NCBI GenBank assembly: GCA_049719955.1
Contig: JBNARC010000004.1
Coordinates: forward strand, 16,782 to 80,781
From: Moorellales bacterium
GTDB taxonomy: Bacteria; Bacillota; DSM-521; Neomoorellales; SLTJ01
Direction: 5' to 3'
Length of the DNA stretch: 64,000 nucleotides
Of this stretch, positions 1 to 64,000 are shown piece after piece. Positions within the stretch are counted from its first letter, which is position 1. Every line of letters begins with the position of its first letter. Below the pieces are notes generated by a model that saw only the letters and a program-made list of their open reading frames with translations, was not told the DNA's origin and ran no database searches. The translations under genes were made by a program, and so were the position numbers.

Positions 1-607
1 GAAGGTGATAGATCTTTGCCGGGTTCTAGCCCGCTACGTCGGCCCGCTTCGGCTGCATGTGGCCCACTTCACGGACATTCAAAAGGCCATCGTGCAATTT
101 TGCCCGGAGGAGCTCAGGGTTACCATCATGCGCCGAATGATGCTGCGGGTGGCGGCCCGAGTCGCCGAGGCTGAAGGCGCTATTGCCCTCATCACGGGGG
201 AGAGCCTGGGGCAGGTGGCCAGTCAGACCATGGAAAGCCTGGCGGTGATCGGCGCGGTCACGGATCGACCCATACTAAGACCCCTAATCGGCTTTGACAA
301 GGCGGAGATTGTGGAGCAGGCGCGGAAGCTGGGCACCTACGAAATTTCTATCCGGCCCTACGAGGATTGCTGCACCCTATTCGTTCCCGCGCATCCGGCC
401 ACCAAACCGAAGCCGGAGAGGGTTCAGGCCGCCGAGAGCCGGTTGGACGTAGAGGGCTTGGTGGAGGCCTGTCTGGCCCGAACCGAGATAATAGAAATAA
501 AGCCCTCTTTCTTGGAAAGGGAAGAAGGATTCCGGACGGGTGGGGGAGAAGTTGCAGGCCGGCAGGGGCCGCAGGGCTCTACTGAGGAAGGGGTAGAAGG
601 ATATTGA
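1..607 (+). CDS. thiI: tRNA 4-thiouridine synthase ThiI, C-terminal part (5' end lies outside the window)
   Basis: The reading frame is open to the window edge. Motifs 'ITGESLGQVASQT', 'PLIGFDKAEIV' and 'YEDCCTLFVP' are typical of the ThiI PP-loop region. Confidence 0.85.
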   Translation, partial: KVIDLCRVLARYVGPLRLHVAHFTDIQKAIVQFCPEELRVTIMRRMMLRVAARVAEAEGAIALITGESLGQVASQTMESLAVIGAVTDRPILRPLIGFDKAEIVEQARKLGTYEISIRPYEDCCTLFVPAHPATKPKPERVQAAESRLDVEGLVEACLARTEIIEIKPSFLEREEGFRTGGGEVAGRQGPQGSTEEGVEGY

Positions 608-2574
608 GCAGGAAATCAACTCCTCCCGGGGTAGACGACCGGTTGCTGAAACGGCGACTGGTGGAAAAGTGGCTGGAAACCTGTCGGCGAGGGGAGGTTA
701 ATCCTCGTTACGTCGGGAGGGCGGTTAGGCGCATATACGAAGAGGCCGGGCGGGTGTTCTTGGATATCCTTATCCGGGACCTGGAGGCAGTGCACATCCG
801 GGATCGGCATCTGGCCGCCGGCTGCCTGCTTGAGCTTCCTCCGGCTCCGGAGGTAAGGCTGGGCCTCAGGGAAGCGGTGGGTGATAGACGGAGGCATTTG
901 TGGGCTCGAGGAATCTGCCTGATCGCGCTTAGCGGCATGGGAGAGCCCATAGAAGGAATAATGCAACGCTACCCGGAGTTGTCCGAAGAGCTGCCGGCAG
1001 TAATGGCCCGCCAATATATCGATGCCCTCTGTGACGAGGAACTGAGCAACGGCCGCGGTTGGAACGACTTCCTACGTAATCCCGAGGAGGCCCAGGTAGA
1101 GGTAATCAACCTCCTGACCGACGTGGATGACGTCAAGGTGGTGGATTTTCTCTGGTGGGCTTCCGAGCAGGGATCGCCGCCGGTCAAGGAGGCGGCGCGA
1201 AGGGCGCTGGCGCGAATGCGGCTTTCGGGAGTAGACGTGGACCGAAACCGCCAGGCTCGGGAGCACGAGGTGTCGCCGCTGTTGGCGGTGAAGGAAGGCA
1301 ATGCCGCCATGCGGCAATGGCGTTTCGCTCGGGCCATCTTCTATCTTACCGGTGCCTTGCAAAAGCTTTCCCCTACGGATGAGCGTAGTTTTCCGGTTAG
1401 GCTGCAACTGGTCACCGCCCTGTTGCGGGACGGTCAGATTAAGGAAGCCTTGAAGCAGTGCGAGGAATTGGCCGTGGTGGCCGGGCCCGATCACTTTTAC
1501 GGTCGCAAGGCGGAGCAGCTCACCCGGGCCATAAGAGAAGTTTTGGCCTGTGGTCAGGGGGGGCAGGAGGCGGTGCCCCTGGATCCGGTGGAGGAAGCGG
1601 TACACCAGTTACTTGCGGGTTGCCGGGTGCCGTCGCGCTCCCTGGATCGGGCCCTGGTGATTTGGGACAATTTCCTGCGCTACACTTCCGACCCGGTGGG
1701 CCAAATAGACGACCCGCGGATTTGGGCGGCGGCGGTATTGGTATGCGCCCTCTTGTGGCTTCGGCCGAAAGCCCAGAAGCGCGAAGAGCTGAATCGGGTT
1801 ATAGCCGGTCTGCCGGCGGTAGAGGTAAGGCAGCGAGCGGCACTAATCTGGAACGCCCTGGGGCTCGGTGAGGACAGTCGCTGGTTGCGGCGGGAAATAG
1901 CTTATCTGGAATCCCTTAACCGTAACGGTGACCCGGACGAGGTAAGCCTTACCGTAGAGGAGTATTTGGCCGAGCTGGGCTGGGGCCGCTCCCCCAGTAC
2001 GGTGAGGCGCTATCGAGAAGGTTTGTCCCTTTTCCGGGAGTACTTGCTGGTCCAAGCCGATGTGGCTACTTTGGAGGAAATCACTCCCGAGCACCTGGTA
2101 GAGTTCCTCGCCTACTGGTACGTAGGAACCGAGGGCATCAAGCGTTCGGTGGCTAAGGCCAAGGCCCTGTTAAGCACCGTCCTCAGCTTCTGTCAATGGT
2201 TGGACAGGAGGAAGGGGACCGAGTTGGTGCCACCGTATTATCCCCTACACCAGCAGTTGAGACGGGACCTACCCCGGGCGCTTACCCTGGCGAGCCTGCT
2301 TCCCGGCTCCACCTTCGCCGGACCGCAGCGCTTCGAGCAGCAGGTCAGCGATTACTTCCGGGTGGAGAGCCTCGCCCAGCGTACCATGGCTGTGCAGGGC
2401 CTGCAGACCCGGCTCCAGTTGCGCGGAGTGGTGATACCGCCGGAGGGAAAGGAATTATTCCGGCCGGACGACATCCTTTACCTTACCCTGGGCAAGCGCA
2501 AGCGACGCTGGTATATCATCGATGCCGGGGCGGTCTTTCCTCCTTTGGCCGCCTCCTTTGTAGGCCGGGATTGA
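604..2574 (+). CDS. hypothetical helical-repeat protein with a tyrosine-recombinase SAM-like (core-binding) domain but no catalytic domain
   Basis: The TTG start overlaps the thiI stop (TTGA at 604-607), giving 656 aa. The N-terminal two-thirds is alpha-helical repeat-like. Around aa 450-540, 'VEEYLAELGWGRSPSTVRRYREGLSLFREYLL...ITPEHLVEFLAYW' resembles a phage-integrase N-terminal SAM-like domain. No R..HxxR..Y catalytic region follows. Confidence 0.6.
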   Translation: MSRKSTPPGVDDRLLKRRLVEKWLETCRRGEVNPRYVGRAVRRIYEEAGRVFLDILIRDLEAVHIRDRHLAAGCLLELPPAPEVRLGLREAVGDRRRHLWARGICLIALSGMGEPIEGIMQRYPELSEELPAVMARQYIDALCDEELSNGRGWNDFLRNPEEAQVEVINLLTDVDDVKVVDFLWWASEQGSPPVKEAARRALARMRLSGVDVDRNRQAREHEVSPLLAVKEGNAAMRQWRFARAIFYLTGALQKLSPTDERSFPVRLQLVTALLRDGQIKEALKQCEELAVVAGPDHFYGRKAEQLTRAIREVLACGQGGQEAVPLDPVEEAVHQLLAGCRVPSRSLDRALVIWDNFLRYTSDPVGQIDDPRIWAAAVLVCALLWLRPKAQKREELNRVIAGLPAVEVRQRAALIWNALGLGEDSRWLRREIAYLESLNRNGDPDEVSLTVEEYLAELGWGRSPSTVRRYREGLSLFREYLLVQADVATLEEITPEHLVEFLAYWYVGTEGIKRSVAKAKALLSTVLSFCQWLDRRKGTELVPPYYPLHQQLRRDLPRALTLASLLPGSTFAGPQRFEQQVSDYFRVESLAQRTMAVQGLQTRLQLRGVVIPPEGKELFRPDDILYLTLGKRKRRWYIIDAGAVFPPLAASFVGRD

Positions 2575-2594
2575 TCTTCGGGGGAAGATAAACG

Positions 2595-3113
2595 GTGGCC
2601 TGGGAACGATTGGGGCGTTGGTTACAGCCCGACCTTCAGGTGGAGCGCCTGGTGGAGGTGCCGCTGGAAAGTCTGTGGCGACGGGGGATTCGGGCCCTAA
2701 TCGTGGATCTGGATAATACGGTCACCTTTTGGAATAGCCCGGTGGTGCCCGAAGACGCCCGAGCATGGTTCCGGTCGGCTCGCGAACAGGGTTTTGGCCT
2801 TTGCCTAAGTTCCAATAATGTATACACTCGGGCCGCGGGTATTGCCCGGTCCCTGGGGGTGCCCGTGGTCTGTAGCGCCGGCAAGCCGCGTCGTCGCGCC
2901 TTCCGCCAGATGCTGGCCGTGCTGGGCAGCCGTCCGGAAGAGACGGCGGTAATAGGCGATCAGATCTTTACCGATGTCTTGGGCGGCAAGCGCCTGGGCC
3001 TTTTCACCGTCCTGGTACGGCCCCTGGGGCCGCAGGAATTTGTGGTCACCCGACTGCTGCGACGGCTGGAGCGTTTGGTGATGCGCTCCTGGCCGGAAAG
3101 AGGGTACGAGTAG
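2595..3113 (+). CDS. yqeG: YqeG-family HAD-IIIA phosphatase
   Basis: Motifs 'LIVDLDNTV', 'LSSNN', 'AGKPRRRAF' and 'VIGDQIFTDVLGG' match the family. The gene sits directly upstream of aroE, as in the Firmicute yqeG operon. Confidence 0.85.
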   Translation: MAWERLGRWLQPDLQVERLVEVPLESLWRRGIRALIVDLDNTVTFWNSPVVPEDARAWFRSAREQGFGLCLSSNNVYTRAAGIARSLGVPVVCSAGKPRRRAFRQMLAVLGSRPEETAVIGDQIFTDVLGGKRLGLFTVLVRPLGPQEFVVTRLLRRLERLVMRSWPERGYE

Positions 3114-4016
3114 TTGTCCGTGATTACCGGTCGGACCTTCGTATTGGGAATCATCGGTTGGCCGGTGGAGCACAGCGTTTCTCCGGCCATGCATAATGCC
3201 GCCCTGACCGCCCTGGGATTGGACGGGGTTTACGTGCCTTTTTCCGTGGCGCCACCGGACCTGGAAGCGGCCCTGAAGGGGCTTTGGGCCCTGGGAGTGC
3301 GGGGGGCAAACGTGACCGTTCCTCACAAGGAGGCGGTCATTCCTTTCTTAAGTCGTCTCAGTCCTGAAGCCAAAGCGATTGGAGCGGTGAACACCCTGGT
3401 TCGGGAAGACGGCGGCTGGACGGGGTATAACACCGACGGCGTCGGGTTCGTACGCTCTTTGGAAGAAGAATTAGGCCTGGCCGTAGGCGGTAGGCGGGCG
3501 CTGCTTCTGGGCGCGGGAGGAGCCGCGAGGGCGGTGGCCTTCGCTCTGGCCGGTGCCGGGGCCGGGGTGATCACCCTGGCTAACCGCAGCCGGGAGCGGG
3601 CCGAGGTGTTGGCTCGAGACCTCGCCCGGCAGGCGCAGGCGGAGGTCCATGTGCTGCCTCTGGAGCCGGAAGCCTTGGCCGGCGCTCTCGCGGAGAGTGA
3701 TCTCTTGATAAACTGCCTTCCGGTGGGCATGTACCCTCGGGTAGAGGAAATGCCCCCCGTGCCGGTGGAGAAGCTGTCTTCGAACCTGGTGGTTTGTGAC
3801 CTAATCTATAATCCTCGAAGCACGCGGTTGCTACAGGCAGCGCAGGCTCGGGGCTGCCGGACCCTGGACGGCCTGCCCATGCTGGTGGCTCAGGGGGCGG
3901 TGGCCTTCGAACTGTGGACGGGAAAGAGCGCGCCCCGAGAAACCATGCGCCTGGCGGCGGAGCAGGCCCTGGGCCGGGCCGGCGGTGGCGGGTTCCACGG
4001 CTCACCGGGACGGTAG
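3114..4016 (+). CDS. aroE: shikimate dehydrogenase
   Basis: Contains '[19 protein letters not shown]', '[11 protein letters not shown]', 'NTDGVGF' and the '[11 protein letters not shown]' Rossmann motif. Confidence 0.9.
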
Positions 4017-4032
4017 ACAAGGGGGAGAAGTC

Positions 4033-5223
4033 ATGGGCGCCCTTCGCTTCTTAACCGCCGGCGAATCCCACGGTCCCCAACTCACCGTGATTGTGGAAGG
4101 GGTGCCGGCGGGGCTGCCGCTGGAGGCGGAGTACATAAACCGGTGGCTCTCCCGGCGCCAGCAGGGGTACGGCCGGGGCGGCCGGATGGCCATTGAGCAG
4201 GATCGGGCGGAGATTGTGGCCGGAGTGAGGGGCGGGCTCACCCTGGGGTCGCCGATCGGGCTGGTAGTGCGCAACCGGGACTGGGAGAACTGGCGCGAGG
4301 TTATGGCTCCCGGTCCCGAGGCCCGGTTGGACGAGAGGGTAATAACCCGGCCTCGCCCGGGTCACGCCGATCTGGCCGGAGCCATGAAGTACCGGCACTT
4401 GGACCTGCGGAACGTGCTGGAGCGGGCCAGCGCCCGGGAGACGGCCGCCCGGGTGGCGGCGGGAGCGGTGGCGGCGCGCCTGTTGGAAGCGGTGGGGATC
4501 GAGCTTCGGGCCCACGTGGTGCGGATCGGGCCGGTGAAGGCGAGCGCCCCGGTCGATCCAGAGACCCTTGGCCGCGTTTGGTCTTCTCCCGTGTTCTGCG
4601 CCGACCCGGAGGCGGAGAAAGCCGTGATGGCGGCCATCGACCGGGCCCGGGAGGAGGGCGACACCCTGGGCGGCGTCTTTGAAATCTTGGTCCTGGGTCT
4701 TCCTCCCGGTTTGGGCAGCTACGCCCACTGGGATCGCCGGCTGGACGGAAGGCTGGCTCAGGCCCTCATGAGCATACCGGGGATAAGAGGGGTGGAGATC
4801 GGGCTGGGGTTTGAGGCCGCCTCCCGGCGGGGCTCGGAAGTTCACGACCCCATTTTCTGGGAGGCCGGGCGCGGCTTTTACCGGGGCAGCAACCACGCCG
4901 GGGGCCTGGAGGGCGGGGTTACCAACGGCCAGCCCTTGGTGCTGCGGGCGGCCATGAAGCCCATTCCCACCCTGCGCAAGCCGTTGGTCAGCGTGGACCT
5001 GCGCGACCGGCAGCCCGTATTGGCCGCTTACGAGCGATCGGATGTTTGCGCCGTGCCTGCGGCCAGCGTGGTGGGCGAGGCCATGGTGGCCCTGGTGCTG
5101 GCGGACGCTTTGCTGGAGAAGGTGGGCGGGGACAGCCTGGAGGAAGTGAGGGCCAACTTGGAGAATTACCGCCACCATCTGGCGGCCTTCGGCGGGGTGG
5201 AGGAAGATTCTAGAGAGAAGTAA
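4033..5223 (+). CDS. aroC: chorismate synthase
   Basis: Begins '[17 protein letters not shown]...' at ATG 4033, preceded by GGGGGAG. The 16 upstream codons of the track ORF are judged non-coding. '[10 protein letters not shown]' is also present. Confidence 0.9.
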
Positions 5224-5242
5224 TATTGTACTCATCGGCTTC

Positions 5243-5764
5243 ATGGGCGTGGGCAAGACCGCGGTGGGCAGGCGCCTGGCCGCGGTTCTTAATAAGCGCT
5301 TCGTCGATACCGATCTAGAAGTGGAGCGGGCTACGGGCCGGAGCATTCCCGAACTTTTCGCCCGTTACGGGGAGCCCCGGTTTAGGGAGGAAGAGGCGCG
5401 AGTGGTGGCCGAGGTGTGCCGGGGCCGGAATCAGGTCATCGCCACCGGCGGCGGGGCGGTGCTGCGGCCGGAAAACGCCGCCGTCCTGCGGAGTTCGGGC
5501 GTGGTGATCTGGCTCGAGGCGGCGCCGGAGGTAATATACCGTCGGGTGGGCAAGGGGAGCGGTCGGCCGCTTTTGGCCTCGGGGTCCGCCCGGGAGCGGA
5601 TCCGGGAGCTGCTGGCGGCACGCGAGCCTTACTACCGGGCGTTGGCCCACTTCCGCGTGGATACCTCCGGCCGCTCGGTGGAGGAAGTGGTGGCGGAGAT
5701 TCTGGCGCGGCTGAAGACCTTGAAAGGGGAGCCGGCTTCGCTTGGGGAGGGGTGGGGTCGGTGA
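5243..5764 (+). CDS. aroK: shikimate kinase
   Basis: Contains the 'GFMGVGKTAVGRRLA' P-loop and 'ATGGGAV'. The conserved N-terminus 'NIVLIGF' lies upstream of ATG 5243 with only ATT (5225) as an in-frame candidate, so the true start is uncertain. Confidence 0.85.
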   Translation: MGVGKTAVGRRLAAVLNKRFVDTDLEVERATGRSIPELFARYGEPRFREEEARVVAEVCRGRNQVIATGGGAVLRPENAAVLRSSGVVIWLEAAPEVIYRRVGKGSGRPLLASGSARERIRELLAAREPYYRALAHFRVDTSGRSVEEVVAEILARLKTLKGEPASLGEGWGR

Positions 5765-6975
5765 GGCGGGAGCTGTGGGTGGAACTGGGGCCGCGGCGCT
5801 ATCCCATCTATATCGGTCGGGGATTGCTGGACGGGCTCGCCCGGCACCTGGATTTTTCTCCGGCCTCTTCGGCGCTTCTGGCCGTCTCCAACCCCACGGC
5901 AAGAGCCCTTTACGGGCCGCGATTAGAGGCCGGGTTGACGACCGGCGGCTGGCGCTTCGGCTGGGCCCTGGTGCCCGATTCCGAAGAGGCCAAGAGCCTG
6001 TCCGTTCTGGCCGACCTTTACCAGCAGGCCCTGGCCCTGGAGCTGGACCGGCGCTCGGCGGTGCTGGCCCTGGGAGGAGGCGTGGTGGGGGACGTAGGGG
6101 GTTTCTTGGCCGCTACCTACCTGCGGGGAATTGCCTACGTACAGATTCCCACCACCCTGCTGGCCCAGGTGGATTCTTCGGTGGGGGGTAAGGTGGCGGT
6201 AAACCTTCCCCAGGGAAAGAACTTGGTGGGCGCCTTTTACCAGCCACGCCTGGTTGTGGCCGACCTGGACACCCTGGCCACCCTGCCGGCGCGGGAGTGG
6301 CGCTGCGGGCTGGCGGAAGTGGTGAAGTACGGGGTTATAGGCGACCCGGAACTTTTCGCGCTGCTGGAAGAAAAAGCGGAACTGCTCGCCCCCTACACCG
6401 GCGCTACCGGAGAGGCACGGCCGACAGGCGAGGGCCGGGGGCGCAGCGGCGACCACGCCCGGAAAACGCTTGCCGCCGAAGATCCCGCCTCGGTCACCGG
6501 CGGCCTTTCGGAGGAGGCGGCCGGGCTACTGGAGGAGATCGTCTGGCGCTGCTGTCGAATTAAGGCGGAAGTGGTGGCCCGGGACGAGCGGGAGGAAGAG
6601 GGGCACCGGATGATCCTCAATTTCGGCCACACCGTGGGCCACGCCCTGGAGGCGCTGACCGGTTACCGGGACTGGCGCCACGGCGAGGCGGTGGCCGTAG
6701 GCATGGTGGCGGCCGGCCGGCTGGCCGTGCGTCTGGGCCTCTGGACGGCGGCGGAGGCGGAGCGGCTGGAAGCCCTCCTGCGGGCGTTCGGCCTGCCCGT
6801 GCGCCTGCCGCCGGGGCCGGAGCCCGAGACCATCGTGGCCGCCATGTACCGGGACAAGAAGGTGGTGGGCGGCAGCCTCACCCTGGTCCTGCCGCGCCGC
6901 CTGGGCGAGGTGGAGGTAGTGCGGGGGGTGCCGGAGGAGCAGGTGCTGGCGGCGCTGCGGGAGACCGGCTACTGA
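5761..6975 (+). CDS. aroB: 3-dehydroquinate synthase (with an internal low-complexity insertion)
   Basis: GTG 5761 overlaps the aroK stop (GTGA). Contains 'GGGVVGDVGGFLAATYLRGIAYVQIPTTLLAQVDSSVGGKVAVN' and 'LNFGHTVGHALE'. The first 115 codons of the track ORF (5416-5760) lie in another frame of aroK and are rejected. Confidence 0.9.
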   Translation: MRRELWVELGPRRYPIYIGRGLLDGLARHLDFSPASSALLAVSNPTARALYGPRLEAGLTTGGWRFGWALVPDSEEAKSLSVLADLYQQALALELDRRSAVLALGGGVVGDVGGFLAATYLRGIAYVQIPTTLLAQVDSSVGGKVAVNLPQGKNLVGAFYQPRLVVADLDTLATLPAREWRCGLAEVVKYGVIGDPELFALLEEKAELLAPYTGATGEARPTGEGRGRSGDHARKTLAAEDPASVTGGLSEEAAGLLEEIVWRCCRIKAEVVARDEREEEGHRMILNFGHTVGHALEALTGYRDWRHGEAVAVGMVAAGRLAVRLGLWTAAEAERLEALLRAFGLPVRLPPGPEPETIVAAMYRDKKVVGGSLTLVLPRRLGEVEVVRGVPEEQVLAALRETGY

Positions 6976-7078
6976 TGCCGCCGGCGCGGGCGTAATCAAT
7001 CGGTGAGGCGCTGCGGAAGGGCCGATCTGGGCTGGGGTACTCCCCGGGAGGCGGAGTGACTATCTTCAGGGAGCCGGG

Positions 7079-8782
7079 GTGAGGGTGGTGCGTAAGCGTC
7101 TGGGCGAACTCTTATTGGAGGCCGGTCTAATAACCAGCGAGCAGTTGGATAAGGCCCTGGCGGAGCAGAAGCGTACGGGCGAGCGGTTGGGCAAGGTGTT
7201 GATCCGCCAGGGCCTGGTTAAGGAACAGGACATCATCAATGTGCTCGAGTTCCAGTTGGGCATACCCCAAGTGCGGTTGGCTCCCGGCACCCTCGACCGG
7301 GAATTGGCCCGCATCCTGCCGGAACCGCTGGCCCGGCGGTACCAGGCGGTACCGGTGCGGTGGGAAGGCGGCCGGCTGGTAGTAGCCATGGTGGATCCCC
7401 TAAACGTGACCGCGGTCGACGACTTGAGGCTCAGGACCGGCCGAGAGATCCTACCGGCCATCGCTCCCGAAGCGGACATAGAGCGGGCCTTGGCCGAGCT
7501 CTACGGCCAGCCTCTATCCCTGGAAGAGTTGGCTACGGTAGAGGAGGGTGAGGGCGCGCGAGCGCTGCAGGCGGAAGTTTTTGACCTGGATCGACCGGCA
7601 GCCGCCGCTGGGGCCGAGGCCCCGGTGGTGCGGCTGGTGAACGGCCTGCTCCAGCAGGCCCTGCGGGAGCGGGCCAGCGACGTGCACCTGGAGCCGCAGG
7701 CGGAAGCAATCAGAGTCCGCTACCGGGTGGACGGTACCCTGCGGCCGGTCATGACCCTGCCTAAGACCCACCACGCCCCCTTGGTTTCGCGAATAAAGGT
7801 CATGGCGGGCATGGACATCGCCGAAAAGAGGCTTCCCCAAGACGGTCGGGTGCAGATCCGGGTGGCGGGCCGGCAGGTAGACCTCAGGGTGTCCACCCTT
7901 CCCACCATTTTCGGGGAAAAAGTGGTGATTCGCCTTCTCGACCGCACCTCCGCCTATCTGGCGTTGGACGAGCTGGGCTTTGGGCCCAAGGCGCTGTCCC
8001 GGTACCGGGAGTTGGTCCGCCGCAGTTACGGCATGATTCTGGTTACCGGCCCGACGGGCAGCGGTAAGACCACCACCCTATACGCTACCTTGAGGGAAAT
8101 CAACACCCCGGAGAAGAACATCATCACCATAGAAGACCCGGTAGAGTACGTGCTGGAGGGCATTAACCAGATCCGGGTCAACCCCAAAGCCGGGCTTACC
8201 TTTGCTTCCGGGCTGCGCTCCATCCTGCGCCAGGACCCGGACGTGATCATGGTGGGGGAGATTCGCGACCGCGAAACGGCGGACATCGCCATCCGCTCCG
8301 CTAATACCGGGCACCTGGTGCTCAGCACCATGCACACCAACGACGCCGCCGGGGCGGTCACCCGCCTGCTCGACATGGGAATTGAACCGTTCCTGGTGGC
8401 CTCCTCGGTGATCGGGGTGGTGGCCCAGAGGCTGGTGCGCACCTTATGCCGCCACTGCCGGCGGCCTTACGAGGTACCGGCGGAGGCGGAAGAGCGGCTG
8501 CTCCTGGGCGAACCTCCGCACACGCCTCTGACTCTATATCGGGCCGTAGGTTGCCCGGAGTGCGGGGGGACGGGTTATCGTGGCCGCACCGCCATCCTCG
8601 AGGTCATGCCCATGACCGGTGCTTTGCGGCGCCTGGTTTTGGCGCGCGCTTCCAGCGAGGAAATCGCCGCCCAGGCCGTGGCCGAAGGCATGGTAACCTT
8701 ATGGCGGGACGGGCTGGAGAAGGCCCGCCAGGGTCTGACCACCCTGGAGGAGGTAGTGCGGGTGGCGTACGCCGGCGAATGA
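7079..8782 (+). CDS. pilB: type IV pilus assembly ATPase PilB (GspE family) with an N-terminal MshEN c-di-GMP-binding domain
   Basis: Contains Walker A 'GPTGSGKTTTLYA', 'RQDPDVIMVGEIRD' and the C-terminal tetracysteine 'CRHC...CPECGG'. The N-terminus carries a tandem 24-residue RLGxxLLxxGLI....L...L..Q motif. Confidence 0.92.
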   Translation: MRVVRKRLGELLLEAGLITSEQLDKALAEQKRTGERLGKVLIRQGLVKEQDIINVLEFQLGIPQVRLAPGTLDRELARILPEPLARRYQAVPVRWEGGRLVVAMVDPLNVTAVDDLRLRTGREILPAIAPEADIERALAELYGQPLSLEELATVEEGEGARALQAEVFDLDRPAAAAGAEAPVVRLVNGLLQQALRERASDVHLEPQAEAIRVRYRVDGTLRPVMTLPKTHHAPLVSRIKVMAGMDIAEKRLPQDGRVQIRVAGRQVDLRVSTLPTIFGEKVVIRLLDRTSAYLALDELGFGPKALSRYRELVRRSYGMILVTGPTGSGKTTTLYATLREINTPEKNIITIEDPVEYVLEGINQIRVNPKAGLTFASGLRSILRQDPDVIMVGEIRDRETADIAIRSANTGHLVLSTMHTNDAAGAVTRLLDMGIEPFLVASSVIGVVAQRLVRTLCRHCRRPYEVPAEAEERLLLGEPPHTPLTLYRAVGCPECGGTGYRGRTAILEVMPMTGALRRLVLARASSEEIAAQAVAEGMVTLWRDGLEKARQGLTTLEEVVRVAYAGE

Positions 8783-8801
8783 GCAAGCGGGGGGAGGGAA
8801 G

Positions 8802-9845
8802 GTGGACCTCGACGCGGTCCTGCGCGAGGCGGTAGAGCTGGGGGCCTCGGACGTACATATTACCGTGGGCCTGCCGCCGGTGTTCCGGATCCACGGCCAG
8901 TTGCGACGGCAGGACCACCTTCCGGTGGTGACCCCGTTGGTGGCCGAGCAGGTATTGCGCTCCCTGGTGCCGGAAGAGCTTTACCAGCGCTTTCAGAAGA
9001 CCGGCGACCTGGACTTCGCCTATTCCCTGGCCGGAGTGGGGCGTTTTCGGGTCAACGCCTTTAAGCAGCGGGGGAGCGTGGGCCTGGCTATGCGACTGAT
9101 AAATACCCGCATTCCCACTCTGGAGGAACTGGGCCTGCCGGCGGTGGTGGCGGAACTGGCCCGGCGGCCCAAAGGGCTGGTGCTGGTCACCGGCCCTACC
9201 GGCAGCGGCAAGTCCACTACTCTGGCGGCCATGATCGGGCTTATCAATCGGGAGCGGGCCTGCCATATCGTGACCCTGGAAGACCCCATCGAGTACGTGC
9301 ACCGGCACGGAAAGAGCGTAATCAATCAGCGAGAGGTTGGCAGCGACACCCTGAGCTTCGGGCAGGGGTTGCGGGCGGCTCTGCGGGAGGACCCGGACGT
9401 TATCATGGTGGGAGAGATGCGGGACCTGGAAACCATCTCCACTGCCATCACCGCCGCGGAGACCGGTCACCTGGTGCTGGCCAGCCTGCATACCGCCAGT
9501 GCCGCTCAAACCGTAGACCGCATAATCGACGTGTTTCCTCCCCACCAGCAGTCCCAGATCCGGGTGCAACTGGCCGACACGCTGGAGGGAATCGTCGCCC
9601 AGCAGTTGCTGGCCCGCGCCGACCGGCCCGGCCGGGTGGTGGCGGTGGAAGTGCTGGTGGCCACCCCGGCGGTGCGCAACCTGATCCGGGAGGGCAAAAG
9701 CCACCAGCTTCTCTCCGTGATGCAGACCGGCGCCCGGTACGGCATGTGCACCATGGAGGCCTCGGTACGGGAGTTGGTGCGGCAGGGCAAGGTGACGGCC
9801 GAGGAGGCGGCCCGGGTGCTGGGCAGCCTGGCAGGCGCCTACTGA
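8802..9845 (+). CDS. pilT: twitching-motility (retraction) ATPase PilT
   Basis: Contains 'GPTGSGKSTTLAAMI', 'REDPDVIMVGEMRD' and 'TGHLVLASLHT'. Length is 347 aa. Confidence 0.9.
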   Translation: MDLDAVLREAVELGASDVHITVGLPPVFRIHGQLRRQDHLPVVTPLVAEQVLRSLVPEELYQRFQKTGDLDFAYSLAGVGRFRVNAFKQRGSVGLAMRLINTRIPTLEELGLPAVVAELARRPKGLVLVTGPTGSGKSTTLAAMIGLINRERACHIVTLEDPIEYVHRHGKSVINQREVGSDTLSFGQGLRAALREDPDVIMVGEMRDLETISTAITAAETGHLVLASLHTASAAQTVDRIIDVFPPHQQSQIRVQLADTLEGIVAQQLLARADRPGRVVAVEVLVATPAVRNLIREGKSHQLLSVMQTGARYGMCTMEASVRELVRQGKVTAEEAARVLGSLAGAY

Positions 9846-9870
9846 GGGCGAGGTAAGGGAGGGGAGAAGA

Positions 9871-11094
9871 GTGCCTACCTACCGTTACCGGGCGCGCGAT
9901 GCCCGTGGCCGGCTTCACATCGGTACGCTGGAAGCAGAGAGCGAGGTGGCCGTGACCCAGGAACTGCGTCGGCAGCAGTTCTTCCCGGTGGAGGTGAGGC
10001 TCCAGCAGCGTGTGGGCCTCCCCTCCCTAGCCTGGTCAAAGGAAGGGTGGTTTTCTCCCCGGCCTAAGAGCGGCGACCTGGCTTTCTTGTGCCGCCAGCT
10101 CGCCACCCTGGTGGGGGCGGGAGTGCCGGTGGTGCCGGCCCTGCGGGCGCTGGCCGAGCAGACGGCCAACCGGGCGCTTAAGCTGGCCCTGCGCGGGGTG
10201 GTGGGGCGGGTGGAGGGCGGCGCGGCGCTGGCCGAGGCCCTGGACGCCTTTCCCCGCATCTTCCCCCGCCTGATGGTGCGCATGGTGGCGGTGGGCGAAG
10301 TGGGCGGCGTGCTGGACGAGGTGTTAGAGCGCCTGGCCGCACATTTTGAACGAGAGCACGAACTGTACCAGAAGATTCGTTCTGCCCTCACCTACCCGGC
10401 GTTCGTTTTTCTAGCCGCCGTGGCGGTAGTGATTTTTCTCTTCCTGTCCGTGCTTCCCGTCTTTGGGCGGATGCTGGCCTCTCTTAACGTGCCGCTGCCC
10501 CTGCCTACGCTGGTGATTTTGGGCATCGGGGAAGCAGGGCGAAAGTATTGGTATTTTGCACCCCTGCTTCCCGCGGTGGCAGCTTTAATTGTCCGGCAAC
10601 ACCGCTCCACGCCAGGGGGGCGGAAGTGGTGGGATCAACGTCTTCTTTACTTACCGCTAGTGGGCGGGCTGTACCGGCAAGTAATAGTGTCCCGCTTCAG
10701 CCGGAGTCTAAGCACGCTCCTGCGGGGCGGCGTGCCGTTGCTTCAGGCCTTGGAGGTACTGAAAGGGATACTGGGCAACCTGGTCATGGAGGAGGGGCTA
10801 GACCAGGTCCAGGAAGCCATCCGTCGCGGCGAAAGCTTGGTCGCAGCTTTGGAACGAACCGGACTATTCCCGCCAATGGTCACCCAAATGATCGCTGTAG
10901 GCGAGGAATCGGGCACGCTGGACGCCCTCCTGGAGCGGGTCAGCATATTTTACGACCGGGAGGTGGAGGCAGCTACCGCTCGGCTATCCAGCCTGATAGA
11001 GCCCATACTGATCCTGGTGATGGGCGGGGTGGTAGGTACGGTGGTGGTTTCGGTGTTGCTGCCCATGCTGACCGTAGTGCGGAACGTACGTTAG
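9871..11094 (+). CDS. pilC: type IV pilus platform protein PilC (T2SS F family)
   Basis: The 407-aa protein has two T2SF repeats ('FPRLMVRMVAVGEVGGVLDEVLERL' and 'FPPMVTQMIAVGEESGTLDALLERV') and three hydrophobic segments. Confidence 0.9.
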   Translation: MPTYRYRARDARGRLHIGTLEAESEVAVTQELRRQQFFPVEVRLQQRVGLPSLAWSKEGWFSPRPKSGDLAFLCRQLATLVGAGVPVVPALRALAEQTANRALKLALRGVVGRVEGGAALAEALDAFPRIFPRLMVRMVAVGEVGGVLDEVLERLAAHFEREHELYQKIRSALTYPAFVFLAAVAVVIFLFLSVLPVFGRMLASLNVPLPLPTLVILGIGEAGRKYWYFAPLLPAVAALIVRQHRSTPGGRKWWDQRLLYLPLVGGLYRQVIVSRFSRSLSTLLRGGVPLLQALEVLKGILGNLVMEEGLDQVQEAIRRGESLVAALERTGLFPPMVTQMIAVGEESGTLDALLERVSIFYDREVEAATARLSSLIEPILILVMGGVVGTVVVSVLLPMLTVVRNVR

Positions 11095-11150
11095 TTGGGG
11101 TCGAAGATTTTTTTGATCCCCCGCGAAAAGAGGAAGGAGTTGGCTAGGTG

Positions 11151-11179
11151 TTGTAGAATAGCAAGGGTACAAATATTAA
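11151..11179 (+). promoter_or_regulatory. candidate sigma-A promoter for the pilA leader
   Basis: TTGTAG (11151-11156), a 17-nt spacer, then TATTAA (11174-11179). It lies in an AT-rich patch just upstream of the riboswitch. Confidence 0.45.
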
Positions 11180-11204
11180 TCTAAGTAAATCTTCGGGTAT
11201 TGGA

Positions 11205-11302
11205 GAGGATACCGAAAGGGCAAACCCGGCGAAAGTCGGGGGCGCAAAGCCGCGGGCCTAAGGACCGAGGGCGGGTCTAAGGTGGCCGGGCTGCCGAAGT
11301 CG
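11205..11302 (+). promoter_or_regulatory. c-di-GMP-I (GEMM-I) riboswitch aptamer
   Basis: 'AAAGGGCAAACCCGGCGAAAGUCGGGGGCGCAAAGCCGCGGGCCUAAGGACC...GGUCUAAGGUGGCCGGGCUGCCGAAG' aligns almost position for position with the Vibrio Vc2 aptamer. Shared elements are GGGCAAACC, a GAAA tetraloop, GGGACGCAAAGCC, CCGGCCUAA and GGUAGCGGGGUUACCGA. Confidence 0.85.
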
Positions 11303-11331
11303 ACCAAGAGCGGCAGCTCGGTTTAGTTTTT
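11288..11331 (+). terminator. intrinsic terminator forming the riboswitch expression platform
   Basis: The stem pairs GCTGCCG (11290-11296) with CGGCAGC (11311-11317), around a 14-nt loop, and is followed by GGTTTAGTTTTT. The 5' arm is also the 3' strand of the aptamer. Confidence 0.65.
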
Positions 11332-11550
11332 GCGGGCGGACAGAAGCGGGGGTGAGGAAGGAGGAAAGGGAAGGACGGTTGAAGCCCAGAATACGTAGCG
11401 GCGTGCTTCGGTCTTCGGCTACTTAAGTAACGGTGGTGCGAGAAAAGCTGTGGACTGGGCGGCAAATGCGGCCCGACATCGGAAAACATCAAGAGGTACT
11501 TAGAGGTTCGACCCAACGGAAAGTTTGATTTGGTAAGGAGGCGAGTGGGA

Positions 11551-11970
11551 ATGCGTTGGATGCGGAGGCAACTTAACCGCGCCCGTCGTGACCGGGGTTT
11601 CACGCTCATTGAGTTGATGGTGGTTATAATCATTATCGGCATCTTGGCTGCTATTGTCCTGCCGAACTACTTGGACTTGGGAGAGAAGGCCAAGAAGGGT
11701 CGGGCCAAAGGGGAGCTGAAGGCCCTGGGTGCGGCAGTCGGGCTTTATCGTGCGGATAAGGGTGTGTGGCCGGAGGATACCGACCTGGAAGGCAACCTCG
11801 AGGACTATGGTTTTAGCGAGCGGCCTGACGATCCATGGGGAAAGGAATACAAGTGGGATAAGAACAATAAGTACATCTACAGCCTAGGTCCTAACGGGGA
11901 ATGGAATAGCTACGGTGGGGATGACATTTATTACGATGCTAATAAGCAGAAATTCGGACCCAATATCTAG
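11551..11970 (+). CDS. pilA: major type IV pilin (GspG/PulG-like pseudopilin fold)
   Basis: ATG 11551 follows TAAGGAGG. The prepilin leader 'MRWMRRQLNRARRDRG|FTLIELMVVIIIIGILAAIVLPNY' is present, and the C-terminal 'DPWGKEYKW...GPNGEW...GGDDIYY' is T2SS-G-like. Confidence 0.9.
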   Translation: MRWMRRQLNRARRDRGFTLIELMVVIIIIGILAAIVLPNYLDLGEKAKKGRAKGELKALGAAVGLYRADKGVWPEDTDLEGNLEDYGFSERPDDPWGKEYKWDKNNKYIYSLGPNGEWNSYGGDDIYYDANKQKFGPNI

Positions 11971-12028
11971 CCTAGGCGGGGTTGGTGTCAGGCCGACGAG
12001 AGCCTAAGCGGTTCGGGGAGATTGGACG

Positions 12029-12781
12029 GTGGAACAGGGGCTGGTTGTTATACTCGGCCTGGCAGTAGGAAGTTTCCTCAATGTGTGCATCTATCGTCTT
12101 CCCAGGGGGGAATCATTGGCGTTCCCCCCTTCTCGTTGTCCGACCTGTGGACACCGGTTGGCGCCGCAGGATTTGGTGCCGGTGCTGAGCTACCTATGGC
12201 TCAGGGGGCGCTGCCGCTACTGCGGGGAGAGGATCTCCCCTCTGTATCCCCTGGTGGAGCTGGGTGCCGGCGGCCTTTTTGGGCTACTCTACAGCATGTA
12301 TGGGCTTTCACCCGAGCTGATAAGCCGGCTAGTGCTGGCCTCGGGACTCCTGGTGGCGGCAGTGATTGACCTGCGCCATTACCGGATTCCCAACCAGTTG
12401 GTGGTGTTTCTGACTGTCGCCGCGCCCCTCCTTAACCTGTGGACCCGCGAACTCCCCTGGTGGCAGGTGCTGGCCGGCGCGGCGGTGGGGGCGGGGATTC
12501 TGGGGGCGTTGGCCGTCTTGAGCCGGGGCGGCATGGGCGAGGGAGATGTGAAGTTGGCCGCGGCTACTGGCCTCTACCTGGGTCCGGCGGGCCAGGTCCT
12601 GGCCATATTTCTGGCCGCGGCCGCGGGGGCCATGGTGGGGGGAGTGCTGATCGCGAGCGGCCGCAAGAAGCGCCGGGATCCTATTCCTTTTGCGCCCTTT
12701 TTGGGCATCGGTAGCTTCATTACTTACGTGTGGGGAGCGGACTTGTGGCGGCTTTATCTTTCCTGGGCGGGCCTAATGTAG
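12029..12781 (+). CDS. pilD: prepilin peptidase / N-methyltransferase (A24 family)
   Basis: Contains 'GSFLNVCIYRLP', the zinc motif 'CPTCGHRL...CRYCGERI', and the catalytic regions 'AAVIDLRHYRIPN' and 'GMGEGDVKLAAATG'. Confidence 0.9.
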   Translation: MEQGLVVILGLAVGSFLNVCIYRLPRGESLAFPPSRCPTCGHRLAPQDLVPVLSYLWLRGRCRYCGERISPLYPLVELGAGGLFGLLYSMYGLSPELISRLVLASGLLVAAVIDLRHYRIPNQLVVFLTVAAPLLNLWTRELPWWQVLAGAAVGAGILGALAVLSRGGMGEGDVKLAAATGLYLGPAGQVLAIFLAAAAGAMVGGVLIASGRKKRRDPIPFAPFLGIGSFITYVWGADLWRLYLSWAGLM

Positions 12782-12848
12782 CCGGATGCGCCTTTTAATC
12801 AAGGGAGCCGGGCAATGGGGCCATCGATGCGGGAGCGGTGTGGTATAG

Positions 12849-14993
12849 GTGCGATACCAAGGTGAAACCGGACGCGAGGTGTTGCTTTTGCCCGGGCGGG
12901 TGGTCACTATGGAGGGGCAGCAGGCCGGCGAGAGTTCGGCGCGAGCCTCTCCCGTGGCCTTTGCTCGCGCCCTATGGTCCAGGTCGGTTTGGCGGGAGCA
13001 AAATTACGCCTTCCTGGTCCTGCTAGCTGCGGTGGGTCTACTGCCCCTTTTCCACAATGGGTACCAGCATCCCGCCACCAGGTGGGTGGGGTTCGCAGTG
13101 GCGGCCGCTACCTTCTGGGCGGCCGGAGGCGAACCGAAGTACAAATCCTTGTCTACCAGACCGGCAACCGACGTCCGGGTCTTTGCGGCCGTTCTTGCCT
13201 ACGTGCTCTGGGCGGGCGGGAGCGTTTTTTGGTCAGTGAACCGGACGAATTCGCTAGGGGAATGGTTTTACCTGGGCACCTACGGGTCGGCCTTCTACCT
13301 TGCCTACGGTTACCTTTCCCGCCAGGAAGCCGCCAAGCTGGTTCGGTTTCTCGTAATCTTTGGCTCCCTACTTTCCGTTGCCGGCATCGCGGAGTACTTG
13401 CTTCTGAACCCTGGCCGGATAGTCGCAACCTTCATAAACCCCAACCCTCTCGGTGGGTACCTGGCCATGCTTTGCCTACTGGCCCTGCCCCGGTGGCTTA
13501 CGGCGGCGGAAAACGGTCGCGGTCGGTGTTTTCTTTTCGGCGGTCTGGGCGCCTTTGCCGTCCGTCCGGCGCTCTCCCTTGCTTTGTTGCTCATGCTAAC
13601 CGGTTTGGCCCTCACCGGGTCCCGCGGAGCCTGGATGGCTTTTGCCTTCGGCTCTGCAGCGCTGTTTATCTTGCGCCCCCGGGCCCGGAGCTTGCGAGTG
13701 GGGTGCGCCTTCGGCCTGCTGCTGGCCGTGGTAGCGCTGGTCGCCGTAGGTCTAGCGCATATCGCGGCCTGGTTACAGCAAACTGAAGGGGCGCGGTGGC
13801 TTGCCGGGAGGCTTCTAGAGGCCAACCTCATCCGGGCGGAGAGTTTCGGCTCTAGCTCCGTCGGTGGTCGTCTTTCCTTTTGGGGGGTGGCACTCCGAGA
13901 GGCGGCGGCGCGACTGCTAACCGGCTTCGGCCTGGGCAATTATCATGAGGTCTACTTCCTCTATTGGCCGGGAGACGAGTTTTACTCCAAGTACGCCCAT
14001 AACCACTATCTCCAGACCGCTGCCGACCTAGGCCTTCCCGGGGCCATCCTCCTAGCCCTGGCCTTGTCCCTCTTGGCCACGGCTCTATGGGGCCGGGTTC
14101 GGCGTTTGCGGGCGCACCCCCTTCCCCTAGGCCTGTTTGCCTCCTGCCTTGCCTTCCTGTTTCATAGCGGGGTGGACTTCACCTGGGATATGCCCGCCGT
14201 AACCCTCACCTTTTGGGTGCTGGCCGGAACCGCCTTGGGGCTGAGTCGCAACCATAGGGTCCCAACAGGCATGAACCGATACCGAGTGGCCTTCCGGGCG
14301 GTGGCGCTGGCCACGGCACTTCTGGCCGTCCACGCCTGGGTGGTAGACCACTATTTGAATCTAGGAGTGGAGGCGGCCCGGGAAGGCGAAAGCTCTCGAG
14401 CGTTGGCGTCGTGGCAAAAGGTCGAGGTGCTGGCGCCGTGGTCGCCTGCTCCCTGGTACTATAGGAGTCGGCTTTGGACCGGGGAGCCGAACCGGGGGGA
14501 GAGGGCGGCGGCCGAGGCGGTTAGACGTTCTCCCTACGATAAGGATCTTCGCCTAATACTGGCCCGCTTTCAGGAGCAGCTCGGCCATATGGAAGCAGCC
14601 GAAGAGAATCTGCGCCTGGCCCTGAGTCTGGGCGGTTACTACCCTGGTCCCCATCTTACCTTGGGACAATTCTATTTGCGTCAGGCTCGGTGGTCGGAGG
14701 CGGAAGAGGTAATGGCCCGGGGCCTGGCATTGAAGGACTTCGCCCTGGCCCGGGCTCCTAACGCCAAGGAGACAGCGCGCCTGGAGGAGCAGATCCTGGG
14801 GCTGCGACTGGGTCTGAGCCGGGCCTACGCAGAACAGGGGCGCTTCGAGGCGGCGGTGCAGCAGCTTACCGAAGTGCTGCGGGCTCACCCCAACCATGAG
14901 GCGGCGCGGCAACTACTGGAGCGTTACCGCGCCCAAGCGGCGATGGCCACCGAGCAGGAAAGGCTTCCTCAGATGTCGAATGGGGGCTACTGA
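12849..14993 (+). CDS. polytopic O-antigen ligase-like (Wzy_C) membrane protein with a C-terminal TPR domain; candidate pilin O-oligosaccharyltransferase
   Basis: The 714-aa protein has at least 10 hydrophobic helices. The Wzy_C signature 'YAHNHYLQTAADLGLPGAILL' is present. C-terminal TPR-like repeats include 'LTLGQFYLRQARWSEAEEVMARGLAL' and 'YAEQGRFEAAVQQLTEVLRAHPNHEAA'. The start is uncertain (GTG 12849 or ATG 12909). Confidence 0.75.
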   Translation: MRYQGETGREVLLLPGRVVTMEGQQAGESSARASPVAFARALWSRSVWREQNYAFLVLLAAVGLLPLFHNGYQHPATRWVGFAVAAATFWAAGGEPKYKSLSTRPATDVRVFAAVLAYVLWAGGSVFWSVNRTNSLGEWFYLGTYGSAFYLAYGYLSRQEAAKLVRFLVIFGSLLSVAGIAEYLLLNPGRIVATFINPNPLGGYLAMLCLLALPRWLTAAENGRGRCFLFGGLGAFAVRPALSLALLLMLTGLALTGSRGAWMAFAFGSAALFILRPRARSLRVGCAFGLLLAVVALVAVGLAHIAAWLQQTEGARWLAGRLLEANLIRAESFGSSSVGGRLSFWGVALREAAARLLTGFGLGNYHEVYFLYWPGDEFYSKYAHNHYLQTAADLGLPGAILLALALSLLATALWGRVRRLRAHPLPLGLFASCLAFLFHSGVDFTWDMPAVTLTFWVLAGTALGLSRNHRVPTGMNRYRVAFRAVALATALLAVHAWVVDHYLNLGVEAAREGESSRALASWQKVEVLAPWSPAPWYYRSRLWTGEPNRGERAAAEAVRRSPYDKDLRLILARFQEQLGHMEAAEENLRLALSLGGYYPGPHLTLGQFYLRQARWSEAEEVMARGLALKDFALARAPNAKETARLEEQILGLRLGLSRAYAEQGRFEAAVQQLTEVLRAHPNHEAARQLLERYRAQAAMATEQERLPQMSNGGY

Positions 14994-15002
14994 GGGAGGA
15001 AT

Positions 15003-15506
15003 ATGCTGAAGATCAAGCGCCCTTGGCCTAGTGTGTCTGGATGTCCTGGTTTTACCCTTTTGGAGGTCCTAATGGTGGCGGTAATTTTGGGGATTCTGGC
15101 TGCCACCGTGGCCCCCCAGGGTGCGGCGCTAGTACAGTCCTACCGGCTAAAGGAGGCGGCGGAAATGGTGGCCGCCGATCTCCGGCTGGTACAGCAGCGG
15201 GCGGTGGCCGGTGAGGGCCGGAACTGGCGCCTAATCTTCAACCTGGGAGGCAACCGGAGCCGATACCTGGTACAGCAGGGTACCGGGGGAGTGAACCTGA
15301 TCCGGGACTTGCCTAAAGGCATAGTTTTCGACGGAGACATCAAGGTTGGGGCAGCGTACAATGAGGTGTGGTTTGACTTAGAGGGTACGCCTAACTCCGG
15401 GGTGGTGGACATCGTCATCCCCCTGAAGGACGAGCAGAGCGGCCGTTATCTTTTTGTCCAGGTTGGCGGGACTACCGGTCGAGTATCGGTTACCGAGCGC
15501 CTGTAG
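15003..15506 (+). CDS. minor pilin (GspH/FimT-like), prepilin-type N-terminal cleavage/methylation domain
   Basis: The leader 'PG|FTLLEVLMVAVILGILAATVAP' is present, in pilus-operon context. Confidence 0.8.
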   Translation: MLKIKRPWPSVSGCPGFTLLEVLMVAVILGILAATVAPQGAALVQSYRLKEAAEMVAADLRLVQQRAVAGEGRNWRLIFNLGGNRSRYLVQQGTGGVNLIRDLPKGIVFDGDIKVGAAYNEVWFDLEGTPNSGVVDIVIPLKDEQSGRYLFVQVGGTTGRVSVTERL

Positions 15507-15543
15507 GGTGGCGCTCGGTTAGGAGTCCAGGAGCGGATGGCTA

Positions 15544-15993
15544 ATGGGGCGAACCGGGCCAAGGAAGAGGGTACGCGAGGATGGTTTTACTCTTATAGAA
15601 GTACTTGCGGCCCTGGCCATTCTGGCCGTAGCCCTGATACCACTTATGGATGTATTCGGGCAGAGCCTAAGACTGGGAGAGCAGGCAGGCGAGGAAAGTG
15701 TTGTAACCTATCTGGCGCAGGAAAAGATGGAGCAGTATCTCTTCTGGTTCCGCCAGCACCGAGGCCAGGGTCTGGAACTTCGGGCCAAGCTCGAGGCGGA
15801 TCACGTTGACCTCGATCCTGACGACGGCGAGGATCCCGAGTTTCGGCCTTTAGACGATTTCCCCGGCTACGCCTATCGGGCCTGGTTGGCTCCGGAATAC
15901 GGTAACGGCGAAGCCAGGCAGTTGCGGCGGCTTAAGGTGGAAGTTAGGGGGCCAGAGGGCCGGCCGGTCGTGCTAACCACTTTGGTTTGGTGA
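15544..15993 (+). CDS. minor pilin (PilV/GspI-like)
   Basis: The leader 'REDG|FTLIEVLAALAILAVALIPL' is present. Length is 149 aa. Confidence 0.8.
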   Translation: MGRTGPRKRVREDGFTLIEVLAALAILAVALIPLMDVFGQSLRLGEQAGEESVVTYLAQEKMEQYLFWFRQHRGQGLELRAKLEADHVDLDPDDGEDPEFRPLDDFPGYAYRAWLAPEYGNGEARQLRRLKVEVRGPEGRPVVLTTLVW

Positions 15994-16006
15994 GGACTAA
16001 GGGACC

Positions 16007-16588
16007 ATGGTGAATCATCAGTCCCTGAGAAGGTCGCCTGGAGGACAGAGGCGGTTGCGCCTTGGCGACGGCGGGTTTACGCTTCTGGAGGCCCTCTTGG
16101 CTGCCATGTTGATGGTAACCGTCGTGGCCTCGGCCTACGTCCTGCTTGAGCAAGGGGCGCTCTCGTGGCAGGTGCAGGCCGACCGGCGGGAGGCCCGGGA
16201 GAACTTGCGCGTGGCCCTGGCCAGAATAGGTAAGTACGCCCGGGAAGCCACGGGAGTAAAGGTAGAGGCCAACGGAGCCGCGCTCACCCTTTCCTGGTAC
16301 GATCTGAGTAACGCTCAGTGGAAGCAAATCCGCTACCAGGTAATGCGGGGCGCCCTTTGGGAAGGGCGCCGCAACAAGTCCGGTCCGGAATGGGTATCTA
16401 CGCCCAACCCTTCGACCGACTACGTCTGGAAGGTGTTGGCCGAGCGCATAGTGGAAGCCCGGTTTACGACCGAGGGAAACGGAGACGCCAGGCTGGTGAG
16501 CGTGGGGCTGGTCGCGAGGGACCGTCGCGGAGTTGAGCAGGCGGTGAGTACCAAGTTAATGGCGCGGGTGGTCTCGGTGAATCCGTAG
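16007..16588 (+). CDS. minor pilin (PilW/GspJ-like)
   Basis: The leader 'GDGG|FTLLEALLAAMLMVTVV' is present. Length is 193 aa. Confidence 0.8.
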   Translation: MVNHQSLRRSPGGQRRLRLGDGGFTLLEALLAAMLMVTVVASAYVLLEQGALSWQVQADRREARENLRVALARIGKYAREATGVKVEANGAALTLSWYDLSNAQWKQIRYQVMRGALWEGRRNKSGPEWVSTPNPSTDYVWKVLAERIVEARFTTEGNGDARLVSVGLVARDRRGVEQAVSTKLMARVVSVNP

Positions 16589-16638
16589 CCCTTCGGGACA
16601 AGCCTGGAAAGCATCTGCCGGACAAGGGGCGGGCTTCG

Positions 16639-17862
16639 GTGTGGGGTGATGAACGCCTGAGCAGCGCAGCGAGTCGGCCCTGCTGGATTGAGGATCAGGG
16701 CGTGACCCTGATGACCGTCCTCGTGGTTCTAACCGTATTATTGGGGTTGGGCCTGGCGGCCTTGGCTCTTACCCTGATCCATAAAGATATCAGTCGCACG
16801 GAGGTGCGAAGCCTGCAGGCCTTCTACGCCGCCGAAGCGGGCATCCAGGCGGCCCTGGCCCAATTAGCGGCCAGCCTTGAATGGCCGGGGTATGACCCTT
16901 CTAGAGGGATAGGCAGCTTACCGGCGATTGCCGATCAACTGGAGGGTGCCCGGATCAAGGAGATTCTGTTGACGCCTCAGGGAGAAGTGTTGCAGGTTGA
17001 GGCCCGGGGCGAGGCTGGTGACCTCACCCGCCGGGTGGCGGCTTTGCTTCGGAAGCCTGCCTGGGCTTTCGGTTTGATTCTTTACCAGGCCACGGCACCG
17101 GTGAGCATCGGAGGTAACTCTTACCTGCGAGGCACTTTTATCTTTGCCGGCGACGTTACCATCGGGTCGTCCGTGCAGGTGGGGGATTCCCAGGCCAGAG
17201 ACGGGTGGATTATCTCCGGTGGCAATGTAGTCAACAAGGGAGTGGTTTACGGCGGGGTGAAAGCTCGGGGAGTGGTTGACAATTCTCAGGGAACGATCGT
17301 GGGGGTTCTGGAACAGCGGGCGGAAGTCTTCATTCCTCCGGTTACGGCTCCAGATCTACAGTATTACTACATCCGCGCCGACGAAAGGTTGGCCGAACCG
17401 GATGGCGAGGTTGAGTTGACGGGTGAGGCCCTGCAGGCTTTCATCAATGCCGGAAAACGTATTGTTTACGTGGACGGAGATCTGGTTTTGGACGAAAAGG
17501 GTAACCGCAACATCGTTTACGAGGGACAAATCGCCCTCGTGGCCAGCGGTAGTATAGAAATAAGAGCAGATGTGGTCAGGGGGCCCGGAACCCAAGAGAC
17601 TAGCGTCTTGGCCTTAATCGCTGGTGGAAACATTATAGTGCACAACCAGGAAGTGGAAGCTCTGCTATGGGCGGGCGGTGAGCTTTGTACCTACGGTAAT
17701 CCCTCCATACGCGGAGCGGCGGTAGCGGCCACCTTAGAGGCAAGCGGTGGGTGTAACCTCACCTATGACCTTATCCTTACCAGTCAGTTTTGGAATAGCT
17801 TTCTCTTGCCGCCGGACGAGTTCGGCCTTAAGATGGTACGCTGGTGGGCGAAGGGGTCGTAG
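16639..17862 (+). CDS. large PilX-like minor pilin / putative tip protein with a Gly/Val-rich beta-solenoid-like C-terminal region
   Basis: The N-terminus 'GVTLMTVLVVLTVLLGLGLAALALTLIH...AFYAAEAGIQAAL' resembles a PilX_N-type anchor and lacks Glu5. The C-terminal 250 aa contain repetitive G-x-V/I strands. Confidence 0.7.
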   Translation: MWGDERLSSAASRPCWIEDQGVTLMTVLVVLTVLLGLGLAALALTLIHKDISRTEVRSLQAFYAAEAGIQAALAQLAASLEWPGYDPSRGIGSLPAIADQLEGARIKEILLTPQGEVLQVEARGEAGDLTRRVAALLRKPAWAFGLILYQATAPVSIGGNSYLRGTFIFAGDVTIGSSVQVGDSQARDGWIISGGNVVNKGVVYGGVKARGVVDNSQGTIVGVLEQRAEVFIPPVTAPDLQYYYIRADERLAEPDGEVELTGEALQAFINAGKRIVYVDGDLVLDEKGNRNIVYEGQIALVASGSIEIRADVVRGPGTQETSVLALIAGGNIIVHNQEVEALLWAGGELCTYGNPSIRGAAVAATLEASGGCNLTYDLILTSQFWNSFLLPPDEFGLKMVRWWAKGS

Positions 17863-17873
17863 GGGGGGGCCAT

Positions 17874-18881
17874 TTGATTCCCTTTGTTCACTTTCGAAAG
17901 AAACGATATATTGGCTTTGACCTGGGAGCCAGGGGGGTGCGGGCGGTAGAGGTGCAGGGCCGTGCCGGAAGTTGGCAGGTGAGTTCCGCCGTGGTTCACC
18001 CCTTACCGCCGGGGGCGGTCCGAGATGGGATGGTATTGGTGCCGGATAAGGTGGTCGCTGCCCTAGATAAACTTGCGGCCGAGCAAGGGTGGAAAGGTCG
18101 CAGGGTATTTGCCTCCGTCGGTGGTAGCCGTCTCATTACCCGGCATTTACGTCTCCCCCTCATGCCCCGGGAGGAACTGGATAAGGCCGTACGTTACGAG
18201 GCCGAGCAGTACCTGCCTGTGGGGACAGCGGAACTCAGCACGGATTTCGCCGTGCTGGGGAAGGAGCAAGATGGGGAAGGGGAGAAATTGGAGGTACTGC
18301 TGGCCGCTGTTCCCCTGGATACGGCGCGCACCTACGCCGAGTTGTTCGAGGCCGCCGGGCTATCCTTGATGGCGCTGGACATCGTGCCCCTGGCCTGGCA
18401 GCGGGTGTTGGTCGCCGCGCTGGGCGATTCCCTGGCCGATCAGGCGGTAGGGGTGCTGGATCTGGGATATTCCTGTACCCACATTGTGATACTCTATGGC
18501 TCCCGGGTGGAACTGTGCCGCTCGTTACCGCAGGGGTGGGGTGTGGCAGAGGCGAGTTCAGCGGCTTACGAGGCCGCGGCGGCCATGGCTCCGCCTGTGC
18601 CTCCGGCGCCGTCTGCGGGGACGGCCCTGGAGGAGGTCTTAGGAAGCATCTTGAACGAGATGCGTCGGTCGGTGGACTTTTTTCGTGTCCAGAGGCGGTC
18701 GGCAGTTTGGGGGAGTCTCTACCTTGGCGGTGCGTTAGGCGGGTCTTCTGAGGTATGCGCTTTGCTTGAGGCGGAGATCGGGGTGCCAGTTAAGCCCTTT
18801 TGGCCCTTAGCGGAGGGTCTGGTAGCCGATCCAGAGTTGGTGGTAGCGCTTGGAACCGCCCTGCGGCAGGTGATACCCTAG
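17874..18881 (+). CDS. pilM: type IV pilus assembly protein PilM (actin-like ATPase fold)
   Basis: Contains 'KKRYIGFDLGARGVRAVEV' and 'YEAEQYLP'. TTG 17874 follows a G-rich Shine-Dalgarno sequence. The track ORF starts at GTG 17844, overlapping the previous gene; either start is possible. Confidence 0.85.
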   Translation: MIPFVHFRKKRYIGFDLGARGVRAVEVQGRAGSWQVSSAVVHPLPPGAVRDGMVLVPDKVVAALDKLAAEQGWKGRRVFASVGGSRLITRHLRLPLMPREELDKAVRYEAEQYLPVGTAELSTDFAVLGKEQDGEGEKLEVLLAAVPLDTARTYAELFEAAGLSLMALDIVPLAWQRVLVAALGDSLADQAVGVLDLGYSCTHIVILYGSRVELCRSLPQGWGVAEASSAAYEAAAAMAPPVPPAPSAGTALEEVLGSILNEMRRSVDFFRVQRRSAVWGSLYLGGALGGSSEVCALLEAEIGVPVKPFWPLAEGLVADPELVVALGTALRQVIP

Positions 18882-19423
18882 TGCCAGCGGTCAATCTTCT
18901 ACCTCTTGAGCTCCGACCTCCTTCCCAAGGTGTCTCCGGGCGCCGGTTGGCACTTGTGGCCGCGTGTCTGGCCGCAGCCGCGGTTACGGGCCTGGCAGCC
19001 GCCAGTTATTGGCGTCTGACCCGGGAGTTACAGGCGGTTACCGCGGCCAGGGTGGAGCTGGCAGAGGTGGCGGCGGAAGCCGAGGAGTTGGAACGGGAGT
19101 TGAGTCAGATCGAGCAGGAGCGGACGGCACTACAGGAGGTATGGCAGAAGCGTTTTTCGTGGTCGCGCTTCCTCTCGGATTTGTGGGCCAGCTTGCCCTC
19201 AGGGGTATGGCTGACCGATCTTTCGGTAAAGGGTTCGGAGCTAACCCTGCAGGGAGGTGCCGCCTCAGCCGGTAACGTAGCTCAATTCCTCCAACGGCTG
19301 GTGCTAGTCGCCGGGGTCCGGGCACCCCAGTTGGTTAAGTTGGAAGGTAACCCGGGGCTGAGATTTACCGTAAAGGCGACGCTGGAAAGGCCCTTGCTTC
19401 CGGAGCGAGGAGAAGGGGATTGA
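18881..19423 (+). CDS. pilN: type IV pilus assembly protein PilN
   Basis: GTG 18881 overlaps the pilM stop (TAGTG). The protein begins 'VNLLPLELRP', followed by a single TM helix and a coiled coil. Confidence 0.8.
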   Translation: MPAVNLLPLELRPPSQGVSGRRLALVAACLAAAAVTGLAAASYWRLTRELQAVTAARVELAEVAAEAEELERELSQIEQERTALQEVWQKRFSWSRFLSDLWASLPSGVWLTDLSVKGSELTLQGGAASAGNVAQFLQRLVLVAGVRAPQLVKLEGNPGLRFTVKATLERPLLPERGEGD

Positions 19424-20265
19424 CTCGAACGGCACGGGAGAAATATCTATTGGCTGCCCTTTGTGTGGTCCTCGGAACCGTGGCTTTTTACCGGCTAGGG
19501 GTGGGCATAGCGTGGCCTCGTTACCTAGAGCTCCGGGAGAGGCTGGTCACGGAAATCGAAACTCTGGCTCAAACCCGGCGTGAGGTCCAGCGTCTGCCCG
19601 CGCTTAAAGAGGAGGTTGCTGGAGCCAGGATTAAATTACGAGAGTTGCGACAACCCTTCGAAGCGGTGGGGCGGGAAGGAGCCTTGACCTACCTTCTGCA
19701 TTTGCTGCCCGCGGGTGTGCAGCTCAGAGAATTGGTGCCGGAAACAGATGAAGATAAAGGCTATTATCGGGTTTCCCCGGTGCGCCTTAGGCTGGTTGGC
19801 CCTTTCCCCGAAGTACAGGTGTTTCTGGACAAGCTCGAGGCTCTCCCGGTTTACATTCGCGACTTGCGCATGGGCCCGGTCGAAGACGGATCGGGAATCG
19901 AAGTAGAGGTGAAACTGGATTTGTTCTTCCGGTCCGTGGCGCCTGCGGCGGCATCGTCGCGGCAGGTATTTGGGGTGGCCTTGAGAGACCCTTTTGCGGC
20001 CCCAATCGAAGCTGTGTCCACAGAGCCTCGGGCGGCCGTTACGGGCGGTACCACAGGAGCGCAGACTGAAGTGAGGAAAGTACACGGGCGAGTTCCGGAA
20101 GGCGGTGCCAGTGAGGCTGCGGCTGTAGTAGCCTCCCCAAGAGAGGTTTCGGACGGTCGTCGGCAGGAGGAGGAAGCCACAACACCGGAAGCGTCGTACG
20201 TCTGGCCTAAAGGAGAGGGGCCGGACGCCCTCAACCGCCAGTACACCTTCCCGGTGCGGCGGTGA
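19420..20265 (+). CDS. pilO: PilO-like pilus assembly protein with an extended Ala/Glu-rich C-terminus
   Basis: The start overlaps the pilN stop (TTGA). It has an N-terminal TM helix, a coiled coil and a PilO-like core ('LELRERLVTEIETLAQTRREVQRLPALKEE'). Confidence 0.7.
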   Translation: MTRTAREKYLLAALCVVLGTVAFYRLGVGIAWPRYLELRERLVTEIETLAQTRREVQRLPALKEEVAGARIKLRELRQPFEAVGREGALTYLLHLLPAGVQLRELVPETDEDKGYYRVSPVRLRLVGPFPEVQVFLDKLEALPVYIRDLRMGPVEDGSGIEVEVKLDLFFRSVAPAAASSRQVFGVALRDPFAAPIEAVSTEPRAAVTGGTTGAQTEVRKVHGRVPEGGASEAAAVVASPREVSDGRRQEEEATTPEASYVWPKGEGPDALNRQYTFPVRR

Positions 20266-20298
20266 GAGACTCAGGCTAAAGGTAATGGAGGGCGGCAG

Positions 20299-21084
20299 AT
20301 GACCCGGGGTGGCGCGCTCTGGAAATGGTGGATGCTCGGGTTGGCGCTTTGGGCAGGGGTGGCCGTAGCGCCGGCCCTGGCCGGTACCAAATGGACCCCC
20401 GTCCGCGTCGCGGCGCTTTTCGGACCCTTGCGGGTGGTGGTTAACGGTCGGGATTGGCAGCCGGAAGTTAAGCCGTTCCTTCTCCAGGAGCGGGGCACGA
20501 TAATGGTCCCGCTGCGGGAACTGGCGACGGAGCTAGGGGTGCCGGTGCGCTGGGACCAGGCTACGGGCACGGTCTACGTCGGGTCTGCAGACGCGGCTGG
20601 GGGTTCGCCTTCCGGCGCGGGCTCCCCGGCGCCGGCCGCTTCCGGCTCCGCGTATGCGTGGCTGGAAGAACTGACGGTGCTCCGCAATATTGGCCCCTTT
20701 TACCAGCAGCCCCGGCGGAACTTCATGGTGGCGGCCCGACCCTTCAACCGGGGGGTGGCGGTGGAGCTGGACGGGAAAGAGGAGGCAGAAGTGGTAGTAG
20801 ACCTGGCCGGGCGCTACCAGAGCGCGGAAGGCTACCTGGGCATCGAGGACGCCACCTGCAACAGCCGGGGCGGAGCCACGGTGTCCTTTTATGCCGACGA
20901 CCGGTTGGTTTATACCTCCCCGTTGCTGAAGCCCTCTCAATACCCGTTTTTTGTGAGTAGCCGCCAGTTGGGAGGGTTAGCCGGGGTGAAACGATTGCGC
21001 GTACAGGTGCATTGGCAGGAAGTAGGGCTGGGGGACTACGACCGGGTGGTTGTGGTGTTGGCTCGTTTTCGCTTTTTCCGCTGA
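20299..21084 (+). CDS. secreted protein: copper-amine-oxidase-N-like domain plus NPCBM-like carbohydrate-binding domain
   Basis: A signal peptide 'WWMLGLALWAGVAVAPALA' is present. 'GTIMVPLRELATELGVPVRWDQATGTVYV' resembles Cu_amine_oxidN1. The C-terminal 'YLGIEDATCNSRGGATVSFYADDRLVYTSPLL' resembles NPCBM. Confidence 0.65.
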   Translation: MTRGGALWKWWMLGLALWAGVAVAPALAGTKWTPVRVAALFGPLRVVVNGRDWQPEVKPFLLQERGTIMVPLRELATELGVPVRWDQATGTVYVGSADAAGGSPSGAGSPAPAASGSAYAWLEELTVLRNIGPFYQQPRRNFMVAARPFNRGVAVELDGKEEAEVVVDLAGRYQSAEGYLGIEDATCNSRGGATVSFYADDRLVYTSPLLKPSQYPFFVSSRQLGGLAGVKRLRVQVHWQEVGLGDYDRVVVVLARFRFFR

Positions 21085-21102
21085 GAGGAGAGCGTAAGCG
21101 CT

Positions 21103-22416
21103 ATGCCTAACTGGCCTGGGTTGGTGGCGGCAGGGGCGGCGGCCGGGGTGGCGGTGGCTCTGTACCGGCAGAACCGGAGACTGCGGCGGGCCCGCTCGGC
21201 TTTGGAGCAAAAGGTCCGGGAACTGGCGGAGCGTAACCGGCTTCTGGAGGGGCTAGCGATAACCGACGGGCTTACCGGACTTTACAACCGCCGCTACTTC
21301 GAGCAGCGCCTGGCGGAGGAGATAAGCCGCTGCCAGCGGTACGAATCGGTGCTGGCGCTGGCCATGATCGACGTGGACTACTTCAAGTGCTACAACGACG
21401 CCTTGGGACACGTAGAGGGCGACCGGGTGCTGCAGGATCTGGGCGGCCTGCTCCGGGAGAGCGTGCGGGAAGGAGACGTGGTGGCCCGCTACGGCGGGGA
21501 TGAGTTTGCCGTCATCTTCGTAGAAATGGATTCTTTGGTGGCGCAGAAGGCCGGCGAGCGCATCCGGGAGAACATCGAGGCCTACGCCGCCAGGCTGGTA
21601 GGCTCCGGCTCGGGCGCGGCGGAAGAGCTGTTGACCGTTTCCGTGGGCATTGCCAGCTTTCCCAAGGACGCCGAGACCGCCGAAGAACTCATCAGCAAGG
21701 CCGACCAGGCCCTGTACCGGGCCAAGGAGGGCGGGAAGAACCGGGTGGTGGTCTACCAGTCTCCCCTGGAGGAGCTGGCCCAGGGGACGGAGATACCGGA
21801 GCAAGAAGAGGAAGAGGGCGACCTTGCCCTCCACCTCATGCGGGCCATACGCTCCATCCTCCTTTCCATCAACGCCCGCGACCGCTACACCTACGGCCAT
21901 TCCCAGCGCACCACCCGTTACGCCGAGGCCCTTTCGCGCCGCCTGGGGCTGGCTCCGGAGCGCGTGCGGCTGGTCAAGCGCGCCGCCCTGCTGCACGACG
22001 TGGGCAAGGTCAACATCGATAAAGAGATCCTTATTAAGTCTAAGCCCCTTTCTGCGGAAGAGAGGGAGATCATCAGGCGCCATGCCCTCATGAGCGCGCA
22101 GATAATCGAGCCGGTTAAGGAGCTGGCCCGGGTAATTCCCATTGTGGAGCAGCACCACGAGCGCTACGACGGCAAGGGCTACCCCCGAGGTCTGGCCGGT
22201 GAAGAGATTAGCCTTGAGGCCCGCATCCTGGCCATTGCCGACGCTTATGATGCCATGCGCTCCCCGCGGCCCTATCGCGACGCCCTAAGCTTTGCCGAGG
22301 CGGTAGCGGAACTGCGCCAGGGGGCGGGCACGCAGTTCGACCCTCACCTGGTAGAAGCGTTCATAGAAGTGATTCGGGAGCTGGAGATGGGGGCTGCCGG
22401 TCGGCCTCGCGCCTGA
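21103..22416 (+). CDS. membrane-anchored diguanylate cyclase (GGDEF) fused to an HD-GYP phosphodiesterase domain
   Basis: Contains 'DGLTGLYNRRYF' and 'RYGGDEFAVIF', with an RxxD I-site ('REGD') five residues upstream of GGDEF. The HD-GYP part has 'LLHDVGK' and 'HHERYDGKGYPRGL'. Confidence 0.9.
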   Translation: MPNWPGLVAAGAAAGVAVALYRQNRRLRRARSALEQKVRELAERNRLLEGLAITDGLTGLYNRRYFEQRLAEEISRCQRYESVLALAMIDVDYFKCYNDALGHVEGDRVLQDLGGLLRESVREGDVVARYGGDEFAVIFVEMDSLVAQKAGERIRENIEAYAARLVGSGSGAAEELLTVSVGIASFPKDAETAEELISKADQALYRAKEGGKNRVVVYQSPLEELAQGTEIPEQEEEEGDLALHLMRAIRSILLSINARDRYTYGHSQRTTRYAEALSRRLGLAPERVRLVKRAALLHDVGKVNIDKEILIKSKPLSAEEREIIRRHALMSAQIIEPVKELARVIPIVEQHHERYDGKGYPRGLAGEEISLEARILAIADAYDAMRSPRPYRDALSFAEAVAELRQGAGTQFDPHLVEAFIEVIRELEMGAAGRPRA

Positions 22417-22562
22417 CCGCCGGAAGGAAAACTTTTGGGCATCGGGAATAATAGTAGGGAAGTCCGGCAAAGGCGCCCGCTTGGGCGGCGGCCGGAAGAG
22501 GAATAGCTTACGACCACCGGCAAGGCAAACCGAGGGTGTGCCGGGCGGAAGGGGGGCTGTAG

Positions 22563-24041
22563 TTGGCGCCGGGTCTGGACAGGGAAGAGCTGGCAAGGGT
22601 TCTGGAGATCGCCTTGGCACGGGGAGCGGATTTCGCCGAAGTCTTCCTGGAGGAGCGGCAGGTTTGCGCCCTTACCTGTGAGGACGACCGGATCGAGCGG
22701 GTGACCACCGGCCGGGAAGTGGGGGCCGGGGTGCGGGTTATTAGCGGGGAGAGTACCGCCTACGGCTACACCAATCATCTCGAGCTAGACCGCCTGACGG
22801 ATCTGGCGCGCACCGTGGCCGACACCGCGCGCCTGAGGGGGAGCGGGGAGGTGGTGCTGGACTTGCGCTCCGTTTCCGCTCCTTACCTTTTGGAGATACA
22901 TAGGCCGCCCGAGCAGGTGCCGGTATCCGATCGGGTGGCGCTGGTGCGGCGGGCCAATGCCGCCGCCCGAGGGGAAGATCCGCGGATTAAGCAGGTGCTG
23001 GTCAATTATGCCGACACCCGGCAGCGGGTACGCATTGCCAACACCGAGGGGGACTACGTAGAGGACGAACGGGTGCGGGTCCGCCTGGCGGTGCAGGCGG
23101 TGGCGGCGGCCCAGGGGCGGTTGCAGACCGGCTACGAAGCCGTAGGGGGATTTATCGGCCTGGAGCTGTTCGAGCAGCAGCCGCCCGAGGAAGTGGCCCG
23201 CACCGCGGCCCGGCGGAGCCTCCTGATGCTGGAGGCCAGGCCCGCGCCCACCGGCCGGATGACCGTGGTGATGGCGGCGGAGGCGGGAGGCACCATGGTA
23301 CACGAGGCCTGCGGTCACGGGCTGGAAGCCGACCTGGTGCAAAAAGGTCTCTCCGTCTACGCCGGCCGTTTGGGGCAGGTGGTAGCCTCGCCCCTGATCA
23401 CGGTGATCGACGACGCCACCCTGCCCGGCCGGTTCGGTTCTTACCGTTTCGACGACGAGGGCACGCCCGGGCAGAAGACAGTGCTGATCGAGAAGGGCGT
23501 GCTTTGCAGTTACATGTACGATCGTCTTACCGCCCGCCGGGAGGGACGGCGTTCCACCGGCAACGGGCGAAGAGAGTCCTACCAATACCGGCCCCTACCC
23601 CGGATGCGCAACACCTACATCGCCCCCGGGGAGCACGACCCGGAGGAAATCATCCGCCGCACCGAGCGCGGCCTGCTGGTGAAGAAGATGGGCGGCGGCC
23701 AGGTGAACACCACCAACGGCGACTTCGTGTTCGAGGTGGCCGAAGGTTACCTTATCGAGGGGGGTCGGGTGACGGCGCCGGTGCGGGGAGCCACCCTTAC
23801 CGGCAACGGTCCGGAGGTACTGCGGGAGGTAGACATGGTGGGAAGTGATCTGGGGTTCAGCATTGGGGTATGCGGAAAGAACGGCCAGGGAGTCCCGGTG
23901 AGCGATGCCCAGCCCACCATTCGCATTCCTTCCCTGGTGGTAGGGGGAACGGCCTGTGAGGCCGAAGCGGAGGGCAAGACCGGGGACCGGGCCGGCCGGT
24001 ACGCCCGGGGGAGCGGGTGGCGAGGGGGCATGCGGCGGTGA
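22563..24041 (+). CDS. tldD: TldD-family metalloprotease
   Basis: Contains 'HEACGHGLEAD' (HExxxH), 'GGGQVNTTNGDFVF' and 'IPSLVVGG'. A ~30-aa Arg/Gly-rich tail overlaps the pmbA start. Confidence 0.88.
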   Translation: MAPGLDREELARVLEIALARGADFAEVFLEERQVCALTCEDDRIERVTTGREVGAGVRVISGESTAYGYTNHLELDRLTDLARTVADTARLRGSGEVVLDLRSVSAPYLLEIHRPPEQVPVSDRVALVRRANAAARGEDPRIKQVLVNYADTRQRVRIANTEGDYVEDERVRVRLAVQAVAAAQGRLQTGYEAVGGFIGLELFEQQPPEEVARTAARRSLLMLEARPAPTGRMTVVMAAEAGGTMVHEACGHGLEADLVQKGLSVYAGRLGQVVASPLITVIDDATLPGRFGSYRFDDEGTPGQKTVLIEKGVLCSYMYDRLTARREGRRSTGNGRRESYQYRPLPRMRNTYIAPGEHDPEEIIRRTERGLLVKKMGGGQVNTTNGDFVFEVAEGYLIEGGRVTAPVRGATLTGNGPEVLREVDMVGSDLGFSIGVCGKNGQGVPVSDAQPTIRIPSLVVGGTACEAEAEGKTGDRAGRYARGSGWRGGMRR

Positions 24042-25387
24042 GCGAGGATTTCGGAGCGGAAAAAGAGCTGGTTTGGGATCTGGTGGTGCGGGCCCGGCGC
24101 CAGGGGGCCTGGGCGGCGGAGGCCTATTTTTCGGAAGAAGAAGAGACCGCAATCGAGGTGCGGGACCAGAAGGTAGAGGATCTGAAAATCGCCCGGGAGC
24201 AGGGAGTGGGTCTCAGGGTGCTGGTGGGGCGGCGGCCCGGGTTCGCCTACACCACCGACTTCTCGCCCGAAAGCCTGAGCCGCCTGGTGGAGGAAGCACT
24301 GGCCAATGCCAACGGTGCGGACGAGGATCCCCACTACTCTCTGCCGGGCCCGGCGGTCTACGCCCAGGACTTGGACCTCTACGACCCGCGTCTGGAGGAA
24401 GTGCCGCCGGAGCAAAAGCTGGAGCTGGTCCTGCGCCTGGAGCAAGCGGGGCGGGACCTCGACCCGCGGGTGCGCCTGACCGAAAGCGCCAGCTACGAGG
24501 AGAGCCGCTACCGGGTGGTGCTGGCTAACTCCAACCACCTGCTGGCCGCTTACCGCGGCGCCCACTGCGGCCTGAGCGCGGTTTTCGTGGCGGTGCAGAA
24601 CGGCGATCAAGAAACCGGCTTTGCCTTCCAGTATCGAACCAAGTACGCGGAGTTGGACCCGGAAGCCGTGGGCCGGCAGGCGGCTTCCCGGGCGGTAGCC
24701 ATGCTGGGAGCCGGGCCGATTTCCTCCCGGCGAATTCCGGTGGTCATGGATCCCTACGTGGCCATCAACTTCCTGGGCTTGCTCATTCCCTCCTTCAGCG
24801 CCGAGGCGGTGCAGAAGGGCCGCTCGCTTTTGGCCGACAAGCGGGGTCAGAAGCTGGCCGGCGAGACGGTCACGGTGGTGGACGACGGACTGTTACGCGG
24901 CGGGCTGGCTTCCGCTCCCTTTGACGGCGAAGGCGTGCCCTGCCGTCGTAAGCTGTTACTGCGGGAAGGGGTGGTGGAGACTTTTCTCCACAACTGCTAC
25001 ACCGCCTCCCGCGCCGGGGAGGAGTCTACCGGTAACGCCGCCCGGGGGTCCTTCCGCAGCACGCCGGGGGTGGGCACTACCAACTGCTACCTCCAGCCGG
25101 GGGATCAGGACCCGGAGGCGCTGATCAAAAGCGTAGGCCACGGCCTCTACCTCACCGAAGTGCTGGGGATGCATACCGCCAATCCGGTGTCCGGCGACTT
25201 TTCCGTGGGGGCGGCCGGCCGGCTGATCCAGAACGGAGAACTGAGCGCGCCGGTGAGGGGCATCACCGTGGCCGGGAACGTCTTGGAGTGGCTGGCGGCC
25301 ATCGAGGCCTGCGGCCGGGATCTGACCTTTCTCGGCAGCACCGGCGCGCCCACGGTGCTGGTGGGCCGGCTCACGGTGAGCGGGTGA
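24038..25387 (+). CDS. pmbA: PmbA/TldE-family metalloprotease partner
   Basis: GTG 24038 overlaps the tldD stop (GTGA). Contains 'NPVSGDFSVGAAG' and 'APTVLVGRLTVSG'. Confidence 0.88.
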   Translation: MSEDFGAEKELVWDLVVRARRQGAWAAEAYFSEEEETAIEVRDQKVEDLKIAREQGVGLRVLVGRRPGFAYTTDFSPESLSRLVEEALANANGADEDPHYSLPGPAVYAQDLDLYDPRLEEVPPEQKLELVLRLEQAGRDLDPRVRLTESASYEESRYRVVLANSNHLLAAYRGAHCGLSAVFVAVQNGDQETGFAFQYRTKYAELDPEAVGRQAASRAVAMLGAGPISSRRIPVVMDPYVAINFLGLLIPSFSAEAVQKGRSLLADKRGQKLAGETVTVVDDGLLRGGLASAPFDGEGVPCRRKLLLREGVVETFLHNCYTASRAGEESTGNAARGSFRSTPGVGTTNCYLQPGDQDPEALIKSVGHGLYLTEVLGMHTANPVSGDFSVGAAGRLIQNGELSAPVRGITVAGNVLEWLAAIEACGRDLTFLGSTGAPTVLVGRLTVSG

Positions 25388-25414
25388 GGGGAGGGACGGA
25401 AGCTGCGTATTCTA

Positions 25415-25849
25415 GTGCTGCACGGCCCGAACCTCAACCTCCTGGGCGAGCGGGAGCCGGGGGTATACGGGACGGTCACCCTGGAGGAGATAAACCGCCG
25501 GCTGGAGAAGCGGGCTAAAGACCTGGGAGTGGAGCTGGAGATCTTCCAGTCAAACCACGAGGGAGCGCTGATTGACCGGCTGCACGAGGCGCGTCACCGG
25601 GTGCAGGCGGTGATCGTCAATCCCGGCGCCCTTACCCATTACAGCCTGGCCCTGCACGACGCCCTGAGGGCGGTTAACCTCCCGGCGGTGGAGGTGCATC
25701 TTAGCAACATCTATGCCCGGGAGGAATTCCGCCGCCATTCGGTGGTAGCACCGGCGGTTTCCGGCCAGATAAGCGGCTTTGGAGTCATGAGTTACCTGTT
25801 GGCTTTGGAGGCGGCGGTGTATCTCGCGGGCGGCCGGGTCCAATCCTGA
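25415..25849 (+). CDS. aroQ: type II 3-dehydroquinate dehydratase
   Basis: Contains 'LHGPNLNLLGEREPGVYG', 'QSNHEGALID', 'NPGALTHYS' and 'VEVHLSNI'. The conserved N-terminus 'RILVLHGPN' extends upstream of GTG 25415, where only CTG 25403 or ATT 25409 are in frame. Confidence 0.88.
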   Translation: MLHGPNLNLLGEREPGVYGTVTLEEINRRLEKRAKDLGVELEIFQSNHEGALIDRLHEARHRVQAVIVNPGALTHYSLALHDALRAVNLPAVEVHLSNIYAREEFRRHSVVAPAVSGQISGFGVMSYLLALEAAVYLAGGRVQS

Positions 25850-25884
25850 GGGGCCGTTCCCACCGGCACGGGGGAGGGAGTTCT

Positions 25885-26979
25885 TTGCCCGCCGATATCG
25901 GCAAGGAAACCTACCGTCTCCGCCAGGTCCGGCTCCTGGCGGAGCTGGAAGGCTCGGGCGCGGAAGCCTTATTGATCACCCGCCCGGAGAACTGCCTCTA
26001 CCTCACCGGGTTTTCCGGCGAAGGCACGGTGGTGGTATCGGCTTCCGGCACCTGGTTGCTGACCGACTTCCGTTACCTGGAGGTCGCGCAGGCGGAGGTA
26101 GAGGCCGCCCAACCGGTTCGGATAGAAGGCGGGTGGACGCAGACGGTTAAGAGGTTGGTCACTGACCAGGGGTGGGGCCGGCTAGCCTTTGAGGCCGAAC
26201 ATCTGACCTATGGCCGGTACTGTGAACTGGCTGAGGCCCTAGCTCCGGTTCTCCTGGTTCCCACCGCGGGCCTGGTGGAGCGGTTACGCCGGGTGAAGGA
26301 CGAGGCCGAGTTAGAAAGGCTGCGCCACGCCGCCTGGATCACCGATACAGCCTTCTCGTATGTACTGGAGCGGATACGCCCCGGTATAACCGAGAAGGAA
26401 CTAGCCTTAGAACTAGAGTATTACTTGGGCCGAAACGGCTCGGAGGGAGTTTCCTTTCCCACCATTGTGGCTGCCGGGCCCAGAAGCGCCCGTCCTCATG
26501 CCGTACCCCGGGAGGAGCCGGTCCGGGAGGGCGATCTCCTTCTCTTGGATTTTGGCGCGGTCTGGGAAGGCTATCACGCCGATTTAACCCGCACCGTGGC
26601 GGTGGGGCGGGCGGGAGCCAAGGAGCGGGAAGTTTACGCGGTGGTGAGGGAGGCTCAGGAGGAGGCCCTGGCCGCCATCCGGGCCGGGCGAACCGTCGCG
26701 GAGATCGATTCCCTGGCCCGGGAGGTGATAGCGCGGGCTGGGTACGGCGAATACTTCGGTCACCGTCTGGGCCACGGTGTGGGTCTGGCGGTACACGAGG
26801 AGCCGGCGCTGGGCGGGGAGGAGACGGTTTTGGAGCCGGGCATGGTGGTGACCGTGGAGCCGGGGATCTACCTTCCCGGCTGGGGCGGCGTGCGCATAGA
26901 GGACTTGGTGGTGGTGACCCGGGACGGGTGCGAGATCCTATCGCGGGCGCCTAAGGATTTTTTGATTGTAGGAAGGTGA
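25885..26979 (+). CDS. pepQ: Xaa-Pro aminopeptidase (M24B)
   Basis: Contains '[16 protein letters not shown]', '[15 protein letters not shown]' and '[17 protein letters not shown]'. Confidence 0.88.
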
Positions 26980-26983
26980 GAGC

Positions 26984-27541
26984 ATGATTTCTACCAACGA
27001 CTTTCGTACCGGGGTTAAAATCGAGGTGGACGGAGAGCTTTATGCAGTAGTAGAATTCCAGCACGTAAAGCCGGGTAAGGGTGCGGCCTTCGTGCGCACC
27101 AAGCTGCGAAACCTGCGCACCGGCGCGGTAATTGAGCGCACCTTCCGAGCCGGCGAAAAGGTGCCTCAGGTGCGGGTGGAGCGCCGGGAGATGCAGTACC
27201 TCTACAACGACGGCGAGAACTACGTCTTCATGGATACCTCCAGTTTCGAGCAGCTCAGCCTGCCGCGGGAGAAGCTGGAGGAGGCAGCGCAGTTCCTAAA
27301 GGACGATATGGTCGTGTACGTGTTGCTGTATGAAGGTGAGACCATAGGCGTGGAGTTGCCGAACTTCGTAGAGCTTAAGGTGGTACGTACCGAGCCGGGA
27401 GTGAGGGGCGATACGGTGAGCGGCGGTAGCAAGCCGGCCACTTTGGAGACCGGGGCGGTAGTGCAGGTGCCCCTGTTTATCGAGGAAGGGGACGTAATCC
27501 GCATCGATACGCGGACGGGAGAGTATATCGAGCGGGTATAG
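26984..27541 (+). CDS. efp: elongation factor P
   Basis: Begins '[20 protein letters not shown]...[20 protein letters not shown]'. Length is 185 aa. Confidence 0.95.
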
Positions 27542-27587
27542 GGGGTACATATACCTAGGGAATGACCTAGGGGGTACCGCGGACGAG

Positions 27588-28016
27588 ATGGCATCAACGG
27601 AACTAAAAGAGAAGATGGCCTATCTCCAGGGTATGGTTTCCGGGCTGGGTTTAGATACCGCCACCCGGGAGGGGCAAATTCTGAAAGAGATGTTGAGCCT
27701 TTTGGAAAGCCTGGTCGGAGTGGTGAGCGAGCTGCAAAAGGCGCAGGAGCAAACCGAGGAATACCTGGAGAGCGTGGATGAGGATTTGTTCCGGCTGGAA
27801 GACGAGGTCTACGGCCCGGAGCCGGAAGAAGAGGGGGAGCGGGAATACGTCGAGGTGGAGTGCCCGCAGTGTCGGGAGGTGGTCTGCTTCGAGACGGACC
27901 TCCTGGACGGCGAGGGCGAGCTAGAGGTGAGCTGCCCCCAGTGCGGAACGGTGGTCTATACCACCCGGACCGGTAGCCCGACGGACGGAGATCAAAGCCT
28001 AGAGCAACAGTCTTAG
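27588..28016 (+). CDS. acidic coiled-coil / zinc-ribbon protein of unknown function
   Basis: The 142-aa protein has an N-terminal helical region and a C-terminal 'CPQC...(24 aa)...CPQCG' ribbon. It occupies the conserved position between efp and spoIIIAA in Clostridia. Confidence 0.7.
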   Translation: MASTELKEKMAYLQGMVSGLGLDTATREGQILKEMLSLLESLVGVVSELQKAQEQTEEYLESVDEDLFRLEDEVYGPEPEEEGEREYVEVECPQCREVVCFETDLLDGEGELEVSCPQCGTVVYTTRTGSPTDGDQSLEQQS

Positions 28017-28064
28017 ACGTCTAGGCAGCGCGAAAACTTAGCTGGCCCGGGACATGTATATTAA

Positions 28065-28104
28065 GGCGATCGGAAGCTACGCAGCTGGTCGCCTTTTTGT
28101 TTTC
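28065..28104 (+). terminator. intrinsic terminator downstream of the zinc-ribbon gene
   Basis: The stem pairs GGCGATC (28065-28071) with GGTCGCC (28087-28093), with an inner AGCT/AGCT pairing, and is followed by TTTTTGTTTT. Confidence 0.6.
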
Positions 28105-28163
28105 TTGCCTACCGGGCATATCCTTCTCCGCCCGGTAATATCTATCTAGCGGTGGAGGGGAAA

Positions 28164-29201
28164 ATGTTGGCAGCGATCGGCGTTTGGGAACGGTTTCAAC
28201 GGGAGATCTTACCTTGGTTGGCCCCTTCGGTCCGGGAGCCGCTACGGCGGCTGGCGCCGGAGTTGGTTTCCGAGTTGGAAGAAGTAAGATTGCGGGCCCA
28301 AAAGCCGTTAGTGGTGGTGACGGCCGCGGCCATCCGCTTCGTTACTCCCGAGGGCCACCCCACTGACGAGGTACGGCGGGCCTACACGGTAACCGGCGAG
28401 GACTTACGGCGCACCCTGGAGGCCGTAACCCGCAGTTCCTGGTACGCCTTGACCGAGCAGTTGCGGGAAGGCTATCTCACCCTGCCGGGGGGGCACCGCC
28501 TGGGGCTGGCAGGAGAGGCGGTACCGGGCGAAGCCCGGGTGGCGGGTTTGCGGCATGTGGCCAGCCTCAACCTGCGCCTGGCCCGAGAGGTGCCCGGTTG
28601 CAGCCTGGGTATCTTGCCCTACCTGTGGGACCGGGCCGGCGGCCTTCCTTGGCATACCCTCGTACTCTCCCCTCCCCGGGCGGGTAAGACCACCTTCCTG
28701 AGGGATGTGGTGCGCCACTTTAGCTACGGCGTTCCCCAGTTTGGCATACCCCCCTCCAGCGTGGGGCTGGTGGACGAGCGGGGCGAGATTGCCGCCTGCT
28801 TCGAGGGCGTGCCCCAAAACGATGTGGGGCCCTGCACGGACGTACTGTCCGGTTGGCCCAAGGCCCAAGGGATGCTGGTGCTCTTGCGGGCCCTCTCACC
28901 CCGGGTGATCGCCACCGACGAAATGGGCGGCCCGGAGGACTTGGCCGCCCTGTACGAGGTGCTGAACGCCGGGGTAAAGGTAGTGGCCACGGTTCACGCC
29001 TCCGATCTGGAGGAGCTCAGGCGGCGTCCTGCCTGGCGGCGAATCTTAGGGCGCGGCGGGTTTGAGCGCCTGGTAGTGTTGAGCCGACGCTTGGGGCCGG
29101 GCACGGTGGAGGCGGTCTTAGACGGTTCGGGGCAACTTCTGTTTCGGGGCCCCTGGAGGGCGGTCGGGATTTGGTCTGCCGCCGCCAAAAGGAGGGCCTA
29201 G
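28164..29201 (+). CDS. spoIIIAA: stage III sporulation protein AA (ATPase)
   Basis: ATG 28164 follows GGAGG. Contains Walker A 'SPPRAGKTTFLRDV' and 'IATDEMG'. The track ORF begins at GTG 28152. Confidence 0.9.
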   Translation: MLAAIGVWERFQREILPWLAPSVREPLRRLAPELVSELEEVRLRAQKPLVVVTAAAIRFVTPEGHPTDEVRRAYTVTGEDLRRTLEAVTRSSWYALTEQLREGYLTLPGGHRLGLAGEAVPGEARVAGLRHVASLNLRLAREVPGCSLGILPYLWDRAGGLPWHTLVLSPPRAGKTTFLRDVVRHFSYGVPQFGIPPSSVGLVDERGEIAACFEGVPQNDVGPCTDVLSGWPKAQGMLVLLRALSPRVIATDEMGGPEDLAALYEVLNAGVKVVATVHASDLEELRRRPAWRRILGRGGFERLVVLSRRLGPGTVEAVLDGSGQLLFRGPWRAVGIWSAAAKRRA

Positions 29202-29202
29202 G

Positions 29203-29721
29203 GTGAAGCTGTTAGGTGCCCTGATGGTATTTTGGGCCTGCGGGGCCCTGGGGATGCTGCTGGCGGGCAACCTCGTCCGGCGGCAGCAGATCCTGCGGGA
29301 GCTGCAGGTTGCGTTGCAGCTTCTGGAGACCGAAATCACCTATGCAGCCACCCCCTTACCGGAGGCTTTCCGGCGGGTGGGGCAAAAGTGCCGGTCACCC
29401 GTTGGTCGACTCTTCCTCGCCGCTGCCAATACGCTGGACGCGGATCCGGGTATCACCGCCGGTGAGGCTTGGGAAGCGGGATTGGCCGCGCTTTGGGCGG
29501 TGGCCCCTATGGACCGGGAGGAGGTGGCGGTGTTATCGGATTTGGGACAAGGCCTGGGGCGAGGCGACCGAGAGGATCAAAGAAAGAAACTCGAACTGGC
29601 CCGGGCTCAACTTCAGCACCTGGAGCGAACTGCGGCCGAGGTACGTGCCCGCCAGACGCGGGTATGGCAGACTTTGGGTTTCCTAGGCGGAGTGACGATC
29701 ATCCTGCTTCTATACTGGTAA
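29203..29721 (+). CDS. spoIIIAB: stage III sporulation protein AB
   Basis: Begins 'MKLLGALMVFWACGALG...LQLLETEITYAATPLPEAF'. Operon position fits. Confidence 0.88.
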   Translation: MKLLGALMVFWACGALGMLLAGNLVRRQQILRELQVALQLLETEITYAATPLPEAFRRVGQKCRSPVGRLFLAAANTLDADPGITAGEAWEAGLAALWAVAPMDREEVAVLSDLGQGLGRGDREDQRKKLELARAQLQHLERTAAEVRARQTRVWQTLGFLGGVTIILLLYW

Positions 29722-29725
29722 ACGG

Positions 29726-29932
29726 GTGAGAGGTATGAACATCGAACTGATCTTCCGGATTGCCGGAGTGGGGATATTGGCGGCGGTGCTGCACACGGTG
29801 CTAAAGCAGGCGGGTAAGGAGGAGTTGGCCCACCTGGTGACCCTGGCCGGAGTAGGCTTGGTGCTGATGTGGGTGGTGCAACTACTGGCACAACTCTTTG
29901 AGCAGGTACGATCGGTATTCTATCTGTACTAG
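29726..29932 (+). CDS. spoIIIAC: stage III sporulation protein AC
   Basis: Contains 'IELIFRIAGVGILAAVLHTVLKQAGKEE'. An alternative start is ATG 29735. Confidence 0.88.
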   Translation: MRGMNIELIFRIAGVGILAAVLHTVLKQAGKEELAHLVTLAGVGLVLMWVVQLLAQLFEQVRSVFYLY

Positions 29933-29959
29933 GGACTGAGCAACCCGGGGGGAAAAGAC

Positions 29960-30346
29960 GTGGAGGCGGGACAGATCGTAGGGCTGGGGCTGATTGCGGC
30001 GGTTTTATTGGTAGTAGTCCGCCAGCAGCGGCCGGAGTTGGCCCTGTTGCTCAGCGTGGCCGCGGGGGGAGTGATATTCCTTTTGATACTGAGCCAGGTA
30101 GGTCGGGTAACCGAGGTGTTAGACCGACTGGCCACGGCGGCCCGGGTGGATCGCCTTTACCTAGGCACCCTCCTTAAGATTATCGGCGTGAGTTATCTGG
30201 CCGAATTCGGCGCCCAGGTCTGCCGGGATGCGGGAGAGCAGGCCGTGGCCGCACGGGTGGAAATGGCGGCCAAGATACTAATCGTAGTGCTGGCCTTGCC
30301 CATCGTAGTGGCGGTTTTGGACACGGTGATGAGGTTAGTGCCATGA
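29960..30346 (+). CDS. spoIIIAD: stage III sporulation protein AD
   Basis: The 128-aa protein has four hydrophobic helices and 'LLKIIGVSYLAEFGAQVCRDAGE'. Confidence 0.88.
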   Translation: MEAGQIVGLGLIAAVLLVVVRQQRPELALLLSVAAGGVIFLLILSQVGRVTEVLDRLATAARVDRLYLGTLLKIIGVSYLAEFGAQVCRDAGEQAVAARVEMAAKILIVVLALPIVVAVLDTVMRLVP

Positions 30347-31521
30347 GAGCGGTCATGGGACTGGCGGTGGGCGGTATCTTGGTTCTTTGGTGCCTTTGGG
30401 CGGGCGCGGCCGAGGCCGCGACGGAGGTGAACCCGGACCCGGTGGGGGGTATCCTTGAGCGTCTGGACTTTGGTCGTGCCGAGGCCCTGGTGCTGGAGGC
30501 AGGCCCCGAAGGGGAAAACCCTTGGCCTCAGGTGAGCCTCCGGGGCATATTGGCCGATCTACAGGCGGGCCGACCGGTGCTTGACTTTCGGACGCTTTTG
30601 TCTTCCCTGGGACGCTTTTTAGGGGGGGAGGTCCTGGCCGGTGCACGAGTGATGGGGCGGCTCGTAGTGCTGGCGGTGCTTTGCGCCGTGCTGCACAACC
30701 TTCAAGCAGCGTTCGAGCGCCGCACCGTGGGTGAGGTGGCCTATTTCGTGGTATTCCTGGCCCTGGTGGCGCTGGCCCTAGGGTCTTTCTCTTCCGCCCT
30801 ACAGTCGGGCCGGGAGGTGGTGGATAGGATGACCGCCTTTATGCAGGCCCTACTACCGGGACTGTTAGTCCTGCTCACCGCCCTGGGCGGAGCGGCCACT
30901 TCGGCGGTAGTCCACCCCCTAGTTCTGGGGTGTTTGGCCCTGGCCGGTACCCTGGTGCGGGACGTAGTGCTACCCCTCCTTTACCTCGCCGCCACGCTTA
31001 CCATAGTAGGGAGGATTTCCGATCGGTTTCCGGTTTCCCGCTTGGCGGATACCTTAAAGAGCGTGGCCGTCATCTGCCTGGGCCTGTTCATTACCCTGGC
31101 GGTTGGAATGCTGGCGGTTCAGGGAGCGGCCGCGGGCGCGGTGGACAGCCTTACCTTGCGGACCGCCAAGTTCGCTTCTACCGCCCTGGTGCCGGTCATA
31201 GGCAAGACCCTGACCGACGCGGTGGAGGCGGTAGCCAGCGCCTCACTATTGGTTCAGAGTGCGGCCAGTCTTCTGGGAGTGATGGGTTTGTTGGGAATGG
31301 CCTTGTTTCCCGCTCTAAAAATTGGGGTGCTGGCCTTGATCTTTCACCTTACCGCCGCGCTAATTCAACCCTTTGGAGACACCCGCATTAGCGACACCTT
31401 GGCGGCCATGGGAGGGACTTTGGGCCTGGTCTTCGCGGTAGTGTTGGCCGTGGCCTTGTTCTTCTTCCTGGCCTTGAGCGTGGTGGTGGGGCTGGGGAAC
31501 CTTAAGGCCCTGTGGTGGTAG
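30343..31521 (+). CDS. spoIIIAE: stage III sporulation protein AE
   Basis: The start overlaps the spoIIIAD stop. It is a polytopic membrane protein of 392 aa with 'TAKFASTALVPVIGKTLTDAVE'. Confidence 0.88.
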   Translation: MRAVMGLAVGGILVLWCLWAGAAEAATEVNPDPVGGILERLDFGRAEALVLEAGPEGENPWPQVSLRGILADLQAGRPVLDFRTLLSSLGRFLGGEVLAGARVMGRLVVLAVLCAVLHNLQAAFERRTVGEVAYFVVFLALVALALGSFSSALQSGREVVDRMTAFMQALLPGLLVLLTALGGAATSAVVHPLVLGCLALAGTLVRDVVLPLLYLAATLTIVGRISDRFPVSRLADTLKSVAVICLGLFITLAVGMLAVQGAAAGAVDSLTLRTAKFASTALVPVIGKTLTDAVEAVASASLLVQSAASLLGVMGLLGMALFPALKIGVLALIFHLTAALIQPFGDTRISDTLAAMGGTLGLVFAVVLAVALFFFLALSVVVGLGNLKALWW

Positions 31522-31556
31522 CGGTGCTGGAGCTGACGTATCCCCGATTTCCCTAA

Positions 31557-31769
31557 GGCGGTACCGGGTGCTCCCCGTTCGTACTGTCACCTCGCCGACC
31601 GAAGTAGGGCTTGGTCTTCGCCCTCCAGCGGGCGCCCGGCGGAAGCGCCATCCGTGGCGCCCCGCCGCTTCGGCCGTCCTGAGGCCTGGCGCCCGCCTTC
31701 GCGCTCGCCCTCGCCAAGGTCGGTATCCGGCGAGGTGCCAACGTACTCAGAAGAGCACCCGGTACCGCC
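31557..31769. repeat. ~213-nt palindromic (long-hairpin) element in the spoIIIAE-spoIIIAF spacer
   Basis: A perfect 17-bp inverted repeat pairs GGCGGTACCGGGTGCTC (31557-31573) with GAGCACCCGGTACCGCC (31753-31769). A second 10-bp pair is CACCTCGCCG (31588-31597) with CGGCGAGGTG (31728-31737). The GC-rich core contains three GGCGCCC(C)GCC-like units and nested hairpins. Confidence 0.8.
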
Positions 31770-31797
31770 AGCGAACGCGGAAGAGGGGATAACTCAG

Positions 31798-32343
31798 GTG
31801 CTAGAAGTGTTGACCGACCTGGTACGTACTGTCGTCCTGTTGGTACTCCTGGCAGTACTGGTAGAGATGCTTTTACCTTCCGGGGAGTTGGCCCGGTTTG
31901 TGCGGTTGGTGATGGGGCTGTTCGTGCTGGCCGCGGTCCTGGGAGCGGTGGGGCGGTTCCTGCCCCATCTGGGAGAGGCGGTTCCCAGTCTCGCGCCGGC
32001 GGGGAACGGGGCGGTGGCGGTGGACGAGCGGATTCGGTCCCTGGAGGCCTATCAGCGGGAGGCGGTCTGGAGCCTCCTGGAGCACCAGCTCAAGCGGCAG
32101 GTCGAAGCGGCGCTAACGAGTTTGGGCCTTGAGGTCAGGGAAGTAAAGATTCGAGCAGATTCGGAGTGGCGGTGGGGTCAAGGGCCCACCTGGGACGGCC
32201 TGGAGGTTTACCTGAGTCGAGCCGGCGCGAAACGCCACTCGGAACCCGGAGAACTGGCTCGGTACCAGGAGGAGGTGAGGCAGCAACTGGCGCAGGTTCT
32301 AGGCCTTTCCCCAGAGCAGATAGAAGTAAACTGGACGGAATAA
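31798..32343 (+). CDS. spoIIIAF: stage III sporulation protein AF
   Basis: GTG 31798 follows GAAGAGGGG. The N-terminus 'VLEVLTDLVRTVVLLVLLAVLVEMLLPSG' aligns with the start of Bacillus SpoIIIAF. The 48 upstream codons of the track ORF lie inside the palindromic element and are rejected. Confidence 0.82.
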   Translation: MLEVLTDLVRTVVLLVLLAVLVEMLLPSGELARFVRLVMGLFVLAAVLGAVGRFLPHLGEAVPSLAPAGNGAVAVDERIRSLEAYQREAVWSLLEHQLKRQVEAALTSLGLEVREVKIRADSEWRWGQGPTWDGLEVYLSRAGAKRHSEPGELARYQEEVRQQLAQVLGLSPEQIEVNWTE

Positions 32344-32371
32344 GCCGCCTGGGCTAGGGGGGAAGTAGTAA

Positions 32372-32938
32372 ATGCGCATCAGCCGCGAGCAGTGGCCGCA
32401 GCTTATCTGGCTGGTGGTGTTGGGGGCCTTGGGAGTAGCGTTGCTGATGGTGGGCGGGCGAGGGGGAAATGTCCGGGACTGGTCCTCGACGGCCTCTCCG
32501 TCACCACAAGAGCTTCCGGCTCAGGGACTGGCCGCAGCGGAGGAAAGCTTAGAGGCCAGGTTGGAGGCCATTCTGGGACAGATCGAGGGAGCGGGAGAGG
32601 TAAGGGTACGGGTTACCCTCGCGCGGGGGCCAGTGTACGACTACGCCGTTAATACCAATACTAATGAGCGCCGGGTAGAAGAGGGAGGAGAGCGGGAGAA
32701 CCGACGGGTTACTACGGAGGAAGTGGCCCAACAGCAATTGGTAATGCGGCAGGTGGGAGCCAGCCAAGAACCGGTGGTGGTGCAAGAGAGCCGCCCGGCG
32801 GTGCAGGGGGTTCTGGTGCTGGCTCGAGGAGGCAACGATCCCTTGGTTCGGGCCCGGCTTATCCAGGCGGTTCAAACCCTGCTGGGGGTGGCGGCCCACC
32901 AGGTGGCGGTATTACCCATGAATGGTTCCGGTGAATAG
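32372..32938 (+). CDS. spoIIIAG: stage III sporulation protein AG
   Basis: It has an N-terminal TM helix, plus 'VRVRVTLARGPVYDYAVN' and 'VQGVLVLARGGNDPLVRARLIQAVQTLLGV'. Confidence 0.88.
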   Translation: MRISREQWPQLIWLVVLGALGVALLMVGGRGGNVRDWSSTASPSPQELPAQGLAAAEESLEARLEAILGQIEGAGEVRVRVTLARGPVYDYAVNTNTNERRVEEGGERENRRVTTEEVAQQQLVMRQVGASQEPVVVQESRPAVQGVLVLARGGNDPLVRARLIQAVQTLLGVAAHQVAVLPMNGSGE

Positions 32939-32968
32939 TAGAATAGTTCGGAGAGGAGAGGTTCGGCC

Positions 32969-33592
32969 GTGATGGTGGTCACCCGAAAGGAAACCTTGGC
33001 TTCTCTGGCGTTGCTGGTTTTGGCGGGAGTGTTTCTCTATCTCGGTTTTACTCAACAGCGGCCTTCCTTGAGCGAGCTGGCGCAGGCACCCGTGCCCACC
33101 TCGGCTCCTTCGCAGGTTTCAACCGAGGCGGGGTCCGGGGCGAAGGCCTCCGGAGGCCAGAAGGGTACGTCGGTGACGCTGCCGCAGCCGGCGGCCAATC
33201 CCTTGGAGGGAGCGCAGGCCAGTAATCTCAGGCAGAAGCGGGGCTCGGAGTTCTTTGTGGAATACCGTCTGGAAAGAGACCGGGTACGCAGCCAGGAGAT
33301 TCAGTTGCTGCGGGAGGTAATTAATAACCCCAATTCCAGCCCAGAGGTCAAGAGCGAAGCCCAGCAGCGGCTGATAAGGCTTACCGAGTACATGGACCAG
33401 GAAGTACAGCTTGAGACTCTCCTGCAGGCTAAAGGCTACACCGAAGCCGCAGTACTTATCCAGCCCACTACGGTGAACGTAGTCGTTCGCGCGGCGCAGC
33501 TAAAGCCGGAAGACCTGGCCCGTATCGGGGAACTGGTGGCCCGCACTACCGGCCGGCGGCAGGAAGAAGTAGTCATAATCCCCTGGCCTTAA
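32969..33592 (+). CDS. spoIIIAH: stage III sporulation protein AH
   Basis: It has an N-terminal TM helix, plus 'FFVEYRLERDRVRSQEIQLLREVINN' and 'AAVLIQPTTVNVVV'. Confidence 0.85.
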   Translation: MMVVTRKETLASLALLVLAGVFLYLGFTQQRPSLSELAQAPVPTSAPSQVSTEAGSGAKASGGQKGTSVTLPQPAANPLEGAQASNLRQKRGSEFFVEYRLERDRVRSQEIQLLREVINNPNSSPEVKSEAQQRLIRLTEYMDQEVQLETLLQAKGYTEAAVLIQPTTVNVVVRAAQLKPEDLARIGELVARTTGRRQEEVVIIPWP

Positions 33593-33599
33593 GTTATGG

Positions 33600-33629
33600 T
33601 TGTCCGCCGATGGAGAGTTCTGGTATAAT
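33600..33629 (+). promoter_or_regulatory. candidate sigma-A promoter (extended -10) for the asp23 operon
   Basis: TTGTCC (33600-33605), an 18-nt spacer ending in TGg, then a perfect TATAAT (33624-33629). Confidence 0.5.
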
Positions 33630-33670
33630 AGCGCCATAGACGAAGCAAAACAACCTGGGGGAGGAAAAAC

Positions 33671-34078
33671 ATGGCTCAGAACAGCGCGGTGGGGGTAGGT
33701 CACAACGTGGAGACCGATTTGGGCTCTATTCGCATCGCCGACGAAGTAGTGGCGGTGGTGGCGGGGTTGGCCGCCACCGAGGTCGCCGGAGTGGCGGGAA
33801 TGAGCGGCGGCATTGCCGGAGGAATTGCCGAGATGCTCGGCCGCAGGAACCTGGCCAAGGGTGTGAAGGTGGAGGTTGGGGAGAAAGAAGCGGCCATCGA
33901 CCTTTTCACCGTGGTGAACTACGGGGTGCGGATACCGGACGTGGCTCTGGAGATCCAGCAGAAGGTGAAGGAAGCGGTAGAACGCATGACCGGTCTGAAG
34001 GTGGTTGAGGTTAACGTACACGTCCAGGGCGTAGCCTTTGCCGGGGATGAGGAAGAAGAAACCCGCCGGGTGCGCTAG
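33671..34078 (+). CDS. Asp23/Gls24-family alkaline shock protein
   Basis: Contains 'IRIADEVVAVVAGLAATEVAGVAGM' and 'VNVHVQGV'. Confidence 0.88.
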   Translation: MAQNSAVGVGHNVETDLGSIRIADEVVAVVAGLAATEVAGVAGMSGGIAGGIAEMLGRRNLAKGVKVEVGEKEAAIDLFTVVNYGVRIPDVALEIQQKVKEAVERMTGLKVVEVNVHVQGVAFAGDEEEETRRVR

Positions 34079-34107
34079 CCGGGCCTAGCCAAGAGGGAGC
34101 GGAATTC

Positions 34108-34641
34108 ATGGGCATGTTGGCGCGGGCAATTGCGCTCTTGTATACCTTGGTCCTCGCGGGGCTGGGGATGGTGGTGGCCGCTATCGCCGCAGGTTGGCAG
34201 GAGCCGGTTTGGTATTGGAACGGGGTGATGGCCTCCCCCCAGGAGCGTTGGATAATAGGGGCTCTGGCCGTTGTGGTGGCCCTGGTAGGGCTATGGGCCG
34301 CAGTAGGATCGGTCGGTTCCCGAGGACCAGATCAGATCCTGGTTCACAGTACTTCGGTAGGGGAGGTATTTATGAGCCTGGCGGCGGTAGAACATACGGT
34401 CGGCCGGGTGGCGCGCCAGGTTCGCGGAGTGCAGGAGGTTCATCCCCGAGTACGAGCCGGCCCGACGGGGGTGGCGGTAACGGTGGAGGTGGCGGTGCAG
34501 CCGGAGGTATCGGTTCCGCAGGTAACCGGCGAACTTCAGGAGAAGGTGCGACGCCAGATTGAAGAAATGATCGGCCTGCAGGTGCTGGAAGTTAGAGTCT
34601 TGGTAGAGAGCGTGCTGCGGGGCCGCTCCCGCGTGCGCTAG
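34108..34641 (+). CDS. amaP: alkaline-shock response membrane anchor protein AmaP
   Basis: It has two N-terminal TM helices and an Asp23-like C-terminal part, and lies directly downstream of asp23. Confidence 0.75.
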   Translation: MGMLARAIALLYTLVLAGLGMVVAAIAAGWQEPVWYWNGVMASPQERWIIGALAVVVALVGLWAAVGSVGSRGPDQILVHSTSVGEVFMSLAAVEHTVGRVARQVRGVQEVHPRVRAGPTGVAVTVEVAVQPEVSVPQVTGELQEKVRRQIEEMIGLQVLEVRVLVESVLRGRSRVR

Positions 34642-34650
34642 GCCAGGGCG

Positions 34651-34866
34651 GTGATCGGTGTGGACGGAGAGTATTGGCGCCGCCACCCGGGCCGGGCGTG
34701 CGGCCTGGCCGCAGGGATGCTTTTCGGGCTTCTAGCCGTGGTGCTGGGTTTCTGGCAAGCGGTCTTCATCTTTTTCTGCGCCGGGGTGGGTTATCTACTG
34801 GCCTGGTGCTTGGAACCCTACGGGGGATTGTACGCCTTTTTGTCGCAGATCCTACGTAGACGTTAG
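34651..34866 (+). CDS. DUF2273-type small integral membrane protein
   Basis: The 71-aa protein has two TM helices and is the third gene of the asp23-amaP module. Confidence 0.65.
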   Translation: MIGVDGEYWRRHPGRACGLAAGMLFGLLAVVLGFWQAVFIFFCAGVGYLLAWCLEPYGGLYAFLSQILRRR

Positions 34867-34882
34867 GAGGAGAAAGCCTCAC

Positions 34883-35311
34883 TTGAGCAGGCGATTTGCC
34901 CGCCAAAAGGCCTTTCAGGTTCTTTTTCAGGTTGACGTTGGACGCACCCCCCTGGAGCTGGCGTGGCAGCAGGTCCTGGAAGAAGGGGGCCGACTGGCCG
35001 AGCCGCACTTGGGTTACGCCCGGGCGCTGGTGGACGGTGTGTTGGCCCACTTAGAGGAAATCGACCGGCTCATAAGCCACCATTCTTTTGACTGGCGGCT
35101 GGAGCGCATGGGCAGCGTGGACCGCAACATATTGCGGCTGGGAGCGTATGAGTTGCTTTATTGCCCGGACACGCCGGCCAGTGTGGTTATAAACGAGGCC
35201 ATTGAATTGGCCAAGCTTTACCATGACGAAGAAGCGGGTCGTTTCGTCAACGGTGTCCTGGATGCCATTAACAAAGCGCACCGGCCGGCAAAGGCAGACG
35301 AACAGGCCTGA
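34883..35311 (+). CDS. nusB: transcription antitermination factor NusB
   Basis: Contains 'RQKAFQVLFQVD', 'ERMGSVDRNILRLGAYELLY' and 'VVINEAIELAK'. Confidence 0.92.
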   Translation: MSRRFARQKAFQVLFQVDVGRTPLELAWQQVLEEGGRLAEPHLGYARALVDGVLAHLEEIDRLISHHSFDWRLERMGSVDRNILRLGAYELLYCPDTPASVVINEAIELAKLYHDEEAGRFVNGVLDAINKAHRPAKADEQA

Positions 35312-35386
35312 AGGACCGGCAGGAATGAACGGGAGAGGTTTCGAAATGATCTAAGGAGCTTTCAGTATAGAGGGGGGCCAGCATTA

Positions 35387-36247
35387 GTGGCAGCACAAAT
35401 TATTGACGGTAAGAAGATCGCGGCGGAGATTCGTGAGGAGATCCGGGCGGAGGTGGAGCAGCTCAAAGGTCAAGGACTGGAACCGGGACTGGCGGTGATA
35501 CTGGTGGGGGACAATCCGGCCTCGCAGATTTACGTCAATAACAAACACAAGGCCTGCGGAGAGCTGGGCATTTATTCGGAAGTGCACCACCTTCCCGGTG
35601 ATACCACGCAGGAAGAGCTACTGGCGTTGATCGATCGGCTTAACTCCGAACCCCGCATCCACGGTATTCTGGTACAGTTGCCGTTACCCCCACAGATTAA
35701 CGAAAAGGCGGTCATCGACGCCATCAATCCCGCGAAGGATGTAGATGGTTTTGGCCCGGCCAACGTGGGCAATCTGGTAATTGGCGAAGATTGTTTCTAT
35801 CCCTGTACCCCTCACGGTATCCTGGTTATGTTAGATAAGATCGGAGTAGACCCCAAAGGCAAGCGGGCGGTGGTGGTGGGTCGGAGCAATATTGTGGGTA
35901 AGCCCGTGGCTATGATGCTGTTGCACCGGCACGCCACCGTGACCATTTGTCACAGCCGCACTCCGGATCTGGCGGCAGAATGCCGGGGCGCGGATATTCT
36001 CGTGGTGGCCGTGGGTCAGCCGCGTCTGATTACCGGCGACATGATAAAGGAAGGGGCGGTAGTGATCGATGTAGGGGTCAACCGGCTGGAGAACGGCAAG
36101 GTGGTTGGGGACGTGGACTTTGCCAGCGCTTCCGAAAAGGCCGGCTGGATCACTCCGGTTCCCGGCGGAGTGGGCCCCATGACCATTACCATGCTTATGA
36201 AGAACACGGTGGAGGCGGCCAAGCGTCAGTGGAACCGCGGGTCTTAA
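35387..36247 (+). CDS. folD: bifunctional methylenetetrahydrofolate dehydrogenase/cyclohydrolase
   Basis: Contains '[12 protein letters not shown]', '[13 protein letters not shown]', 'GILVQLPLP' and '[14 protein letters not shown]'. Confidence 0.95.
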
Positions 36248-37473
36248 CGGTTTCCGAGCTTACCGCCTACCTGCGGGAACTCCTGGCCGGCGACCCGGTG
36301 TTGGCCGATGTCTGGGTGAAGGGGGAGATAACCAATTTTCGTCACCACTCCTCCGGTCACATGTACTTCTCCCTTCAGGACGGAGGAGCGGTAGTGAGGT
36401 GCGTAATGTTTCGCGCCCAAAACGGGCGCCTTTCTTTTAGACCGGCCAACGGCTTGGAGGTTATCGCCCGGGGCTATGTGTCCGTATATCCTCGGGACGG
36501 CCAGTATCAACTTTACGTCCGAGAAATGTGGCCAGGAGCAATGGGTAGTCTGTTTCTGGCCCTTCAGCAGCTCAAGGAGAAGTTGGCCCGCGAGGGCTTT
36601 TTCGCCGACGATCGCAAACGTCCCTTACCCCTATTGCCCCGACGGGTAGGGGTGGTCACCTCTCGTGACGGTGCCGCCCTACGTGATATAATCAGTGTGA
36701 TCCGGCGCCGGTGTCCGGTCATCCAGATTGTGCTGGCCCCGGTATTGGTACAAGGAGCAGGCGCTCCTCAGGCCATAGCCCGGGCCATCGGGTTGCTGAA
36801 TCAATACGGCGATGTGGACGTACTGATAGTGGGCCGGGGGGGCGGTTCAGGAGAGGATCTGGCCGCCTTCAATACCGAGGAAGTGGCCAGGGCCATTTAT
36901 TCTTCTCGGGTCCCGGTGGTGGCAGCGGTGGGTCACGAAATCGACTATACCATCGCCGATCTGGTGGCGGATAAGCGCGCCCCCACTCCTTCGGCGGCGG
37001 CGGAAATGGTGGCTCCTTCTCGGGTCGAGCTTCTTCAGCACCTGGCGGCGGTAGAAGCCCGAATGGAAGCCTCCTGCCGGCGCCGGCTGCAGGCGGCCGC
37101 TCAGCGCCTCGAACTGCTTGCCAGCCGTCCCTGCTTAAGCCGACCGGAAGTTCACCTAGATCGGTTTCGACAGCACCTGGACGAGTGCGCGGGAGATCTG
37201 GAGCGAGGATATACTTTGTTTCTAGAGGGGCTGACCCGGCGGCTGGAGCTGCTGGCGGCCAAATTGGACGACCTCAGTCCTCTGGCTGTGCTGAGGCGGG
37301 GTTATAGCGTATGTCGGCAGGAAGGGAGAATAATCCGGCGGGCCGACGAGGTGGAGTTGGACCGCCCGGTAGAGGTCTTGCTCTCACGAGGCCGACTTTG
37401 GTGCCGAGTAGAGGGAAGGGAAGAAGAGGGGGAGGAGTTTGGCGGAAACCATAACCTTCGAGGAGGCCCTTAG
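36229..37473 (+). CDS. xseA: exodeoxyribonuclease VII large subunit
   Basis: GTG 36229 gives '[19 protein letters not shown]...[24 protein letters not shown]'. The 94 upstream codons of the track ORF lie in an alternate frame of folD. Confidence 0.9.
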
Positions 37474-37690
37474 GCGCCTGGAGGCTATTGTTAAGCGTTT
37501 GGAAAGCGGAGACCTATCTCTGGAGGAGGCCCTGGCCGGCTTTGAAGAGGGAGTGAGTCTGGTCCGCTTTTGTCGGCAACGGCTCACGGCGGCCGAGCAG
37601 CGTCTGCAGTTGTTATTGGAGCAGGCCGACGGCACGGCGGTATGTCAGACCTGGGAGGAAGATCCCGGTGCCGGCCGCTCCGAACCCTAG
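37439..37690 (+). CDS. xseB: exodeoxyribonuclease VII small subunit
   Basis: Contains '[27 protein letters not shown]'. Length is 83 aa. Confidence 0.9.
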
Positions 37691-37708
37691 AGGAAGGAAG
37701 ACCTTGAC

Positions 37709-38599
37709 TTGGATCTGGCAGCCTACCTGGAAGAGAAACGCCGGTTGGTAGATGCCGCCCTGGATCGATATCTACCCCCGGAAACCGCTTATCCTCCGCG
37801 CATACATCAGGCCATGCGCTACAGCTTATTCGCCGGTGGCAAGCGCTTACGGCCGATCTTGGTGCTCATGGCCTCGGAAGTGTGCGGGGGCAGCGAGGAC
37901 CGGGTCTTGCCGGCGGCCTGCGCCGTGGAGCTGGTGCACACCTATTCCCTGATCCACGACGACCTGCCCGCCATGGACGACGACGACTTGCGCCGGGGAC
38001 GGCCTACGTGTCATCGCGCCTTCGACGAAGCCACTGCCATCCTGGCCGGAGACGCGCTCTTGAGCTACGCCTTTTGGTTGTTGGCGCACGAGCTCCCACG
38101 CGGCGGAGTATCGGAGGCGGTTACCGTGGCGGTGATTGAAGAGCTGGCTGAGGCCGCCGGCGTAAGGGGCTTAATCGCCGGGCAGGTGGCGGACCTGGCA
38201 GCCGAGGGTCGGCGGGTAGATGAGGAGGAGTTGACCTATATTCACCGTCACAAGACGGCCTCGCTATTTGTAGCCTGTCTCCGTATAGGCGGTCGGCTGG
38301 GCGGGGCGGGAGAGAGGGAACTGGAGGCGCTTGAGGAGTTCGGGCTGGAACTGGGGTTGGCATTTCAGATAGTGGATGATATACTAGATGTGACCGGGGA
38401 AGTCTCCAAGCTGGGTAAGGAGCCGGGATCGGATCAAAGGCGGGAAAAGGCCACATTTCCGGCTCTTCTCGGCCTGGAAGGAGCCCGGCGTAGGGGGCGG
38501 GAAGCTACCGAAAGGGCGCTGGTCGCCGCCGAGCGGCTGGGGCCCGGAGCCTGGCGGTTGCGGGAACTGGCCCTATACCTCCTAGGCCGGGACCGTTGA
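37709..38599 (+). CDS. ispA: (2E,6E)-farnesyl diphosphate synthase
   Basis: Contains 'GGKRLRP' and both Asp-rich motifs, 'IHDDLPAMDDDDLRRG' and 'FQIVDDILD'. Confidence 0.92.
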   Translation: MDLAAYLEEKRRLVDAALDRYLPPETAYPPRIHQAMRYSLFAGGKRLRPILVLMASEVCGGSEDRVLPAACAVELVHTYSLIHDDLPAMDDDDLRRGRPTCHRAFDEATAILAGDALLSYAFWLLAHELPRGGVSEAVTVAVIEELAEAAGVRGLIAGQVADLAAEGRRVDEEELTYIHRHKTASLFVACLRIGGRLGGAGERELEALEEFGLELGLAFQIVDDILDVTGEVSKLGKEPGSDQRREKATFPALLGLEGARRRGREATERALVAAERLGPGAWRLRELALYLLGRDR

Positions 38600-38719
38600 G
38601 TACCGACTACCGTGGACCTAGTACCGCAAGCAGTACCAGAGGCGATCGGCATTCCTGAGGACGGGCCGGGCTTCGCCTAGAGGCGGGTCTGATCGGTCCG
38701 GGAGCGCTTCGCCTTTTTG

Positions 38720-39370
38720 CTTCTTTATCGGCGCGAGCCTCCGATCGGTAGGTGGTGCAGTATTCTAGTCAGGAAGGCTTCTTCTGAAGGCGGGCCTAAA
38801 AATCCGCCAAGGGCACAGCGATGAAGCTTCTGGTGCTGGCCGCTGACGCCCAGTCGGGGGCTGGTGCTGGGAGACTAGGGGGCCGGGCAGCCCGCAATGG
38901 CATGCGGGTGGCGTCCCGACCTCCGCGGAGACCTGAGTGCGTGGTCTGGCGGCTACGGCTCAGGAGAGAAACCTGCATGTCGGTACGTCGGGTGCTGGCT
39001 GCAGTGTAGCCTGCCCTGAGTGGTACGGGCGGATGTTGGCGATGACCCGTCGAGCCTGTGGGCCGCAGGCTCGGTTCGGTAGCGGCTGAAACTCGTGCTG
39101 CAAAAGGGGCTAGGAAGAGGCCGGACTGTCGAGGAAAGCTCCTAGACTGCCTACCGCTAGGGTAGGGCCCAGCCGGGATTAAAGTGTGCTCTAAGTGGTA
39201 ATCTAGCCCTGCCTTGGGCGACCGGGCAGTGCGGTCCTTAAAGGGAAACCGCCGGGTCGGCGACGGCCGGTGGACCGTAGGGAAAGCCTGCTAGACCTTA
39301 AGGCGCAACGTTTACCGGCTGGGCTACCACCTGCCGTAGGTTAATTCATTCGTCAGAGGAATCGGGGTGG
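38720..39370 (+). ncRNA. ole: probable OLE (ornate, large, extremophilic) RNA; boundaries approximate
   Basis: The 778-nt gap has no credible ORF and lies exactly in the ispA - X - small membrane protein - dxs context known for OLE RNA. Numerous GC-rich local helices are visible. The consensus could not be aligned by eye. Confidence 0.65.
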
Positions 39371-39377
39371 AAACCGG

Positions 39378-39938
39378 ATGGCTAAGTCCGGGGTTTCCGG
39401 TCGAAGGGCATTGCTTGCAGGTAGCGGTGCCTTTTTTTTGGCCGCCTTGGTAGGGGCCGGTTCTCAAACGGTGGTCGGCAACCTCGCCTCGTTGCCGCTG
39501 GCTTTCGGCCTGCTGCTGATGGTGGTTCTTGCAGGCATAATTTTTGATATAATTGGCGTAGCGGCCACGGCGGCGCGGGAAACCGGACTTCACGCTAAAG
39601 CCGCGCGTCGGGTGGCCGGTGCCAAACAGGCGTTGAACCTGGTGCGCAACGCCCACCACGTGGCCAGCTTTTGCAACGACATGGTGGGCGACATCTGCGC
39701 CACCCTCAGCGGCGCCATGGGAGCGGTGATAGTCTTTCGGCTGGCCGAGCCGGAAAACCGGTTGTGGGCAGGCATACTGATGACCGCCGCTATTTCCGGC
39801 GCTACCATCGGGGGTAAGGCCTGGTGCAAGGGGTTGGCCATCGGTCGGGCGGATGAGATCACCTTCCAGGTGGGCCGCCTCCTCTACGGACTGCAGCAGG
39901 GACTGATGACTTTGGGCAGACGGAAAGGGAAGCGATAA
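39378..39938 (+). CDS. oapA: OLE-associated protein A-like small four-helix membrane protein
   Basis: The 186-aa protein has four hydrophobic segments. Its stop overlaps the dxs ATG (TAATG). It lies immediately downstream of the large non-coding region. Confidence 0.65.
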
Positions 39939-41830
39939 TGTGGTTAGAGAGAATAGAAGGCCCCCAAGATCTGAAGCACCTCACTGCCGGGCAGTTGGAA
40001 CAGTTGGCGCAGGAAATTCGGGAGGAACTGGTACGAACCGTGGCCTGCAATGGCGGGCACCTGGCAGCCAACCTGGGAGTGGTGGAACTGACCATTGCCC
40101 TTCACCGGGTATTTGATTCTCCACGAGACAAGATAATCTGGGACGTTGGGCACCAGTGCTACGTTCACAAACTGCTAACCGGAAGACGGCGCGAGTTTGC
40201 CAGTTTGCGTCGGTACGGGGGGCTCAGTGGCTTTCCTAAACGAGAAGAAAGCCCCCATGACTCTTTCAATACCGGCCACAGCAGTACCTCCATTTCCGCC
40301 GCGCTGGGTCTGGCGCTGGCAAGGGACCTCAGGGGAGACCACTTCGAGGTGGTGGCGGTTATCGGCGACGGAGCCATGACCGCCGGCATGGCCTTCGAGG
40401 CCATGAACCACGCCGGCCACCTTCGGACCCACCTTATTGTGGTTCTCAACGATAACGAACGCTCCATAGAGAATAGCGTAGGGGCCATGGCCGCCTACCT
40501 GGCGCGGTTGCGGGCCAGCACCACTTATGCCCGTAGCAAGGAGCGATTCAAGGAGATGCTGCGGTCGTGGTCGCCTGCCGGATCCAAGGTTCTTAAGGTG
40601 GCGGAGAGGCTGAAGGGCAGCCTAAAGTACTTAGTGGTGCCGGGCATGGTATTTGAAGAGCTGGGCTTTACCTATTTGGGGCCGGTGGACGGGCACGACC
40701 TGGAGGCGCTGCAGGAGGTGCTATCCTGGGCGAGAAGGATAGAAGGGCCGGTGCTGGTCCACGTTCTGACCCAGAAGGGGAAGGGTTACCCGCCGGCAGA
40801 GAATAGCCCGGAGGTTTTTCACGGCATCGGGCCTTTTGATCCGGCGAGCGGCCGACCCAAGGATCAGTCTCCGGTCCCCTCTTACTCGGCGGTTTTCGGT
40901 CAGACGCTGGTGCGCCTGGCCGAGGAAGACTCCCGGATAGTGGCCATTACCGCCGCCATGACGGGCGGAACCGGACTGGAGGAGTTTGCCCGTCGGTTCC
41001 CCCAGCGTTTCTTCGACGTGGGAATTGCCGAGCAGCACGCGGTAACTCTGGCGGCGGGTCTGGCGTGTGCGGGACTGAGGCCGGTAGTAGCGGTCTACTC
41101 TACCTTTCTTCAGCGCGCCTACGATCAGGTGGTACACGACGTTTGCCTCCAGCGCCTTCCGGTGGTGCTGGCGGTGGATCGTGCCGGCCTGGTAGGGGAG
41201 GATGGCGAGACCCATCAGGGGGTTTTCGACCTGGCCTACCTGCGACATATTCCCCAAATAGCGGTAATGGCTCCCAAAGATGAGGCCGAACTGCAACACC
41301 TCTTGCTTACGGCGCTAGAGTTGGGGGGGCCGGCGGCGCTGCGTTATCCTCGGGGACGCGGCCGAGGGGTGGGCCTGGCCACCAGGCCCTGGCCCTTACC
41401 GGTGGGACGGGGAGAGTTGTTGCGGGAGGGTCGACACCTGGTAATCGCCGCCATAGGCCCCTTGGTTTACGAGGCGCTGAAGGCGGCAGAACTGTTGAGT
41501 GCCAGGGGAATAGAGGTGGCAGTGATTAACGCCCGGTTCGTCAAGCCCCTGGACCGGGAGTTGATTGTGGAGCAGGTACGCCGTACCGGCTACCTGCTCA
41601 CGGTGGAGGAGCACGTATTGGCCGGCGGTTTCGGTAGTGCGGTACTGGAGTTGCTCGCCGCCGAGGGCATAAGGCCGAATGGGGTTCGCTGCCTGGGTAT
41701 TTCGGATTGTTTTGTGAGTCACGGCCGCCCGGACGAGCTACGCGCCGAGCTGGGCCTAGACGCTCGGGGAATCGCGGCCGCAGCCGAGGCTATGCTTCGG
41801 CCGGGATACGCGTGCGCCGGGTGGGGATAA
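39938..41830 (+). CDS. dxs: 1-deoxy-D-xylulose-5-phosphate synthase
   Basis: Contains '[18 protein letters not shown]', '[15 protein letters not shown]', '[13 protein letters not shown]' and '[11 protein letters not shown]'. Confidence 0.95.
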
Positions 41831-41850
41831 AGCTGCGGAAGGCAGGGCTC

Positions 41851-42717
41851 ATGAAGGCGGATCGGCCTACCGGGGAGGGATCGCGCCCAAGGTTGGGGGT
41901 GGATGCGCCGACGGATAAGCAGCGCTTGGACGTACTACTGGTGCAGAGGGGCCTTTGTGCCAGCCGCGAGCAGGCGCGAGCTCGCATTCTGGCCGGTCAG
42001 GTAACGGTGGACGGCCGGCTGGTAGACAAGCCCGGAACCAGGGTAGAAGAGAGCGCTCGAATCCGGCTGGAAGGTGAGCCTCAACGCTACGTCAGCCGAG
42101 GCGGTTTGAAGCTCGAGCGGGCCCTGGCGGTATTTGGCGTGGACCTGAGCGGCAGGGTGGTGCTGGACGTAGGCGCGTCCACGGGTGGCTTTACCGATTG
42201 CGCTCTGCAGCACGGGGCCGCGAAGGTTTACGCCGTGGACGTGGGTTACGGCCAGTTGGCCTGGAAACTGCGCCAGGATCCGCGGGTGGTGGTGCTGGAG
42301 CGGACCAACATACGCTACCTGGACCGTTCGCGGCTGGGCGAGGCGGTAGACTTGGCCACGATTGACGTCAGCTTCATCTCCCTACTGAAGGTGCTACCGG
42401 CGGTGAGCCGGTTGCTGCGGCCGCAGGGCCAGGTGTTGGCCTTGGTGAAGCCCCAGTTTGAGGCCGGTCGCGACAAGGTGGGCAAACGGGGAGTGGTGCG
42501 GGAGGCCGCGGTTCACCGCCAGGTCCTGGAGCGAGTTGTCCTCGGGGCGCAGGAGCACGGATTCTTTGCCCGGGGAGTTACCTATTCCCCGCTGAAGGGG
42601 CCGGAAGGAAATATAGAGTTTTGGCTCTGGATGGGACTCGAACAGGGACCGGGATCGGGCATGGTACCGGACCAACTGGAGCGGGTGGTGGCCGAGGCTC
42701 ACCGGGTGTTGAGATAA
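41851..42717 (+). CDS. tlyA: TlyA-family rRNA (cytidine-2'-O)-methyltransferase (S4 + FtsJ domains)
   Basis: ATG 41851. Contains 'RLDVLLVQRGLCASREQARARILAGQVTVDG' and 'VLDVGASTGGFTDC'. Confidence 0.88.
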   Translation: MKADRPTGEGSRPRLGVDAPTDKQRLDVLLVQRGLCASREQARARILAGQVTVDGRLVDKPGTRVEESARIRLEGEPQRYVSRGGLKLERALAVFGVDLSGRVVLDVGASTGGFTDCALQHGAAKVYAVDVGYGQLAWKLRQDPRVVVLERTNIRYLDRSRLGEAVDLATIDVSFISLLKVLPAVSRLLRPQGQVLALVKPQFEAGRDKVGKRGVVREAAVHRQVLERVVLGAQEHGFFARGVTYSPLKGPEGNIEFWLWMGLEQGPGSGMVPDQLERVVAEAHRVLR

Positions 42718-42733
42718 GTGAAGGGGCCGAAAG

Positions 42734-43618
42734 ATGCAGACCTTGGGCTTGGTTCTCAATCCTACCAAGGATACGGTACCGCAAATCGCCCGGGAAATGG
42801 CGGAATGGCTGCGGCGCCGCGGGGTGAAGGTGGCGCTTTCTCCCGCTCACGCCCGTCTGGCCGGGATGGAGCAGTGGGGGGTGGAGGAAGAGGAATTGGT
42901 TCGGCAGGTTGACTGTCTGGTAGCCCTGGGCGGAGACGGGACTCTGCTGGCTGCGGCCCAATTGGCCGTAACCGGAGATAAGCCGTTATTGGGGGTTAAC
43001 TTGGGCCACCTGGGTTTTCTTACCGAGGTAGAACTGCCGGATCTGTTCCCGGGACTGGAAAGGTTGCTGGCCGGGGACTACCGCCTGGAGGAGCGAATGT
43101 TGTTGAAGGGCGAGGTATGGCGAGAAGGCGAGCGAGGCGGAAGCTTTTGCGCCCTCAACGATCTGGTAGTTAGCAGGGGAGCTTTCTCCCGTCTCTTGGA
43201 GCTGCGCACCTATGTGGAGGAAGACTTCGTGGCCACCTATCCTGCTGACGGGCTCATCGTTAGCACTCCCACTGGTTCTACCGCCTATTCTCTGGCCGCA
43301 GGGGGACCCATAATTGTGCCCTCATTGGAGGTAATACTGCTCACCCCCATCTGCCCCCACACTTTTTACGCCCGACCTTTGGTTATCGAGGCCGACAGGC
43401 AGGTGCGGATTCGAGTGGAAACCGAGAGGGCCGAGGCCATGCTGACGGTGGACGGCCAGCGGGGTTATCCCTTAAGGTGGGGGGACGAAGTGCGGGTTAC
43501 CAAGGCGCCGAGGCGGTTGCGGCTGGTCAAACTGGGAACGCGCTCCTTTTTCCAGATCATGCGTCAAAAGCTGCACTTGGGTGAGAATAAGGGAAGTGGT
43601 GGCCTTTGGGCAAACTAG
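42734..43618 (+). CDS. nadK: NAD+ kinase
   Basis: Contains 'LGGDGTLL', 'GVNLGHLGFLT' and 'DGLIVSTPTGSTAYSLAAGGPI'. Confidence 0.92.
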   Translation: MQTLGLVLNPTKDTVPQIAREMAEWLRRRGVKVALSPAHARLAGMEQWGVEEEELVRQVDCLVALGGDGTLLAAAQLAVTGDKPLLGVNLGHLGFLTEVELPDLFPGLERLLAGDYRLEERMLLKGEVWREGERGGSFCALNDLVVSRGAFSRLLELRTYVEEDFVATYPADGLIVSTPTGSTAYSLAAGGPIIVPSLEVILLTPICPHTFYARPLVIEADRQVRIRVETERAEAMLTVDGQRGYPLRWGDEVRVTKAPRRLRLVKLGTRSFFQIMRQKLHLGENKGSGGLWAN

Positions 43619-44067
43619 CTCGGCAGCGGGCGGTCTTAGAGATTATTGCCGAACAGGTGGTATCTACCCAGGGGCAACTGGCCTCCGAGCTGCGTAAGCG
43701 GGGCTACCTGGTGACCCAGGCCACGGTGTCTCGCGACATAAGGGAGTTGGGGTTGATTAAGGTTCCGGCCGCCGGGGGAGTATACCGTTACGCTCTACCG
43801 GGTGAGACCCCGCCGTCGGCCGAGGCTTACGCCCGCCTTAGGCGGCTCTTTAGGGATTCGGTAGTCAACGTGGATTATAGCGAAAACCTCATCTTGATCC
43901 GCACCCTGCCCGGCACCGCCCAAGCGGTGGCCTCTTGTATTGACGGCGTCCGCTGGCCGGAGATCTTGGGAACGGTGGCCGGAGACGATACCATTCTGGT
44001 AATCGTGAAGCCCAAGAAGGCGGTGCCTCAAGCGGTACATAGGTTTAGGGAACTAATGGCCGAATGA
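43606..44067 (+). CDS. argR: arginine repressor
   Basis: Contains 'QGQLASELRKRGYLVTQATVSRDIRELGLIKV' and 'GTVAGDDTILVI'. Confidence 0.9.
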   Translation: MGKLARQRAVLEIIAEQVVSTQGQLASELRKRGYLVTQATVSRDIRELGLIKVPAAGGVYRYALPGETPPSAEAYARLRRLFRDSVVNVDYSENLILIRTLPGTAQAVASCIDGVRWPEILGTVAGDDTILVIVKPKKAVPQAVHRFRELMAE

Positions 44068-44148
44068 TCTCTCTAAAGGCGACGCAAGTATCTTAGGTTG
44101 GCACACGATACGCCCAAAGAATGGGGACACACCGGAAGGGTGAGAGCG

Positions 44149-45825
44149 GTGCTGGCCAACCTTTACGTAGAGAACCTGGCGTTGTTGGAACGACTGGAAC
44201 TGGATCTGGGCCCGGGCTTTAACGTGCTCACAGGTGAGACCGGAACCGGCAAGTCCCTGGTGGTAGACGCGGTAAACTTGCTGCTCGGGGCGCGGGCGGC
44301 CACCGACCTGATCCGCACGGGCACCGAACGGGCAGTAGTCCAGGGGGTTTTTTATTGCCCTCAGGTGGAAGCTCTGTGGTTGCGATTAGAGGAAATGGGG
44401 CTGGCTCAGGACCGCAAGGAGGCGCTGGTACTCACCCGAGAGCTCAACCGGAGCGGCCGGCACCTTTGCCGGGTAGGCGGCCGGGCGGTGGGGCTAGGTG
44501 CGTATCAGGAGTTGGCGCGTTTCCTGGTGGACGTTCACGGTCAGCACGAGCACCAGTCCCTGCTGCAGGGGGAGGTGCAATTATGGCTGCTGGACGTATT
44601 CGGGGGTGCCGATCTTCTGGCCCGGCGGCGCGCGGTAGAGGCGGCGTGGAGGAAATGGCGCCAAGCGGAGAGTATCTGGGCGGATCTCCTGCGGCAACAG
44701 CAGGAAGGGGAACGGGAGAAGGAGCTTTGGGAGTTCCAGGTGCGAGAGATCGCCGCGGCCGCTCTCAGGCCTCAGGAAGAAGAGGAGTTGGAGGCACAGG
44801 AGAGACTCCTCGCCGGGGCGGAAACCCTGGCGACGGCAGCGGAGGAGGTCTACCGGTTGCTGTTCGAGGCCCGGGCCGGAGCCAGTGCTTACGACCAGTT
44901 GAGCCGGGCGGCGGCGCAGCTCCGAGCGGTTCAGAACTTAGATCCGGTTTTGGGGGAGTTGGCCCGGGGCTTAGAAGAGGTAGCGGTGGGCCTTCAGGAG
45001 CAGGCGCGGTTTCTGCGCAACTATCGGGAGAACCTGCATTTCAGCGCCGAGCGTCTGGCGGAGGTGCAGGCGCGTCTTGCGCTAATCCGTCAGTTGCGCC
45101 GCAAGTATGGCGGCACGGTGGAGGAAATATTGGCGCGGGCGCAGGAACTGGAGCGGCGGCTGGAGGCGGCTTCGGATCGGGCCCAGGAAGTGGCAAGAGC
45201 CGAGAAGGAACGGGCGGCGGCGGAGGCGGATTACCGCAAGAATAGTGCGGCCTTGTCGCAGGCGAGGCGGGAAGCGGCCCGGCGGTTGGAGGCGGAGTTG
45301 GCGGCGGTGCTGGCCGACCTGGCCCTGCCTAATACGGTATTTTCGGTGGAGTTTAGGCCCACTGGACCCGGGCCTGCGGGGGAAGAGACGGTGGAGTTTA
45401 CCTTCAGCTCCAATCCGGGTGAACCGCCGCGGCCGGTGGCCAAAATCGCTTCCGGCGGAGAACTGTCACGCCTGATGCTGGCCCTGAAAAGCCTCATGGC
45501 CGAACACGATGCCATTCCCACCCTAATTTTCGACGAGATAGACGCCGGTCTAGGGGGTATGGCGGCCCGCGCCGTGGGTGAGAAGTTGCGGGAATTGAGC
45601 CGGTGGCACCAGGTAATTTGCGTAACTCACGCTCCACAGATCGCCGCCTATGCCGATCGCCATTTCGTTATCAGCAAGGAGGAAACCGAGGGACGCACGG
45701 TAACTCGGGTGCAGGAGTTGGACTGGGATGGAAGGGTAGCGGAATTAGCTCGCATGCTGGCCGGACGGGTAGATGAAGCGGCTCTATCCCACGCCCGACG
45801 GTTGCTAGAGCAAACCCGGGCATAA
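44149..45825 (+). CDS. recN: DNA repair protein RecN
   Basis: GTG 44149 lies 8 nt after GGAAGGG and gives 'VLANLYVENLALLE...VLTGETGTGKS'. The C-terminal 'SGGELSRLMLALK' and 'IFDEIDAG' are present. The track ORF starts at TTG 44098. Confidence 0.92.
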   Translation: MLANLYVENLALLERLELDLGPGFNVLTGETGTGKSLVVDAVNLLLGARAATDLIRTGTERAVVQGVFYCPQVEALWLRLEEMGLAQDRKEALVLTRELNRSGRHLCRVGGRAVGLGAYQELARFLVDVHGQHEHQSLLQGEVQLWLLDVFGGADLLARRRAVEAAWRKWRQAESIWADLLRQQQEGEREKELWEFQVREIAAAALRPQEEEELEAQERLLAGAETLATAAEEVYRLLFEARAGASAYDQLSRAAAQLRAVQNLDPVLGELARGLEEVAVGLQEQARFLRNYRENLHFSAERLAEVQARLALIRQLRRKYGGTVEEILARAQELERRLEAASDRAQEVARAEKERAAAEADYRKNSAALSQARREAARRLEAELAAVLADLALPNTVFSVEFRPTGPGPAGEETVEFTFSSNPGEPPRPVAKIASGGELSRLMLALKSLMAEHDAIPTLIFDEIDAGLGGMAARAVGEKLRELSRWHQVICVTHAPQIAAYADRHFVISKEETEGRTVTRVQELDWDGRVAELARMLAGRVDEAALSHARRLLEQTRA

Positions 45826-45906
45826 AACCCCAAACCTCAGGTTAACTTAAGCCTAGATCATCCTGGCCAGGACGTCGCTACAAACCAGGAGCGTGGTCTA
45901 GTACCT

Positions 45907-47193
45907 ATGCTTTCCGGTAGGCGCCGGACGTTCTGGCTTTTCTCTTTCTTGGTAGCCGTAAGCCTGTTTTTCTGGTATGCCCTCTACCTGGTGCCGGAGG
46001 AGCAGTGGCTAAGCACCGGCGAGGAAGTGCGCTTACACCTGGCTTTTCCGGCCAACATTCTGGCCCGCATGGGGAAATGGCAACCGGCCAGTCCGCAGAA
46101 CTGGCCGGTGGCAACCAGTCCCGGTCGGCTGGACCTTACGCTAGAGTTTCTGGGCCTTATTCCCGTTAAGACGGTAGTGGTGCGGATTGTTGAGCCGCCG
46201 CGAGTGGTTCCCGGAGGCCACTGCATAGGGGTTCTTCTAAGAACTTCGGGGGCGGTGGTGGTGGGTTTTGCCCCCGTCACAACCCGAGACGGTGAAACCC
46301 TCAACCCCGCTCGAGAGGCCGGCTTTCTCTTGGGGGACACCATTGTCAAGATCAACAACCAGGTGGTTGCCAGTGACGATCAGGTGGCTTGGCTGGTAGA
46401 TCGGGCCGGCCGGTCAGGCAGGCGGCTGCGGGTAACCGTTCGCCGGGCCGGAGAACAGAAGATCTTAGAGGTGCGGCCGCGCTTCTGTCGGGAGACCGGT
46501 AGGTACCGCATCGGGCTATACGTGCGGGATAGCGCCGCCGGGGTGGGCACCCTTACTTTCTATCTGCCACGGGAAAAGATATTCGCGGCCCTGGGACACA
46601 TGGTGGTAGACAGCAACAGCGAGCCTTTACCCTTGGCCGAGGGCCGCATCGTAGGGGCCAGCATCCAGGGGATCCAGCAGGGTAGGCGGGGTGAACCGGG
46701 AGAGAAGATCGGCCTTTTCTTGGACCAAGGAGATCTGGAGGGACGAATTGTTCGCAACACCCGTTTCGGCATCTTCGGGATCCTGGACAAGTTGCCTAAG
46801 ACGTTGCCAAACGCCCAAGCAGTGCCGGTAGCGCTGGCGCACCAAGTGCATCCCGGGCCGGCGGAAATGCTTACGGTGGTAAACGGAGAAGACATCGAAC
46901 GGTTCGATCTGGTCATCGAACGGGTAATGCCGGATCGTTGGGAGGAGGGGCGGGGCTTATTGCTGCGGGTGAATGACCCTCGTCTCCTGTCTCTAACCGG
47001 AGGAATTGTGCAAGGGATGAGCGGTAGCCCCATACTTCAGGACGGCGCCCTGGTGGGAGCGGTCACTCACGTCTTTATCCATGATCCAACGCGGGGCTAC
47101 GGGGTGCTGGCCGAGTGGATGCTGGAGGAGATGGGGTTGTTGGCCCGCAACCAGGTCGAAAAACCAAAAAGATTGGCGAACGGGTGTTGGTAG
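45907..47193 (+). CDS. spoIVB: SpoIVB signalling serine peptidase (PDZ + S55)
   Basis: It has an N-terminal TM helix, a PDZ region ('GFLLGDTIVKINNQ'), and 'AAGVGTLTFY' and 'GIVQGMSGSPILQDGALVGAVTHVF'. Confidence 0.9.
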   Translation: MLSGRRRTFWLFSFLVAVSLFFWYALYLVPEEQWLSTGEEVRLHLAFPANILARMGKWQPASPQNWPVATSPGRLDLTLEFLGLIPVKTVVVRIVEPPRVVPGGHCIGVLLRTSGAVVVGFAPVTTRDGETLNPAREAGFLLGDTIVKINNQVVASDDQVAWLVDRAGRSGRRLRVTVRRAGEQKILEVRPRFCRETGRYRIGLYVRDSAAGVGTLTFYLPREKIFAALGHMVVDSNSEPLPLAEGRIVGASIQGIQQGRRGEPGEKIGLFLDQGDLEGRIVRNTRFGIFGILDKLPKTLPNAQAVPVALAHQVHPGPAEMLTVVNGEDIERFDLVIERVMPDRWEEGRGLLLRVNDPRLLSLTGGIVQGMSGSPILQDGALVGAVTHVFIHDPTRGYGVLAEWMLEEMGLLARNQVEKPKRLANGCW

Positions 47194-47220
47194 CAGGGAT
47201 TCCTAATCCGGACGTCGAAC
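47193..47220 (+). promoter_or_regulatory. candidate sigma-H-type promoter of spo0A with an overlapping 0A-box-like sequence
   Basis: GCAGGGATT (47193-47201), a 12-nt spacer, then GTCGAAC (47214-47220). Against the consensus RNAGGAWWW-N11-12-RNNGAAT this has two mismatches. cGTCGAA resembles TGNCGAA. Confidence 0.3.
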
Positions 47221-47269
47221 AGCCTTCTTACAGGAAGAAGTTGCCAAGGATCGGGGAGGGGAAACCAAA

Positions 47270-48034
47270 GTGAGCGAACCCATTGGGATCCTGATCGCCG
47301 ATGACCACCGGGAGTTTTGCCAAGTCTTAGTGGATTACGTTAATTCCCAAAGCGATTTTCGGCTGGTTGGGGTGGCCTACAACGGCGAAGAGACACTGAG
47401 ACTAATAGCCGAAAAGCGGCCGCAGGTCGTGTTACTAGATATCATCATGCCGCACCTGGACGGTCTGGGAGTGTTGGAGCGGCTTTCGAGCGTTCCACCC
47501 GGCCAGCGGCCCCGGGTTATCGTGGTAACTACGGTGGGGAACGAGGCCACCACCAAGCGCTGCCTGCAATTGGGGGCGGACTACTACGTGCTGAAACCGT
47601 TCGACCTGGAGGTTCTGGGCACGCGCATTCGCCAGTTGGCCAACGGTCAGGTTCCGCCGCCTCCCGCCTCTACGCGAGCCCGCAATCTCGATTTAGAGGT
47701 AACCAAAATCATCCACCAGGTGGGGGTGCCGGCGCACATCAAAGGGTACCAGTACTTGCGCGAAGCCATCCTTATGGTAGTGGAGGAAATGAGTCTGCTG
47801 GGCGCGGTTACCAAGGAACTATATCCCTCGATCGCCCGCAAATACAATACCACCCCCAGTAGGGTGGAGCGGGCCATTCGCCACGCCATTGAACTGGCCT
47901 GGGAGCGGGGAAACCTGGAGACTATCAACCGCATTTTTGGGTATACCGTGCGTATGGACAAGGGGAAACCGACCAACTCGGAGTTCATTGCCATGATTGC
48001 CGACAAGCTGCGACTGGAATGCCGGGCTTCCTGA
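47270..48034 (+). CDS. spo0A: sporulation master regulator Spo0A
   Basis: It has a receiver domain ('[10 protein letters not shown]', '[13 protein letters not shown]') and the Spo0A-specific C-terminal '[17 protein letters not shown]' and '[12 protein letters not shown]'. Confidence 0.95.
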
Positions 48035-48106
48035 CCTCTCGAAGCTGATCGGAGATGGGCCGGGCACCGGTATTATTTCCCGGAGGCGGTTACATAATAA
48101 CTCCGG

Positions 48107-49294
48107 GTGATGAGCACGGAAACCTCCGGAACCGCCCGGGGCAATCCGGGAAGGTGCCAAGGGGATAAGGGCTTACGCCTTAAGGGTCGGGCAAGGGTAG
48201 ATCGCCTGACCAAGCGTTTGGTGCAACGGCTCAGGCCGAACGAGATTGCGGTCATCGATCACCCGGACCTCGACGGCGTGGCCGCGGAAGCCCTGCTGCG
48301 CTGCCGCCCCCGAGCGGTAGTCAACGCCAGTCTTTCAGTTACCGGCCGTTATCCCAATCCCGGTCCTTTACGTCTGCTCCAGAACGGGGTGCCGATCCTG
48401 GACGCCGTGGGTCCAGGCGTCATGGAGCAGGTAAGGGAAGAGGATGAAGTGGAGATCGTAGGCGCAGAGCTTTACTGCCGGGGACACCGGGTAGGTGAGG
48501 GGCGGCTTTTGACGATCGAAACGGTGGAGGCGGCGCTAATCCGGGCACGAGCGGACTTTCCCCGTCAACTGGCCCGTTTTGTGGAGAATACCCTCTGTTA
48601 CGCCCTGGAGGAGGTAGAGGCCGTTCTGGGGGGACTGGAGATTCCCCCGCTGGAAGTGGAGCTTAGGGATCGCCAGGTATTGGTGGTAGTGCGGGGCGAG
48701 CATTACCGGGAAGACCTGCGGGCCCTCAGACCTTTCATTCGGGAAGGCCGACCGATACTGGTGGCGGTGGATGGGGGAGCCGAAGCGCTCTTGGAATGCG
48801 GCTATAGGCCGCACCTTATTGTGGGGGACATGGACAGTATCGGTGATGCCGCCTTGAATTGCGGGGCGGAGTTGGTAGTTCACGCCTATCCGGACGGGCG
48901 GGCACCAGGTCTGGAGCGGGTTCGTTCCTTGGGATTAACGGCCAAGGTGGTGCGGGCTCCCGGAACCAGCGAAGACCTGGCCTTGTTGCTGGCCTATCAA
49001 CTGGGGGCCTCTCTGATCGTTACTGTGGGCAGTCACTTCAGCGTACTGGATTTCTTAAGTAAGGGCCGTCAGGGCATGGCGAGTACCTTGCTTACGCGCC
49101 TAAAGGTGGGCTCCCGGATGGTAGATGCTAAAGGCGTTAGCGTGCTCTACCGACAGTCGTTTCGTTTACGCCTGTTGCTAGAACTGGTGGCCGCTGCCCT
49201 GGTACCGGCGCTCACCTTGCTACTGGCCGCGCCGGTAACCAGTCAACTGCTGCGACTGGCGGCCTTGCGGTTGCGACTGGCGTTAGGGGTCTAG
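48107..49294 (+). CDS. steA: SteA-like protein (thiamine-pyrophosphokinase-like catalytic fold, C-terminal membrane anchor)
   Basis: Contains 'GRARVDRLTKRLVQRLRPNEIAVIDHPDLDGVAAEAL' and 'VAVDGGAEALLECGYRPHLIVGDMDS'. The C-terminal hydrophobic helix is 'LLLELVAAALVPALTLLLAAPV'. Confidence 0.8.
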   Translation: MMSTETSGTARGNPGRCQGDKGLRLKGRARVDRLTKRLVQRLRPNEIAVIDHPDLDGVAAEALLRCRPRAVVNASLSVTGRYPNPGPLRLLQNGVPILDAVGPGVMEQVREEDEVEIVGAELYCRGHRVGEGRLLTIETVEAALIRARADFPRQLARFVENTLCYALEEVEAVLGGLEIPPLEVELRDRQVLVVVRGEHYREDLRALRPFIREGRPILVAVDGGAEALLECGYRPHLIVGDMDSIGDAALNCGAELVVHAYPDGRAPGLERVRSLGLTAKVVRAPGTSEDLALLLAYQLGASLIVTVGSHFSVLDFLSKGRQGMASTLLTRLKVGSRMVDAKGVSVLYRQSFRLRLLLELVAAALVPALTLLLAAPVTSQLLRLAALRLRLALGV

Positions 49295-49309
49295 AACACT
49301 AACCCCGGG

Positions 49310-49990
49310 GTGGCGGTGGGAGTGCTGGCGGTGATAATTCCGGCTTACAATGAGGAAACCACGGTCGCCTTAACGGTAGAGGCTTGCTCTCGGTTGCGGC
49401 CGGTATCGGAAATAATCGTGGTAGATGATGGGTCCCGTGACGGCACGGCCGAGGCGGCCAGGCGGGCCGGGGCTAAGGTGTTGCGCCTCGGCCGTAACTG
49501 TGGAAAGGGCGAAGCCTTAAACTTGGGTTTGCGGCATACCCGGGCCCCTTACTTGGCTTTCGTGGACGCGGATATCGGGGCCACGGCCGGGGAGCTGAAG
49601 CGGCTGTGGGAGCCGGTGGAGGCAGGGATCCTGGATATGGCGGTCGGCGTACTATCCCCTTCGGCACGGCGAAGCCCGGGTTTGGTAAGAACTTTGGCCA
49701 GGGTGGGAGTGTACCGCCTGGCCGGTTGTCGCCTGCGGGCTCCCCTTTCCGGTCAGCGGGTCCTGGACGCTCGGGTGGCGCAAAGCTTATATCCCCTGGC
49801 CGGCGGCTTCGGGGTGGAGGTAGACCTGACCGTACGGGCGCTGTGGGCGGGTTTCCGGGTGGGAGAACTGCCGGTTGCCATGAGCCACCGCTATACCGGT
49901 AACGATTGGGCCGGTATCAGCCACCGGAGCCGCCAGCTATGGGAGGTAGGGTGTACGCTTTGGCATATCTCCCGGACGCGCCGGTGTTAG
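49310..49990 (+). CDS. family-2 glycosyltransferase (polyprenol-phosphate sugar transferase-like)
   Basis: Contains 'VIIPAYNEE', 'VVDDGSRDGT', 'GKGEAL' and 'AFVDADI'. Confidence 0.85.
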   Translation: MAVGVLAVIIPAYNEETTVALTVEACSRLRPVSEIIVVDDGSRDGTAEAARRAGAKVLRLGRNCGKGEALNLGLRHTRAPYLAFVDADIGATAGELKRLWEPVEAGILDMAVGVLSPSARRSPGLVRTLARVGVYRLAGCRLRAPLSGQRVLDARVAQSLYPLAGGFGVEVDLTVRALWAGFRVGELPVAMSHRYTGNDWAGISHRSRQLWEVGCTLWHISRTRRC

Positions 49991-50787
49991 GTCTCGGAGC
50001 GGCCTTTCTAACGGCGGTGGCCGTTACCTATCTGGCCGTGGCCGGGTGGCCGTTTTGGCCGAGGCGCTCTAACTATCGCGGCCACCTTGTACCCCAGGCG
50101 GGCGCGGCCGTGTGGTGGGGTGCGGGGGTGGGCCTCTTGACCCTTTGGTGGAGGGGATTCGATCGGGTCGAAGCCGGACTGATGCTGGCAGCGGTAACGG
50201 TCCTGTTCTTGGCTGGCCTCCTGGACGATTGCTGGCCGGGTATTCAGGGCAAAGGCCTCCGGGGGCACCTGCGCTACTGGTGGCAGATGGGACCGGACCC
50301 CGCCCTGATCAAGGCGGCCTCGGGGGTGGCGGTGGGGCTGGCTCAAGCAGCCTTCAGAGGCCTGCCCTGTTGGCAGGGGATCCTGGACACGGCCACAGTG
50401 GCCCTGGCGGCTAATACCATAAACCTTTTGGATCTGCGCCCCGGCCGCGCCCTGAAGGGTTTGCTTTTTCTGGCCGGTTTGCTGCTGGTTCTGACCGGGG
50501 GGCAAGCTCTTGCCTTGCTGGCTCCGTTGGTGGGCGCGGCGGTGGCGTTTCTGCGCTCCGATCTGAGGGAACGGGCTATGTTAGGAGACGCGGGTGCCAA
50601 CGCCTTAGGAGCGGGGCTGGGGATGGCGGCGGTACTGAGCCTGGGGCCGGCGCCAGAGGCGGGACTGACCGGGGCTCTGTTTGTACTTCACCTTTACGCC
50701 GAAAGGGAATCCTTAAGCCGGTTGATAGAGCGGGTGCCTTGGCTGGCCCGATTAGACGGTCTGGGGCGATACCCGGCAGAGAGGTAG
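49906..50787 (+). CDS. MraY/WecA-like (GT4 family) polyprenyl-phosphate sugar-phosphate transferase homologue
   Basis: It is a polytopic membrane protein with 'AANTINLLDLRPGRALKG' and 'MLGDAGANALGAGLG'. The start is uncertain: ATG 49906, ATG 49939, or GTG 49984 overlapping the GT2 stop. Confidence 0.7.
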   Translation: MGRYQPPEPPAMGGRVYALAYLPDAPVLGLGAAFLTAVAVTYLAVAGWPFWPRRSNYRGHLVPQAGAAVWWGAGVGLLTLWWRGFDRVEAGLMLAAVTVLFLAGLLDDCWPGIQGKGLRGHLRYWWQMGPDPALIKAASGVAVGLAQAAFRGLPCWQGILDTATVALAANTINLLDLRPGRALKGLLFLAGLLLVLTGGQALALLAPLVGAAVAFLRSDLRERAMLGDAGANALGAGLGMAAVLSLGPAPEAGLTGALFVLHLYAERESLSRLIERVPWLARLDGLGRYPAER

Positions 50788-50794
50788 CGGGAAC

Positions 50795-51892
50795 TTGCTC
50801 AGCAGCCGAGTAGGAACGATAATAGAGGTTCGGGAGAAACGACCAGGATGCTCGGAACTCACGGTAGAGATCGAGGGTGAGAGGTCTTTAGCCGTAAACT
50901 ACGAACCCCTGACCGGACCGGCAACGGTAGGAGACCGGGTACTGTTAAACGTAACCGCGGTTCAACTGGGGTTGGGGACCGGCGGTTATCATTTCGTCAT
51001 GGCCAATCTTTCCCGGCAAACTACCGTTGCGGACGGGCCGGGCCATATCATTAAACTCCGGTACACGCCCCTGCAGTTCAAGGTACTGGCAATAGAGGAG
51101 GAAAACTCTCCTTACCGTCCGGCCTTAGAGGCCTGCGATTCCTTGGAGGGCATGCCGGTCATCGCCGCCCCCTTACATAGCTTACTGGCTCCGGCGGTGG
51201 GCGGGGTCAAGCTCGCCAATCCCGGGTTAAAGGTCGCCTACGTTATGACCGAAGGCGGGGCCCTTCCTTTAGCCTTTAGCCGCCTGGTTCGCCAGTTGCG
51301 GGAGAAAGGTTTGTTGGTGGCCACGGTCACCGTAGGGCAGGCGTTTGGAGGAGATTTGGAGGCGGTTAACCTTTATAGCGGACTTTTGGCCGTCCGGGCA
51401 GTAGTTAAGGCCGACGTGGCGGTGGTGGCCATGGGACCCGGCCACGTGGGAACCAACAGCCGCTGGGGTTTCAGCGGTCTGGAGCAGGGGCAGACCATAA
51501 ACGCGGTCTGGGCGCTTGGCGGCAAAGCCGTGGTCGTACCGCGCCTGAGCGTTGCCGATCCCCGGGCGCGGCACCGGGGACTCAGTCACCATACGGTTAC
51601 CGTTTTGGGACGGGTGGCCTTGGCGCCGGCAGTTATCGCCTTACCCGAACTGTCTTCGGAACTCCGGCAGCGCGTGTATCAACAGATCCGGGAAGCCGGT
51701 CTCCAAGAGCGGCACTTATTGGCGGAAATAGACGGCCGCCCCGCCCTGGACCTGCTGGAAGGAGAGGGTATCCAAATGGAGAGCATGGGCCGGGGTCGGG
51801 AGCAGGATGAGGTCTTCTTCGCCGCGGGAGGTGCCGCCGGTATACTTGCCGCTCGCCTGGCAGCGGGCCAGTTTTCCGGTTCGTCCCTATAG
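50795..51892 (+). CDS. DUF3866-family protein
   Basis: The 365-aa protein contains 'VGDRVLLNVTAVQLGLGTGGYHFVMANL'. No characterised function is known to me. Confidence 0.7.
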   Translation: MLSSRVGTIIEVREKRPGCSELTVEIEGERSLAVNYEPLTGPATVGDRVLLNVTAVQLGLGTGGYHFVMANLSRQTTVADGPGHIIKLRYTPLQFKVLAIEEENSPYRPALEACDSLEGMPVIAAPLHSLLAPAVGGVKLANPGLKVAYVMTEGGALPLAFSRLVRQLREKGLLVATVTVGQAFGGDLEAVNLYSGLLAVRAVVKADVAVVAMGPGHVGTNSRWGFSGLEQGQTINAVWALGGKAVVVPRLSVADPRARHRGLSHHTVTVLGRVALAPAVIALPELSSELRQRVYQQIREAGLQERHLLAEIDGRPALDLLEGEGIQMESMGRGREQDEVFFAAGGAAGILAARLAAGQFSGSSL

Positions 51893-52035
51893 GCTCTCTC
51901 GGGGGGCCCGGCATGGCGGCGCAAGAAAAAGAGACGGCCGACCGTGCTGCCGTCCCACCGTGGCCTTCCCGGCTTGGCGGCTGCGGTAGTGGAGCGCTAT
52001 ACTGGGTTTGCACCGGGTTGGAAGGAGGAAGCCGC

Positions 52036-52566
52036 ATGGTGGGAGAGGAGAAAACTTTGGATTCCAGACGAATATTCTCGGGACGGGTAATCGGGCTTCG
52101 GGTGGACCGAGTAGCCTTGCCTTCGGGCGGCGAAAGTTTGCGGGAAATTGTTGAGCACCGGGGGGCAGTAGTGATAGCGGCCGTAAACGAGCGGCAGGAA
52201 GTAATGCTGGTCCGGCAGTACCGCAAGGCGGTGGAAGAAGTCCTTTGGGAGCTCCCTGCCGGTACCTTGGAACCGGACGAGGAACCGTTGGCCTGTGCCC
52301 GGCGCGAACTGAAGGAGGAGACGGGCCTGGAGGCCAGGGAGTGGCAACTTTTGGTGCAGTTTTATTCCAGTCCCGGTTTCTGCACCGAAAGACTATATCT
52401 GTTCATGGCCACCGGTCTCACCGAAGGTCGGCAGGCGACCGATACCGACGAGAACCTTACCTGTCACTGGGTTCCCCTGGAGCAGGCGTGGGCCATGGCC
52501 CGGCGGGGCGAAATAGCCGACGCCAAGACGCTGGTAGGACTGCTGGCCTTGAAATGCTGGGCGTGA
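52036..52566 (+). CDS. NUDIX hydrolase (ADP-ribose pyrophosphatase-like)
   Basis: ATG 52036 follows GGAAGGAGG. The Nudix box 'GTLEPDEEPLACARRELKEETGL' is present. Confidence 0.88.
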   Translation: MVGEEKTLDSRRIFSGRVIGLRVDRVALPSGGESLREIVEHRGAVVIAAVNERQEVMLVRQYRKAVEEVLWELPAGTLEPDEEPLACARRELKEETGLEAREWQLLVQFYSSPGFCTERLYLFMATGLTEGRQATDTDENLTCHWVPLEQAWAMARRGEIADAKTLVGLLALKCWA

Positions 52567-52634
52567 CTACGGACGGTGTAAGAGTGGAGGGATAGGAGCT
52601 GAGGGTTCGTCTGGCAGCCGATGCCAGCGGAGCG

Positions 52635-53297
52635 GTGGAAGCGGCAGCCAAGGGTGAGGCGGTGGTAATAGTCGACGTGGTAGATATGTCTACCACCCTG
52701 GAAAGCGCCCTGGAAGCGGGGGCGGTAGCGGTTTTTGGCGCCAGCCCTTTATTCCACTGCTCGCCGGTACCCGTGTCGCCCGGGCGCGTGGGCTACGCGG
52801 CCGGACAAGAAGCCCAGAGGCGAGGAACGGAGGTAGTAGTAGTCGCCGAACCCCGAGTAGGCCCGGAGTGCGAGCGCCGTCGCCAGGCCGGTGCGGTGCT
52901 GGCGGGAATTCGGGCCGGAGGGGCAGAGGTAGCTGCGGTGTTGCCCAATCTGGGAAAGGAAACCCCACGTCTTTTTCCTCTGACGGGGCGAGTGGTGGTG
53001 GCGGTAACGGGTAGCGGCGGAGTGGCCTTCGATGCTGCGTTTAACGCCGGTACACCGGTTACCACGGCTACCGTGGCCAGGACTTACCGGAGCCGAGGAC
53101 TGGAGCCGGCCGTGAAAGGCGCCCGCCGGGCCTTGGCTTTGGCCCGCCTTCATAATCGAGACCTATGCGTAGTCGCAGCCAGCGGTCGTTGCCTGGAAGA
53201 CCTGCTGGCGGCCCGTTTCCTGGTTCATTTCCTGGCCAGTGTCGGACGGAGAGAATGTTTTCTACCTTCAAGGAATAACGATCTAATATCGGTGTGA
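52635..53297 (+). CDS. hypothetical protein (weak N-terminal resemblance to the ComB / 2-phosphosulfolactate phosphatase family)
   Basis: It is a 220-aa ORF on the operon strand. 'VVIVDVVDMSTTLESALEAGA' resembles the ComB-family 'VVVIDVLRATTT' motif. No other support was found. Confidence 0.45.
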   Translation: MEAAAKGEAVVIVDVVDMSTTLESALEAGAVAVFGASPLFHCSPVPVSPGRVGYAAGQEAQRRGTEVVVVAEPRVGPECERRRQAGAVLAGIRAGGAEVAAVLPNLGKETPRLFPLTGRVVVAVTGSGGVAFDAAFNAGTPVTTATVARTYRSRGLEPAVKGARRALALARLHNRDLCVVAASGRCLEDLLAARFLVHFLASVGRRECFLPSRNNDLISV

Positions 53298-54010
53298 GGC
53301 CACAAGGAAAGAGCCGGGAGGAGAATAGGTTGTGGGGGAGGCCCATTAGTAGCCACTCGTTCCCGGGTGACCCGCGTTTCTTTCTGCTGGTAGCAGTGTT
53401 CTTCCTGGGCGGTCTGACGGCGGGAGCGGCGGTAGTTCACAGCCTTAACGCCGAACAGAGCGCCGAACTGAGCCAATTCCTGGACCTCTCGCTAGCGGGG
53501 CTGGTCTCCGGCAGTCTCGAAGGAATGGCTTTGGTCCGTAAGGCCTGGGGTCAGAACCTGAGTTACGTCCTTCTTCTAGGATTTCTTGGATTGACGGCAG
53601 TGGGAGTACCGGCGGTCTTGGCTCTGCTGGCCTGGAGGGGCTTCACGCTGGGCTTTACCGTGGGCTTCCTGATTACCGACAAGGCGGGTACCGGCCTGCT
53701 GCTGTCGGCTTTGGCGGTACTGCCGGCCAACGTCTTTTACGTACCCGGTTTCCTTTTGGTGGGTACGGGAGCGGCAACCCTTTCGTGGCATCTGATGCGC
53801 GGGGGGCGGTTCTCTTTCCCCTTGAGTTGGTGGGAGCAGTTTCGCAACTACCTGGCGGTAGTGGTAGTGGCCATGCTCTTGGTGGGCGTTGGCGGTTTGA
53901 TAGAGGCTTATGCCGCTCCGGCGGTCATACGCTGGCTACTCTCCCCGCTTCTGCCGGGAGGAAGGATTTCGGATCTCGGCGTGGAACTCATGTTAGGACT
54001 GGGGCAGTGA
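53294..54010 (+). CDS. spoIIM: stage II sporulation protein M
   Basis: It is a five-helix membrane protein with 'WRGFTLGFTVGFLI' and 'LPANVFYVPGFLLV'. The likely true start is TTG 53330. Confidence 0.78.
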   Translation: MRPQGKSREENRLWGRPISSHSFPGDPRFFLLVAVFFLGGLTAGAAVVHSLNAEQSAELSQFLDLSLAGLVSGSLEGMALVRKAWGQNLSYVLLLGFLGLTAVGVPAVLALLAWRGFTLGFTVGFLITDKAGTGLLLSALAVLPANVFYVPGFLLVGTGAATLSWHLMRGGRFSFPLSWWEQFRNYLAVVVVAMLLVGVGGLIEAYAAPAVIRWLLSPLLPGGRISDLGVELMLGLGQ

Positions 54011-54011
54011 A

Positions 54012-54920
54012 ATGGCAGAAGAGGGAAGGACCATGGAAGTTTGGGTAGATCGGTTCTTGCACTACCTGGCGATTGAGCGCGGTTTGGCCGAGAACTCGCT
54101 GGCCTCTTATCATCGAGACCTTCAACAGTATTTGAGCTTTCTGGCCGAACGGGCGGCCGGGGTAGAAGAGAGTACCACGGGTCTGGTTTTGGCCTATCTG
54201 GGAGAGTTGGAGCAGAAGGGCAGGAAACCATCTACCATTTCCCGTCACCTGGCCAGTCTGAAGGCGTTTTATCAGTTCCTATTGCGAGAACAAGTGGTGA
54301 GTCGCGATCCTACCGCGGAACTGGAGGCTCCGCGGATTGGGCGGCGTCTTCCCAGGGTCCTAAGCGTGGAGGAAGTGGAGTTCCTGCTGGGGCAGCCTCA
54401 AACCGGCCGGGCCGCCGGCCTACGGGACAAGGCGATGCTGGAACTATTATACGCCACGGGCTTTCGGGTGTCGGAGCTGGTATCCCTGAACGTGGGGCAG
54501 CTTAACCTGGATCTCGGCTTTGTGCAATGCGTTGGCAAAGGGCAGAAGGAACGGGTAGTGCCCATGGGTTCGGTAGCGATTTTCTGGCTGCGTCGTTACC
54601 TAGAACGGGGTCGGCCCCAACTGGTTAAGGAAGGGGGAGATATGGAGGCCCTGTTCGTAAACCACCAGGGTCAGCGCCTCACCCGCCAGGGTTTCTGGAA
54701 GATCCTCAAGAAATACGCCCGCAAGGCCAACCTGGATACCAACATTACGCCCCACACCCTCCGACATTCGTTTGCCACCCACCTTCTGGAGAACGGGGCC
54801 GATCTCCGGGTGGTGCAGGAGCTCCTGGGTCACGCCGACATTGCCACTACCCAGATCTATACCCACCTAACCAGGCGTCACCTGCGGGAGGTCTACCGGC
54901 TGACCCATCCCCGGGCCTAG
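54012..54920 (+). CDS. xerD: site-specific tyrosine recombinase XerD
   Basis: Contains 'RDKAMLELLYATGFRVSELVSL' and 'HTLRHSFATHLLENGADLRVVQELLGHADIATTQIYTHL'. Confidence 0.92.
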   Translation: MAEEGRTMEVWVDRFLHYLAIERGLAENSLASYHRDLQQYLSFLAERAAGVEESTTGLVLAYLGELEQKGRKPSTISRHLASLKAFYQFLLREQVVSRDPTAELEAPRIGRRLPRVLSVEEVEFLLGQPQTGRAAGLRDKAMLELLYATGFRVSELVSLNVGQLNLDLGFVQCVGKGQKERVVPMGSVAIFWLRRYLERGRPQLVKEGGDMEALFVNHQGQRLTRQGFWKILKKYARKANLDTNITPHTLRHSFATHLLENGADLRVVQELLGHADIATTQIYTHLTRRHLREVYRLTHPRA

Positions 54921-54938
54921 CCTACGGGAGGTAATGGT

Positions 54939-56123
54939 TTGGCTCGCGCGGCGGTAATAGTTTTGGACAGCGTAGGCGTTGGGGCTTTACCGGATGCGGA
55001 CCGATACGGAGACGCGGAGGCCAACACTTTGGGGCATGTCGCCGAGGCGGTAGGGGGGCTAAATCTTCCGCATTTGGGCCGATTGGGATTGGGCAACATC
55101 GTTCCCATAAGGGGAGTGAGGCCCGAACCTTGTCCCCGGGCGCATTACGGAAAAATGGCCGAGCGTTCAGCGGGTAAGGATACTACTACCGGACATTGGG
55201 AATTGATGGGATTGGTGACCGAGCAACCCTTTCCGGTATATCCCCAGGGCTTCCCCCCCGAGATAATCGAACCCTTCGAAAAGGCCATCGGTCGGCGGGT
55301 GTTGGGGAACCGTCCGGCTTCGGGCACCGAGATCATTGCCGAGCTGGGGGAAGAACACCTGCGAACCGGCCGACCGATAGTCTATACCTCCGCAGATTCG
55401 GTTTTTCAAATTGCCGCCCACGAAGAAGTAATATCGGTAGAGGAGCTCTACCGGTACTGCCTTTTGGCCCGGCGTCTGCTCACCGGCAAACATGCGGTGG
55501 GCCGCGTAATCGCCCGCCCCTTTCTCGGTCGGCCGGGGTCCTTCTATCGCACTTCCCGACGTCGGGATTTCGCCCTTCCTCCCCCTCGCCCCACCCTTCT
55601 GGACCGCTTACGGGAGCAGGGGCAGGAGGTGATAGGCATAGGAAAGATCGAGGACATCTTTGCCGGCAGGGGCTTAACCCGGGCCTATCATACCGAGGAT
55701 AACGCCGACGGGATGGAGACCACCGTGAAGATCCTTCGGCAACCTTTTTCCGGTTTGGTTTTCACCAACTTAGTGGACTACGACATGCGTTACGGCCACC
55801 GAAACGATCCCCAAGGTTATGCTCGGGCTTTGGAGGAGTTCGATTCCCGGCTGCCCGAACTCCTTTCCGTGTTAGGGGCCGACGACCTTCTGATAATCAC
55901 GGCTGACCACGGCTGTGACCCCACCACCCCCGGCACCGATCATACCCGGGAATACGTACCTATACTGGCTTGCTTGGAGGCCTCGCAACCGGGCCGCGAC
56001 CTAGGTACCCGGGAAACCTTCGCCGACGTGGCCGCGACTTTGGCGGAGATGTTCGGCCTAGCGGCCCCGGAAGTGGGGACAAGCTTCTGGGGAGAGATGC
56101 ACAACGGACTGGACGGTAATTAG
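54939..56123 (+). CDS. deoB: phosphopentomutase
   Basis: Contains '[15 protein letters not shown]', '[10 protein letters not shown]' and 'TADHGCDP'. Confidence 0.92.
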
Positions 56124-56157
56124 CGAAACGGTTACCCATCTTGAGCCCCGGCTGGGG

Positions 56158-56922
56158 TTGTCACCTCAAATAGGCCTGGTTTTAGGCTCGGGCCTGGGTG
56201 AGGTTGTAGAATCCCTAGAAGTCAAGGTTACGGTGCCTTTTTCGGAAGTACCCCATTTTCCGCCTGTCACCGTACCCGGACACCAAGGGCGACTGCTGGC
56301 GGGATATTGGGGGCGCTGGCCGGTGTTGGTCTTTCAGGGGCGATTTCACTACTACGAAGGCTATTCGCTGGCCCAGGTCACTTTTCCGGTACGGATACTG
56401 GCGGCCCTGGGGGCCAAGGCGATCATCCTCACCAATGCCGCCGGTGGCTTGCGCGAGGATTGGCGGGTGGGCGACCTCATGCTCATCCGCGATCACCTGA
56501 ACTTTATGGGGGACAATCCTCTGCGGGGTCTTACCGATCCGCGACTGGGGCCTCGGTTTCCGGGACTAGGCGAGGCTTACGACCCGGAACTGCGACGCCG
56601 GGCCAAGGCGGCGGCCGAGCGGCGGGGTCTTCCCCTGCGCGAAGGAGTTTATGCGGCCGTGCCCGGCCCCAGTTACGAAACCCCGGCCGAAGCCCGTTTT
56701 CTTCGGGCGGCGGGGGCGGACGCGGTGGGCATGTCGACGGTTCCCGAGGTAATTGTGGCCCGCCAAGTGGGACTACGGGTATTGGCTGTTTCATGTTTGA
56801 CCAATATCCTCTTCGCTTTTGAGGCTGCGGATCACGAAACCGTAGTGCGCCGGGCCCGGCAGGGTTCCCTCGCCTTGGCGGGGTTGCTGGAGGAGTTTTT
56901 AAGGGAGTTGGAAGAATTATGA
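56158..56922 (+). CDS. punA: purine nucleoside phosphorylase (PNP-I/PunA type)
   Basis: Contains 'GLVLGSGLG', 'GHQGRL', 'GRFHYYEG' and 'VGMSTVPEVIVA'. The N-terminus appears shorter than usual, and the start is uncertain (TTG 56158 or CTG 56152). Confidence 0.88.
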   Translation: MSPQIGLVLGSGLGEVVESLEVKVTVPFSEVPHFPPVTVPGHQGRLLAGYWGRWPVLVFQGRFHYYEGYSLAQVTFPVRILAALGAKAIILTNAAGGLREDWRVGDLMLIRDHLNFMGDNPLRGLTDPRLGPRFPGLGEAYDPELRRRAKAAAERRGLPLREGVYAAVPGPSYETPAEARFLRAAGADAVGMSTVPEVIVARQVGLRVLAVSCLTNILFAFEAADHETVVRRARQGSLALAGLLEEFLRELEEL

Positions 56923-58226
56923 ATCTAGGGGCGGCGGAACTAATCGGGCGAAAGCAGCGGGGGGAAAAGCACACCCCCGAGGAGATCGCGTTCCTGGTGG
57001 AAGGTTACCTGCGAGGGACGGTTCCCGATTACCAAATGGCCGCCTGGTTAATGGCCGTATACTTCCGGGGTCTGGACTCGGAAGAGACTTGGGCCCTAAC
57101 CCGTTTACTGGTGGATTCGGGAGAGGTTCTTAATCTAGAGTCGGTTCCAGGAATCAAGGTGGACAAGCACAGTACGGGCGGAGTGGGAGACAAGACCACT
57201 CTGGTAGTAGTTCCCCTGGCGGCAGCCTGCGGGCTGACGGTGGTGAAATTGGCCGGCCGCAGCCTGGGCCATACCGGTGGCACTCTCGACAAGTTGGAGG
57301 CCATCCCGGGAATGCGGGTAGAGCTCTCTAGGGAAGAGATTATCTCTCAGGCCACCCGAATAGGAATGGTGCTTGCCGGCCACACCGCCGAACTGGTTCC
57401 TGCCGACCGCAAGCTCTACGCCCTCCGTGACGTTACCGCCACCGCCGAATGCCCTCCCCTCATTGCCGCCAGCATTATGAGCAAGAAAATTGCCGGGGGC
57501 GCTCAGGTTATCGTGCTGGATGTTAAGGTGGGAGAAGGAGGTTTTTTGCCTGGCCTGGAAGAGGGCAGGAACTTGGCTCGGGCAATGGTAGAATTGGGAA
57601 GGAGGGCCGGGCGTCCTGCGGCCGCGGTGCTGAGCCGCATGGACCAGCCTTTGGGCCGGGCGGTGGGCAACGCCCTAGAAGTAGAGGAAGCGGTGGAGGT
57701 ACTTCAGGGACGGGGACCGGCGGACGTAAGGGAGCTTTCGCTGGTGTTGACTTCCCAACTCCTAGTGCTCGCCGGCAAGGTCGAGAACCTGGAGAAAGGC
57801 CGGGAGCTGGCGGAGGAAGGTTTGGACCAAGGTCGGGCCTGGGAGAAGTTCAGACAACTGGTGTCGGCGCAAGGAGGCCGGGTAGAAGTTTTGGAAGCAG
57901 GAGGGTTGGCTCAAGCCCGTTATCGGGTGCCAATTGTGGCCGCCCGCGAGGGTTATGTACAGAAGGTGGCCGCACGCTCCGTGGGAGAGGCGGCCCGGGT
58001 CCTGGGTGCCGGCCGGCAGGCCCTGGGCCAGGCGGTAGACCCGGCGGTGGGCATAGTAGTTCTGGCCAAGACCGGCGATTACGTTACTGCCGGCCAACCC
58101 CTGGCGGTTATTCATGCCCAGGACCGGGACCGGGCCGAGACCCTGGCCGGGCACCTGGCTTCAGCCTGGGAAATTACCGAGTATCCTCCCCCTTACCGTC
58201 CCCTAGTATTCGAATATTGGAGTTAG
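56919..58226 (+). CDS. pdp: pyrimidine-nucleoside phosphorylase
   Basis: Contains 'VDKHSTGGVGDKT' and 'GRSLGHTGGTLDKLE'. Length is 435 aa. Confidence 0.92.
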   Translation: MNLGAAELIGRKQRGEKHTPEEIAFLVEGYLRGTVPDYQMAAWLMAVYFRGLDSEETWALTRLLVDSGEVLNLESVPGIKVDKHSTGGVGDKTTLVVVPLAAACGLTVVKLAGRSLGHTGGTLDKLEAIPGMRVELSREEIISQATRIGMVLAGHTAELVPADRKLYALRDVTATAECPPLIAASIMSKKIAGGAQVIVLDVKVGEGGFLPGLEEGRNLARAMVELGRRAGRPAAAVLSRMDQPLGRAVGNALEVEEAVEVLQGRGPADVRELSLVLTSQLLVLAGKVENLEKGRELAEEGLDQGRAWEKFRQLVSAQGGRVEVLEAGGLAQARYRVPIVAAREGYVQKVAARSVGEAARVLGAGRQALGQAVDPAVGIVVLAKTGDYVTAGQPLAVIHAQDRDRAETLAGHLASAWEITEYPPPYRPLVFEYWS

Positions 58227-58300
58227 TACGTTCGGCGCTTCCGCATATTTGCCACCTTCCGGTGTCAAGCTGATAGTGTAGGAGTTCACGCCGGGAGGGA

Positions 58301-59485
58301 ATGGTTTTGCGCCGGGCTAAGTCATACCTAACCGGGCTGTTGTTAGCCGCTCTGCTCCTCGTGCCGGGCTTCGCCGCCGCAGCCGAGGAAACGGCGACGC
58401 CCCTGCGAGTAGAGGGGAAGGGGGCGTTGTTGATGGAGGCCGAGGGCGGAGACGTACTGTTTGCTCAAGAGGCGGATACAAAATGGTATCCGGCCAGCGC
58501 CACCAAAATAATGACCCTAATCTTGGCTCTGGAGGCGGTGAAGCAAGGCCGGGCGAGTCTTGACGACAAGGTAGTAACCAGTGAACATGCCGCCGGTTAC
58601 GGGGGATCGCAAGTTTGGCTGGAACCGGGAGAAATCTTCACTCTGAGGGAAATGCTTCTGGCCATAGCCGTGGGTTCGGCCAACGATGCCAGCGTGGCGG
58701 TAGCCGAACACCTGGCCGGATCTGAGGCCGCCTTCGTAGAACAGATGAATGCCAAGGCCCGAGAGATAGGGGCCACCAATACCCATTTTGTAAACTGTCA
58801 CGGACTGCACCACCCCGACCACTACACCACGGCGAGAGATTTGGCGCTAATGGCCCGCTACGCCGTCCACCAAGTTCCGGAAATTCTGGATTTCACCTCG
58901 GTGAAGGAGTACACTTTTCGCGAGAAACCCAGGCTGGTACTGTACAACACCAATAAGCTTCTTTGGTGGTATCCCGGGACTCTGGGGCTTAAGACCGGCA
59001 CCACGCCCGAGGCCGGGCGTACCTTGGTCACGGTGGCGGAGCGGGACGGTCTAAGGCTGATCGGCGCGGTTCTGGGCGTAGACCGGCCTCGCGGCCATTT
59101 TACCGAGTCCATGAAGCTTCTAAATTTCGGCTTCGCCCAGTACCGGTGGCAGGAATTCTTCCCCGCCGGGACCACCGTGGGAGAGGTCAGGGTAGCCAAA
59201 GGGGCGGGCGCTAAGGTAGCGGCGGTACCGGAGCAAAGGGTAGGAGTGGCCCTCCGCAAGGACGGCCGGGAAAAGGCGGAGGTTCGGGTAGAGCTGGAAG
59301 CGGAAGTAGCGGCTCCGGTGCGGGAGGGACAGGTCGTGGGTACGGTAGTGATCCTGAAGAACGGTCAGGAGGTACGGCGGGTGCCATTAGTGGCCTCAGC
59401 CGAAGTTCCCCGGGCTACTCTTTGGCAGGAGATGGGAAGAACTTTAACCAGGCTACTGATTATTGGAAATACTGGTACCATCTAG
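58301..59485 (+). CDS. dacF: sporulation-type D-alanyl-D-alanine carboxypeptidase (S11)
   Basis: It has a signal peptide, the 'PASATKIMT' SxxK motif, 'SANDA' and 'KTGTT'. It lies directly upstream of the spoIIA operon, as dacF does in Bacillus. Confidence 0.88.
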   Translation: MVLRRAKSYLTGLLLAALLLVPGFAAAAEETATPLRVEGKGALLMEAEGGDVLFAQEADTKWYPASATKIMTLILALEAVKQGRASLDDKVVTSEHAAGYGGSQVWLEPGEIFTLREMLLAIAVGSANDASVAVAEHLAGSEAAFVEQMNAKAREIGATNTHFVNCHGLHHPDHYTTARDLALMARYAVHQVPEILDFTSVKEYTFREKPRLVLYNTNKLLWWYPGTLGLKTGTTPEAGRTLVTVAERDGLRLIGAVLGVDRPRGHFTESMKLLNFGFAQYRWQEFFPAGTTVGEVRVAKGAGAKVAAVPEQRVGVALRKDGREKAEVRVELEAEVAAPVREGQVVGTVVILKNGQEVRRVPLVASAEVPRATLWQEMGRTLTRLLIIGNTGTI

Positions 59486-59511
59486 CAGGAATTTGGCTTC
59501 CTCCGGCGAAT
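59485..59511 (+). promoter_or_regulatory. sigma-H-type promoter of the spoIIAA-spoIIAB-sigF operon
   Basis: GCAGGAATT (59485-59493), an 11-nt spacer, then GGCGAAT (59505-59511). This matches the consensus RNAGGAWWW-N11-12-RNNGAAT with no mismatch. Confidence 0.55.
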
Positions 59512-59548
59512 CCCCGAAGCTAAGAAGGGCAACTACGGGGGGAGCAAA

Positions 59549-59902
59549 GTGCGGCTGGATTGCATGGTCTGGGGTAGAAACTTGGTAGCCCGGCCGGTGG
59601 GCGAACTGGACTTGGCGGTAGCCGATCGGTTCCGGGCCGAGTTGGAACACTACCTGTCGATTGGGGAGGTTAGGAACCTGGTTCTGAACCTCTCCCGAGT
59701 TTCTTTTATTGATAGTTCCGGCTTGGGGGTGATTCTGGGCCGCTATCGCTACCTGCGCTCTTTGGGCGGGCAGGTGGCCATCGTGCGCCCCTCCCCGCCC
59801 GTGAATCGGCTGCTGGAGCTGGCGGGCCTGCACCGACTAATGCGTTTTTACAACAGCGAAGAGGAGGCGCTGGGGAGTCTGGAGAGGGGGAGCGGAGAAT
59901 GA
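59549..59902 (+). CDS. spoIIAA: anti-sigma-F factor antagonist SpoIIAA (STAS)
   Basis: Contains 'GELDLAVADRFRAELE' and the phosphorylatable 'FIDSSGLGVILG'. Confidence 0.9.
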   Translation: MRLDCMVWGRNLVARPVGELDLAVADRFRAELEHYLSIGEVRNLVLNLSRVSFIDSSGLGVILGRYRYLRSLGGQVAIVRPSPPVNRLLELAGLHRLMRFYNSEEEALGSLERGSGE

Positions 59903-60351
59903 GCAAGATATTGAATAGCATGCGGCTCGAATTCTTGAGTCTGAAAGAGAACCTGGGCCTGGCCCGAGTGGCGGTGGCCTCCTTCGCCTCGCAGTTAGAG
60001 TTTACCCTCAACGATCTGGAAGAAATAAAGGTGGCGGTGTCGGAGGCAGTAACCAATGCTATCGTGCACGGGTACCAGAACCAGGCCCTGGGTTTGGTGC
60101 GTATTGTTTGCAATCTTTACCCTGACGCCTTGGAAATTCTGATCTGCGACGAGGGAAAGGGTATGGAAGAGGTGGCGGCGGCGCTGGATCCTGCCCGGGC
60201 GCGAGAAGGCGACCACGTGGGACTGGGGTTCGTTTTCATGCGCTCTTTCATGAGCGAGGTGCAGGTGGATTCTGCCCCCGGTCGGGGAACCACGGTAAGA
60301 CTGGTCCGGCGCCTGGCCCAGCCGCTGGGAGCGGGCGTCGGCCAAAACTAG
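59899..60351 (+). CDS. spoIIAB: anti-sigma-F factor / serine kinase SpoIIAB
   Basis: The start overlaps the spoIIAA stop. Contains 'EAVTNAIVHGY', 'DEGKGM' and 'GLGFVFMRSFM'. Confidence 0.92.
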   Translation: MSKILNSMRLEFLSLKENLGLARVAVASFASQLEFTLNDLEEIKVAVSEAVTNAIVHGYQNQALGLVRIVCNLYPDALEILICDEGKGMEEVAAALDPARAREGDHVGLGFVFMRSFMSEVQVDSAPGRGTTVRLVRRLAQPLGAGVGQN

Positions 60352-60360
60352 TGACGGACC

Positions 60361-61134
60361 ATGCCCGGTTCGCTTTCGGATATGAACCTTCCCCGGTTCC
60401 CCATGCTCACCGAGGAGCAGACCCGAGAGCTTCTCAGGCGCGTCCGGGAGGGTGATGAAGAGGCCCGCCAGACCCTGATAAGTTGTCACCTTAAACTGGT
60501 CTTTAATCTGGTCCGGCGTTTCGAGCACCGAGGCTATGACCTGGAAGATCTGTTTCAGGTGGGAACCATCGGCCTCATTAAGGCCATCGACCATTTCGAT
60601 CTCGGTTACGAGGTGCGTTTCTCTACCTATGCCGTGCCCATGATCGTGGGCGAAATCAAACGGTTCTTGCGAGACGATCACCCCGTAAAAGTAAGTCGAG
60701 CCCTACGAGAAGTGGCCTGGCGGGTGCACGAGATGCAGCAGAGACTTAGTCGGGAGCTAGGCCGGGAGCCTTCGGTGGCCGAACTGGCCGAGGCCCTATC
60801 CATGCCTCGGGAAGAAATTGTAGCCGCCATGGAAGCCCTGCAATTACCGGAGTCCATTCACGAAAAGATTTATGAGGATGACGGCGATCCTTTATTGCGC
60901 CTGGATCAGTTGGCCGAGAATCGAGAGGCGACTTGGTTCGACAAAATTGCCATAAAAGACTTAATTAGGCGTCTACCGCCCAAGCAGCGGCAGGTAATTG
61001 TACTTCGGTTTTTCGCCGATTATACCCAGACCCAGGTGGCACAGATAATGGGACTTTCCCAGGTACAGATCTCTCGCCTGGAAAGGCAGGCCCTGGCCAA
61101 TCTGCGCAAGCTCCTGGAAGGGCAAGAAGGCTAG
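60361..61134 (+). CDS. sigF: sporulation sigma factor F
   Basis: Contains 'LVFNLVRRFEHRGYDLEDLFQVGTIGLIKAIDHFD' and 'TQTQVAQIMGLSQVQISRLERQAL'. Confidence 0.93.
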   Translation: MPGSLSDMNLPRFPMLTEEQTRELLRRVREGDEEARQTLISCHLKLVFNLVRRFEHRGYDLEDLFQVGTIGLIKAIDHFDLGYEVRFSTYAVPMIVGEIKRFLRDDHPVKVSRALREVAWRVHEMQQRLSRELGREPSVAELAEALSMPREEIVAAMEALQLPESIHEKIYEDDGDPLLRLDQLAENREATWFDKIAIKDLIRRLPPKQRQVIVLRFFADYTQTQVAQIMGLSQVQISRLERQALANLRKLLEGQEG

Positions 61135-61143
61135 CTGCTCCCG

Positions 61144-61173
61144 GCATATCCGACGCAGCAGCCGCAGATAATA
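61144..61173 (+). promoter_or_regulatory. candidate forespore (sigma-G/F-type) promoter upstream of dodecin-spoVAC
   Basis: GCATA (61144-61148), an 18-nt spacer, then GATAATA (61167-61173). Compare the consensus GnATA-N17-18-CATAnTA. Confidence 0.35.
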
Positions 61174-61210
61174 CAGACGCCAACACCGTTTGAATTAGGA
61201 GGGAAAGGTT

Positions 61211-61417
61211 GTGCACGTAAAAGTGATCGAGCTGGTGGGGGAATCACCTAATAGTTGGCAGGAGGCGGTAGAGAATGCGGTGGCCGAGGCCGCCCGGACC
61301 ATACCTAACATCAGTGGGGTAGAGGTCTACAACCTTACCGCCAACGTATCCAACGGTCGGGTAACCGAATACAAGGCTAACGTAAAACTGGCCTACACCG
61401 AGGGCGCTCCTCGGTAG
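61211..61417 (+). CDS. dodecin-family flavin-binding protein
   Basis: The 68-aa protein reads 'KVIELVGESPNSWQEAVENAVAEAARTIPNISGVEVYNLTANVSNGRVTEYKANVKLAY'. Confidence 0.85.
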   Translation: MHVKVIELVGESPNSWQEAVENAVAEAARTIPNISGVEVYNLTANVSNGRVTEYKANVKLAYTEGAPR

Positions 61418-61428
61418 GCAGGGAACGG

Positions 61429-61914
61429 GTGAGGCCCGTGCCCCAACCTCTGGATCGGCAACTTCGCGATCAGCAGCAGCATTACGACCAGATATCTTAC
61501 CAAAAATTAGTAGGACAAGTAAAACCCAAACCCCCGGTGGTGAGGAACGCGTTAGCCGCCTTTCTGGTCGGAGGCAGCCTATGCGCTCTAGCTCAGCTTT
61601 TTACCCTGATGCTGTTGCGGGCGGGTCTGAATGCGGCAGAAGCGGCACCCGTTACTGCCATGGTTATGGTTTTCCTGGGTGCCTTCTTGACCGGCCTGGG
61701 AGTTTACGATAACCTGGCGAAGTGGGGGGGAGCGGGAGCCATGATCCCCATCACCGGGTTTGCCAACTCCATAGTGGCTCCGGCCATGGAGTTCAGGCAC
61801 GAAGGATTTGTGTTTGGCGTGGGAGCGCGACTGTTCACCGTGGCCGGACCGGTCTTGGTGTACGGTCTGGTGGCGTCGGTATTGGTGGGGTTGCTGGCCT
61901 GGTTAAGTCGGTAA
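61429..61914 (+). CDS. spoVAC: stage V sporulation protein AC
   Basis: Contains 'NALAAFLVGGSLCALAQL' and 'ITGFANSIVAPAMEFRHEGFVFGVGARLFTVAGPVLVYG'. Confidence 0.88.
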   Translation: MRPVPQPLDRQLRDQQQHYDQISYQKLVGQVKPKPPVVRNALAAFLVGGSLCALAQLFTLMLLRAGLNAAEAAPVTAMVMVFLGAFLTGLGVYDNLAKWGGAGAMIPITGFANSIVAPAMEFRHEGFVFGVGARLFTVAGPVLVYGLVASVLVGLLAWLSR

Positions 61915-61971
61915 CCGCGTTGCCCGTGAGGAAGGCAAGTAGGGACCCGGCCGAATCGGGGGAGGGGTTCG

Positions 61972-63540
61972 GTGCCGGTAAGGCTTACCTTTTACGACGG
62001 TGTGGGGTGCATCGGCGGCAACAAGATTCTTCTGGAAGACGGACCGACCGGGCTGCTTCTGGATTTTGGAACCAGCTTTTCGGCCGAGGCCCGGTTCTTC
62101 GACGAGTTTCTGGGCCCGCGAAGCACTTTTGGTTTTTCGGACCTATTAGCCCTGGATATACTGCCTCCCTTAGAGGGGCTGTACCGGCCGGATTTGGAAT
62201 ATGTGGGGGTATGGGAGAGCTACCACCAGCACCCCTTGCACCGGCGGTTGGAAGTGCGGGCGGTGGTGCTATCCCATGCCCACCTGGATCACTGCGGTTA
62301 TCTTTCCTATCTGCGGACCGACATGCCCGTTTTTTCTACCCTAACTACGGCCCTAATCCTCAAGGCGGTTCAGGATACGGGATCGACTGCCCGGTTACAA
62401 GAACCGGTCTATACCACGCCCCGGGAGTTGCGCGAGGGGCTGTTGCGTCCGGCGAATTCCCGTCGGGTCGGGTATGTTCGGCGGCCCTTCCGGGTGCTGG
62501 CCCCGGGGGCGAGTTTCGACCGGGCGATTAGTTTCTGGAACCGCAGCTACGGTCTGAGGCCGCTTTCCGGGCCGCAATTGGAAACCTGGGAAGGTGTGCA
62601 GTCGGTGGAGGGGTTGGAGGTCCGACTCTGGCCCGTAGATCATTCTGTTCCCGGAGCCAGTGCGGTAGGGGTAAGAACTTCCTCCGGCTGGGTGGTTTAT
62701 ACTGGCGATCTCCGGTTACACGGTAGGCAGGCGGATCTAACGCGGCGATTTCTGCAGGAGGCGGCCCGGTTGCACCCGGTAGTCCTGATCTGCGAGGGCA
62801 CCCATCCTCAGGTAGCGCGACCGATAAGCGAGGAAGAGGTAAAGGACAATTCCTTCAAGGTAGTGAGAGCCTCTACGGGGCTGGTGGTGGCCGATTTCGG
62901 ACCCCGCAACGTAGAGCGTTTGCTATCCTTTCTGGAGATAGCCGACCTGACCGGTAGGTGTTTGGTGCTCACCCCAAAAGATTTCTACCTTCTGGAAGCT
63001 TTGAGCGCCGCCGGGGAGGCGGAAGTTCCCAACCCCGAAACCGACCCCAGGCTTTACCTCTACGCCAAGCCCAAGGCGGTACTAGCCGGATGGGAGAAGG
63101 ACCTCCTGGAGCGCTTTTCCGGACTGGCTCCGGAACGGGTGGTGGAAGCCCGGACCATCAGGAACAACCCGGCGCGGTTCATTTTGTGCTTTTCTTATTA
63201 CGACTTTCATGCCCTCTTAGACATCGGTCCGATCGGAGGCACTTATGTCTACTCTTCCAGCGAGGCCTTCGACGAGGAAATGCTTTTGGACCAGGAACGG
63301 GTGCGCAACTGGATAGACCGGTTCGGCTTTGAACTCTTCGGGACCTTAGGCCGGGAGCGGGAGAAATCGGGCTTTCATGCCAGCGGCCACATCCATGGTC
63401 CCGGGTTGGAGGAACTGGTACATACTGTCAAACCCCAGATATTGGTCCCGGTGCACACTCAAGAAGTGAGTTTCTTTGACCGTTTCCGCGAAACCTGCCG
63501 GGTAGTGGTTCCCCGCCGGGGTGAGAGCTTGGAGGTTTGA
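61972..63540 (+). CDS. beta-CASP / metallo-beta-lactamase-fold hydrolase (RNase J-like)
   Basis: Contains 'VVLSHAHLDHCGYL' (HxHxDH), 'VYTGDLRL', 'LICEGTH' and 'FHASGHIHGPGL...VPVHT'. Confidence 0.8.
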   Translation: MPVRLTFYDGVGCIGGNKILLEDGPTGLLLDFGTSFSAEARFFDEFLGPRSTFGFSDLLALDILPPLEGLYRPDLEYVGVWESYHQHPLHRRLEVRAVVLSHAHLDHCGYLSYLRTDMPVFSTLTTALILKAVQDTGSTARLQEPVYTTPRELREGLLRPANSRRVGYVRRPFRVLAPGASFDRAISFWNRSYGLRPLSGPQLETWEGVQSVEGLEVRLWPVDHSVPGASAVGVRTSSGWVVYTGDLRLHGRQADLTRRFLQEAARLHPVVLICEGTHPQVARPISEEEVKDNSFKVVRASTGLVVADFGPRNVERLLSFLEIADLTGRCLVLTPKDFYLLEALSAAGEAEVPNPETDPRLYLYAKPKAVLAGWEKDLLERFSGLAPERVVEARTIRNNPARFILCFSYYDFHALLDIGPIGGTYVYSSSEAFDEEMLLDQERVRNWIDRFGFELFGTLGREREKSGFHASGHIHGPGLEELVHTVKPQILVPVHTQEVSFFDRFRETCRVVVPRRGESLEV

Positions 63541-63543
63541 AAG

Positions 63544-63571
63544 GCACCCTCGCCCCAGCGTGGCGGGGTGC
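63544..63571. terminator. GC-rich hairpin between convergent genes (possible bidirectional terminator)
   Basis: GCACCC(T)CGCC (63544-63554) pairs with GGCGGGGTGC (63562-63571) around a 7-nt loop. The flanking U-tracts are weak. Confidence 0.35.
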
Positions 63572-63585
63572 GGTAGCGACGAAGA

Positions 63586-64000
63586 TTATGACCTCGGGGC
63601 ACGGAAGAATTCCCCAGCGATCGCTTCTACCCGGTGCTCGGGCGCCAGCAAAGTAACGTGATCGCCGCTGAGCAGACGCGTTTTGCCGTGCGGTAACAAT
63701 TCCCGGTTTCCTCGGCGTACGGCCACCAGTAGACAATCTTCCGGCAGGCCGGAATCCTTAATACGCCGTCCATCTATCCTGGAGCCGGCTTCCACCACTA
63801 GTTCCACCAGCTCTACTAAGCTCGTAGACTCCCTATTAACCCCTGTCTTTCTTTTCGCTTCGTCTTGTTCGAAGAGCATCTCGTAAACCGGCGGATTCTT
63901 TAGGATTTCAGCCACCACGTACGCCACCACGCAGGCCGCGAAGAGGGGTAACATATTTTGGTAGCTCCCAGTCATCTCTATTACCAGCACGATGCCCGTG
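63586..64000 (-). CDS. ClC-family chloride channel/antiporter, C-terminal part with an RCK_C (TrkA-C) domain (5' end lies outside the window)
   Basis: The frame is open to the window edge. Contains 'VLVIEMTGSYQNMLPLFAACVVAYVVAE', followed by 'VVEAGSRIDGRRIKDSGLPEDCLLVAVRRGNRELLPHGKTRLLSGDHVTLL'. Confidence 0.85.
   Translation of the reverse strand, partial: TGIVLVIEMTGSYQNMLPLFAACVVAYVVAEILKNPPVYEMLFEQDEAKRKTGVNRESTSLVELVELVVEAGSRIDGRRIKDSGLPEDCLLVAVRRGNRELLPHGKTRLLSGDHVTLLAPEHRVEAIAGEFFRAPRS

Follow-up and report, generated by a model that had tools for sequence, protein, structure and literature searches.

A short GGDEF/HD-GYP tandem protein encoded at the end of a pilus gene cluster in a Moorellales bacterium

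The last gene of a type IV pilus (T4P) cluster in a Moorellales bacterium encodes a protein of 437 amino acids, in which a short hydrophobic segment and a predicted coiled-coil stalk precede a GGDEF domain and an HD-GYP domain. The domains and their motifs, the truncation of the protein, the synteny of its gene and the purifying selection that acts on it could all be observed directly. Our best reading of the sequence, which we consider about evenly poised between right and wrong, is that the protein would be a bifunctional c-di-GMP enzyme, dimeric at all times and inhibited by its product, that is co-expressed with the pilus genes.

The gene and its place in the pilus cluster

The cluster lies within the window, i.e., the whole stretch of 64,000 nucleotides that was analyzed. 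Its relevant features are the following.

7079-8782, + strand: PilB ATPase with two N-terminal MshEN c-di-GMP-binding motifs (Pfam T2SSE and MshEN; motifs read from the translation)
11209-11298, + strand: c-di-GMP-I riboswitch aptamer, about 250 nt 5′ of pilA (Rfam RF01051, 81.1 bits)
11551-11970, + strand: pilA (reading frame)
17844-20265, + strand: pilM, pilN and pilO (Pfam matches)
20299-21084, + strand: gene for a secreted Cu_amine_oxidN1 and NPCBM protein (Pfam; synteny)
21085-21090, + strand: Shine-Dalgarno-like GAGGAG, 12 nt 5′ of the ATG (read from the sequence)
21103-22416, + strand: coding sequence of the 437-residue GGDEF/HD-GYP tandem protein (reading-frame list; Pfam and NCBIfam matches)

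The gene at 21103-22416 is real. It starts with ATG, and its product is 99% identical to a database protein (P0001) named 'HD-GYP domain-containing protein [Moorellales bacterium]'. The preceding gene has its stop codon at 21084, and the ATG is the first start codon after a stop. Because the DNA 5′ of the reading frame is taken up by the conserved NPCBM gene, a longer N-terminus is impossible, and a frameshifted sensor upstream was likewise ruled out. An antisense reading frame for 301 residues (21253-22158) was set aside as a presumed high-GC artefact.

An earlier note on this DNA had placed the gene last in the pilus cluster, and indeed the run of pilus genes on the + strand ends here, with tldD/pmbA, pepP, efp and spoIIIA coming next. 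The same note had named a c-di-GMP riboswitch at pilA and the MshEN domain of PilB as readers of the signal; both are found in this cluster, where the aptamer scores as a standard c-di-GMP-I riboswitch and both MshEN motifs of the PilB N-terminus are intact. The riboswitch is also present in a related locus (L001). From pilA to the GGDEF/HD-GYP gene the intergenic gaps are 18-67 nt. Those between pilO, the NPCBM gene and the GGDEF/HD-GYP gene, all on the same strand, are 33 and 18 nt, and this tight spacing is kept across lineages separated by a dS of about 0.8-1.0. We infer from this spacing that the gene is co-transcribed with the pilus genes. A scan for promoters and terminators between 11000 and 23000 gave counts no higher than shuffled expectation and is silent on operon boundaries.

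Wherever the arrangement was seen (L001, L003, L004, L005), the NPCBM gene lies between pilO and the GGDEF/HD-GYP gene. Relatives keep the order pilMNO, NPCBM, GGDEF/HD-GYP at 85% and 77% identity, and in a loose form at 58%. Linkage to pilus genes spans 77-99% identity within a narrow, Moorellales-like lineage. It is synteny in this one lineage that would connect the enzyme to pili, and that would make it the dedicated local source and/or sink of c-di-GMP which the earlier note had proposed. As a background set we used a scan of genome contigs with the full protein, which gave at least 600 matches, the best among the matches listed being at 47% identity. Of 80 loci with distant GGDEF-HD-GYP homologues, 6 have a gene for a T4P ATPase or peptidase no more than 10 kb away; the other 74 have no pilus genes at this distance.

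This background gives weight to the foremost alternative, namely that the protein serves the whole cell as a general c-di-GMP enzyme and is not specially related to the pilus machinery, its position in the pilus cluster being an accident of gene order in one lineage. Relatives at 50-52% identity show no pilus linkage and adjoin exbBD/tonB, trpS and mutSL, while those at 56-58% lie within multihaem cytochrome/TPR/NHL clusters. The short form of the protein is seen only in a few close lineages (P0001-P0003 and L090), and the entire pilus block is itself surrounded by housekeeping genes (aro, tldD, efp, spoIIIA). We nevertheless hold this alternative to be doubtful, though a real contender, because the tight same-strand spacing with pilMNO has persisted at the divergence given above, the cluster has two c-di-GMP receptors of its own, and pilus ATPase genes recur beside Dehalococcoidia and Pirellulales homologues more often than the approximately 1% estimated by chance.

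Stalk, domains and catalytic motifs

The protein is organized as follows, with coordinates again those of the window.

21112-21165, + strand: residues 4-21 (about), uncharged, Ala/Gly-rich hydrophobic segment, then an Arg cluster (Kyte-Doolittle; alignment)
21166-21261, + strand: residues 22-53, predicted four-heptad coiled-coil stalk running into the GGDEF domain (AlphaFold2 helix; heptads; alignment)
21256-21744, + strand: GGDEF domain, residues 52-214 (Pfam PF00990, E 5.2e-49; WspR alignment)
21466-21477, + strand: primary I-site R122-E-G-D125 (sequence; aligned to WspR R242xxD245)
21493-21507, + strand: A-site G131-G-D-E-F135 (read from the sequence; WspR alignment)
21754-21867, + strand: linker, residues 218-255, acidic and partly disordered, plus the first HD-GYP helix (pLDDT; dN/dS)
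21868-22350, + strand: HD-GYP domain, residues 256-416, putatively of the binuclear subclass (Pfam PF13487 (HD_5), E 5.9e-43; alignments to 5z7c, 4mcw and 4r8z)
21994-21999, + strand: HD motif H298-D299, within LLH298D299VGK (sequence; structure alignments)
22153-22185, + strand: H351-H-E-R-Y-D-G-K-G-Y-P361, i.e., HHExxDGxGYP (sequence; structure alignments)

Pfam finds only GGDEF and HD_5 in the protein, with no PAS, GAF, REC or other sensor domain, as the earlier note had stated for PAS, GAF and receiver domains; the NCBIfam domain calls are consistent with this. That note had also described a single N-terminal transmembrane (TM) helix, of which part stands. A hydrophobic segment is present at residues 4-21 or so (WPGLVAAGAAAGVAVALY), but its character as a TM helix is marginal, with a 19-residue Kyte-Doolittle mean of 1.28 against the usual cut-off of 1.6, and orthologue P0003 scores lower still. 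Because its hydropathy falls under this threshold, anchoring to the membrane is doubtful, and we regard the segment as a probable but marginal anchor. In our alignment of the family (A1) it lies opposite the last TM helix of longer relatives (P0004-P0006), and it is the remnant of the last TM helix of a six-helix (6TM) domain.

The coiled coil, also noted earlier, is supported by the AlphaFold2 monomer model, in which residues 5-53 form one continuous helix with pLDDT above 88, and by heptads in clean register (Leu27, Leu34, Leu41 and Leu48, plus R31, V38, N45 and A52, with Asn45 occupying an 'a' position). The alignment of the stalk with those of longer relatives is gap-free, and residues 1-51 are under purifying selection (dN/dS 0.13-0.27). 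The best structural match of the model is a GCN4 zipper-WspR GGDEF fusion (3i5c), the other closest structures being coiled-coil DgcB (6ttr) and SiaD (7e6g). The heptad pattern and the modeled helix suggest that the protein dimerizes.

The GGDEF domain scores 166.5 bits against PF00990 (cut-off 23.8) and 179.6 bits against TIGR00254 (cut-off 37.4). Alignment to WspR (3bre) bears out an intact active site with an RxxD motif five residues upstream, as had been proposed: five residues separate R122EGD125 from G131GDEF135, and R122 and D125 are invariant in A1. Also conserved with WspR are D90 and D92 of the metal-binding segment, K95 and N98, and the set D90, K95, N98, D107, R129, G131GDEF135 and K208 is aligned to WspR throughout and invariant in A1. 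The reference positions in PleD numbering we take to be D327, K332, N335, D344, R366 and K442. R79 is the equivalent of R198 in the secondary I-site of WspR, and by sequence the domain has the motifs of a product-inhibited cyclase, i.e., RxxD and this secondary arginine.

In Hypr GGDEF enzymes, which synthesize 3′,3′-cGAMP, a serine replaces the aspartate at the D344 position of PleD. The idea of such an enzyme had come up because V-cGAP3 was the best PDB match and because GGC-variant riboswitches occur in relatives. D107, the guanine-specifying aspartate, is retained here and in all orthologues, according to the WspR alignment and A1. The Hypr reading was therefore rejected, and the cyclase is predicted to be a c-di-GMP synthase.

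Past the GGDEF domain, residues 229-236 of the linker are acidic and disordered (pLDDT below 50 in AlphaFold2), and residues 218-255 have the highest dN/dS of the protein, 0.22-0.32. The HD-GYP domain scores 147 bits (cut-off 27.2) and covers positions 7-170 of the 170 in the profile. It shares the HD motif, HHExxDGxGYP and the Asp metal ligand with PmGH (4mcw), PA4781 (4r8z) and V-cGAP3 (5z7c), at E-values of 1e-31 to 1e-39. H266, H298, D299, K302, H327, H351, H352 and D380 are conserved with all three, and G359YP361 aligns to them as well, so that the binuclear ligand set is complete. These alignments confirm the HD (LLHDVGK) and GYP signatures that the earlier note had listed. By sequence, the preferred substrate of the domain could be c-di-GMP or cGAMP.

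The position of PmGH E185, the ligand of the third metal, is taken by Tyr262, which is nearly invariant across 120 homologues; V-cGAP3 likewise has Tyr here, and PA4781 also lacks the Glu. Both the nuclearity of the site (three metals or two) and the hydrolysis of pGpG depend on E185, and HD-GYP enzymes are inactivated by oxidation of Fe(II) (bioRxiv 10.1101/2021.11.05.467447; PMC4159591). With Tyr262 in place of E185, the domain would thus belong to the binuclear subclass and not to the trinuclear one of PmGH and TM0186, in which hydrolysis proceeds to GMP, and hydrolysis is expected to end at the linear dinucleotide. Taken together, both catalytic sites look intact.

A truncated member of an abundant family

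GGDEF-HD-GYP tandems, which NCBI names 'bifunctional diguanylate cyclase/phosphohydrolase', are abundant in Clostridia, Chloroflexota and Planctomycetota; hundreds of proteins share the domain order and motifs at 40-58% identity over both domains, and at E≤1e-20 the matching database proteins number more than 6,600. Mentions of the combination go back to 1999 (bioRxiv 10.1101/2021.11.05.467447; PMC6205966) and to the first description of HD-GYP (bioRxiv 10.1101/2021.11.05.467447). The novelty implied earlier for a hybrid enzyme was thus overstated: the protein is a tidy example of an already-named, very common type and not a discovery.

What sets it apart is its N-terminus. Most tandems have 550-720 residues, with a multi-TM, PAS, GAF or HAMP input region at the N-terminus, whereas here there is one hydrophobic helix and a stalk. 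Only 51 residues precede the GGDEF domain, compared with about 170-210 in P0004-P0006, P0017 and P0056, which have several hydrophobic segments and weak to borderline matches to PF25323 (6TM_PilS; 31.8 bits for P0056 and 26.9 for P0017, against a gathering score of 27). This N-terminal 6TM domain, similar to PF25323, is absent from the 437-residue protein, which is, by this comparison, a shortened form derived from a multi-TM (PilS-like 6TM)-GGDEF-HD-GYP family. In 8 of 114 tandems the GGDEF domain is preceded by fewer than 70 residues, several of these 8 coming from very short contigs. When metagenomes were scanned with the clade-specific N-terminus, one further short-form member was recovered (L090, 98% identity, on a 2.3-kb contig), and the other matches were unrelated GGDEF proteins.

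Motifs and hydropathy were surveyed with Python on an alignment of 121 sequences. All four motifs (A-site, I-site, HD and GYP) are kept in 91 of the 120 closest homologues, which argues that both activities are in use in the family. Purifying selection on both domains is strong, the HD-GYP domain being slightly more conserved than the GGDEF domain in orthologue comparisons (92% versus 90% and 88% versus 80% identity; dN/dS 0.06-0.09 versus 0.07-0.13). Moreover, RxxD spacing is lost in 16 of the 120 homologues and the A-site in one (P0027), with the HD-GYP domain kept.

These asymmetries would fit a net phosphodiesterase, in which the HD-GYP domain is active and the GGDEF domain is an allosteric module that gates hydrolysis by binding GTP and/or c-di-GMP at the A-site and I-site. 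Several GGDEF-EAL enzymes act in this manner, and in a c-di-GMP-induced operon such an enzyme would yield simple negative feedback. GGDEF-EAL tandems often use one of their domains for regulation only, although its motifs look intact, and tandems are 'typically' active in one domain (PMC6205966). We nonetheless consider a net phosphodiesterase unlikely, because all the GGDEF catalytic and substrate-binding residues that were checked are kept and invariant among orthologues, active cyclases (3i5c, 6ttr, 7e6g) have their GGDEF domain directly preceded by a parallel coiled-coil stalk, as is predicted here, and a kept I-site is typical of active cyclases.

Proposed mechanism and significance

We infer the activities of the enzyme, and any effect on pili, from the features described above. 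In the bifunctional reading that we favor, the short hydrophobic segment probably tethers the enzyme to the membrane, and the four-heptad parallel coiled coil would produce a constitutive dimer. Since this pairs two canonical GGDEF domains, c-di-GMP could be made from GTP without an upstream signal, until binding of product at the primary RxxD and secondary R79 I-sites caps synthesis. The binuclear HD-GYP domain would hydrolyze c-di-GMP, most likely only to pGpG. With both activities on a single polypeptide, we propose that c-di-GMP would be clamped at an intrinsic set-point, and that the enzyme would be neither a pure source nor a pure sink. GTP supply, c-di-GMP itself via the I-site, and the redox or metal state of the Fe(II)-dependent HD-GYP center may shift the balance, in which case a dedicated sensor domain would be unnecessary. 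Because the tightly packed + strand run behind the riboswitch and pilA has this gene at its 3′ end, the amount of enzyme is probably set by the same c-di-GMP-responsive transcript, which would complete a feedback loop acting on pilus expression and on PilB with its MshEN motifs.

One point against this model is that a fused synthase and hydrolase without a switch would burn GTP. The earlier note had called the switch between synthesis and hydrolysis unexplained; a sensor is indeed not recognizable, but plausible built-in explanations and precedents exist. Candidate switches, by analogy, are product inhibition at the I-site, the Fe(II)-dependent and oxidation-sensitive HD-GYP activity, and activation by a partner as in SiaD (PMC8457831). 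Bifunctional GGDEF-EAL enzymes likewise carry opposing c-di-GMP activities on one chain and pose the same question of balance (PMC6205966; PMC2952852). Their hydrolase is the EAL domain and not the unrelated, metal-dependent HD-GYP fold found here, and the characterized examples that switch use sensor domains or partner proteins.

Control by a partner, which the earlier note had suggested, would mean that PilM, PilN, PilO or a membrane-held pilin binds the stalk or the hydrophobic helix, such that the state of the pilus sets the balance of synthesis and hydrolysis. The precedent is SiaC, which activates SiaD of Pseudomonas aeruginosa, a cyclase that resembles our protein in having a stalk fused to an I-site-bearing GGDEF domain and no sensor (PMC8457831). 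SiaD lacks an HD-GYP domain and is encoded with siaABC, whereas our protein has one, and its gene has pilus genes and tldD as neighbors. The N-terminal half of the protein is SiaD-like (162.8 bits against the equivalog NF038266 over residues 22-215; TMt 0.69 to 7e6g), and its first 51 residues are, as noted, under selection. However, the score is far under the 290-bit cut-off of the SiaD model, and a siaC-like partner gene is absent from the neighborhood. PilS is a sensor kinase whose signal is membrane-held pilin, and the 6TM_PilS matches of longer relatives point the same way; those matches are borderline, though, the 6TM domain is exactly the one lost here, and relatives that bear it are mostly unlinked to pilus genes. 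Partner control therefore strikes us as quite unlikely.

The closest parallel for the cluster is the pilA1 locus of Clostridioides difficile, a Gram-positive T4P cluster that also has a c-di-GMP riboswitch 5′ of the major pilin gene, of class II there and class I here. To our knowledge, the C. difficile pilus locus encodes no cyclase or phosphodiesterase of its own. Riboswitch control of pilA1 and of downstream pilus genes is established in that organism, where the Cdi-2-4 riboswitch permits read-through to the latter (PMC6200980).

A more far-reaching reading, which we think improbable, would join riboswitch, set-point enzyme, Fe(II) sensing and loss of the PilS-like domain, making the pilus operon a self-contained c-di-GMP circuit. 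The class I riboswitch would let transcription into pilA and on to the last gene, whose sensor-less, fused product would have a steady-state output independent of its own abundance. Switching on the operon would thus bring the cellular level of c-di-GMP, to which PilB and the riboswitch respond, to a fixed set-point. In this anaerobe the only built-in sensor, of redox or O2, would be the Fe(II) center of the HD-GYP domain, and the enzyme would have been born by deletion of a PilS-like intramembrane sensor.

If the protein is an ordinary cell-wide enzyme, there is nothing new here beyond annotation. Although Clostridia and other anaerobes abound in GGDEF-HD-GYP tandems, the literature searched contained only passing mentions and no biochemically or structurally characterized example, and no PDB chain spans both domains. 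The 437-residue protein, from a likely thermophilic lineage, is close to the smallest natural form, i.e., a stalk, a cyclase and a hydrolase. With no sensor that could complicate assays, it would lend itself to the study of how opposing activities are partitioned. In an operon with a riboswitch and an MshEN-bearing PilB, it may also offer a compact test system for feedback and local c-di-GMP signaling in Gram-positive T4P.

Reading frame, domains and catalytic residues

The gene for the GGDEF/HD-GYP protein has exactly the coordinates that the earlier note gave for it:

21103-22416, + strand, coding sequence of 437 aa with an ATG start, read from the sequence

A GAGGAG lies 12 nt 5′ of this ATG, and the upstream gene stops at 21084. 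Pfam profiles identified only two domains, both complete, namely GGDEF (residues 52-214, E 5.2e-49) and HD_5, i.e., HD-GYP (residues 256-416, E 5.9e-43), and NCBIfam was concordant. No PAS, GAF, REC, HAMP or Cache domain was detectable with either profile set over the whole protein, in agreement with the earlier view that PAS, GAF and receiver domains are missing. An AlphaFold2 model (alignment of 121 sequences, mean pLDDT 89) consists of a long single helix (residues 5-53), a GGDEF fold, a disordered acidic segment (229-236) and an all-helical HD-GYP fold. The model has no space for a further, hidden domain. The short N-terminus is genuine, since the DNA 5′ of the gene codes for a conserved secreted Cu_amine_oxidN1/NPCBM protein; a mis-called start was rejected on these grounds.

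The GGDEF residues were assigned by alignment to WspR (3bre). The metal-binding segment MIDVDYFK (D90, D92, K95), the guanine-specifying pair N98 and D107, and R129 with the A-site G131GDEF135 are all kept; position 107 is a Ser in Hypr cGAMP synthases, in contrast to the Asp found here. The primary I-site, R122-E-G-D125, is present five residues before the A-site, and R79 aligns with R198, the secondary I-site of WspR. Alignment to PmGH (4mcw), V-cGAP3 (5z7c) and PA4781 (4r8z) shows that H266, H298-D299, K302, H327, H351-H352, D380 and G359YP361 of the HD-GYP domain are kept as well. The A-site, the RxxD I-site and the HD and GYP signatures, all reported as intact from the first reading, are thus confirmed. 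However, the third-metal ligand of PmGH, Glu185, is replaced by Tyr262, and nearly all of the 120 best homologues likewise have a Tyr there. HD-GYPs without an equivalent of Glu185 constitute a binuclear subclass, which tends to end at pGpG (bioRxiv 10.1101/2021.11.05.467447; PMC4159591). Judged by this substitution, the HD-GYP domain belongs to the binuclear subclass. The HD-GYPs studied so far are inactivated when either Fe(II) ion is oxidised (bioRxiv 10.1101/2021.11.05.467447).

The N-terminus had been described as a TM helix and a coiled coil. The coiled coil is well supported: its core is formed by Leu 27/34/41/48, with R31/V38/N45/A52 at the alternate positions, and the structure closest to the model is an engineered GCN4 zipper-WspR GGDEF fusion (3i5c), followed by the coiled-coil DgcB (6ttr) and SiaD (7e6g). 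The TM helix, in contrast, is marginal. Residues 4-21 are without charge and are followed by six Arg, but even the most hydrophobic 19-residue stretch averages 1.28 on the Kyte-Doolittle scale, short of the customary 1.6, and the orthologue P0003 stays below 1.0.

Comparison with the orthologues at loci L001 and L003 (dS about 0.8-1.0) gave dN/dS values of 0.07-0.13 for the GGDEF domain, 0.06-0.09 for the HD-GYP domain, 0.13-0.27 for the N-terminal 51 residues and 0.22-0.32 for the inter-domain linker. By this measure the N-terminal helix is maintained along with the two catalytic domains. The identity of the protein at these loci, 86% and 78%, exceeds that of PilM, PilN and PilO.

A short form of a widespread architecture

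At least 6,686 proteins match the sequence at E<=1e-20 (protein search, 8,000 candidates scored); the closest match listed, P0001, is from a Moorellales MAG (99% identity). The best 120 of these matches all contain GGDEF and HD_5; the four motifs (A-site, I-site, HD and GYP) are jointly retained in 91, and several carry the NCBI name "bifunctional diguanylate cyclase/phosphohydrolase". The combination has been on record from the first description of HD-GYP onwards (bioRxiv 10.1101/2021.11.05.467447; PMC6205966). Literature searches found no characterised GGDEF-HD-GYP tandem, and the PDB no chain spanning both domains. The architecture is very common, named in databases and uncharacterised, and the protein is not of a new kind.

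Its length is less usual, as relatives typically have 550-720 aa, versus 437 aa here. In 114 of the best 120 homologues the GGDEF start could be located. It is preceded by 150-250 residues in 72, nearly all with 2-6 hydrophobic segments, and by 250-400 residues with PAS, GAF or HAMP in 26. Only eight have fewer than 70; three are the protein's own clade, and several of the others come from contigs of ~1.5 kb. A clade-specific metagenome scan yielded one further short-form member. The nearest longer relatives, P0004-P0006 (50-56% identity), align without gaps from their last hydrophobic helix via the stalk into GGDEF, and the ~170 residues preceding this helix are absent from the short protein. 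The lack of a sensor is therefore a secondary loss. The membrane region of the longer relatives matches 6TM_PilS (PF25323, gathering score 27) at a borderline level (P0056, 31.8 bits; P0017, 26.9), and weakly in P0004 and P0006 (E about 0.02).

The pilus cluster and its relatives

The earlier note also placed the gene last in the pilus cluster, and the + strand run indeed ends with it. The order is pilB, pilT, pilC, riboswitch, pilA, prepilin peptidase, Wzy_C/TPR, minor pilins, pilM, pilN, pilO, NPCBM and the GGDEF/HD-GYP gene, and includes:

11209-11298, + strand, c-di-GMP-I riboswitch (81 bits, standard c-di-GMP-I)
11551-11970, + strand, pilA, between the riboswitch and the prepilin peptidase gene

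From pilA onwards, ORFs of 150 aa or more overlap their neighbours or are 9-67 nt away from them (pilO-NPCBM, 33 nt; NPCBM-GGDEF/HD-GYP, 18 nt); 15506-16007 holds no such ORF. A 146-nt gap (22417-22562) follows the run, then tldD/pmbA, pepP, efp and spoIIIA. A terminator pattern scan of the cluster was uninformative. The PilB N-terminus (7079-7260, +) contains two intact consecutive 24-residue MshEN motifs, RLGELLLEAGLITSEQLDKALAEQ and RLGKVLIRQGLVKEQDIINVLEFQ, both preceding Pfam's MshEN region (residues 60-147).

The NPCBM gene (20299-21084, +) encodes a secreted-looking Cu_amine_oxidN1 and NPCBM/NEW2 product, which is not a standard pilus component; it lies between pilO and the GGDEF/HD-GYP gene in the window, L001, L003 and L004, and after pilO in L005. 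The Wzy_C/TPR protein (714 aa; 12849-14993, +) resembles O-antigen ligases, ends in TPR repeats and may be a pilin glycosylation enzyme; its gene occurs in the window as well as in L003 and L004, and is missing from L001. The block is flanked by aroE, aroC and aroB (3114-6975) and by tldD/pmbA, pepP, efp and spoIIIA (22563-29201); in L001 aroQ follows pmbA, as though the pilus genes had been inserted in an aro neighbourhood. A complete OLE (ornate large extremophilic) RNA (38736-39346, +, 495 bits) is in keeping with a source within Bacillota that is extremophilic or anaerobic.

The pilMNO-NPCBM-GGDEF/HD-GYP order recurs unchanged around P0002 (85% identity, in two assemblies) and around P0003 (77%, in two samples). 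In L001, from the 85%-identity relative, the riboswitch (2093-2179, +) is at the same place as in the window; its best match is the variant c-di-GMP-I-GGC (RF03167, 69.8 bits), versus standard c-di-GMP-I in the window. To our knowledge, the ligand specificity of this variant is not settled. Between the GGDEF/HD-GYP gene and tldD, L001 also has a 150-aa DUF134/sigma-70 region 4-like gene (11336-11788), where the window has only the non-coding gap.

Among longer relatives, P0005 (58% identity, 6TM-bearing) lies 3.7 kb past the same pilMNO-NPCBM block, inside a multihaem cytochrome/TPR/NHL cluster, and P0004 (56%, L088) is in a similar cluster on a short contig. In L005 (MAG GCA_004347685.1; 5550-18058 and 15113-15206, -) the block leads directly into the cytochrome cluster, which holds P0005, a PAS-GGDEF-EAL gene and a c-di-GMP-I-GGC riboswitch on the strand opposite the called genes. 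This arrangement is a hint that cyclic dinucleotides control extracellular electron transfer beside pili.

P0008 and P0010 (50-52% identity) adjoin exbBD/tonB, trpS and mutSL; in P0027 (Desulfovirgula) the A-site is degenerate, and its gene is not linked to pilus genes. In six of 80 distant loci (33-47% identity), a PilT, PilB, PilC or PilD homologue lies within 10 kb; five of the six are Dehalococcoidia and one is Pirellulales. This exceeds the roughly 1% expected by chance (our own estimate), yet represents few independent events. Downstream of multi-TM GGDEF-HD-GYP homologues in Dehalococcoidia (41-43% identity; L010 9249-13394, L011 1276-5522, L012 9251-13395, L014 4184-11119) lie a 254/255-aa gene and, at ~1.2 kb, a PilT homologue; in L014 divergent pilB and pilC precede the GGDEF-HD-GYP homologue. 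Dehalococcoidia are thus another lineage, a distant one, in which the gene is linked to a pilus ATPase. The role of a local c-di-GMP source or sink for the pilus sensors, proposed in the earlier note, is plausible, from synteny in a narrow lineage.

Proposed mechanism and significance

Four elements make up the most economical mechanism. The coiled coil would make a constitutive dimer whose paired GGDEF domains synthesise c-di-GMP; product inhibition at the I-site would set a ceiling on synthesis; the fused binuclear HD-GYP domain would remove c-di-GMP, probably only to pGpG; and expression would be coupled to the riboswitch-led pilus transcript. From general reasoning on bifunctional enzymes, such a fused synthase and hydrolase would pull c-di-GMP to an intrinsic set-point regardless of its own abundance. 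Even with no sensor domain, the balance could be shifted by the supply of GTP, by the level of c-di-GMP, and by the redox and metal state of the HD-GYP centre.

We consider it unlikely that the protein acts as a net phosphodiesterase whose GGDEF domain is regulatory, and rather unlikely that it is a global c-di-GMP enzyme with an accidental pilus linkage. Switching by a partner protein, the suggestion of the earlier note, is known from SiaC-SiaD (PMC8457831) but seems quite improbable here.

In C. difficile, a c-di-GMP riboswitch is established as controlling pilin and the pilus genes that follow it (PMC6200980), so the overall logic of this circuit is already known; what is added is that the pilus operon carries its own gene for a predicted c-di-GMP turnover enzyme. 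The interest of the protein is modest, and lies mainly in its use as a minimal model of the GGDEF-HD-GYP tandem and in a compact pilus/c-di-GMP circuit.

Follow-up and report, generated by a model that had tools for sequence, protein, structure and literature searches.

A 265-bp palindromic insertion between spoIIIAE and spoIIIAF of a Moorellales bacterium is probably a MITE with IS10-like ends

REP/BIME sequences are RAYT-associated palindromes of 20 to 40 nt, and to our knowledge neither they nor the elements derived from the IS200/IS605 family show target duplications or terminal inverted repeats. The Correia repeat enclosed elements, which are MITEs, measure 100 to 155 bp, are comparatively rich in A+T and have TA duplications and 26-bp repeats. 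Correia hairpins are co-transcribed and are cut by RNase III at the paired terminal repeats (PMC2649163; PMC10969869). According to the description of prokaryotic MITEs that was used as the basis of classification in the present study (PMC10969869), such elements are small (under about 500 bp), lack a transposase gene, carry terminal inverted repeats and are associated with target duplications; they are usually A+T-rich (PMC10969869). Chunjie, a MITE from Geobacter uraniireducens, is known to sit within an operon (PMC10969869). The IS10 subgroup of insertion sequences is characterised by CT ends and 9-bp direct repeats (PMC2266710 Table 1) and is mostly proteobacterial (PMC2266710).

The window, that is the whole stretch of 64 kb of Moorellales DNA that was analysed, has a G+C content of 62% and contains a complete spoIIIAA-AH operon, bordered on one side by efp and on the other by asp23-like genes, nusB and folD. 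The spoIIIAE gene (30343-31521, + strand) ends with the stop codon TAG at 31519-31521, and its product is 100% identical to the NCBI-named stage III sporulation protein AE of a Moorellales bacterium MAG (Pfam PF09546). The spoIIIAF gene (31798-32343, + strand) encodes a protein of 181 aa with a PF09581 domain at residues 13-178 (E = 6e-21). The original prediction had singled out the spacer between the two genes as exceptional within the operon, and indeed it comprises 276 nt while all other spoIIIA junctions either overlap or are separated by at most 30 nt. Its placement of the true SpoIIIAF start at GTG 31798 agrees with the position of the Pfam domain directly after this codon and with the start chosen by PGAP in a sister MAG.

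Two structured RNAs were detected elsewhere in the window. The first is an OLE (ornate large extremophilic) RNA of full length at 38736-39346 (+ strand; 495 bits, E = 2e-142), which lies downstream of the operon at a distance of about 7 kb; the second is a c-di-GMP-I riboswitch aptamer at 11209-11298 (+ strand; 81 bits compared to a gathering score of 35).

The spacer is dominated by a palindrome. An inverted-repeat search recovered, at exactly the coordinates originally reported, a perfect 17-bp inverted repeat with its left arm GGCGGTACCGGGTGCTC at 31557-31573 (+ strand) and its right arm at 31753-31769 (- strand), the two arms enclosing 179 nt. The further arm pairing noticed before was recovered as a second pair of 13 nt with 92% complementarity (31585-31597 and 31728-31740), and the previously described nested hairpins of the core and its three GGCGCCC(C)GCC-like units were found again, the latter at about 31631, 31656 and 31688. 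The central core with its nested hairpins (31620-31712) corresponds to the portion common to a second repeat family, which was seen in a related locus (L111) considered below. The symmetry is also reflected in two mirror ORFs already observed in the first reading of the sequence, one on the + strand (31654-32343) and one on the - strand (31553-31741), both of which begin with MAPRR and contain EHPVPP. Folding of the spacer, which had been suggested as a check, yielded structures far more stable than those of shuffled sequences on both strands: -151.9 kcal/mol on the + strand (shuffle mean -119, z = -6.45) and -164.1 kcal/mol on the - strand (shuffle mean -126, z = -6.38), with 0 of 200 shuffles being as stable in either case.

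The origin of the spacer became apparent in the comparison of orthologous junctions. In all six relatives inspected, namely L102, L104, L107, L109, L118 and L119 with SpoIIIAE identities of 81%, 75%, 71%, 70%, 66% and 60%, respectively, the spacer is absent and spoIIIAF directly follows spoIIIAE with an overlap or a distance of at most 14 nt. This comparison had been proposed with a view to the possibility that the sequence is part of a longer, conserved SpoIIIAF coding region; the relatives have neither the sequence nor a longer SpoIIIAF. In L118 (8847-9358) the spoIIIAB gene was called at only 95 aa, leaving an apparent gap of 224 nt after spoIIIAA, which is probably a frameshift or a problem of the start codon call rather than an insertion since the total length equals that of the normal gene of 172 aa.

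Alignment of the junctions of L102, L104, L107 and L109 with the window revealed one clean insertion of 274 bp in the latter, corresponding to 265 bp plus 9 bp. The four aligned relatives contain a single 9-mer of the form GTGCT(C/G)GA(G/A/C) shortly past the spoIIIAE stop codon, their junction reading TGGTGGTAG-CC-GTGCTCGAG-GTACTC and similar, and the order in the window is TAG-CG-GTGCTGGAG-[265 bp]-GTGCTAGAA-GTGTTG. As the 9-mer occurs once in the empty sites and twice in the window, the inserted sequence can be delimited as an element of 265 bp (31533-31797) flanked by a 9-bp duplication. The left copy of the target site, GTGCTGGAG (31524-31532, + strand), is separated by 2 nt from the stop codon of spoIIIAE and reads as the ancestral start of spoIIIAF (GTG CTG GAG). 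The right copy, GTGCTAGAA, represents codons 1-3 of the present spoIIIAF (31798-31806, + strand). Both copies match at 7 of 9 positions, the mismatches at positions 6 and 9 being the third bases of spoIIIAF codons 2 and 3 and synonymous (Leu, Glu). Judged from the sequences, this restriction to synonymous differences is the pattern expected of an old duplication of which the right copy has been under selection at the protein level.

The sister MAG GCA_049721505.1 (L117), the SpoIIIAE of which is identical at 391 of 392 positions (99.7%), carries the insertion base for base identical, and PGAP calls its SpoIIIAF with 181 aa from the same GTG. Within a single Moorellales species, two MAGs or more have the insertion fixed, and every spoIIIA gene has remained intact.

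Based on the junction alignment, the nhmmer profile and the folds, the element is an imperfect palindrome over its full length with about 70% G+C, which speaks against a MITE in so far as those of prokaryotes are usually A+T-rich. The palindrome of about 213 nt in the original prediction was thus recognised correctly as such and delimited too narrowly; its size had to be corrected to 265 bp because imperfect terminal repeats run beyond the 17-bp arms up to the spoIIIAF start codon. This outer pair, which had been missed before, consists of 13-nt terminal inverted repeats, CTGACGTATCCCC on the left (31533-31545, + strand) and CTGAGTTATCCCC on the right (31785-31797, read inward on the - strand), and extends imperfectly into the perfect 17-bp repeat. 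No coding capacity could be assigned to the element. A Pfam search with two ORFs yielded no match, and no homologues were found among called proteins for any of the six reading frames, the queries being the one frame that is open in all copies and subsequently the other five frames concatenated from two copies.

A scan of metagenome contigs for the element end with a part of the 17-bp repeat behind it retrieved four contigs carrying further copies in unrelated contexts, which share 81-89% identity with the copy in the window. In L113 a full copy (415-688) separates the 3' end of rpoC from L7Ae-like/rpsL genes, and the 9-bp duplication on its two sides, CGGAGCCTG, matches at 9 of 9 positions. 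The full copy in L115 (568-842), which is 97% identical to that in L113, is located upstream of a cobU-like gene and has no duplication, which is a point against the interpretation of the element as a MITE. The copy in L114, located downstream of a NifU-like gene, is degenerate at its right end, and the L112 contig begins inside the fourth copy. The left 17-bp arm GGCGGTACCGGGTGCTC is invariant across all full copies. In L114 (745-800) the sequence GGTACC is kept and the terminal GGGGATAACTCAG is gone, and the TGGTGGC just outside the right end corresponds to the left flank, GCCACCA, in reverse complement. In L112 a gene for a DDE transposase of 452 aa with DUF772 and DDE_Tnp_1 domains (264-1622) is situated 190 nt beyond the end of the copy. 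Its best NCBIfam match is IS1182, with a score under the cut-off of that model, and its neighbourhood to the copy suggests a local cluster of mobile elements.

Altogether, the element occurs at five different loci over metagenome contigs and MAGs. Within the 64-kb window it is present as a single copy, as stated in the original prediction: profile and repeat searches of the window gave no second copy, and the sole match of an nhmmer profile built from the copies coincides with the exact bounds of the element (31533-31797). Another inverted repeat in the window (9851-10033) was considered as a further MITE and rejected, for it overlaps a coding ORF. An exact search of a genome collection with the 17-mer gave at least 101 matches; among the 80 listed none belonged to Moorellales, the matches listed occurring once each in unrelated high-G+C genomes and being attributable to chance. 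Two scans of viral contigs as well as BLAST searches against plasmids and phages revealed no match to the element.

The ends of the element resemble those of IS10/Tn10. On plasmid R100 the IS10 ends were read as CTGATGAATCCCC and CTGAGAGATCCCC, and the gene enclosed by them carries the annotation of an IS4-like transposase of the ISVsa5 family. These ends share with both ends of the element the sequence CTGA followed by two variable bases and (A/T)ATCCCC, and a single consensus accommodates 11 of the first 13 positions when all four ends are compared. Both features of the IS10 subgroup, 5'-CT termini (both element ends begin with CTGA) and the 9-bp duplication, are present. The element differs from IS10 in being without a transposase gene, in its length of 265 bp compared to about 1.3 kb and in being a G+C-rich palindrome throughout; furthermore, its host is a Firmicute of the Moorellales, whereas the subgroup is mostly found in proteobacteria. 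The ends and the 9-bp duplication suggest an IS4-family transposase belonging to the IS10 subgroup, and mobilisation by such an enzyme is probable on the basis of these sequence features, which provide a good lead rather than a proof. Acting in trans, the transposase would have inserted the element by cut-and-paste transposition exactly at the point where the spoIIIAE stop and the spoIIIAF start meet, duplicating 9 bp of the target. A search with the IS10 transposase against the window and every fetched locus detected no IS10-like transposase and hence no DDE enzyme with the YREK motif of this subgroup. A candidate partner element, if it has matching ends, would be bounded by CTGAnnTATCCCC. 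The transposase encoded in L112 was rejected as the partner, being outside the element terminus and IS1182/IS5-like.

We therefore assign the spacer, with a probability of roughly 85%, to a non-autonomous transposable element (MITE) of 265 bp that was inserted with a 9-bp duplication by a transposase supplied in trans, for which its ends suggest the IS10 subgroup. The element corresponds to the description of MITEs in being small and non-coding, in its terminal inverted repeats and target duplications and in the empty orthologous sites; copies occur at unrelated loci of metagenome contigs, and the suggestion in the original prediction that a mobile palindrome had landed in the operon is borne out by the same observations. 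With its copies on metagenome contigs, its terminal and direct repeats and its position within an operon, the element is reminiscent of the Chunjie MITE (~235 bp, dispersed intergenic copies; PMC10969869). Chunjie belongs to another sequence family and host, however, and 38 full and 57 partial copies are documented in one genome. One observation speaks against an ordinary MITE lineage, for which it would be unusual: when the window family is compared with that of L111, the center is better conserved than the ends.

Consequences of the insertion for spoIIIAF expression seem plausible from the predicted structure. In the relatives the spacing between the spoIIIAE stop codon and the spoIIIAF GTG, which amounts to 2 nt or an overlap, appears typical of translational coupling. 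The insertion would have moved the spoIIIAF start 274 nt downstream, so that the direct stop-start coupling to spoIIIAE would be lost, and the operon mRNA would carry a hairpin of about 265 nt. A Shine-Dalgarno-like sequence GAGGGG is located within the right end of the element 9 nt before the GTG (31783-31788, + strand), where other copies have GTGGGG or CTGGGG. For 31779-31788 (GGAAGAGGGG), which the predicted hairpin pairs with the left end, the computed probability of being unpaired was 0.115; it rose to 0.46 when positions 31524-31569 were held open to mimic a ribosome on the micro-ORF described below. We infer that spoIIIAF receives its Shine-Dalgarno sequence from the right end of the MITE and that the hairpin buries this sequence.

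The left duplication copy and the left end of the element together form a micro-ORF of 10 codons (MLELTYPRFP, stop codon TAA; 31524-31556, + strand), which retains the native upstream GGTGG and the layout of the relatives with the GTG 2 nt after the stop codon. Ribosomes leaving spoIIIAE would re-initiate on this micro-ORF at the old start and would melt the outer stem, thereby exposing the Shine-Dalgarno sequence of spoIIIAF and licensing initiation. Translation of the micro-ORF may in this manner re-open the buried site. Alternatively or additionally, cleavage of the long stem by RNase III would expose the spoIIIAF site. The RNA processing or stability element considered in the original prediction may in this sense be a consequence of the insertion. 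The Correia elements, which have no sequence similarity to the element described here, may serve as a model for such effects as co-transcribed MITE hairpins able to change the expression of flanking genes.

Such effects raise the question whether the MITE has been domesticated, in that its hairpin is now kept because it sets the ratio of SpoIIIAA-AE to SpoIIIAF-AH, be it through processing by RNase III, through stabilisation of the mRNA or through gating of translation. We consider this unlikely. Unequal dosage is plausible given that in Bacillus subtilis an internal promoter boosts spoIIIAG-AH. The insertion is fixed, identical in two MAGs and accompanied by intact genes; however, the two MAGs represent nearly the same strain and their identity says little about selection. 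The GAGGGG at the Shine-Dalgarno position, compared to GTGGGG or CTGGGG in the other copies, would likewise agree with domestication. Covariation, on the other hand, was essentially absent within the window family, with a positive covariation term and 2 of 91 pairs compensated. This would count against domestication, although the copies are too few and too much alike for it to carry weight.

A further argument for domestication comes from related palindromic repeats at two other junctions of the operon, AF-AG in L111 and AG-AH in L104, which represent two other lineages. In L111 (GCA_014360105.1; SpoIIIAE 70% identical) a palindromic element of 296 nt (3900-4195) fills the spacer between spoIIIAF and spoIIIAG, which folds at -183 kcal/mol (z = -8.0). 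Its center is homologous to that of the element in the window (E values of 4e-13 and 4e-9 with nhmmer), its ends are different, and its right arm holds the Shine-Dalgarno sequence of spoIIIAG. Compensating double changes were seen in 12 of 58 core pairs once L111 was included. In L104 (SpoIIIAE 75% identical) a spacer of 144 nt (5985-6128) between spoIIIAG and spoIIIAH matches the L111 element at its ends over 27 of 32 nt and over a second stretch. This spacer is unstructured (z = -0.27) and looks like a copy with an internal deletion. Related repeats were consequently present in three of the seven lineages sampled, each at a different distal spoIIIA junction. The palindromic elements at AE-AF and AF-AG both reach the downstream start codon and include its Shine-Dalgarno sequence, and the remnant in L104 also ends in one. 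No such element was found elsewhere in the 64-kb window or in the surveyed flanks of these operons.

Four independent short-read contigs of the L111 lineage (L109, L122, L124 and L125), which originate from different runs, all end 86-89 nt past the spoIIIAF stop codon within an element of the L111 type. These ends could be due to a multi-copy repeat breaking the assembly or to a drop in coverage at a G+C-rich hairpin.

The number of recurrences is small, and it is derived from a sample biased by the choice of the loci through spoIIIAE. The recurrence could result from a target preference, from selection for the hairpin or from chance in a small sample. That repeats of this clade have repeatedly been recruited as expression-partitioning hairpins in the distal part of spoIIIA is unlikely, though it would agree with the higher conservation of the center relative to the transposition ends and with the compensated pairs between the families. 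If true, it would imply selection on an RNA hairpin that tunes the stoichiometry of the SpoIIIA channel rather than on mobility.

The element might also carry an internal promoter or a protein-binding site, as had been considered in the original prediction and as is known of some MITEs such as the Correia elements, which create promoters or bind IHF (PMC2649163; PMC10969869). This seems very unlikely, since a scan of positions 31300-32000 for sigma-70-like promoters, the only promoter type covered, and for intrinsic terminators detected neither within the element, and its G+C content of 70% also argues against a promoter.

The original prediction had furthermore grouped the palindrome with MITE- and REP-like repeats, of which the first part holds and the second has to be abandoned. 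With REP/BIME sequences moved by RAYT and with palindromic elements of the IS200/IS605 family it shares its shortness, its palindromic structure and its intergenic location, yet a membership in these classes is highly improbable, taking into account the 9-bp duplication at two sites, the 13-nt terminal repeats and a length of 265 bp, which is far above the 20-40 nt of REP sequences.

A native cis-regulatory RNA or small RNA gene of the spoIIIA operon would agree with the strong fold predicted on both strands. We regard it as hardly credible, however, given that the element is absent from the junctions of the six relatives, recurs in unrelated surroundings, for example downstream of rpoC or upstream of the cobU-like gene, and had no match to Rfam at E values up to 10, with nothing reaching a gathering score. 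Just as little credit can be given to an N-terminal extension of SpoIIIAF from the in-frame GTG at 31654: although the frame is open from there into spoIIIAF, several frames are open merely due to the high G+C content, the 48 additional residues match no family and the domain starts after 31798, the relatives start at the equivalent of 31798, and PGAP predicts 181 aa.

The interpretation as a MITE accounts for the odd gap in a conserved and tightly coupled sporulation operon, and it may serve as a warning to annotators to predict neither a long SpoIIIAF nor a new RNA at this junction. The insertion of a MITE at a gene junction is an ordinary kind of event, of which the present case is a tidy example, and the possible recurrence at spoIIIA junctions is the sole part that could exceed the ordinary. 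The family itself, a G+C-rich MITE with IS10-like ends, appears not to have been described previously and belongs to uncultured Moorellales, in which the IS10 subgroup is hardly known. The insertion may also represent a natural experiment, in which a hairpin of 265 nt has come between two translationally coupled genes; the site of ribosome binding now in use is presumably provided by the element, and the former start is kept in a micro-ORF.

Follow-up and report, generated by a model that had tools for sequence, protein, structure and literature searches.

A full-length OLE RNA gene and its oapA neighbour between ispA and dxs in a Moorellales-like bacterium

The ispA-dxs interval and its surroundings

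Between the ispA stop codon at position 38599 and the next plausible start codon, an ATG at 39378, lies a gap of 778 nt that is occupied by a match to the OLE RNA family and followed by oapA and dxs (Table 1). All positions refer to the window, the whole 64-kb stretch of DNA that was analysed. Few noncoding RNAs of bacteria that lack a known biochemical job are as large and as well conserved as OLE, and thousands of representatives are known, Moorella thermoacetica included.

The initial annotation, made from the letters of the DNA, had assigned this gap to ole within an xseA-xseB-ispA-OLE-oapA-dxs arrangement and had named the Rfam OLE covariance model and a homology search of the 186-aa protein against OapA as ways to check it. 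Both checks were strongly positive. Model RF01071 matches the plus strand at 38736–39346 (611 nt) with 495.5 bits, compared with a gathering score of 50 bits, and with an E-value of 2.3e-142; chance is therefore excluded. The match spans model positions 1–616 of 616 and is not truncated. The approximate bounds given earlier (38720–39370) enclose the conserved core, which P1 closes at 38750/39332. Family searches confirmed xseA, xseB, ispA and dxs in the proposed arrangement, and the other gaps between 33.6 and 46 kb are indeed small (0–81 nt). The oapA ATG stands on the ole strand, 31 nt after the end of the OLE match at 39346, and the overlap between oapA and dxs was read correctly: the stop codon TAA (39936–39938) and the dxs ATG (39938–39940) form TAATG.

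The gene order of the block is folD-xseA-xseB-ispA-ole-oapA-dxs-tlyA-(nadK)-argR-recN, and its surroundings comprise the spoIIIA operon, Asp23/yqhY, nusB, folD, xseAB, ispA, dxs, tlyA, nadK, argR, recN, spoIVB and spo0A. This gene set from spoIIIA to spo0A is the published OLE neighbourhood (PMC12265935). The sporulation genes in the window are spoIIIA, spoIVB, spo0A, sigF and spoVA, and OapA shares 99% identity with a protein from a 'MAG: Moorellales bacterium'. The order Moorellales belongs to the Clostridia within the Bacillota, the phylum expected of an OLE host. Such hosts are typically anaerobic or extremophilic, and from the lifestyle of Moorella we take this one to be anaerobic or thermophilic. 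Almost certainly, 38736–39346 (+) is ole and 39378–39938 (+) is oapA of a Moorellales-like, spore-forming bacterium in the Bacillota; the source is probably an uncultured Moorellales bacterium. The detection of ole at this locus is a routine database match, found directly by the public Rfam model. Elsewhere in the window, a 431-aa minus-strand ORF (4051–5346) was discarded as spurious; the plus strand there holds ORFs at 3985–5223 and 5243–5764, whose translations read as putative aroC and aroK.

Table 1. Features of the ispA-dxs interval. Base pairs are standard pairs where counted; all features lie on the plus strand.
Feature	Position	Strand	Description or basis
ispA, farnesyl diphosphate synthase (upstream)	37709..38599	+	Pfam polyprenyl_synt, 207 bits; FPPsyn model of NCBIfam, 358.5 bits with a cut-off of 275
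Leader, ispA stop to OLE	38600..38735	+	136 nt; 47% identical to L010
ole, OLE RNA, full-length type	38736..39346	+	Extent of Rfam RF01071 match
Conserved OLE core	about 38745-39341	+	Within RF01071 match
P1	38750..38756/39326-39332	+	AGGUGGU (5') with ACCACCU (3'), closes the whole RNA; 7 standard pairs
P2	38757..38768/39142-39150	+	GCAG, UAU bulge, UCUAG; partner CUAGACUGC; 9 standard pairs, 3-nt bulge
P3.1	5' part of 38770..38785/39126-39128	+	CAG with CUG, 3 bp
P3	within 38770..38785/39113-39122	+	GGCUUCUUCU with GGAAGAGGCC, 10 bp
P4 hairpin	38789..38808	+	Stem 6/6 pairs; A-rich loop CCUAAAAAU at 38795-38802
J4a/5	within 38809..38931	+	GGGCACAGCGAUGAAG; part of k-turn/OapC/bS21 region
P5/P5.1	38827-38873	+	Loop GCCCA; 19/20 standard pairs
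P6/P6.1	38878-38924	+	Loop AUGGCA in CAAUGGCAUG; all 14 pairs standard
J6/7	within 38809..38931	+	GCGGAGA
P7	38932-38964	+	Shorter than consensus; 11 consensus positions deleted in and next to loop
P8	38973-39004	+	Covariance-model pairs
P9 arm	39013..39110	+	Four stacked helices, covariance-model pairs; terminal loop palindrome GGCC 39061-39064
3' domain with predicted OapB-binding site	39131..39325	+	Model pairs; helices 16-23 covary
P10 hairpin	39131-39141	+	
P11	39151-39165	+	
P12 series	39166-39176/39315-39325, 39185-39189/39303-39307, 39202-39207/39290-39295	+	
P13	39209-39229	+	GCGA tetraloop 39218-39221; bulged U 39214 or 39215
P14	39230-39237/39272-39279	+	
P14.1	39251-39271	+	GCGA loop 39260-39263
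Shine-Dalgarno-like GGGGUGG	39364..39370	+	7 nt before oapA start codon
oapA, OLE-associated membrane protein	39378..39938	+	186 aa; CNNM-like transmembrane fold, DxxxD D101-D105; homology
dxs, 1-deoxy-D-xylulose-5-phosphate synthase (downstream)	39938..41830	+	TIGR00204 850.6 bits

The leader is probably a spacer or transcript-processing region outside the conserved RNA. A reading of it as a further structured element was considered and dropped because its fold (38597–38750) is no better than that of shuffled sequences (z = −1.1) and because it is poorly conserved. Three clustered AGTACC copies (38599–38637) and a hairpin running into a U-tract were observed in it; no promoter- or terminator-like sites were called inside it. 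In the scan around the locus, counts of such sites were no higher than in shuffled sequences and no significant site flanked the RNA. A single promoter-like site (38357–38385) falls inside ispA, and the terminator-like calls within OLE are on the opposite strand only. It appears unlikely that the leader exerts a lineage-specific control of OLE amount or excision, or, as a separate suggestion, that the G+C-rich RNA-protein pair is an unusually stable specimen; OLE's nature would be unchanged if either were true.

The open reading frames in the gap are all short, as had been noted, with 62 aa (+, 38821–39009), 50 aa (+) and 60 aa (−, 38796–38978). The 62-aa and 60-aa frames, rich in Arg, Gly and Ala, could be taken for real small-protein genes in which the RNA structure is incidental. 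However, at 63% G+C chance is expected to yield frames as long as these, the substitutions preserve base pairs and not codons, and the nine OLE genes share no conserved reading frame, on which ground we rejected the small ORFs as genes. From one of these nine genes to the next, the longest ORF inside changes its strand, its position and its length (30 to 130 aa); the frames in the gap therefore do not represent a conserved coding sequence. We regard the small-protein explanation as vanishingly improbable.

Structure and conservation of the OLE RNA

The RNA can form standard pairs at 149 of the 153 base pairs of the RF01071 model. Two GC-rich helices pointed out in the initial annotation, CGGTCC 39232–39237 with GGACCG 39272–39277 and CTGCC 39209–39213 with GGCAG 39225–39229, lie exactly there, and both belong to the OLE covariance model. 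OLE RNAs, about 600 nt long, are characterised by some 25 paired elements with covariation behind them. In an alignment of nine OLE sequences, with 23 helices counted, 88.6% of the cells were paired, compared with 39–46% when the partners were slid. Changes on both sides were found in 91 pairs across the nine sequences, and none of 500 shuffles reached values as high as those observed.

The long-range helices P1, P2 and P3/P3.1 are missing from the Rfam OLE structure and were assessed separately; they form here and covary across the nine OLE sequences. In P1, 5 of the 7 pairs have changes on both sides and 96.8% of the cells are paired. Compensatory changes in P2 occur at C23/G461 and U29/A458 (alignment A1), and its 5' strand here contains the palindromic CUAG; palindromic OapA contact sites have been described near P2 and P4a (PMC12265935). 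P3.1 and P3 are separated by a 3 × 3 purine internal loop (GAA/GGA), and their predicted duplex of 13 pairs has an energy of −19.9 kcal/mol. When strands of the same RNA were combined, P3/P3.1 duplexes averaged −18.2 kcal/mol, compared with −8.4 kcal/mol for strands combined across species, a difference that holds in 9/9 OLE RNAs. P3 plus P3.1 typically comprise about 12 bp and have been proposed to cross the membrane (PMC12265935).

The loops that form the contacts of the OLE dimer are present as well. The letters CUAAAAAU of the P4 loop are invariant in 9/9 sequences; in the cryo-EM structures, the A-rich L4 provides dimer bridge B1, an A-A contact (PMC12286853, PMC12265935). Also invariant across the nine sequences are CGCCCAG (L5.1), CAA.GGCAUG and CAAUGGCAUG (L6.1). 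The stretch 38809–38931 corresponds to the k-turn/OapC/bS21 region and contains the L5-L6 dimer bridge (PMC9723947, PMC12286853, PMC12265935). The P9 terminal loop is a symmetric kissing loop (bridge B3) with palindrome-to-palindrome covariation (PMC12286853); its GGCC is common to Halalkalibacterium (Bacillus) halodurans, L004, L005, L007 and L008, and in L009 this place is taken by UGCA.

P7 and P8 separate full-length OLE from variant 2 in the published variant definitions (PMC11332333). The full-length type is told apart from variants 1 and 2 by P7, P8, a long P9 and, at the end of P13, an OapB site (PMC11332333, PMC7936274); all of these were found. [quoted passage not shown] Judged by their sequence, the GCGA loop and bulged U of P13 and the GCGA loop of P14.1 match them. 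The architecture is thus complete for an OLE RNA, from P1 to P15. With its dimer-contact loops, its k-turn strands and its OapB site in place, the ole gene is of the full-length type.

Comparison with the closest relative, L010, bears on the state of this RNA. Identity is 94% in the OLE core but 47% in the upstream leader, and of the 19 pairs in which substitutions occur, 16 can still pair, three of them changed on both sides. From this contrast and from the pairs retained, the sequences indicate that purifying selection acts on the structure of the OLE RNA in this lineage. One could instead regard the gap as a decaying relic, recognisable as OLE but no longer functional and by now no more than an operon spacer, in line with a P7 shorter than consensus and with the failure to detect a promoter or terminator next to OLE. 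Short P7 stems are found in L005 and L007 too, however, and decay is at odds with the 149 intact model pairs, the L010 substitution pattern, the retention of all conserved loops and protein-binding determinants and an intact oapA with its invariant residues. We consider a relic very improbable, and hold to an OLE RNA under selection.

OapA and the proposed particle

The 186-aa ORF had been proposed to be OapA, a membrane protein with four helices, and both statements stood up. In a BLASTP comparison with H. halodurans P0111, 146 residues aligned at 44% identity (E = 6e-39), and phmmer against a database of 5.8 billion sequences gave E = 7.2e-27 for OapA homology; 172 OapA homologues were found. 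AlphaFold2 predicted helices at residues 8–35, 39–65, 92–122 and 125–156 (mean pLDDT 85.8). A hydropathy scan with a 19-residue window and a threshold of 1.3 flagged the first three, while the fourth stays under the threshold. The residues D101, G104 and D105 of the motif D101-M-V-G-D105 are invariant in a 40-sequence OapA alignment; DxxxD separates OapA from CNNM domains (PMC11332333). Positive charges (K74, R77, R78, K83 and R90) lie within residues 67–90, the loop between helices 2 and 3, and H72, A73, G81 and Q84 are conserved around this cluster. A conserved positive loop between membrane helices 2 and 3 is the presumed RNA-binding face; in H. halodurans, OapA binds OLE RNA at about 2:1, and the RNA needs it to localise to the membrane (PMC12265935). 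Upstream of the gene, the block GGAGGAAUCGGGGUG around the Shine-Dalgarno-like site is identical in L010.

In a Foldseek search of the PDB, the best matches of the predicted OapA fold were the transmembrane domains of MtCorB (7M1T/7M1U) and CorC (7CFF); 7M1U is also the top fold match of H. halodurans OapA (PMC11332333). The CorB matches are modest (E 0.014–0.045, TM-score 0.5–0.58) and Pfam CNNM scored 19.9 bits, under the cut-off of 28.4 bits, so that the analogy to transporters is one of remote similarity; by the Pfam criterion, the score places OapA outside PF01595. The Pfam scan detected no CBS or CorC domains in the protein, which ends at residue 186, and no NCBIfam models matched it. 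Searches of PDB chains with the single sequence and with a 40-sequence profile returned no matches, that is, no detectably similar deposited structure.

These fold matches and the weak CNNM score, together with homologues that some databases name 'CorB' or 'CBS domain containing-hemolysin-like', are what one would cite for a truncated CNNM/CorB/MpfA-type Mg2+ transporter, or an unrelated membrane protein, that has no RNA partner. Such a transporter would not be expected to lack the CBS and CorC domains wholly, to carry the DxxxD missing from CNNM domains or to have four long helices, as predicted here, where CorB has three (PMC11332333). The protein is moreover 44% identical to an OapA whose OLE binding is published (PMC12265935), and OLE lies directly upstream of oapA in 9/9 other loci examined (L001, L003–L009 and L010; eight were scanned with Rfam). 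Seven genome loci that were found via OapA homology each have a full-length OLE just upstream (467–518 bits). We therefore consider a protein without an RNA partner extremely improbable and treat the 186-aa protein as OapA.

What this pair may do can be approached by analogy with published work on H. halodurans and on two Clostridium OLE RNAs. PMC12265935 and PMC11332333 bear out the field summary of the initial annotation, with tethering to the membrane by OapA, stress phenotypes and an unresolved biochemistry. By analogy with the published transcription in H. halodurans, ole would share one long transcript with its neighbours, and the mature RNA would be about 600 nt long. It may form a homodimer, with contacts through the A-A bridge of L4, through L5/L6(/L7) and through the P9 GGCC kissing loop; OapA dimers would hold the RNA at the cell membrane, and OapB, OapC and bS21 would bind to it too. 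Genes for OapB, OapC and bS21 were not found within the 64-kb window, and Pfam revealed no L7Ae/YbxF-type, OapB-type or CNNM-CBS-CorC proteins among about 60 further predicted proteins across it. Such a particle could aid the tolerance of cold, short-chain alcohols, excess Mg2+ and poor carbon sources. Most likely, OapA would act as a CNNM/MpfA-type transport module for divalent cations (Mg2+) that has no cytoplasmic CBS/CorC regulatory domains, and the OLE RNA with its bound proteins would most likely supply the sensing and regulating role of these missing domains. The crossing of the bilayer by P3 is a proposal from the literature (PMC12265935).

For the annotation of this genome, the 778-nt 'gap' becomes ole and the 'hypothetical protein' becomes OapA, with a start upstream of that called in the near-identical MAG protein (186 aa instead of 166 aa). 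Recent cryo-EM work reportedly suggests that OLE may be a membrane-spanning RNA. If the host is thermophilic, as we assume, its G+C-rich OLE might lend itself to structural studies of the whole particle; an unusually stable OLE/OapA pair, if that reading were true, could let the unresolved 3' domain and the membrane-crossing P3 be solved.

Comparison with known systems

On the protein side, the predicted fold of OapA superposes best on the transmembrane domain of the CNNM/CorB/CorC/MpfA family (PF01595; 7M1T, 7M1U, 7CFF). Members of the CNNM family have a CBS pair and usually a CorC_HlyC domain, both absent here, and three membrane helices with a conserved proline and without DxxxD, whereas OapA has four predicted helices and DxxxD and lacks the proline (PMC11332333). 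MpfA is treated in the literature as an all-protein counterpart whose occurrence is anticorrelated with that of OLE (PMC11332333).

Among the OLE loci, the closest is that of L010, an uncultured relative (MAG 'Clostridia bacterium', GCA_024653205.1), with an OapA 76% identical to ours and the same oapA start position; the leaders are unrelated. The OLE of M. thermoacetica (L003) scored 517.7 bits and is 69% identical to the RNA described here (OapA, 51%), so a cultured relative within the Moorellales already has OLE. Within the searchable library we found no literature on OLE RNA with Moorella; the Moorella OLE rests on the Rfam scan of L003. The GGCC palindrome of the P9 terminal loop is not seen in its aligned sequence. 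Both M. thermoacetica and L010 have the locus layout and the order-level lineage found here.

The H. halodurans locus (L001; OLE 538.6 bits, with P0111 as the oapA directly downstream, BH2780-type) shares helices P1–P15, the conserved loops, the OapB site, the DxxxD of OapA and the gene order folD-xseA-xseB-ispA-ole-oapA-dxs-tlyA-argR-recN. The two RNAs are 60% identical over aligned positions, with a G+C content of 63% here and 50% in H. halodurans. The locus described here differs in having a longer leader downstream of ispA (136 nt compared with 58 nt), a shorter P7, a nadK gene inserted between tlyA and argR, and an OapA without the short insertion found between helices 3 and 4 of the H. 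halodurans protein. None of these differences touches a defining OLE feature. The ole-oapA locus belongs to an already known system and represents a standard full-length pair, with no new feature compared with the family.

The OLE RNA between ispA and dxs

The initial annotation placed an OLE-class RNA and its membrane partner between ispA and dxs. The gap it described was confirmed, extending over 778 nt from the end of the ispA ORF (38599) to the next credible start, ATG 39378; adjacent intergenic spacings across 33.6-46 kb measure 0-81 nt. The gap contains short ORFs only, those of the plus strand encoding 62 and 50 aa and that of the minus strand 60 aa. The covariance-model scan proposed as a check, performed for the whole window with Rfam 15, matched OLE (RF01071) at 38736-39346 (+) over the full model (1-616/616) with 495.5 bits and E = 2.3e-142, compared with a gathering score of 50. 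For 153 base pairs of the model both partner nucleotides are present in the window, and 149 of these are standard pairs. Both helices quoted in the initial annotation exist at their coordinates and are helices of the OLE model, namely P13 (39209-39229) and 39230-39237/39272-39279. The gap element is almost certainly OLE RNA, and the 186-aa product encoded directly downstream OapA.

Three long-range helices that belong to the current published model are missing from the Rfam structure; they were sought directly in the window. The duplex P3.1+P3 comprises 13 pairs plus three purine-purine layers, the latter as a 3x3 purine internal loop. About 14 bp were estimated to span the membrane, and P3 and P3.1 typically total 12 bp (PMC12265935); that P3 may cross the bilayer is a model drawing on partial cryo-EM maps.

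Long-range helices and functional landmarks of the OLE RNA
Feature	Sequence and position	Strand	Basis or published role
P1	AGGUGGU 38750-38756 / ACCACCU 39326-39332	+	direct search for published helix
P2	GCAG, UAU bulge, UCUAG 38757-38768 / CUAGACUGC 39142-39150	+	direct search
P3.1+P3	CAG + GGCUUCUUCU 38770-38785 / GGAAGAGGCC + CUG 39113-39128	+	direct search
A-rich L4 loop	CCUAAAAAU 38795-38802	+	A-A dimer bridge (PMC12286853, PMC12265935)
L5.1 and L6.1 loops	GCCCA and CAAUGGCAUG		invariant in 9/9 OLEs
P9 terminal-loop palindrome	GGCC 39061-39064	+	symmetric kissing loop (PMC12286853)
k-turn strands J4a/5 and J6/7	present		OapC, bS21 region (PMC9723947)
OapB determinants	P13 GNRA loop GCGA 39218-39221; bulged U 39214/39215; second GCGA loop 39260-39263		PMC7936274

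Because P7, P8 and a long P9 are present, this OLE is of the full-length type, as distinct from variants 1 and 2 described by Fernando and Breaker (PMC11332333). Its P7 falls a little short of the consensus length, as does P7 in the OLEs of loci L005 and L007. In the alignment, the distal part of P9 was absent from a Syntrophomonadaceae OLE (L006:1992-2572), and the terminal P9 loop of the Moorella thermoacetica OLE (L003:2303-2923) had no obvious 4-nt palindrome; both observations may be relevant to the dimer bridge formed by the kissing loop, or they may be alignment artefacts.

Covariation and selection on the RNA structure

Covariation was analyzed in nine OLEs (the window, H. halodurans, M. 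thermoacetica and six MAGs), whose sequences are 60-69% identical to that of the window. Standard pairs filled 88.6% of the cells of the combined structure versus 39-46% when the 3' partners were shifted by 1-3 columns, and 91 pairs had changed on both sides versus 31-36 with shifted partners; none of 500 shuffles matched any of the five observed covariation measures. Both sides had changed in five of the seven P1 pairs, and P2 contained two compensatory pairs. As MAFFT gaps disrupted the alignment columns of P3, duplex energies were compared instead, yielding a mean of -18.2 kcal/mol for strands from the same species versus -8.4 kcal/mol for cross-species strands.

The possibility of a decaying OLE relic was rejected on comparison with the closest complete relative (L010, MAG 'Clostridia bacterium', GCA_024653205.1), since identity is 94% over the OLE core (38750-39332) and 47% over the leader between ispA and the OLE match (38600-38735, +), and since 16 of the 19 base pairs in which substitutions occur remain paired, three of these 16 having changed on both sides. 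The RNA is intact and its structure is under selection.

The leader, its AGTACC repeats aside, is unconserved and without significant structure. AGTACC occurs three times within 39 nt right after the ispA stop (38599-38637, +), of only 34 copies in the window, both strands counted; L010 possesses a different short direct repeat there, GTAGGCGCAG, in two copies.

The membrane partner OapA

The 186-aa ORF ends with TAA 39936-39938, overlapping the dxs ATG 39938 as noted initially. Homology of its product to OapA, likewise proposed as a check, was found with H. halodurans P0111 (44% identity, E 6e-39), whose gene lies directly 3' of a 538.6-bit OLE match in what is the type ole-oapA locus. The database search yielded 172 homologues, and full-length OLE (467-518 bits) was located directly upstream of oapA in all seven loci recovered via OapA homology, linking RNA and protein. 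The product scored 19.9 bits against Pfam CNNM, below the cut-off of 28.4, and had no NCBIfam match. This agrees with the published finding that OapA proteins rank directly behind MpfA as a group in their match to the CNNM model (PMC11332333). In a 40-sequence alignment D101, G104 and D105 were invariant; D101/D105 constitute the DxxxD motif that separates OapA from CNNM domains (PMC11332333).

An AlphaFold2 model (mean pLDDT 85.8, pTM 0.76) bears out the predicted four-helix membrane protein, with four long helices plus short juxtamembrane helices. Among solved structures it matched best MtCorB, a CNNM protein from an archaeon (7M1T, 7M1U; probability 1.00, E 0.014-0.045, TM-score 0.5-0.58), and CorC from bacteria (7CFF, 7CFG), in each case the transmembrane domain; 7M1U is also the top match for H. 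halodurans OapA (PMC11332333).

The closest homologue is a 166-aa 'hypothetical protein' of 'MAG: Moorellales bacterium' with 99% identity across 89% of the query, and its annotated length places the start at TTG 39438. The 186-aa start is better supported, because the N-terminal 20 residues, including a 13-letter N-terminal stretch, are kept in the nearest relatives and L010 has GTG at the equivalent of ATG 39378.

By analogy with published experiments in other species (PMC12265935, PMC12286853, PMC9723947, PMC7936274), ole would be transcribed as part of a long operon, and its RNA may homodimerise via conserved loops, be anchored at the membrane by OapA dimers and be bound by OapB, OapC and bS21. 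The particle would help cells withstand cold and short-chain alcohols as well as excess Mg2+ and poor carbon sources. The preferred mechanism follows a proposal of the Breaker laboratory, by which OapA may be a CNNM-like transport module for divalent cations that lacks the regulatory CBS and CorC domains, and for which the OLE ribonucleoprotein would supply sensing and regulation. This mechanism is far less certain than the identification, since ion transport by OapA is unreported in the OLE/OapA literature examined.

Gene neighbourhood and comparison with known OLE loci

The window is typical of the chromosomes of sporulating Bacillota. Its genes, nearly all of them plus-strand, comprise aro genes, a type IV pilus cluster, tldD/pmbA, aroQ, pepP, efp, spoIIIAA-AH, two Asp23 (yqhY-type) genes, DUF2273, nusB and folD; xseA, xseB, ispA, ole, oapA, dxs, tlyA, nadK, argR and recN in that order; spoIVB, spo0A, then xerD, deoB, pnp and pdp, followed by D-Ala-D-Ala carboxypeptidase (Peptidase_S11), spoIIAB, sigF and spoVA. 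The genes flanking ole are among the neighbours most often linked to OLE (PMC12265935). Family searches of the predicted proteins found no OapB-, OapC- or MpfA-type gene within the 64-kb window. A 656-aa ORF (604-2574, +) matched in Pfam solely the phage-integrase N-terminal SAM-like domain (about residues 452-537), and no catalytic integrase domain was found in it.

The pilus cluster (7079-19423) comprises pilB, pilT, pilC, a c-di-GMP-I riboswitch (RF01051; 11209-11298, +; 81.1 bits, E 2.2e-14), pilA, pilD, a Wzy_C/TPR protein, minor pilins, pilM and pilN. The riboswitch lies about 230 nt upstream of the type IV pilin gene (11530-11970), which suggests that c-di-GMP controls pilus production. 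A protein encoded 1.7 kb downstream of the cluster (21103-22416, +), in which a GGDEF diguanylate cyclase domain is fused to an HD domain of the HD-GYP type, may supply or consume the c-di-GMP to which the riboswitch responds.

In H. halodurans the order is folD-xseA-xseB-ispA-OLE-oapA-dxs-tlyA-argR-recN. This locus lacks nadK, located in the window between tlyA and argR (42734-43618, +) and also found in L010 and a further relative (L012); OLE neighbourhoods differ between lineages in this insertion. L010 has the same locus as the window, with a 76% identical OapA, and the cultured relative M. thermoacetica also has OLE. A contig labelled 'MAG: Deltaproteobacteria bacterium' (L008, JBLMZJ010000024.1) carries OLE (475.7 bits) plus oapA, with match coordinates and 42% identity to the query the same as in the Syntrophomonadaceae locus L004 and a near-identical OLE sequence. 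Misbinning or mislabelling, as suggested for such cases (PMC11332333), is the probable explanation, and not an occurrence of OLE outside Bacillota.

The window locus is of value for correct annotation and possibly as G+C-rich material for structural studies. The description of OLE dates from 2006, and recent surveys list 2,822 representatives among the species genomes of GTDB and count 8,585 non-redundant sequences (PMC11332333, PMC12286853). The ole-oapA pair of the window behaved as a member of this family in every comparison made, does not depart from it and is an instance of an already known system.
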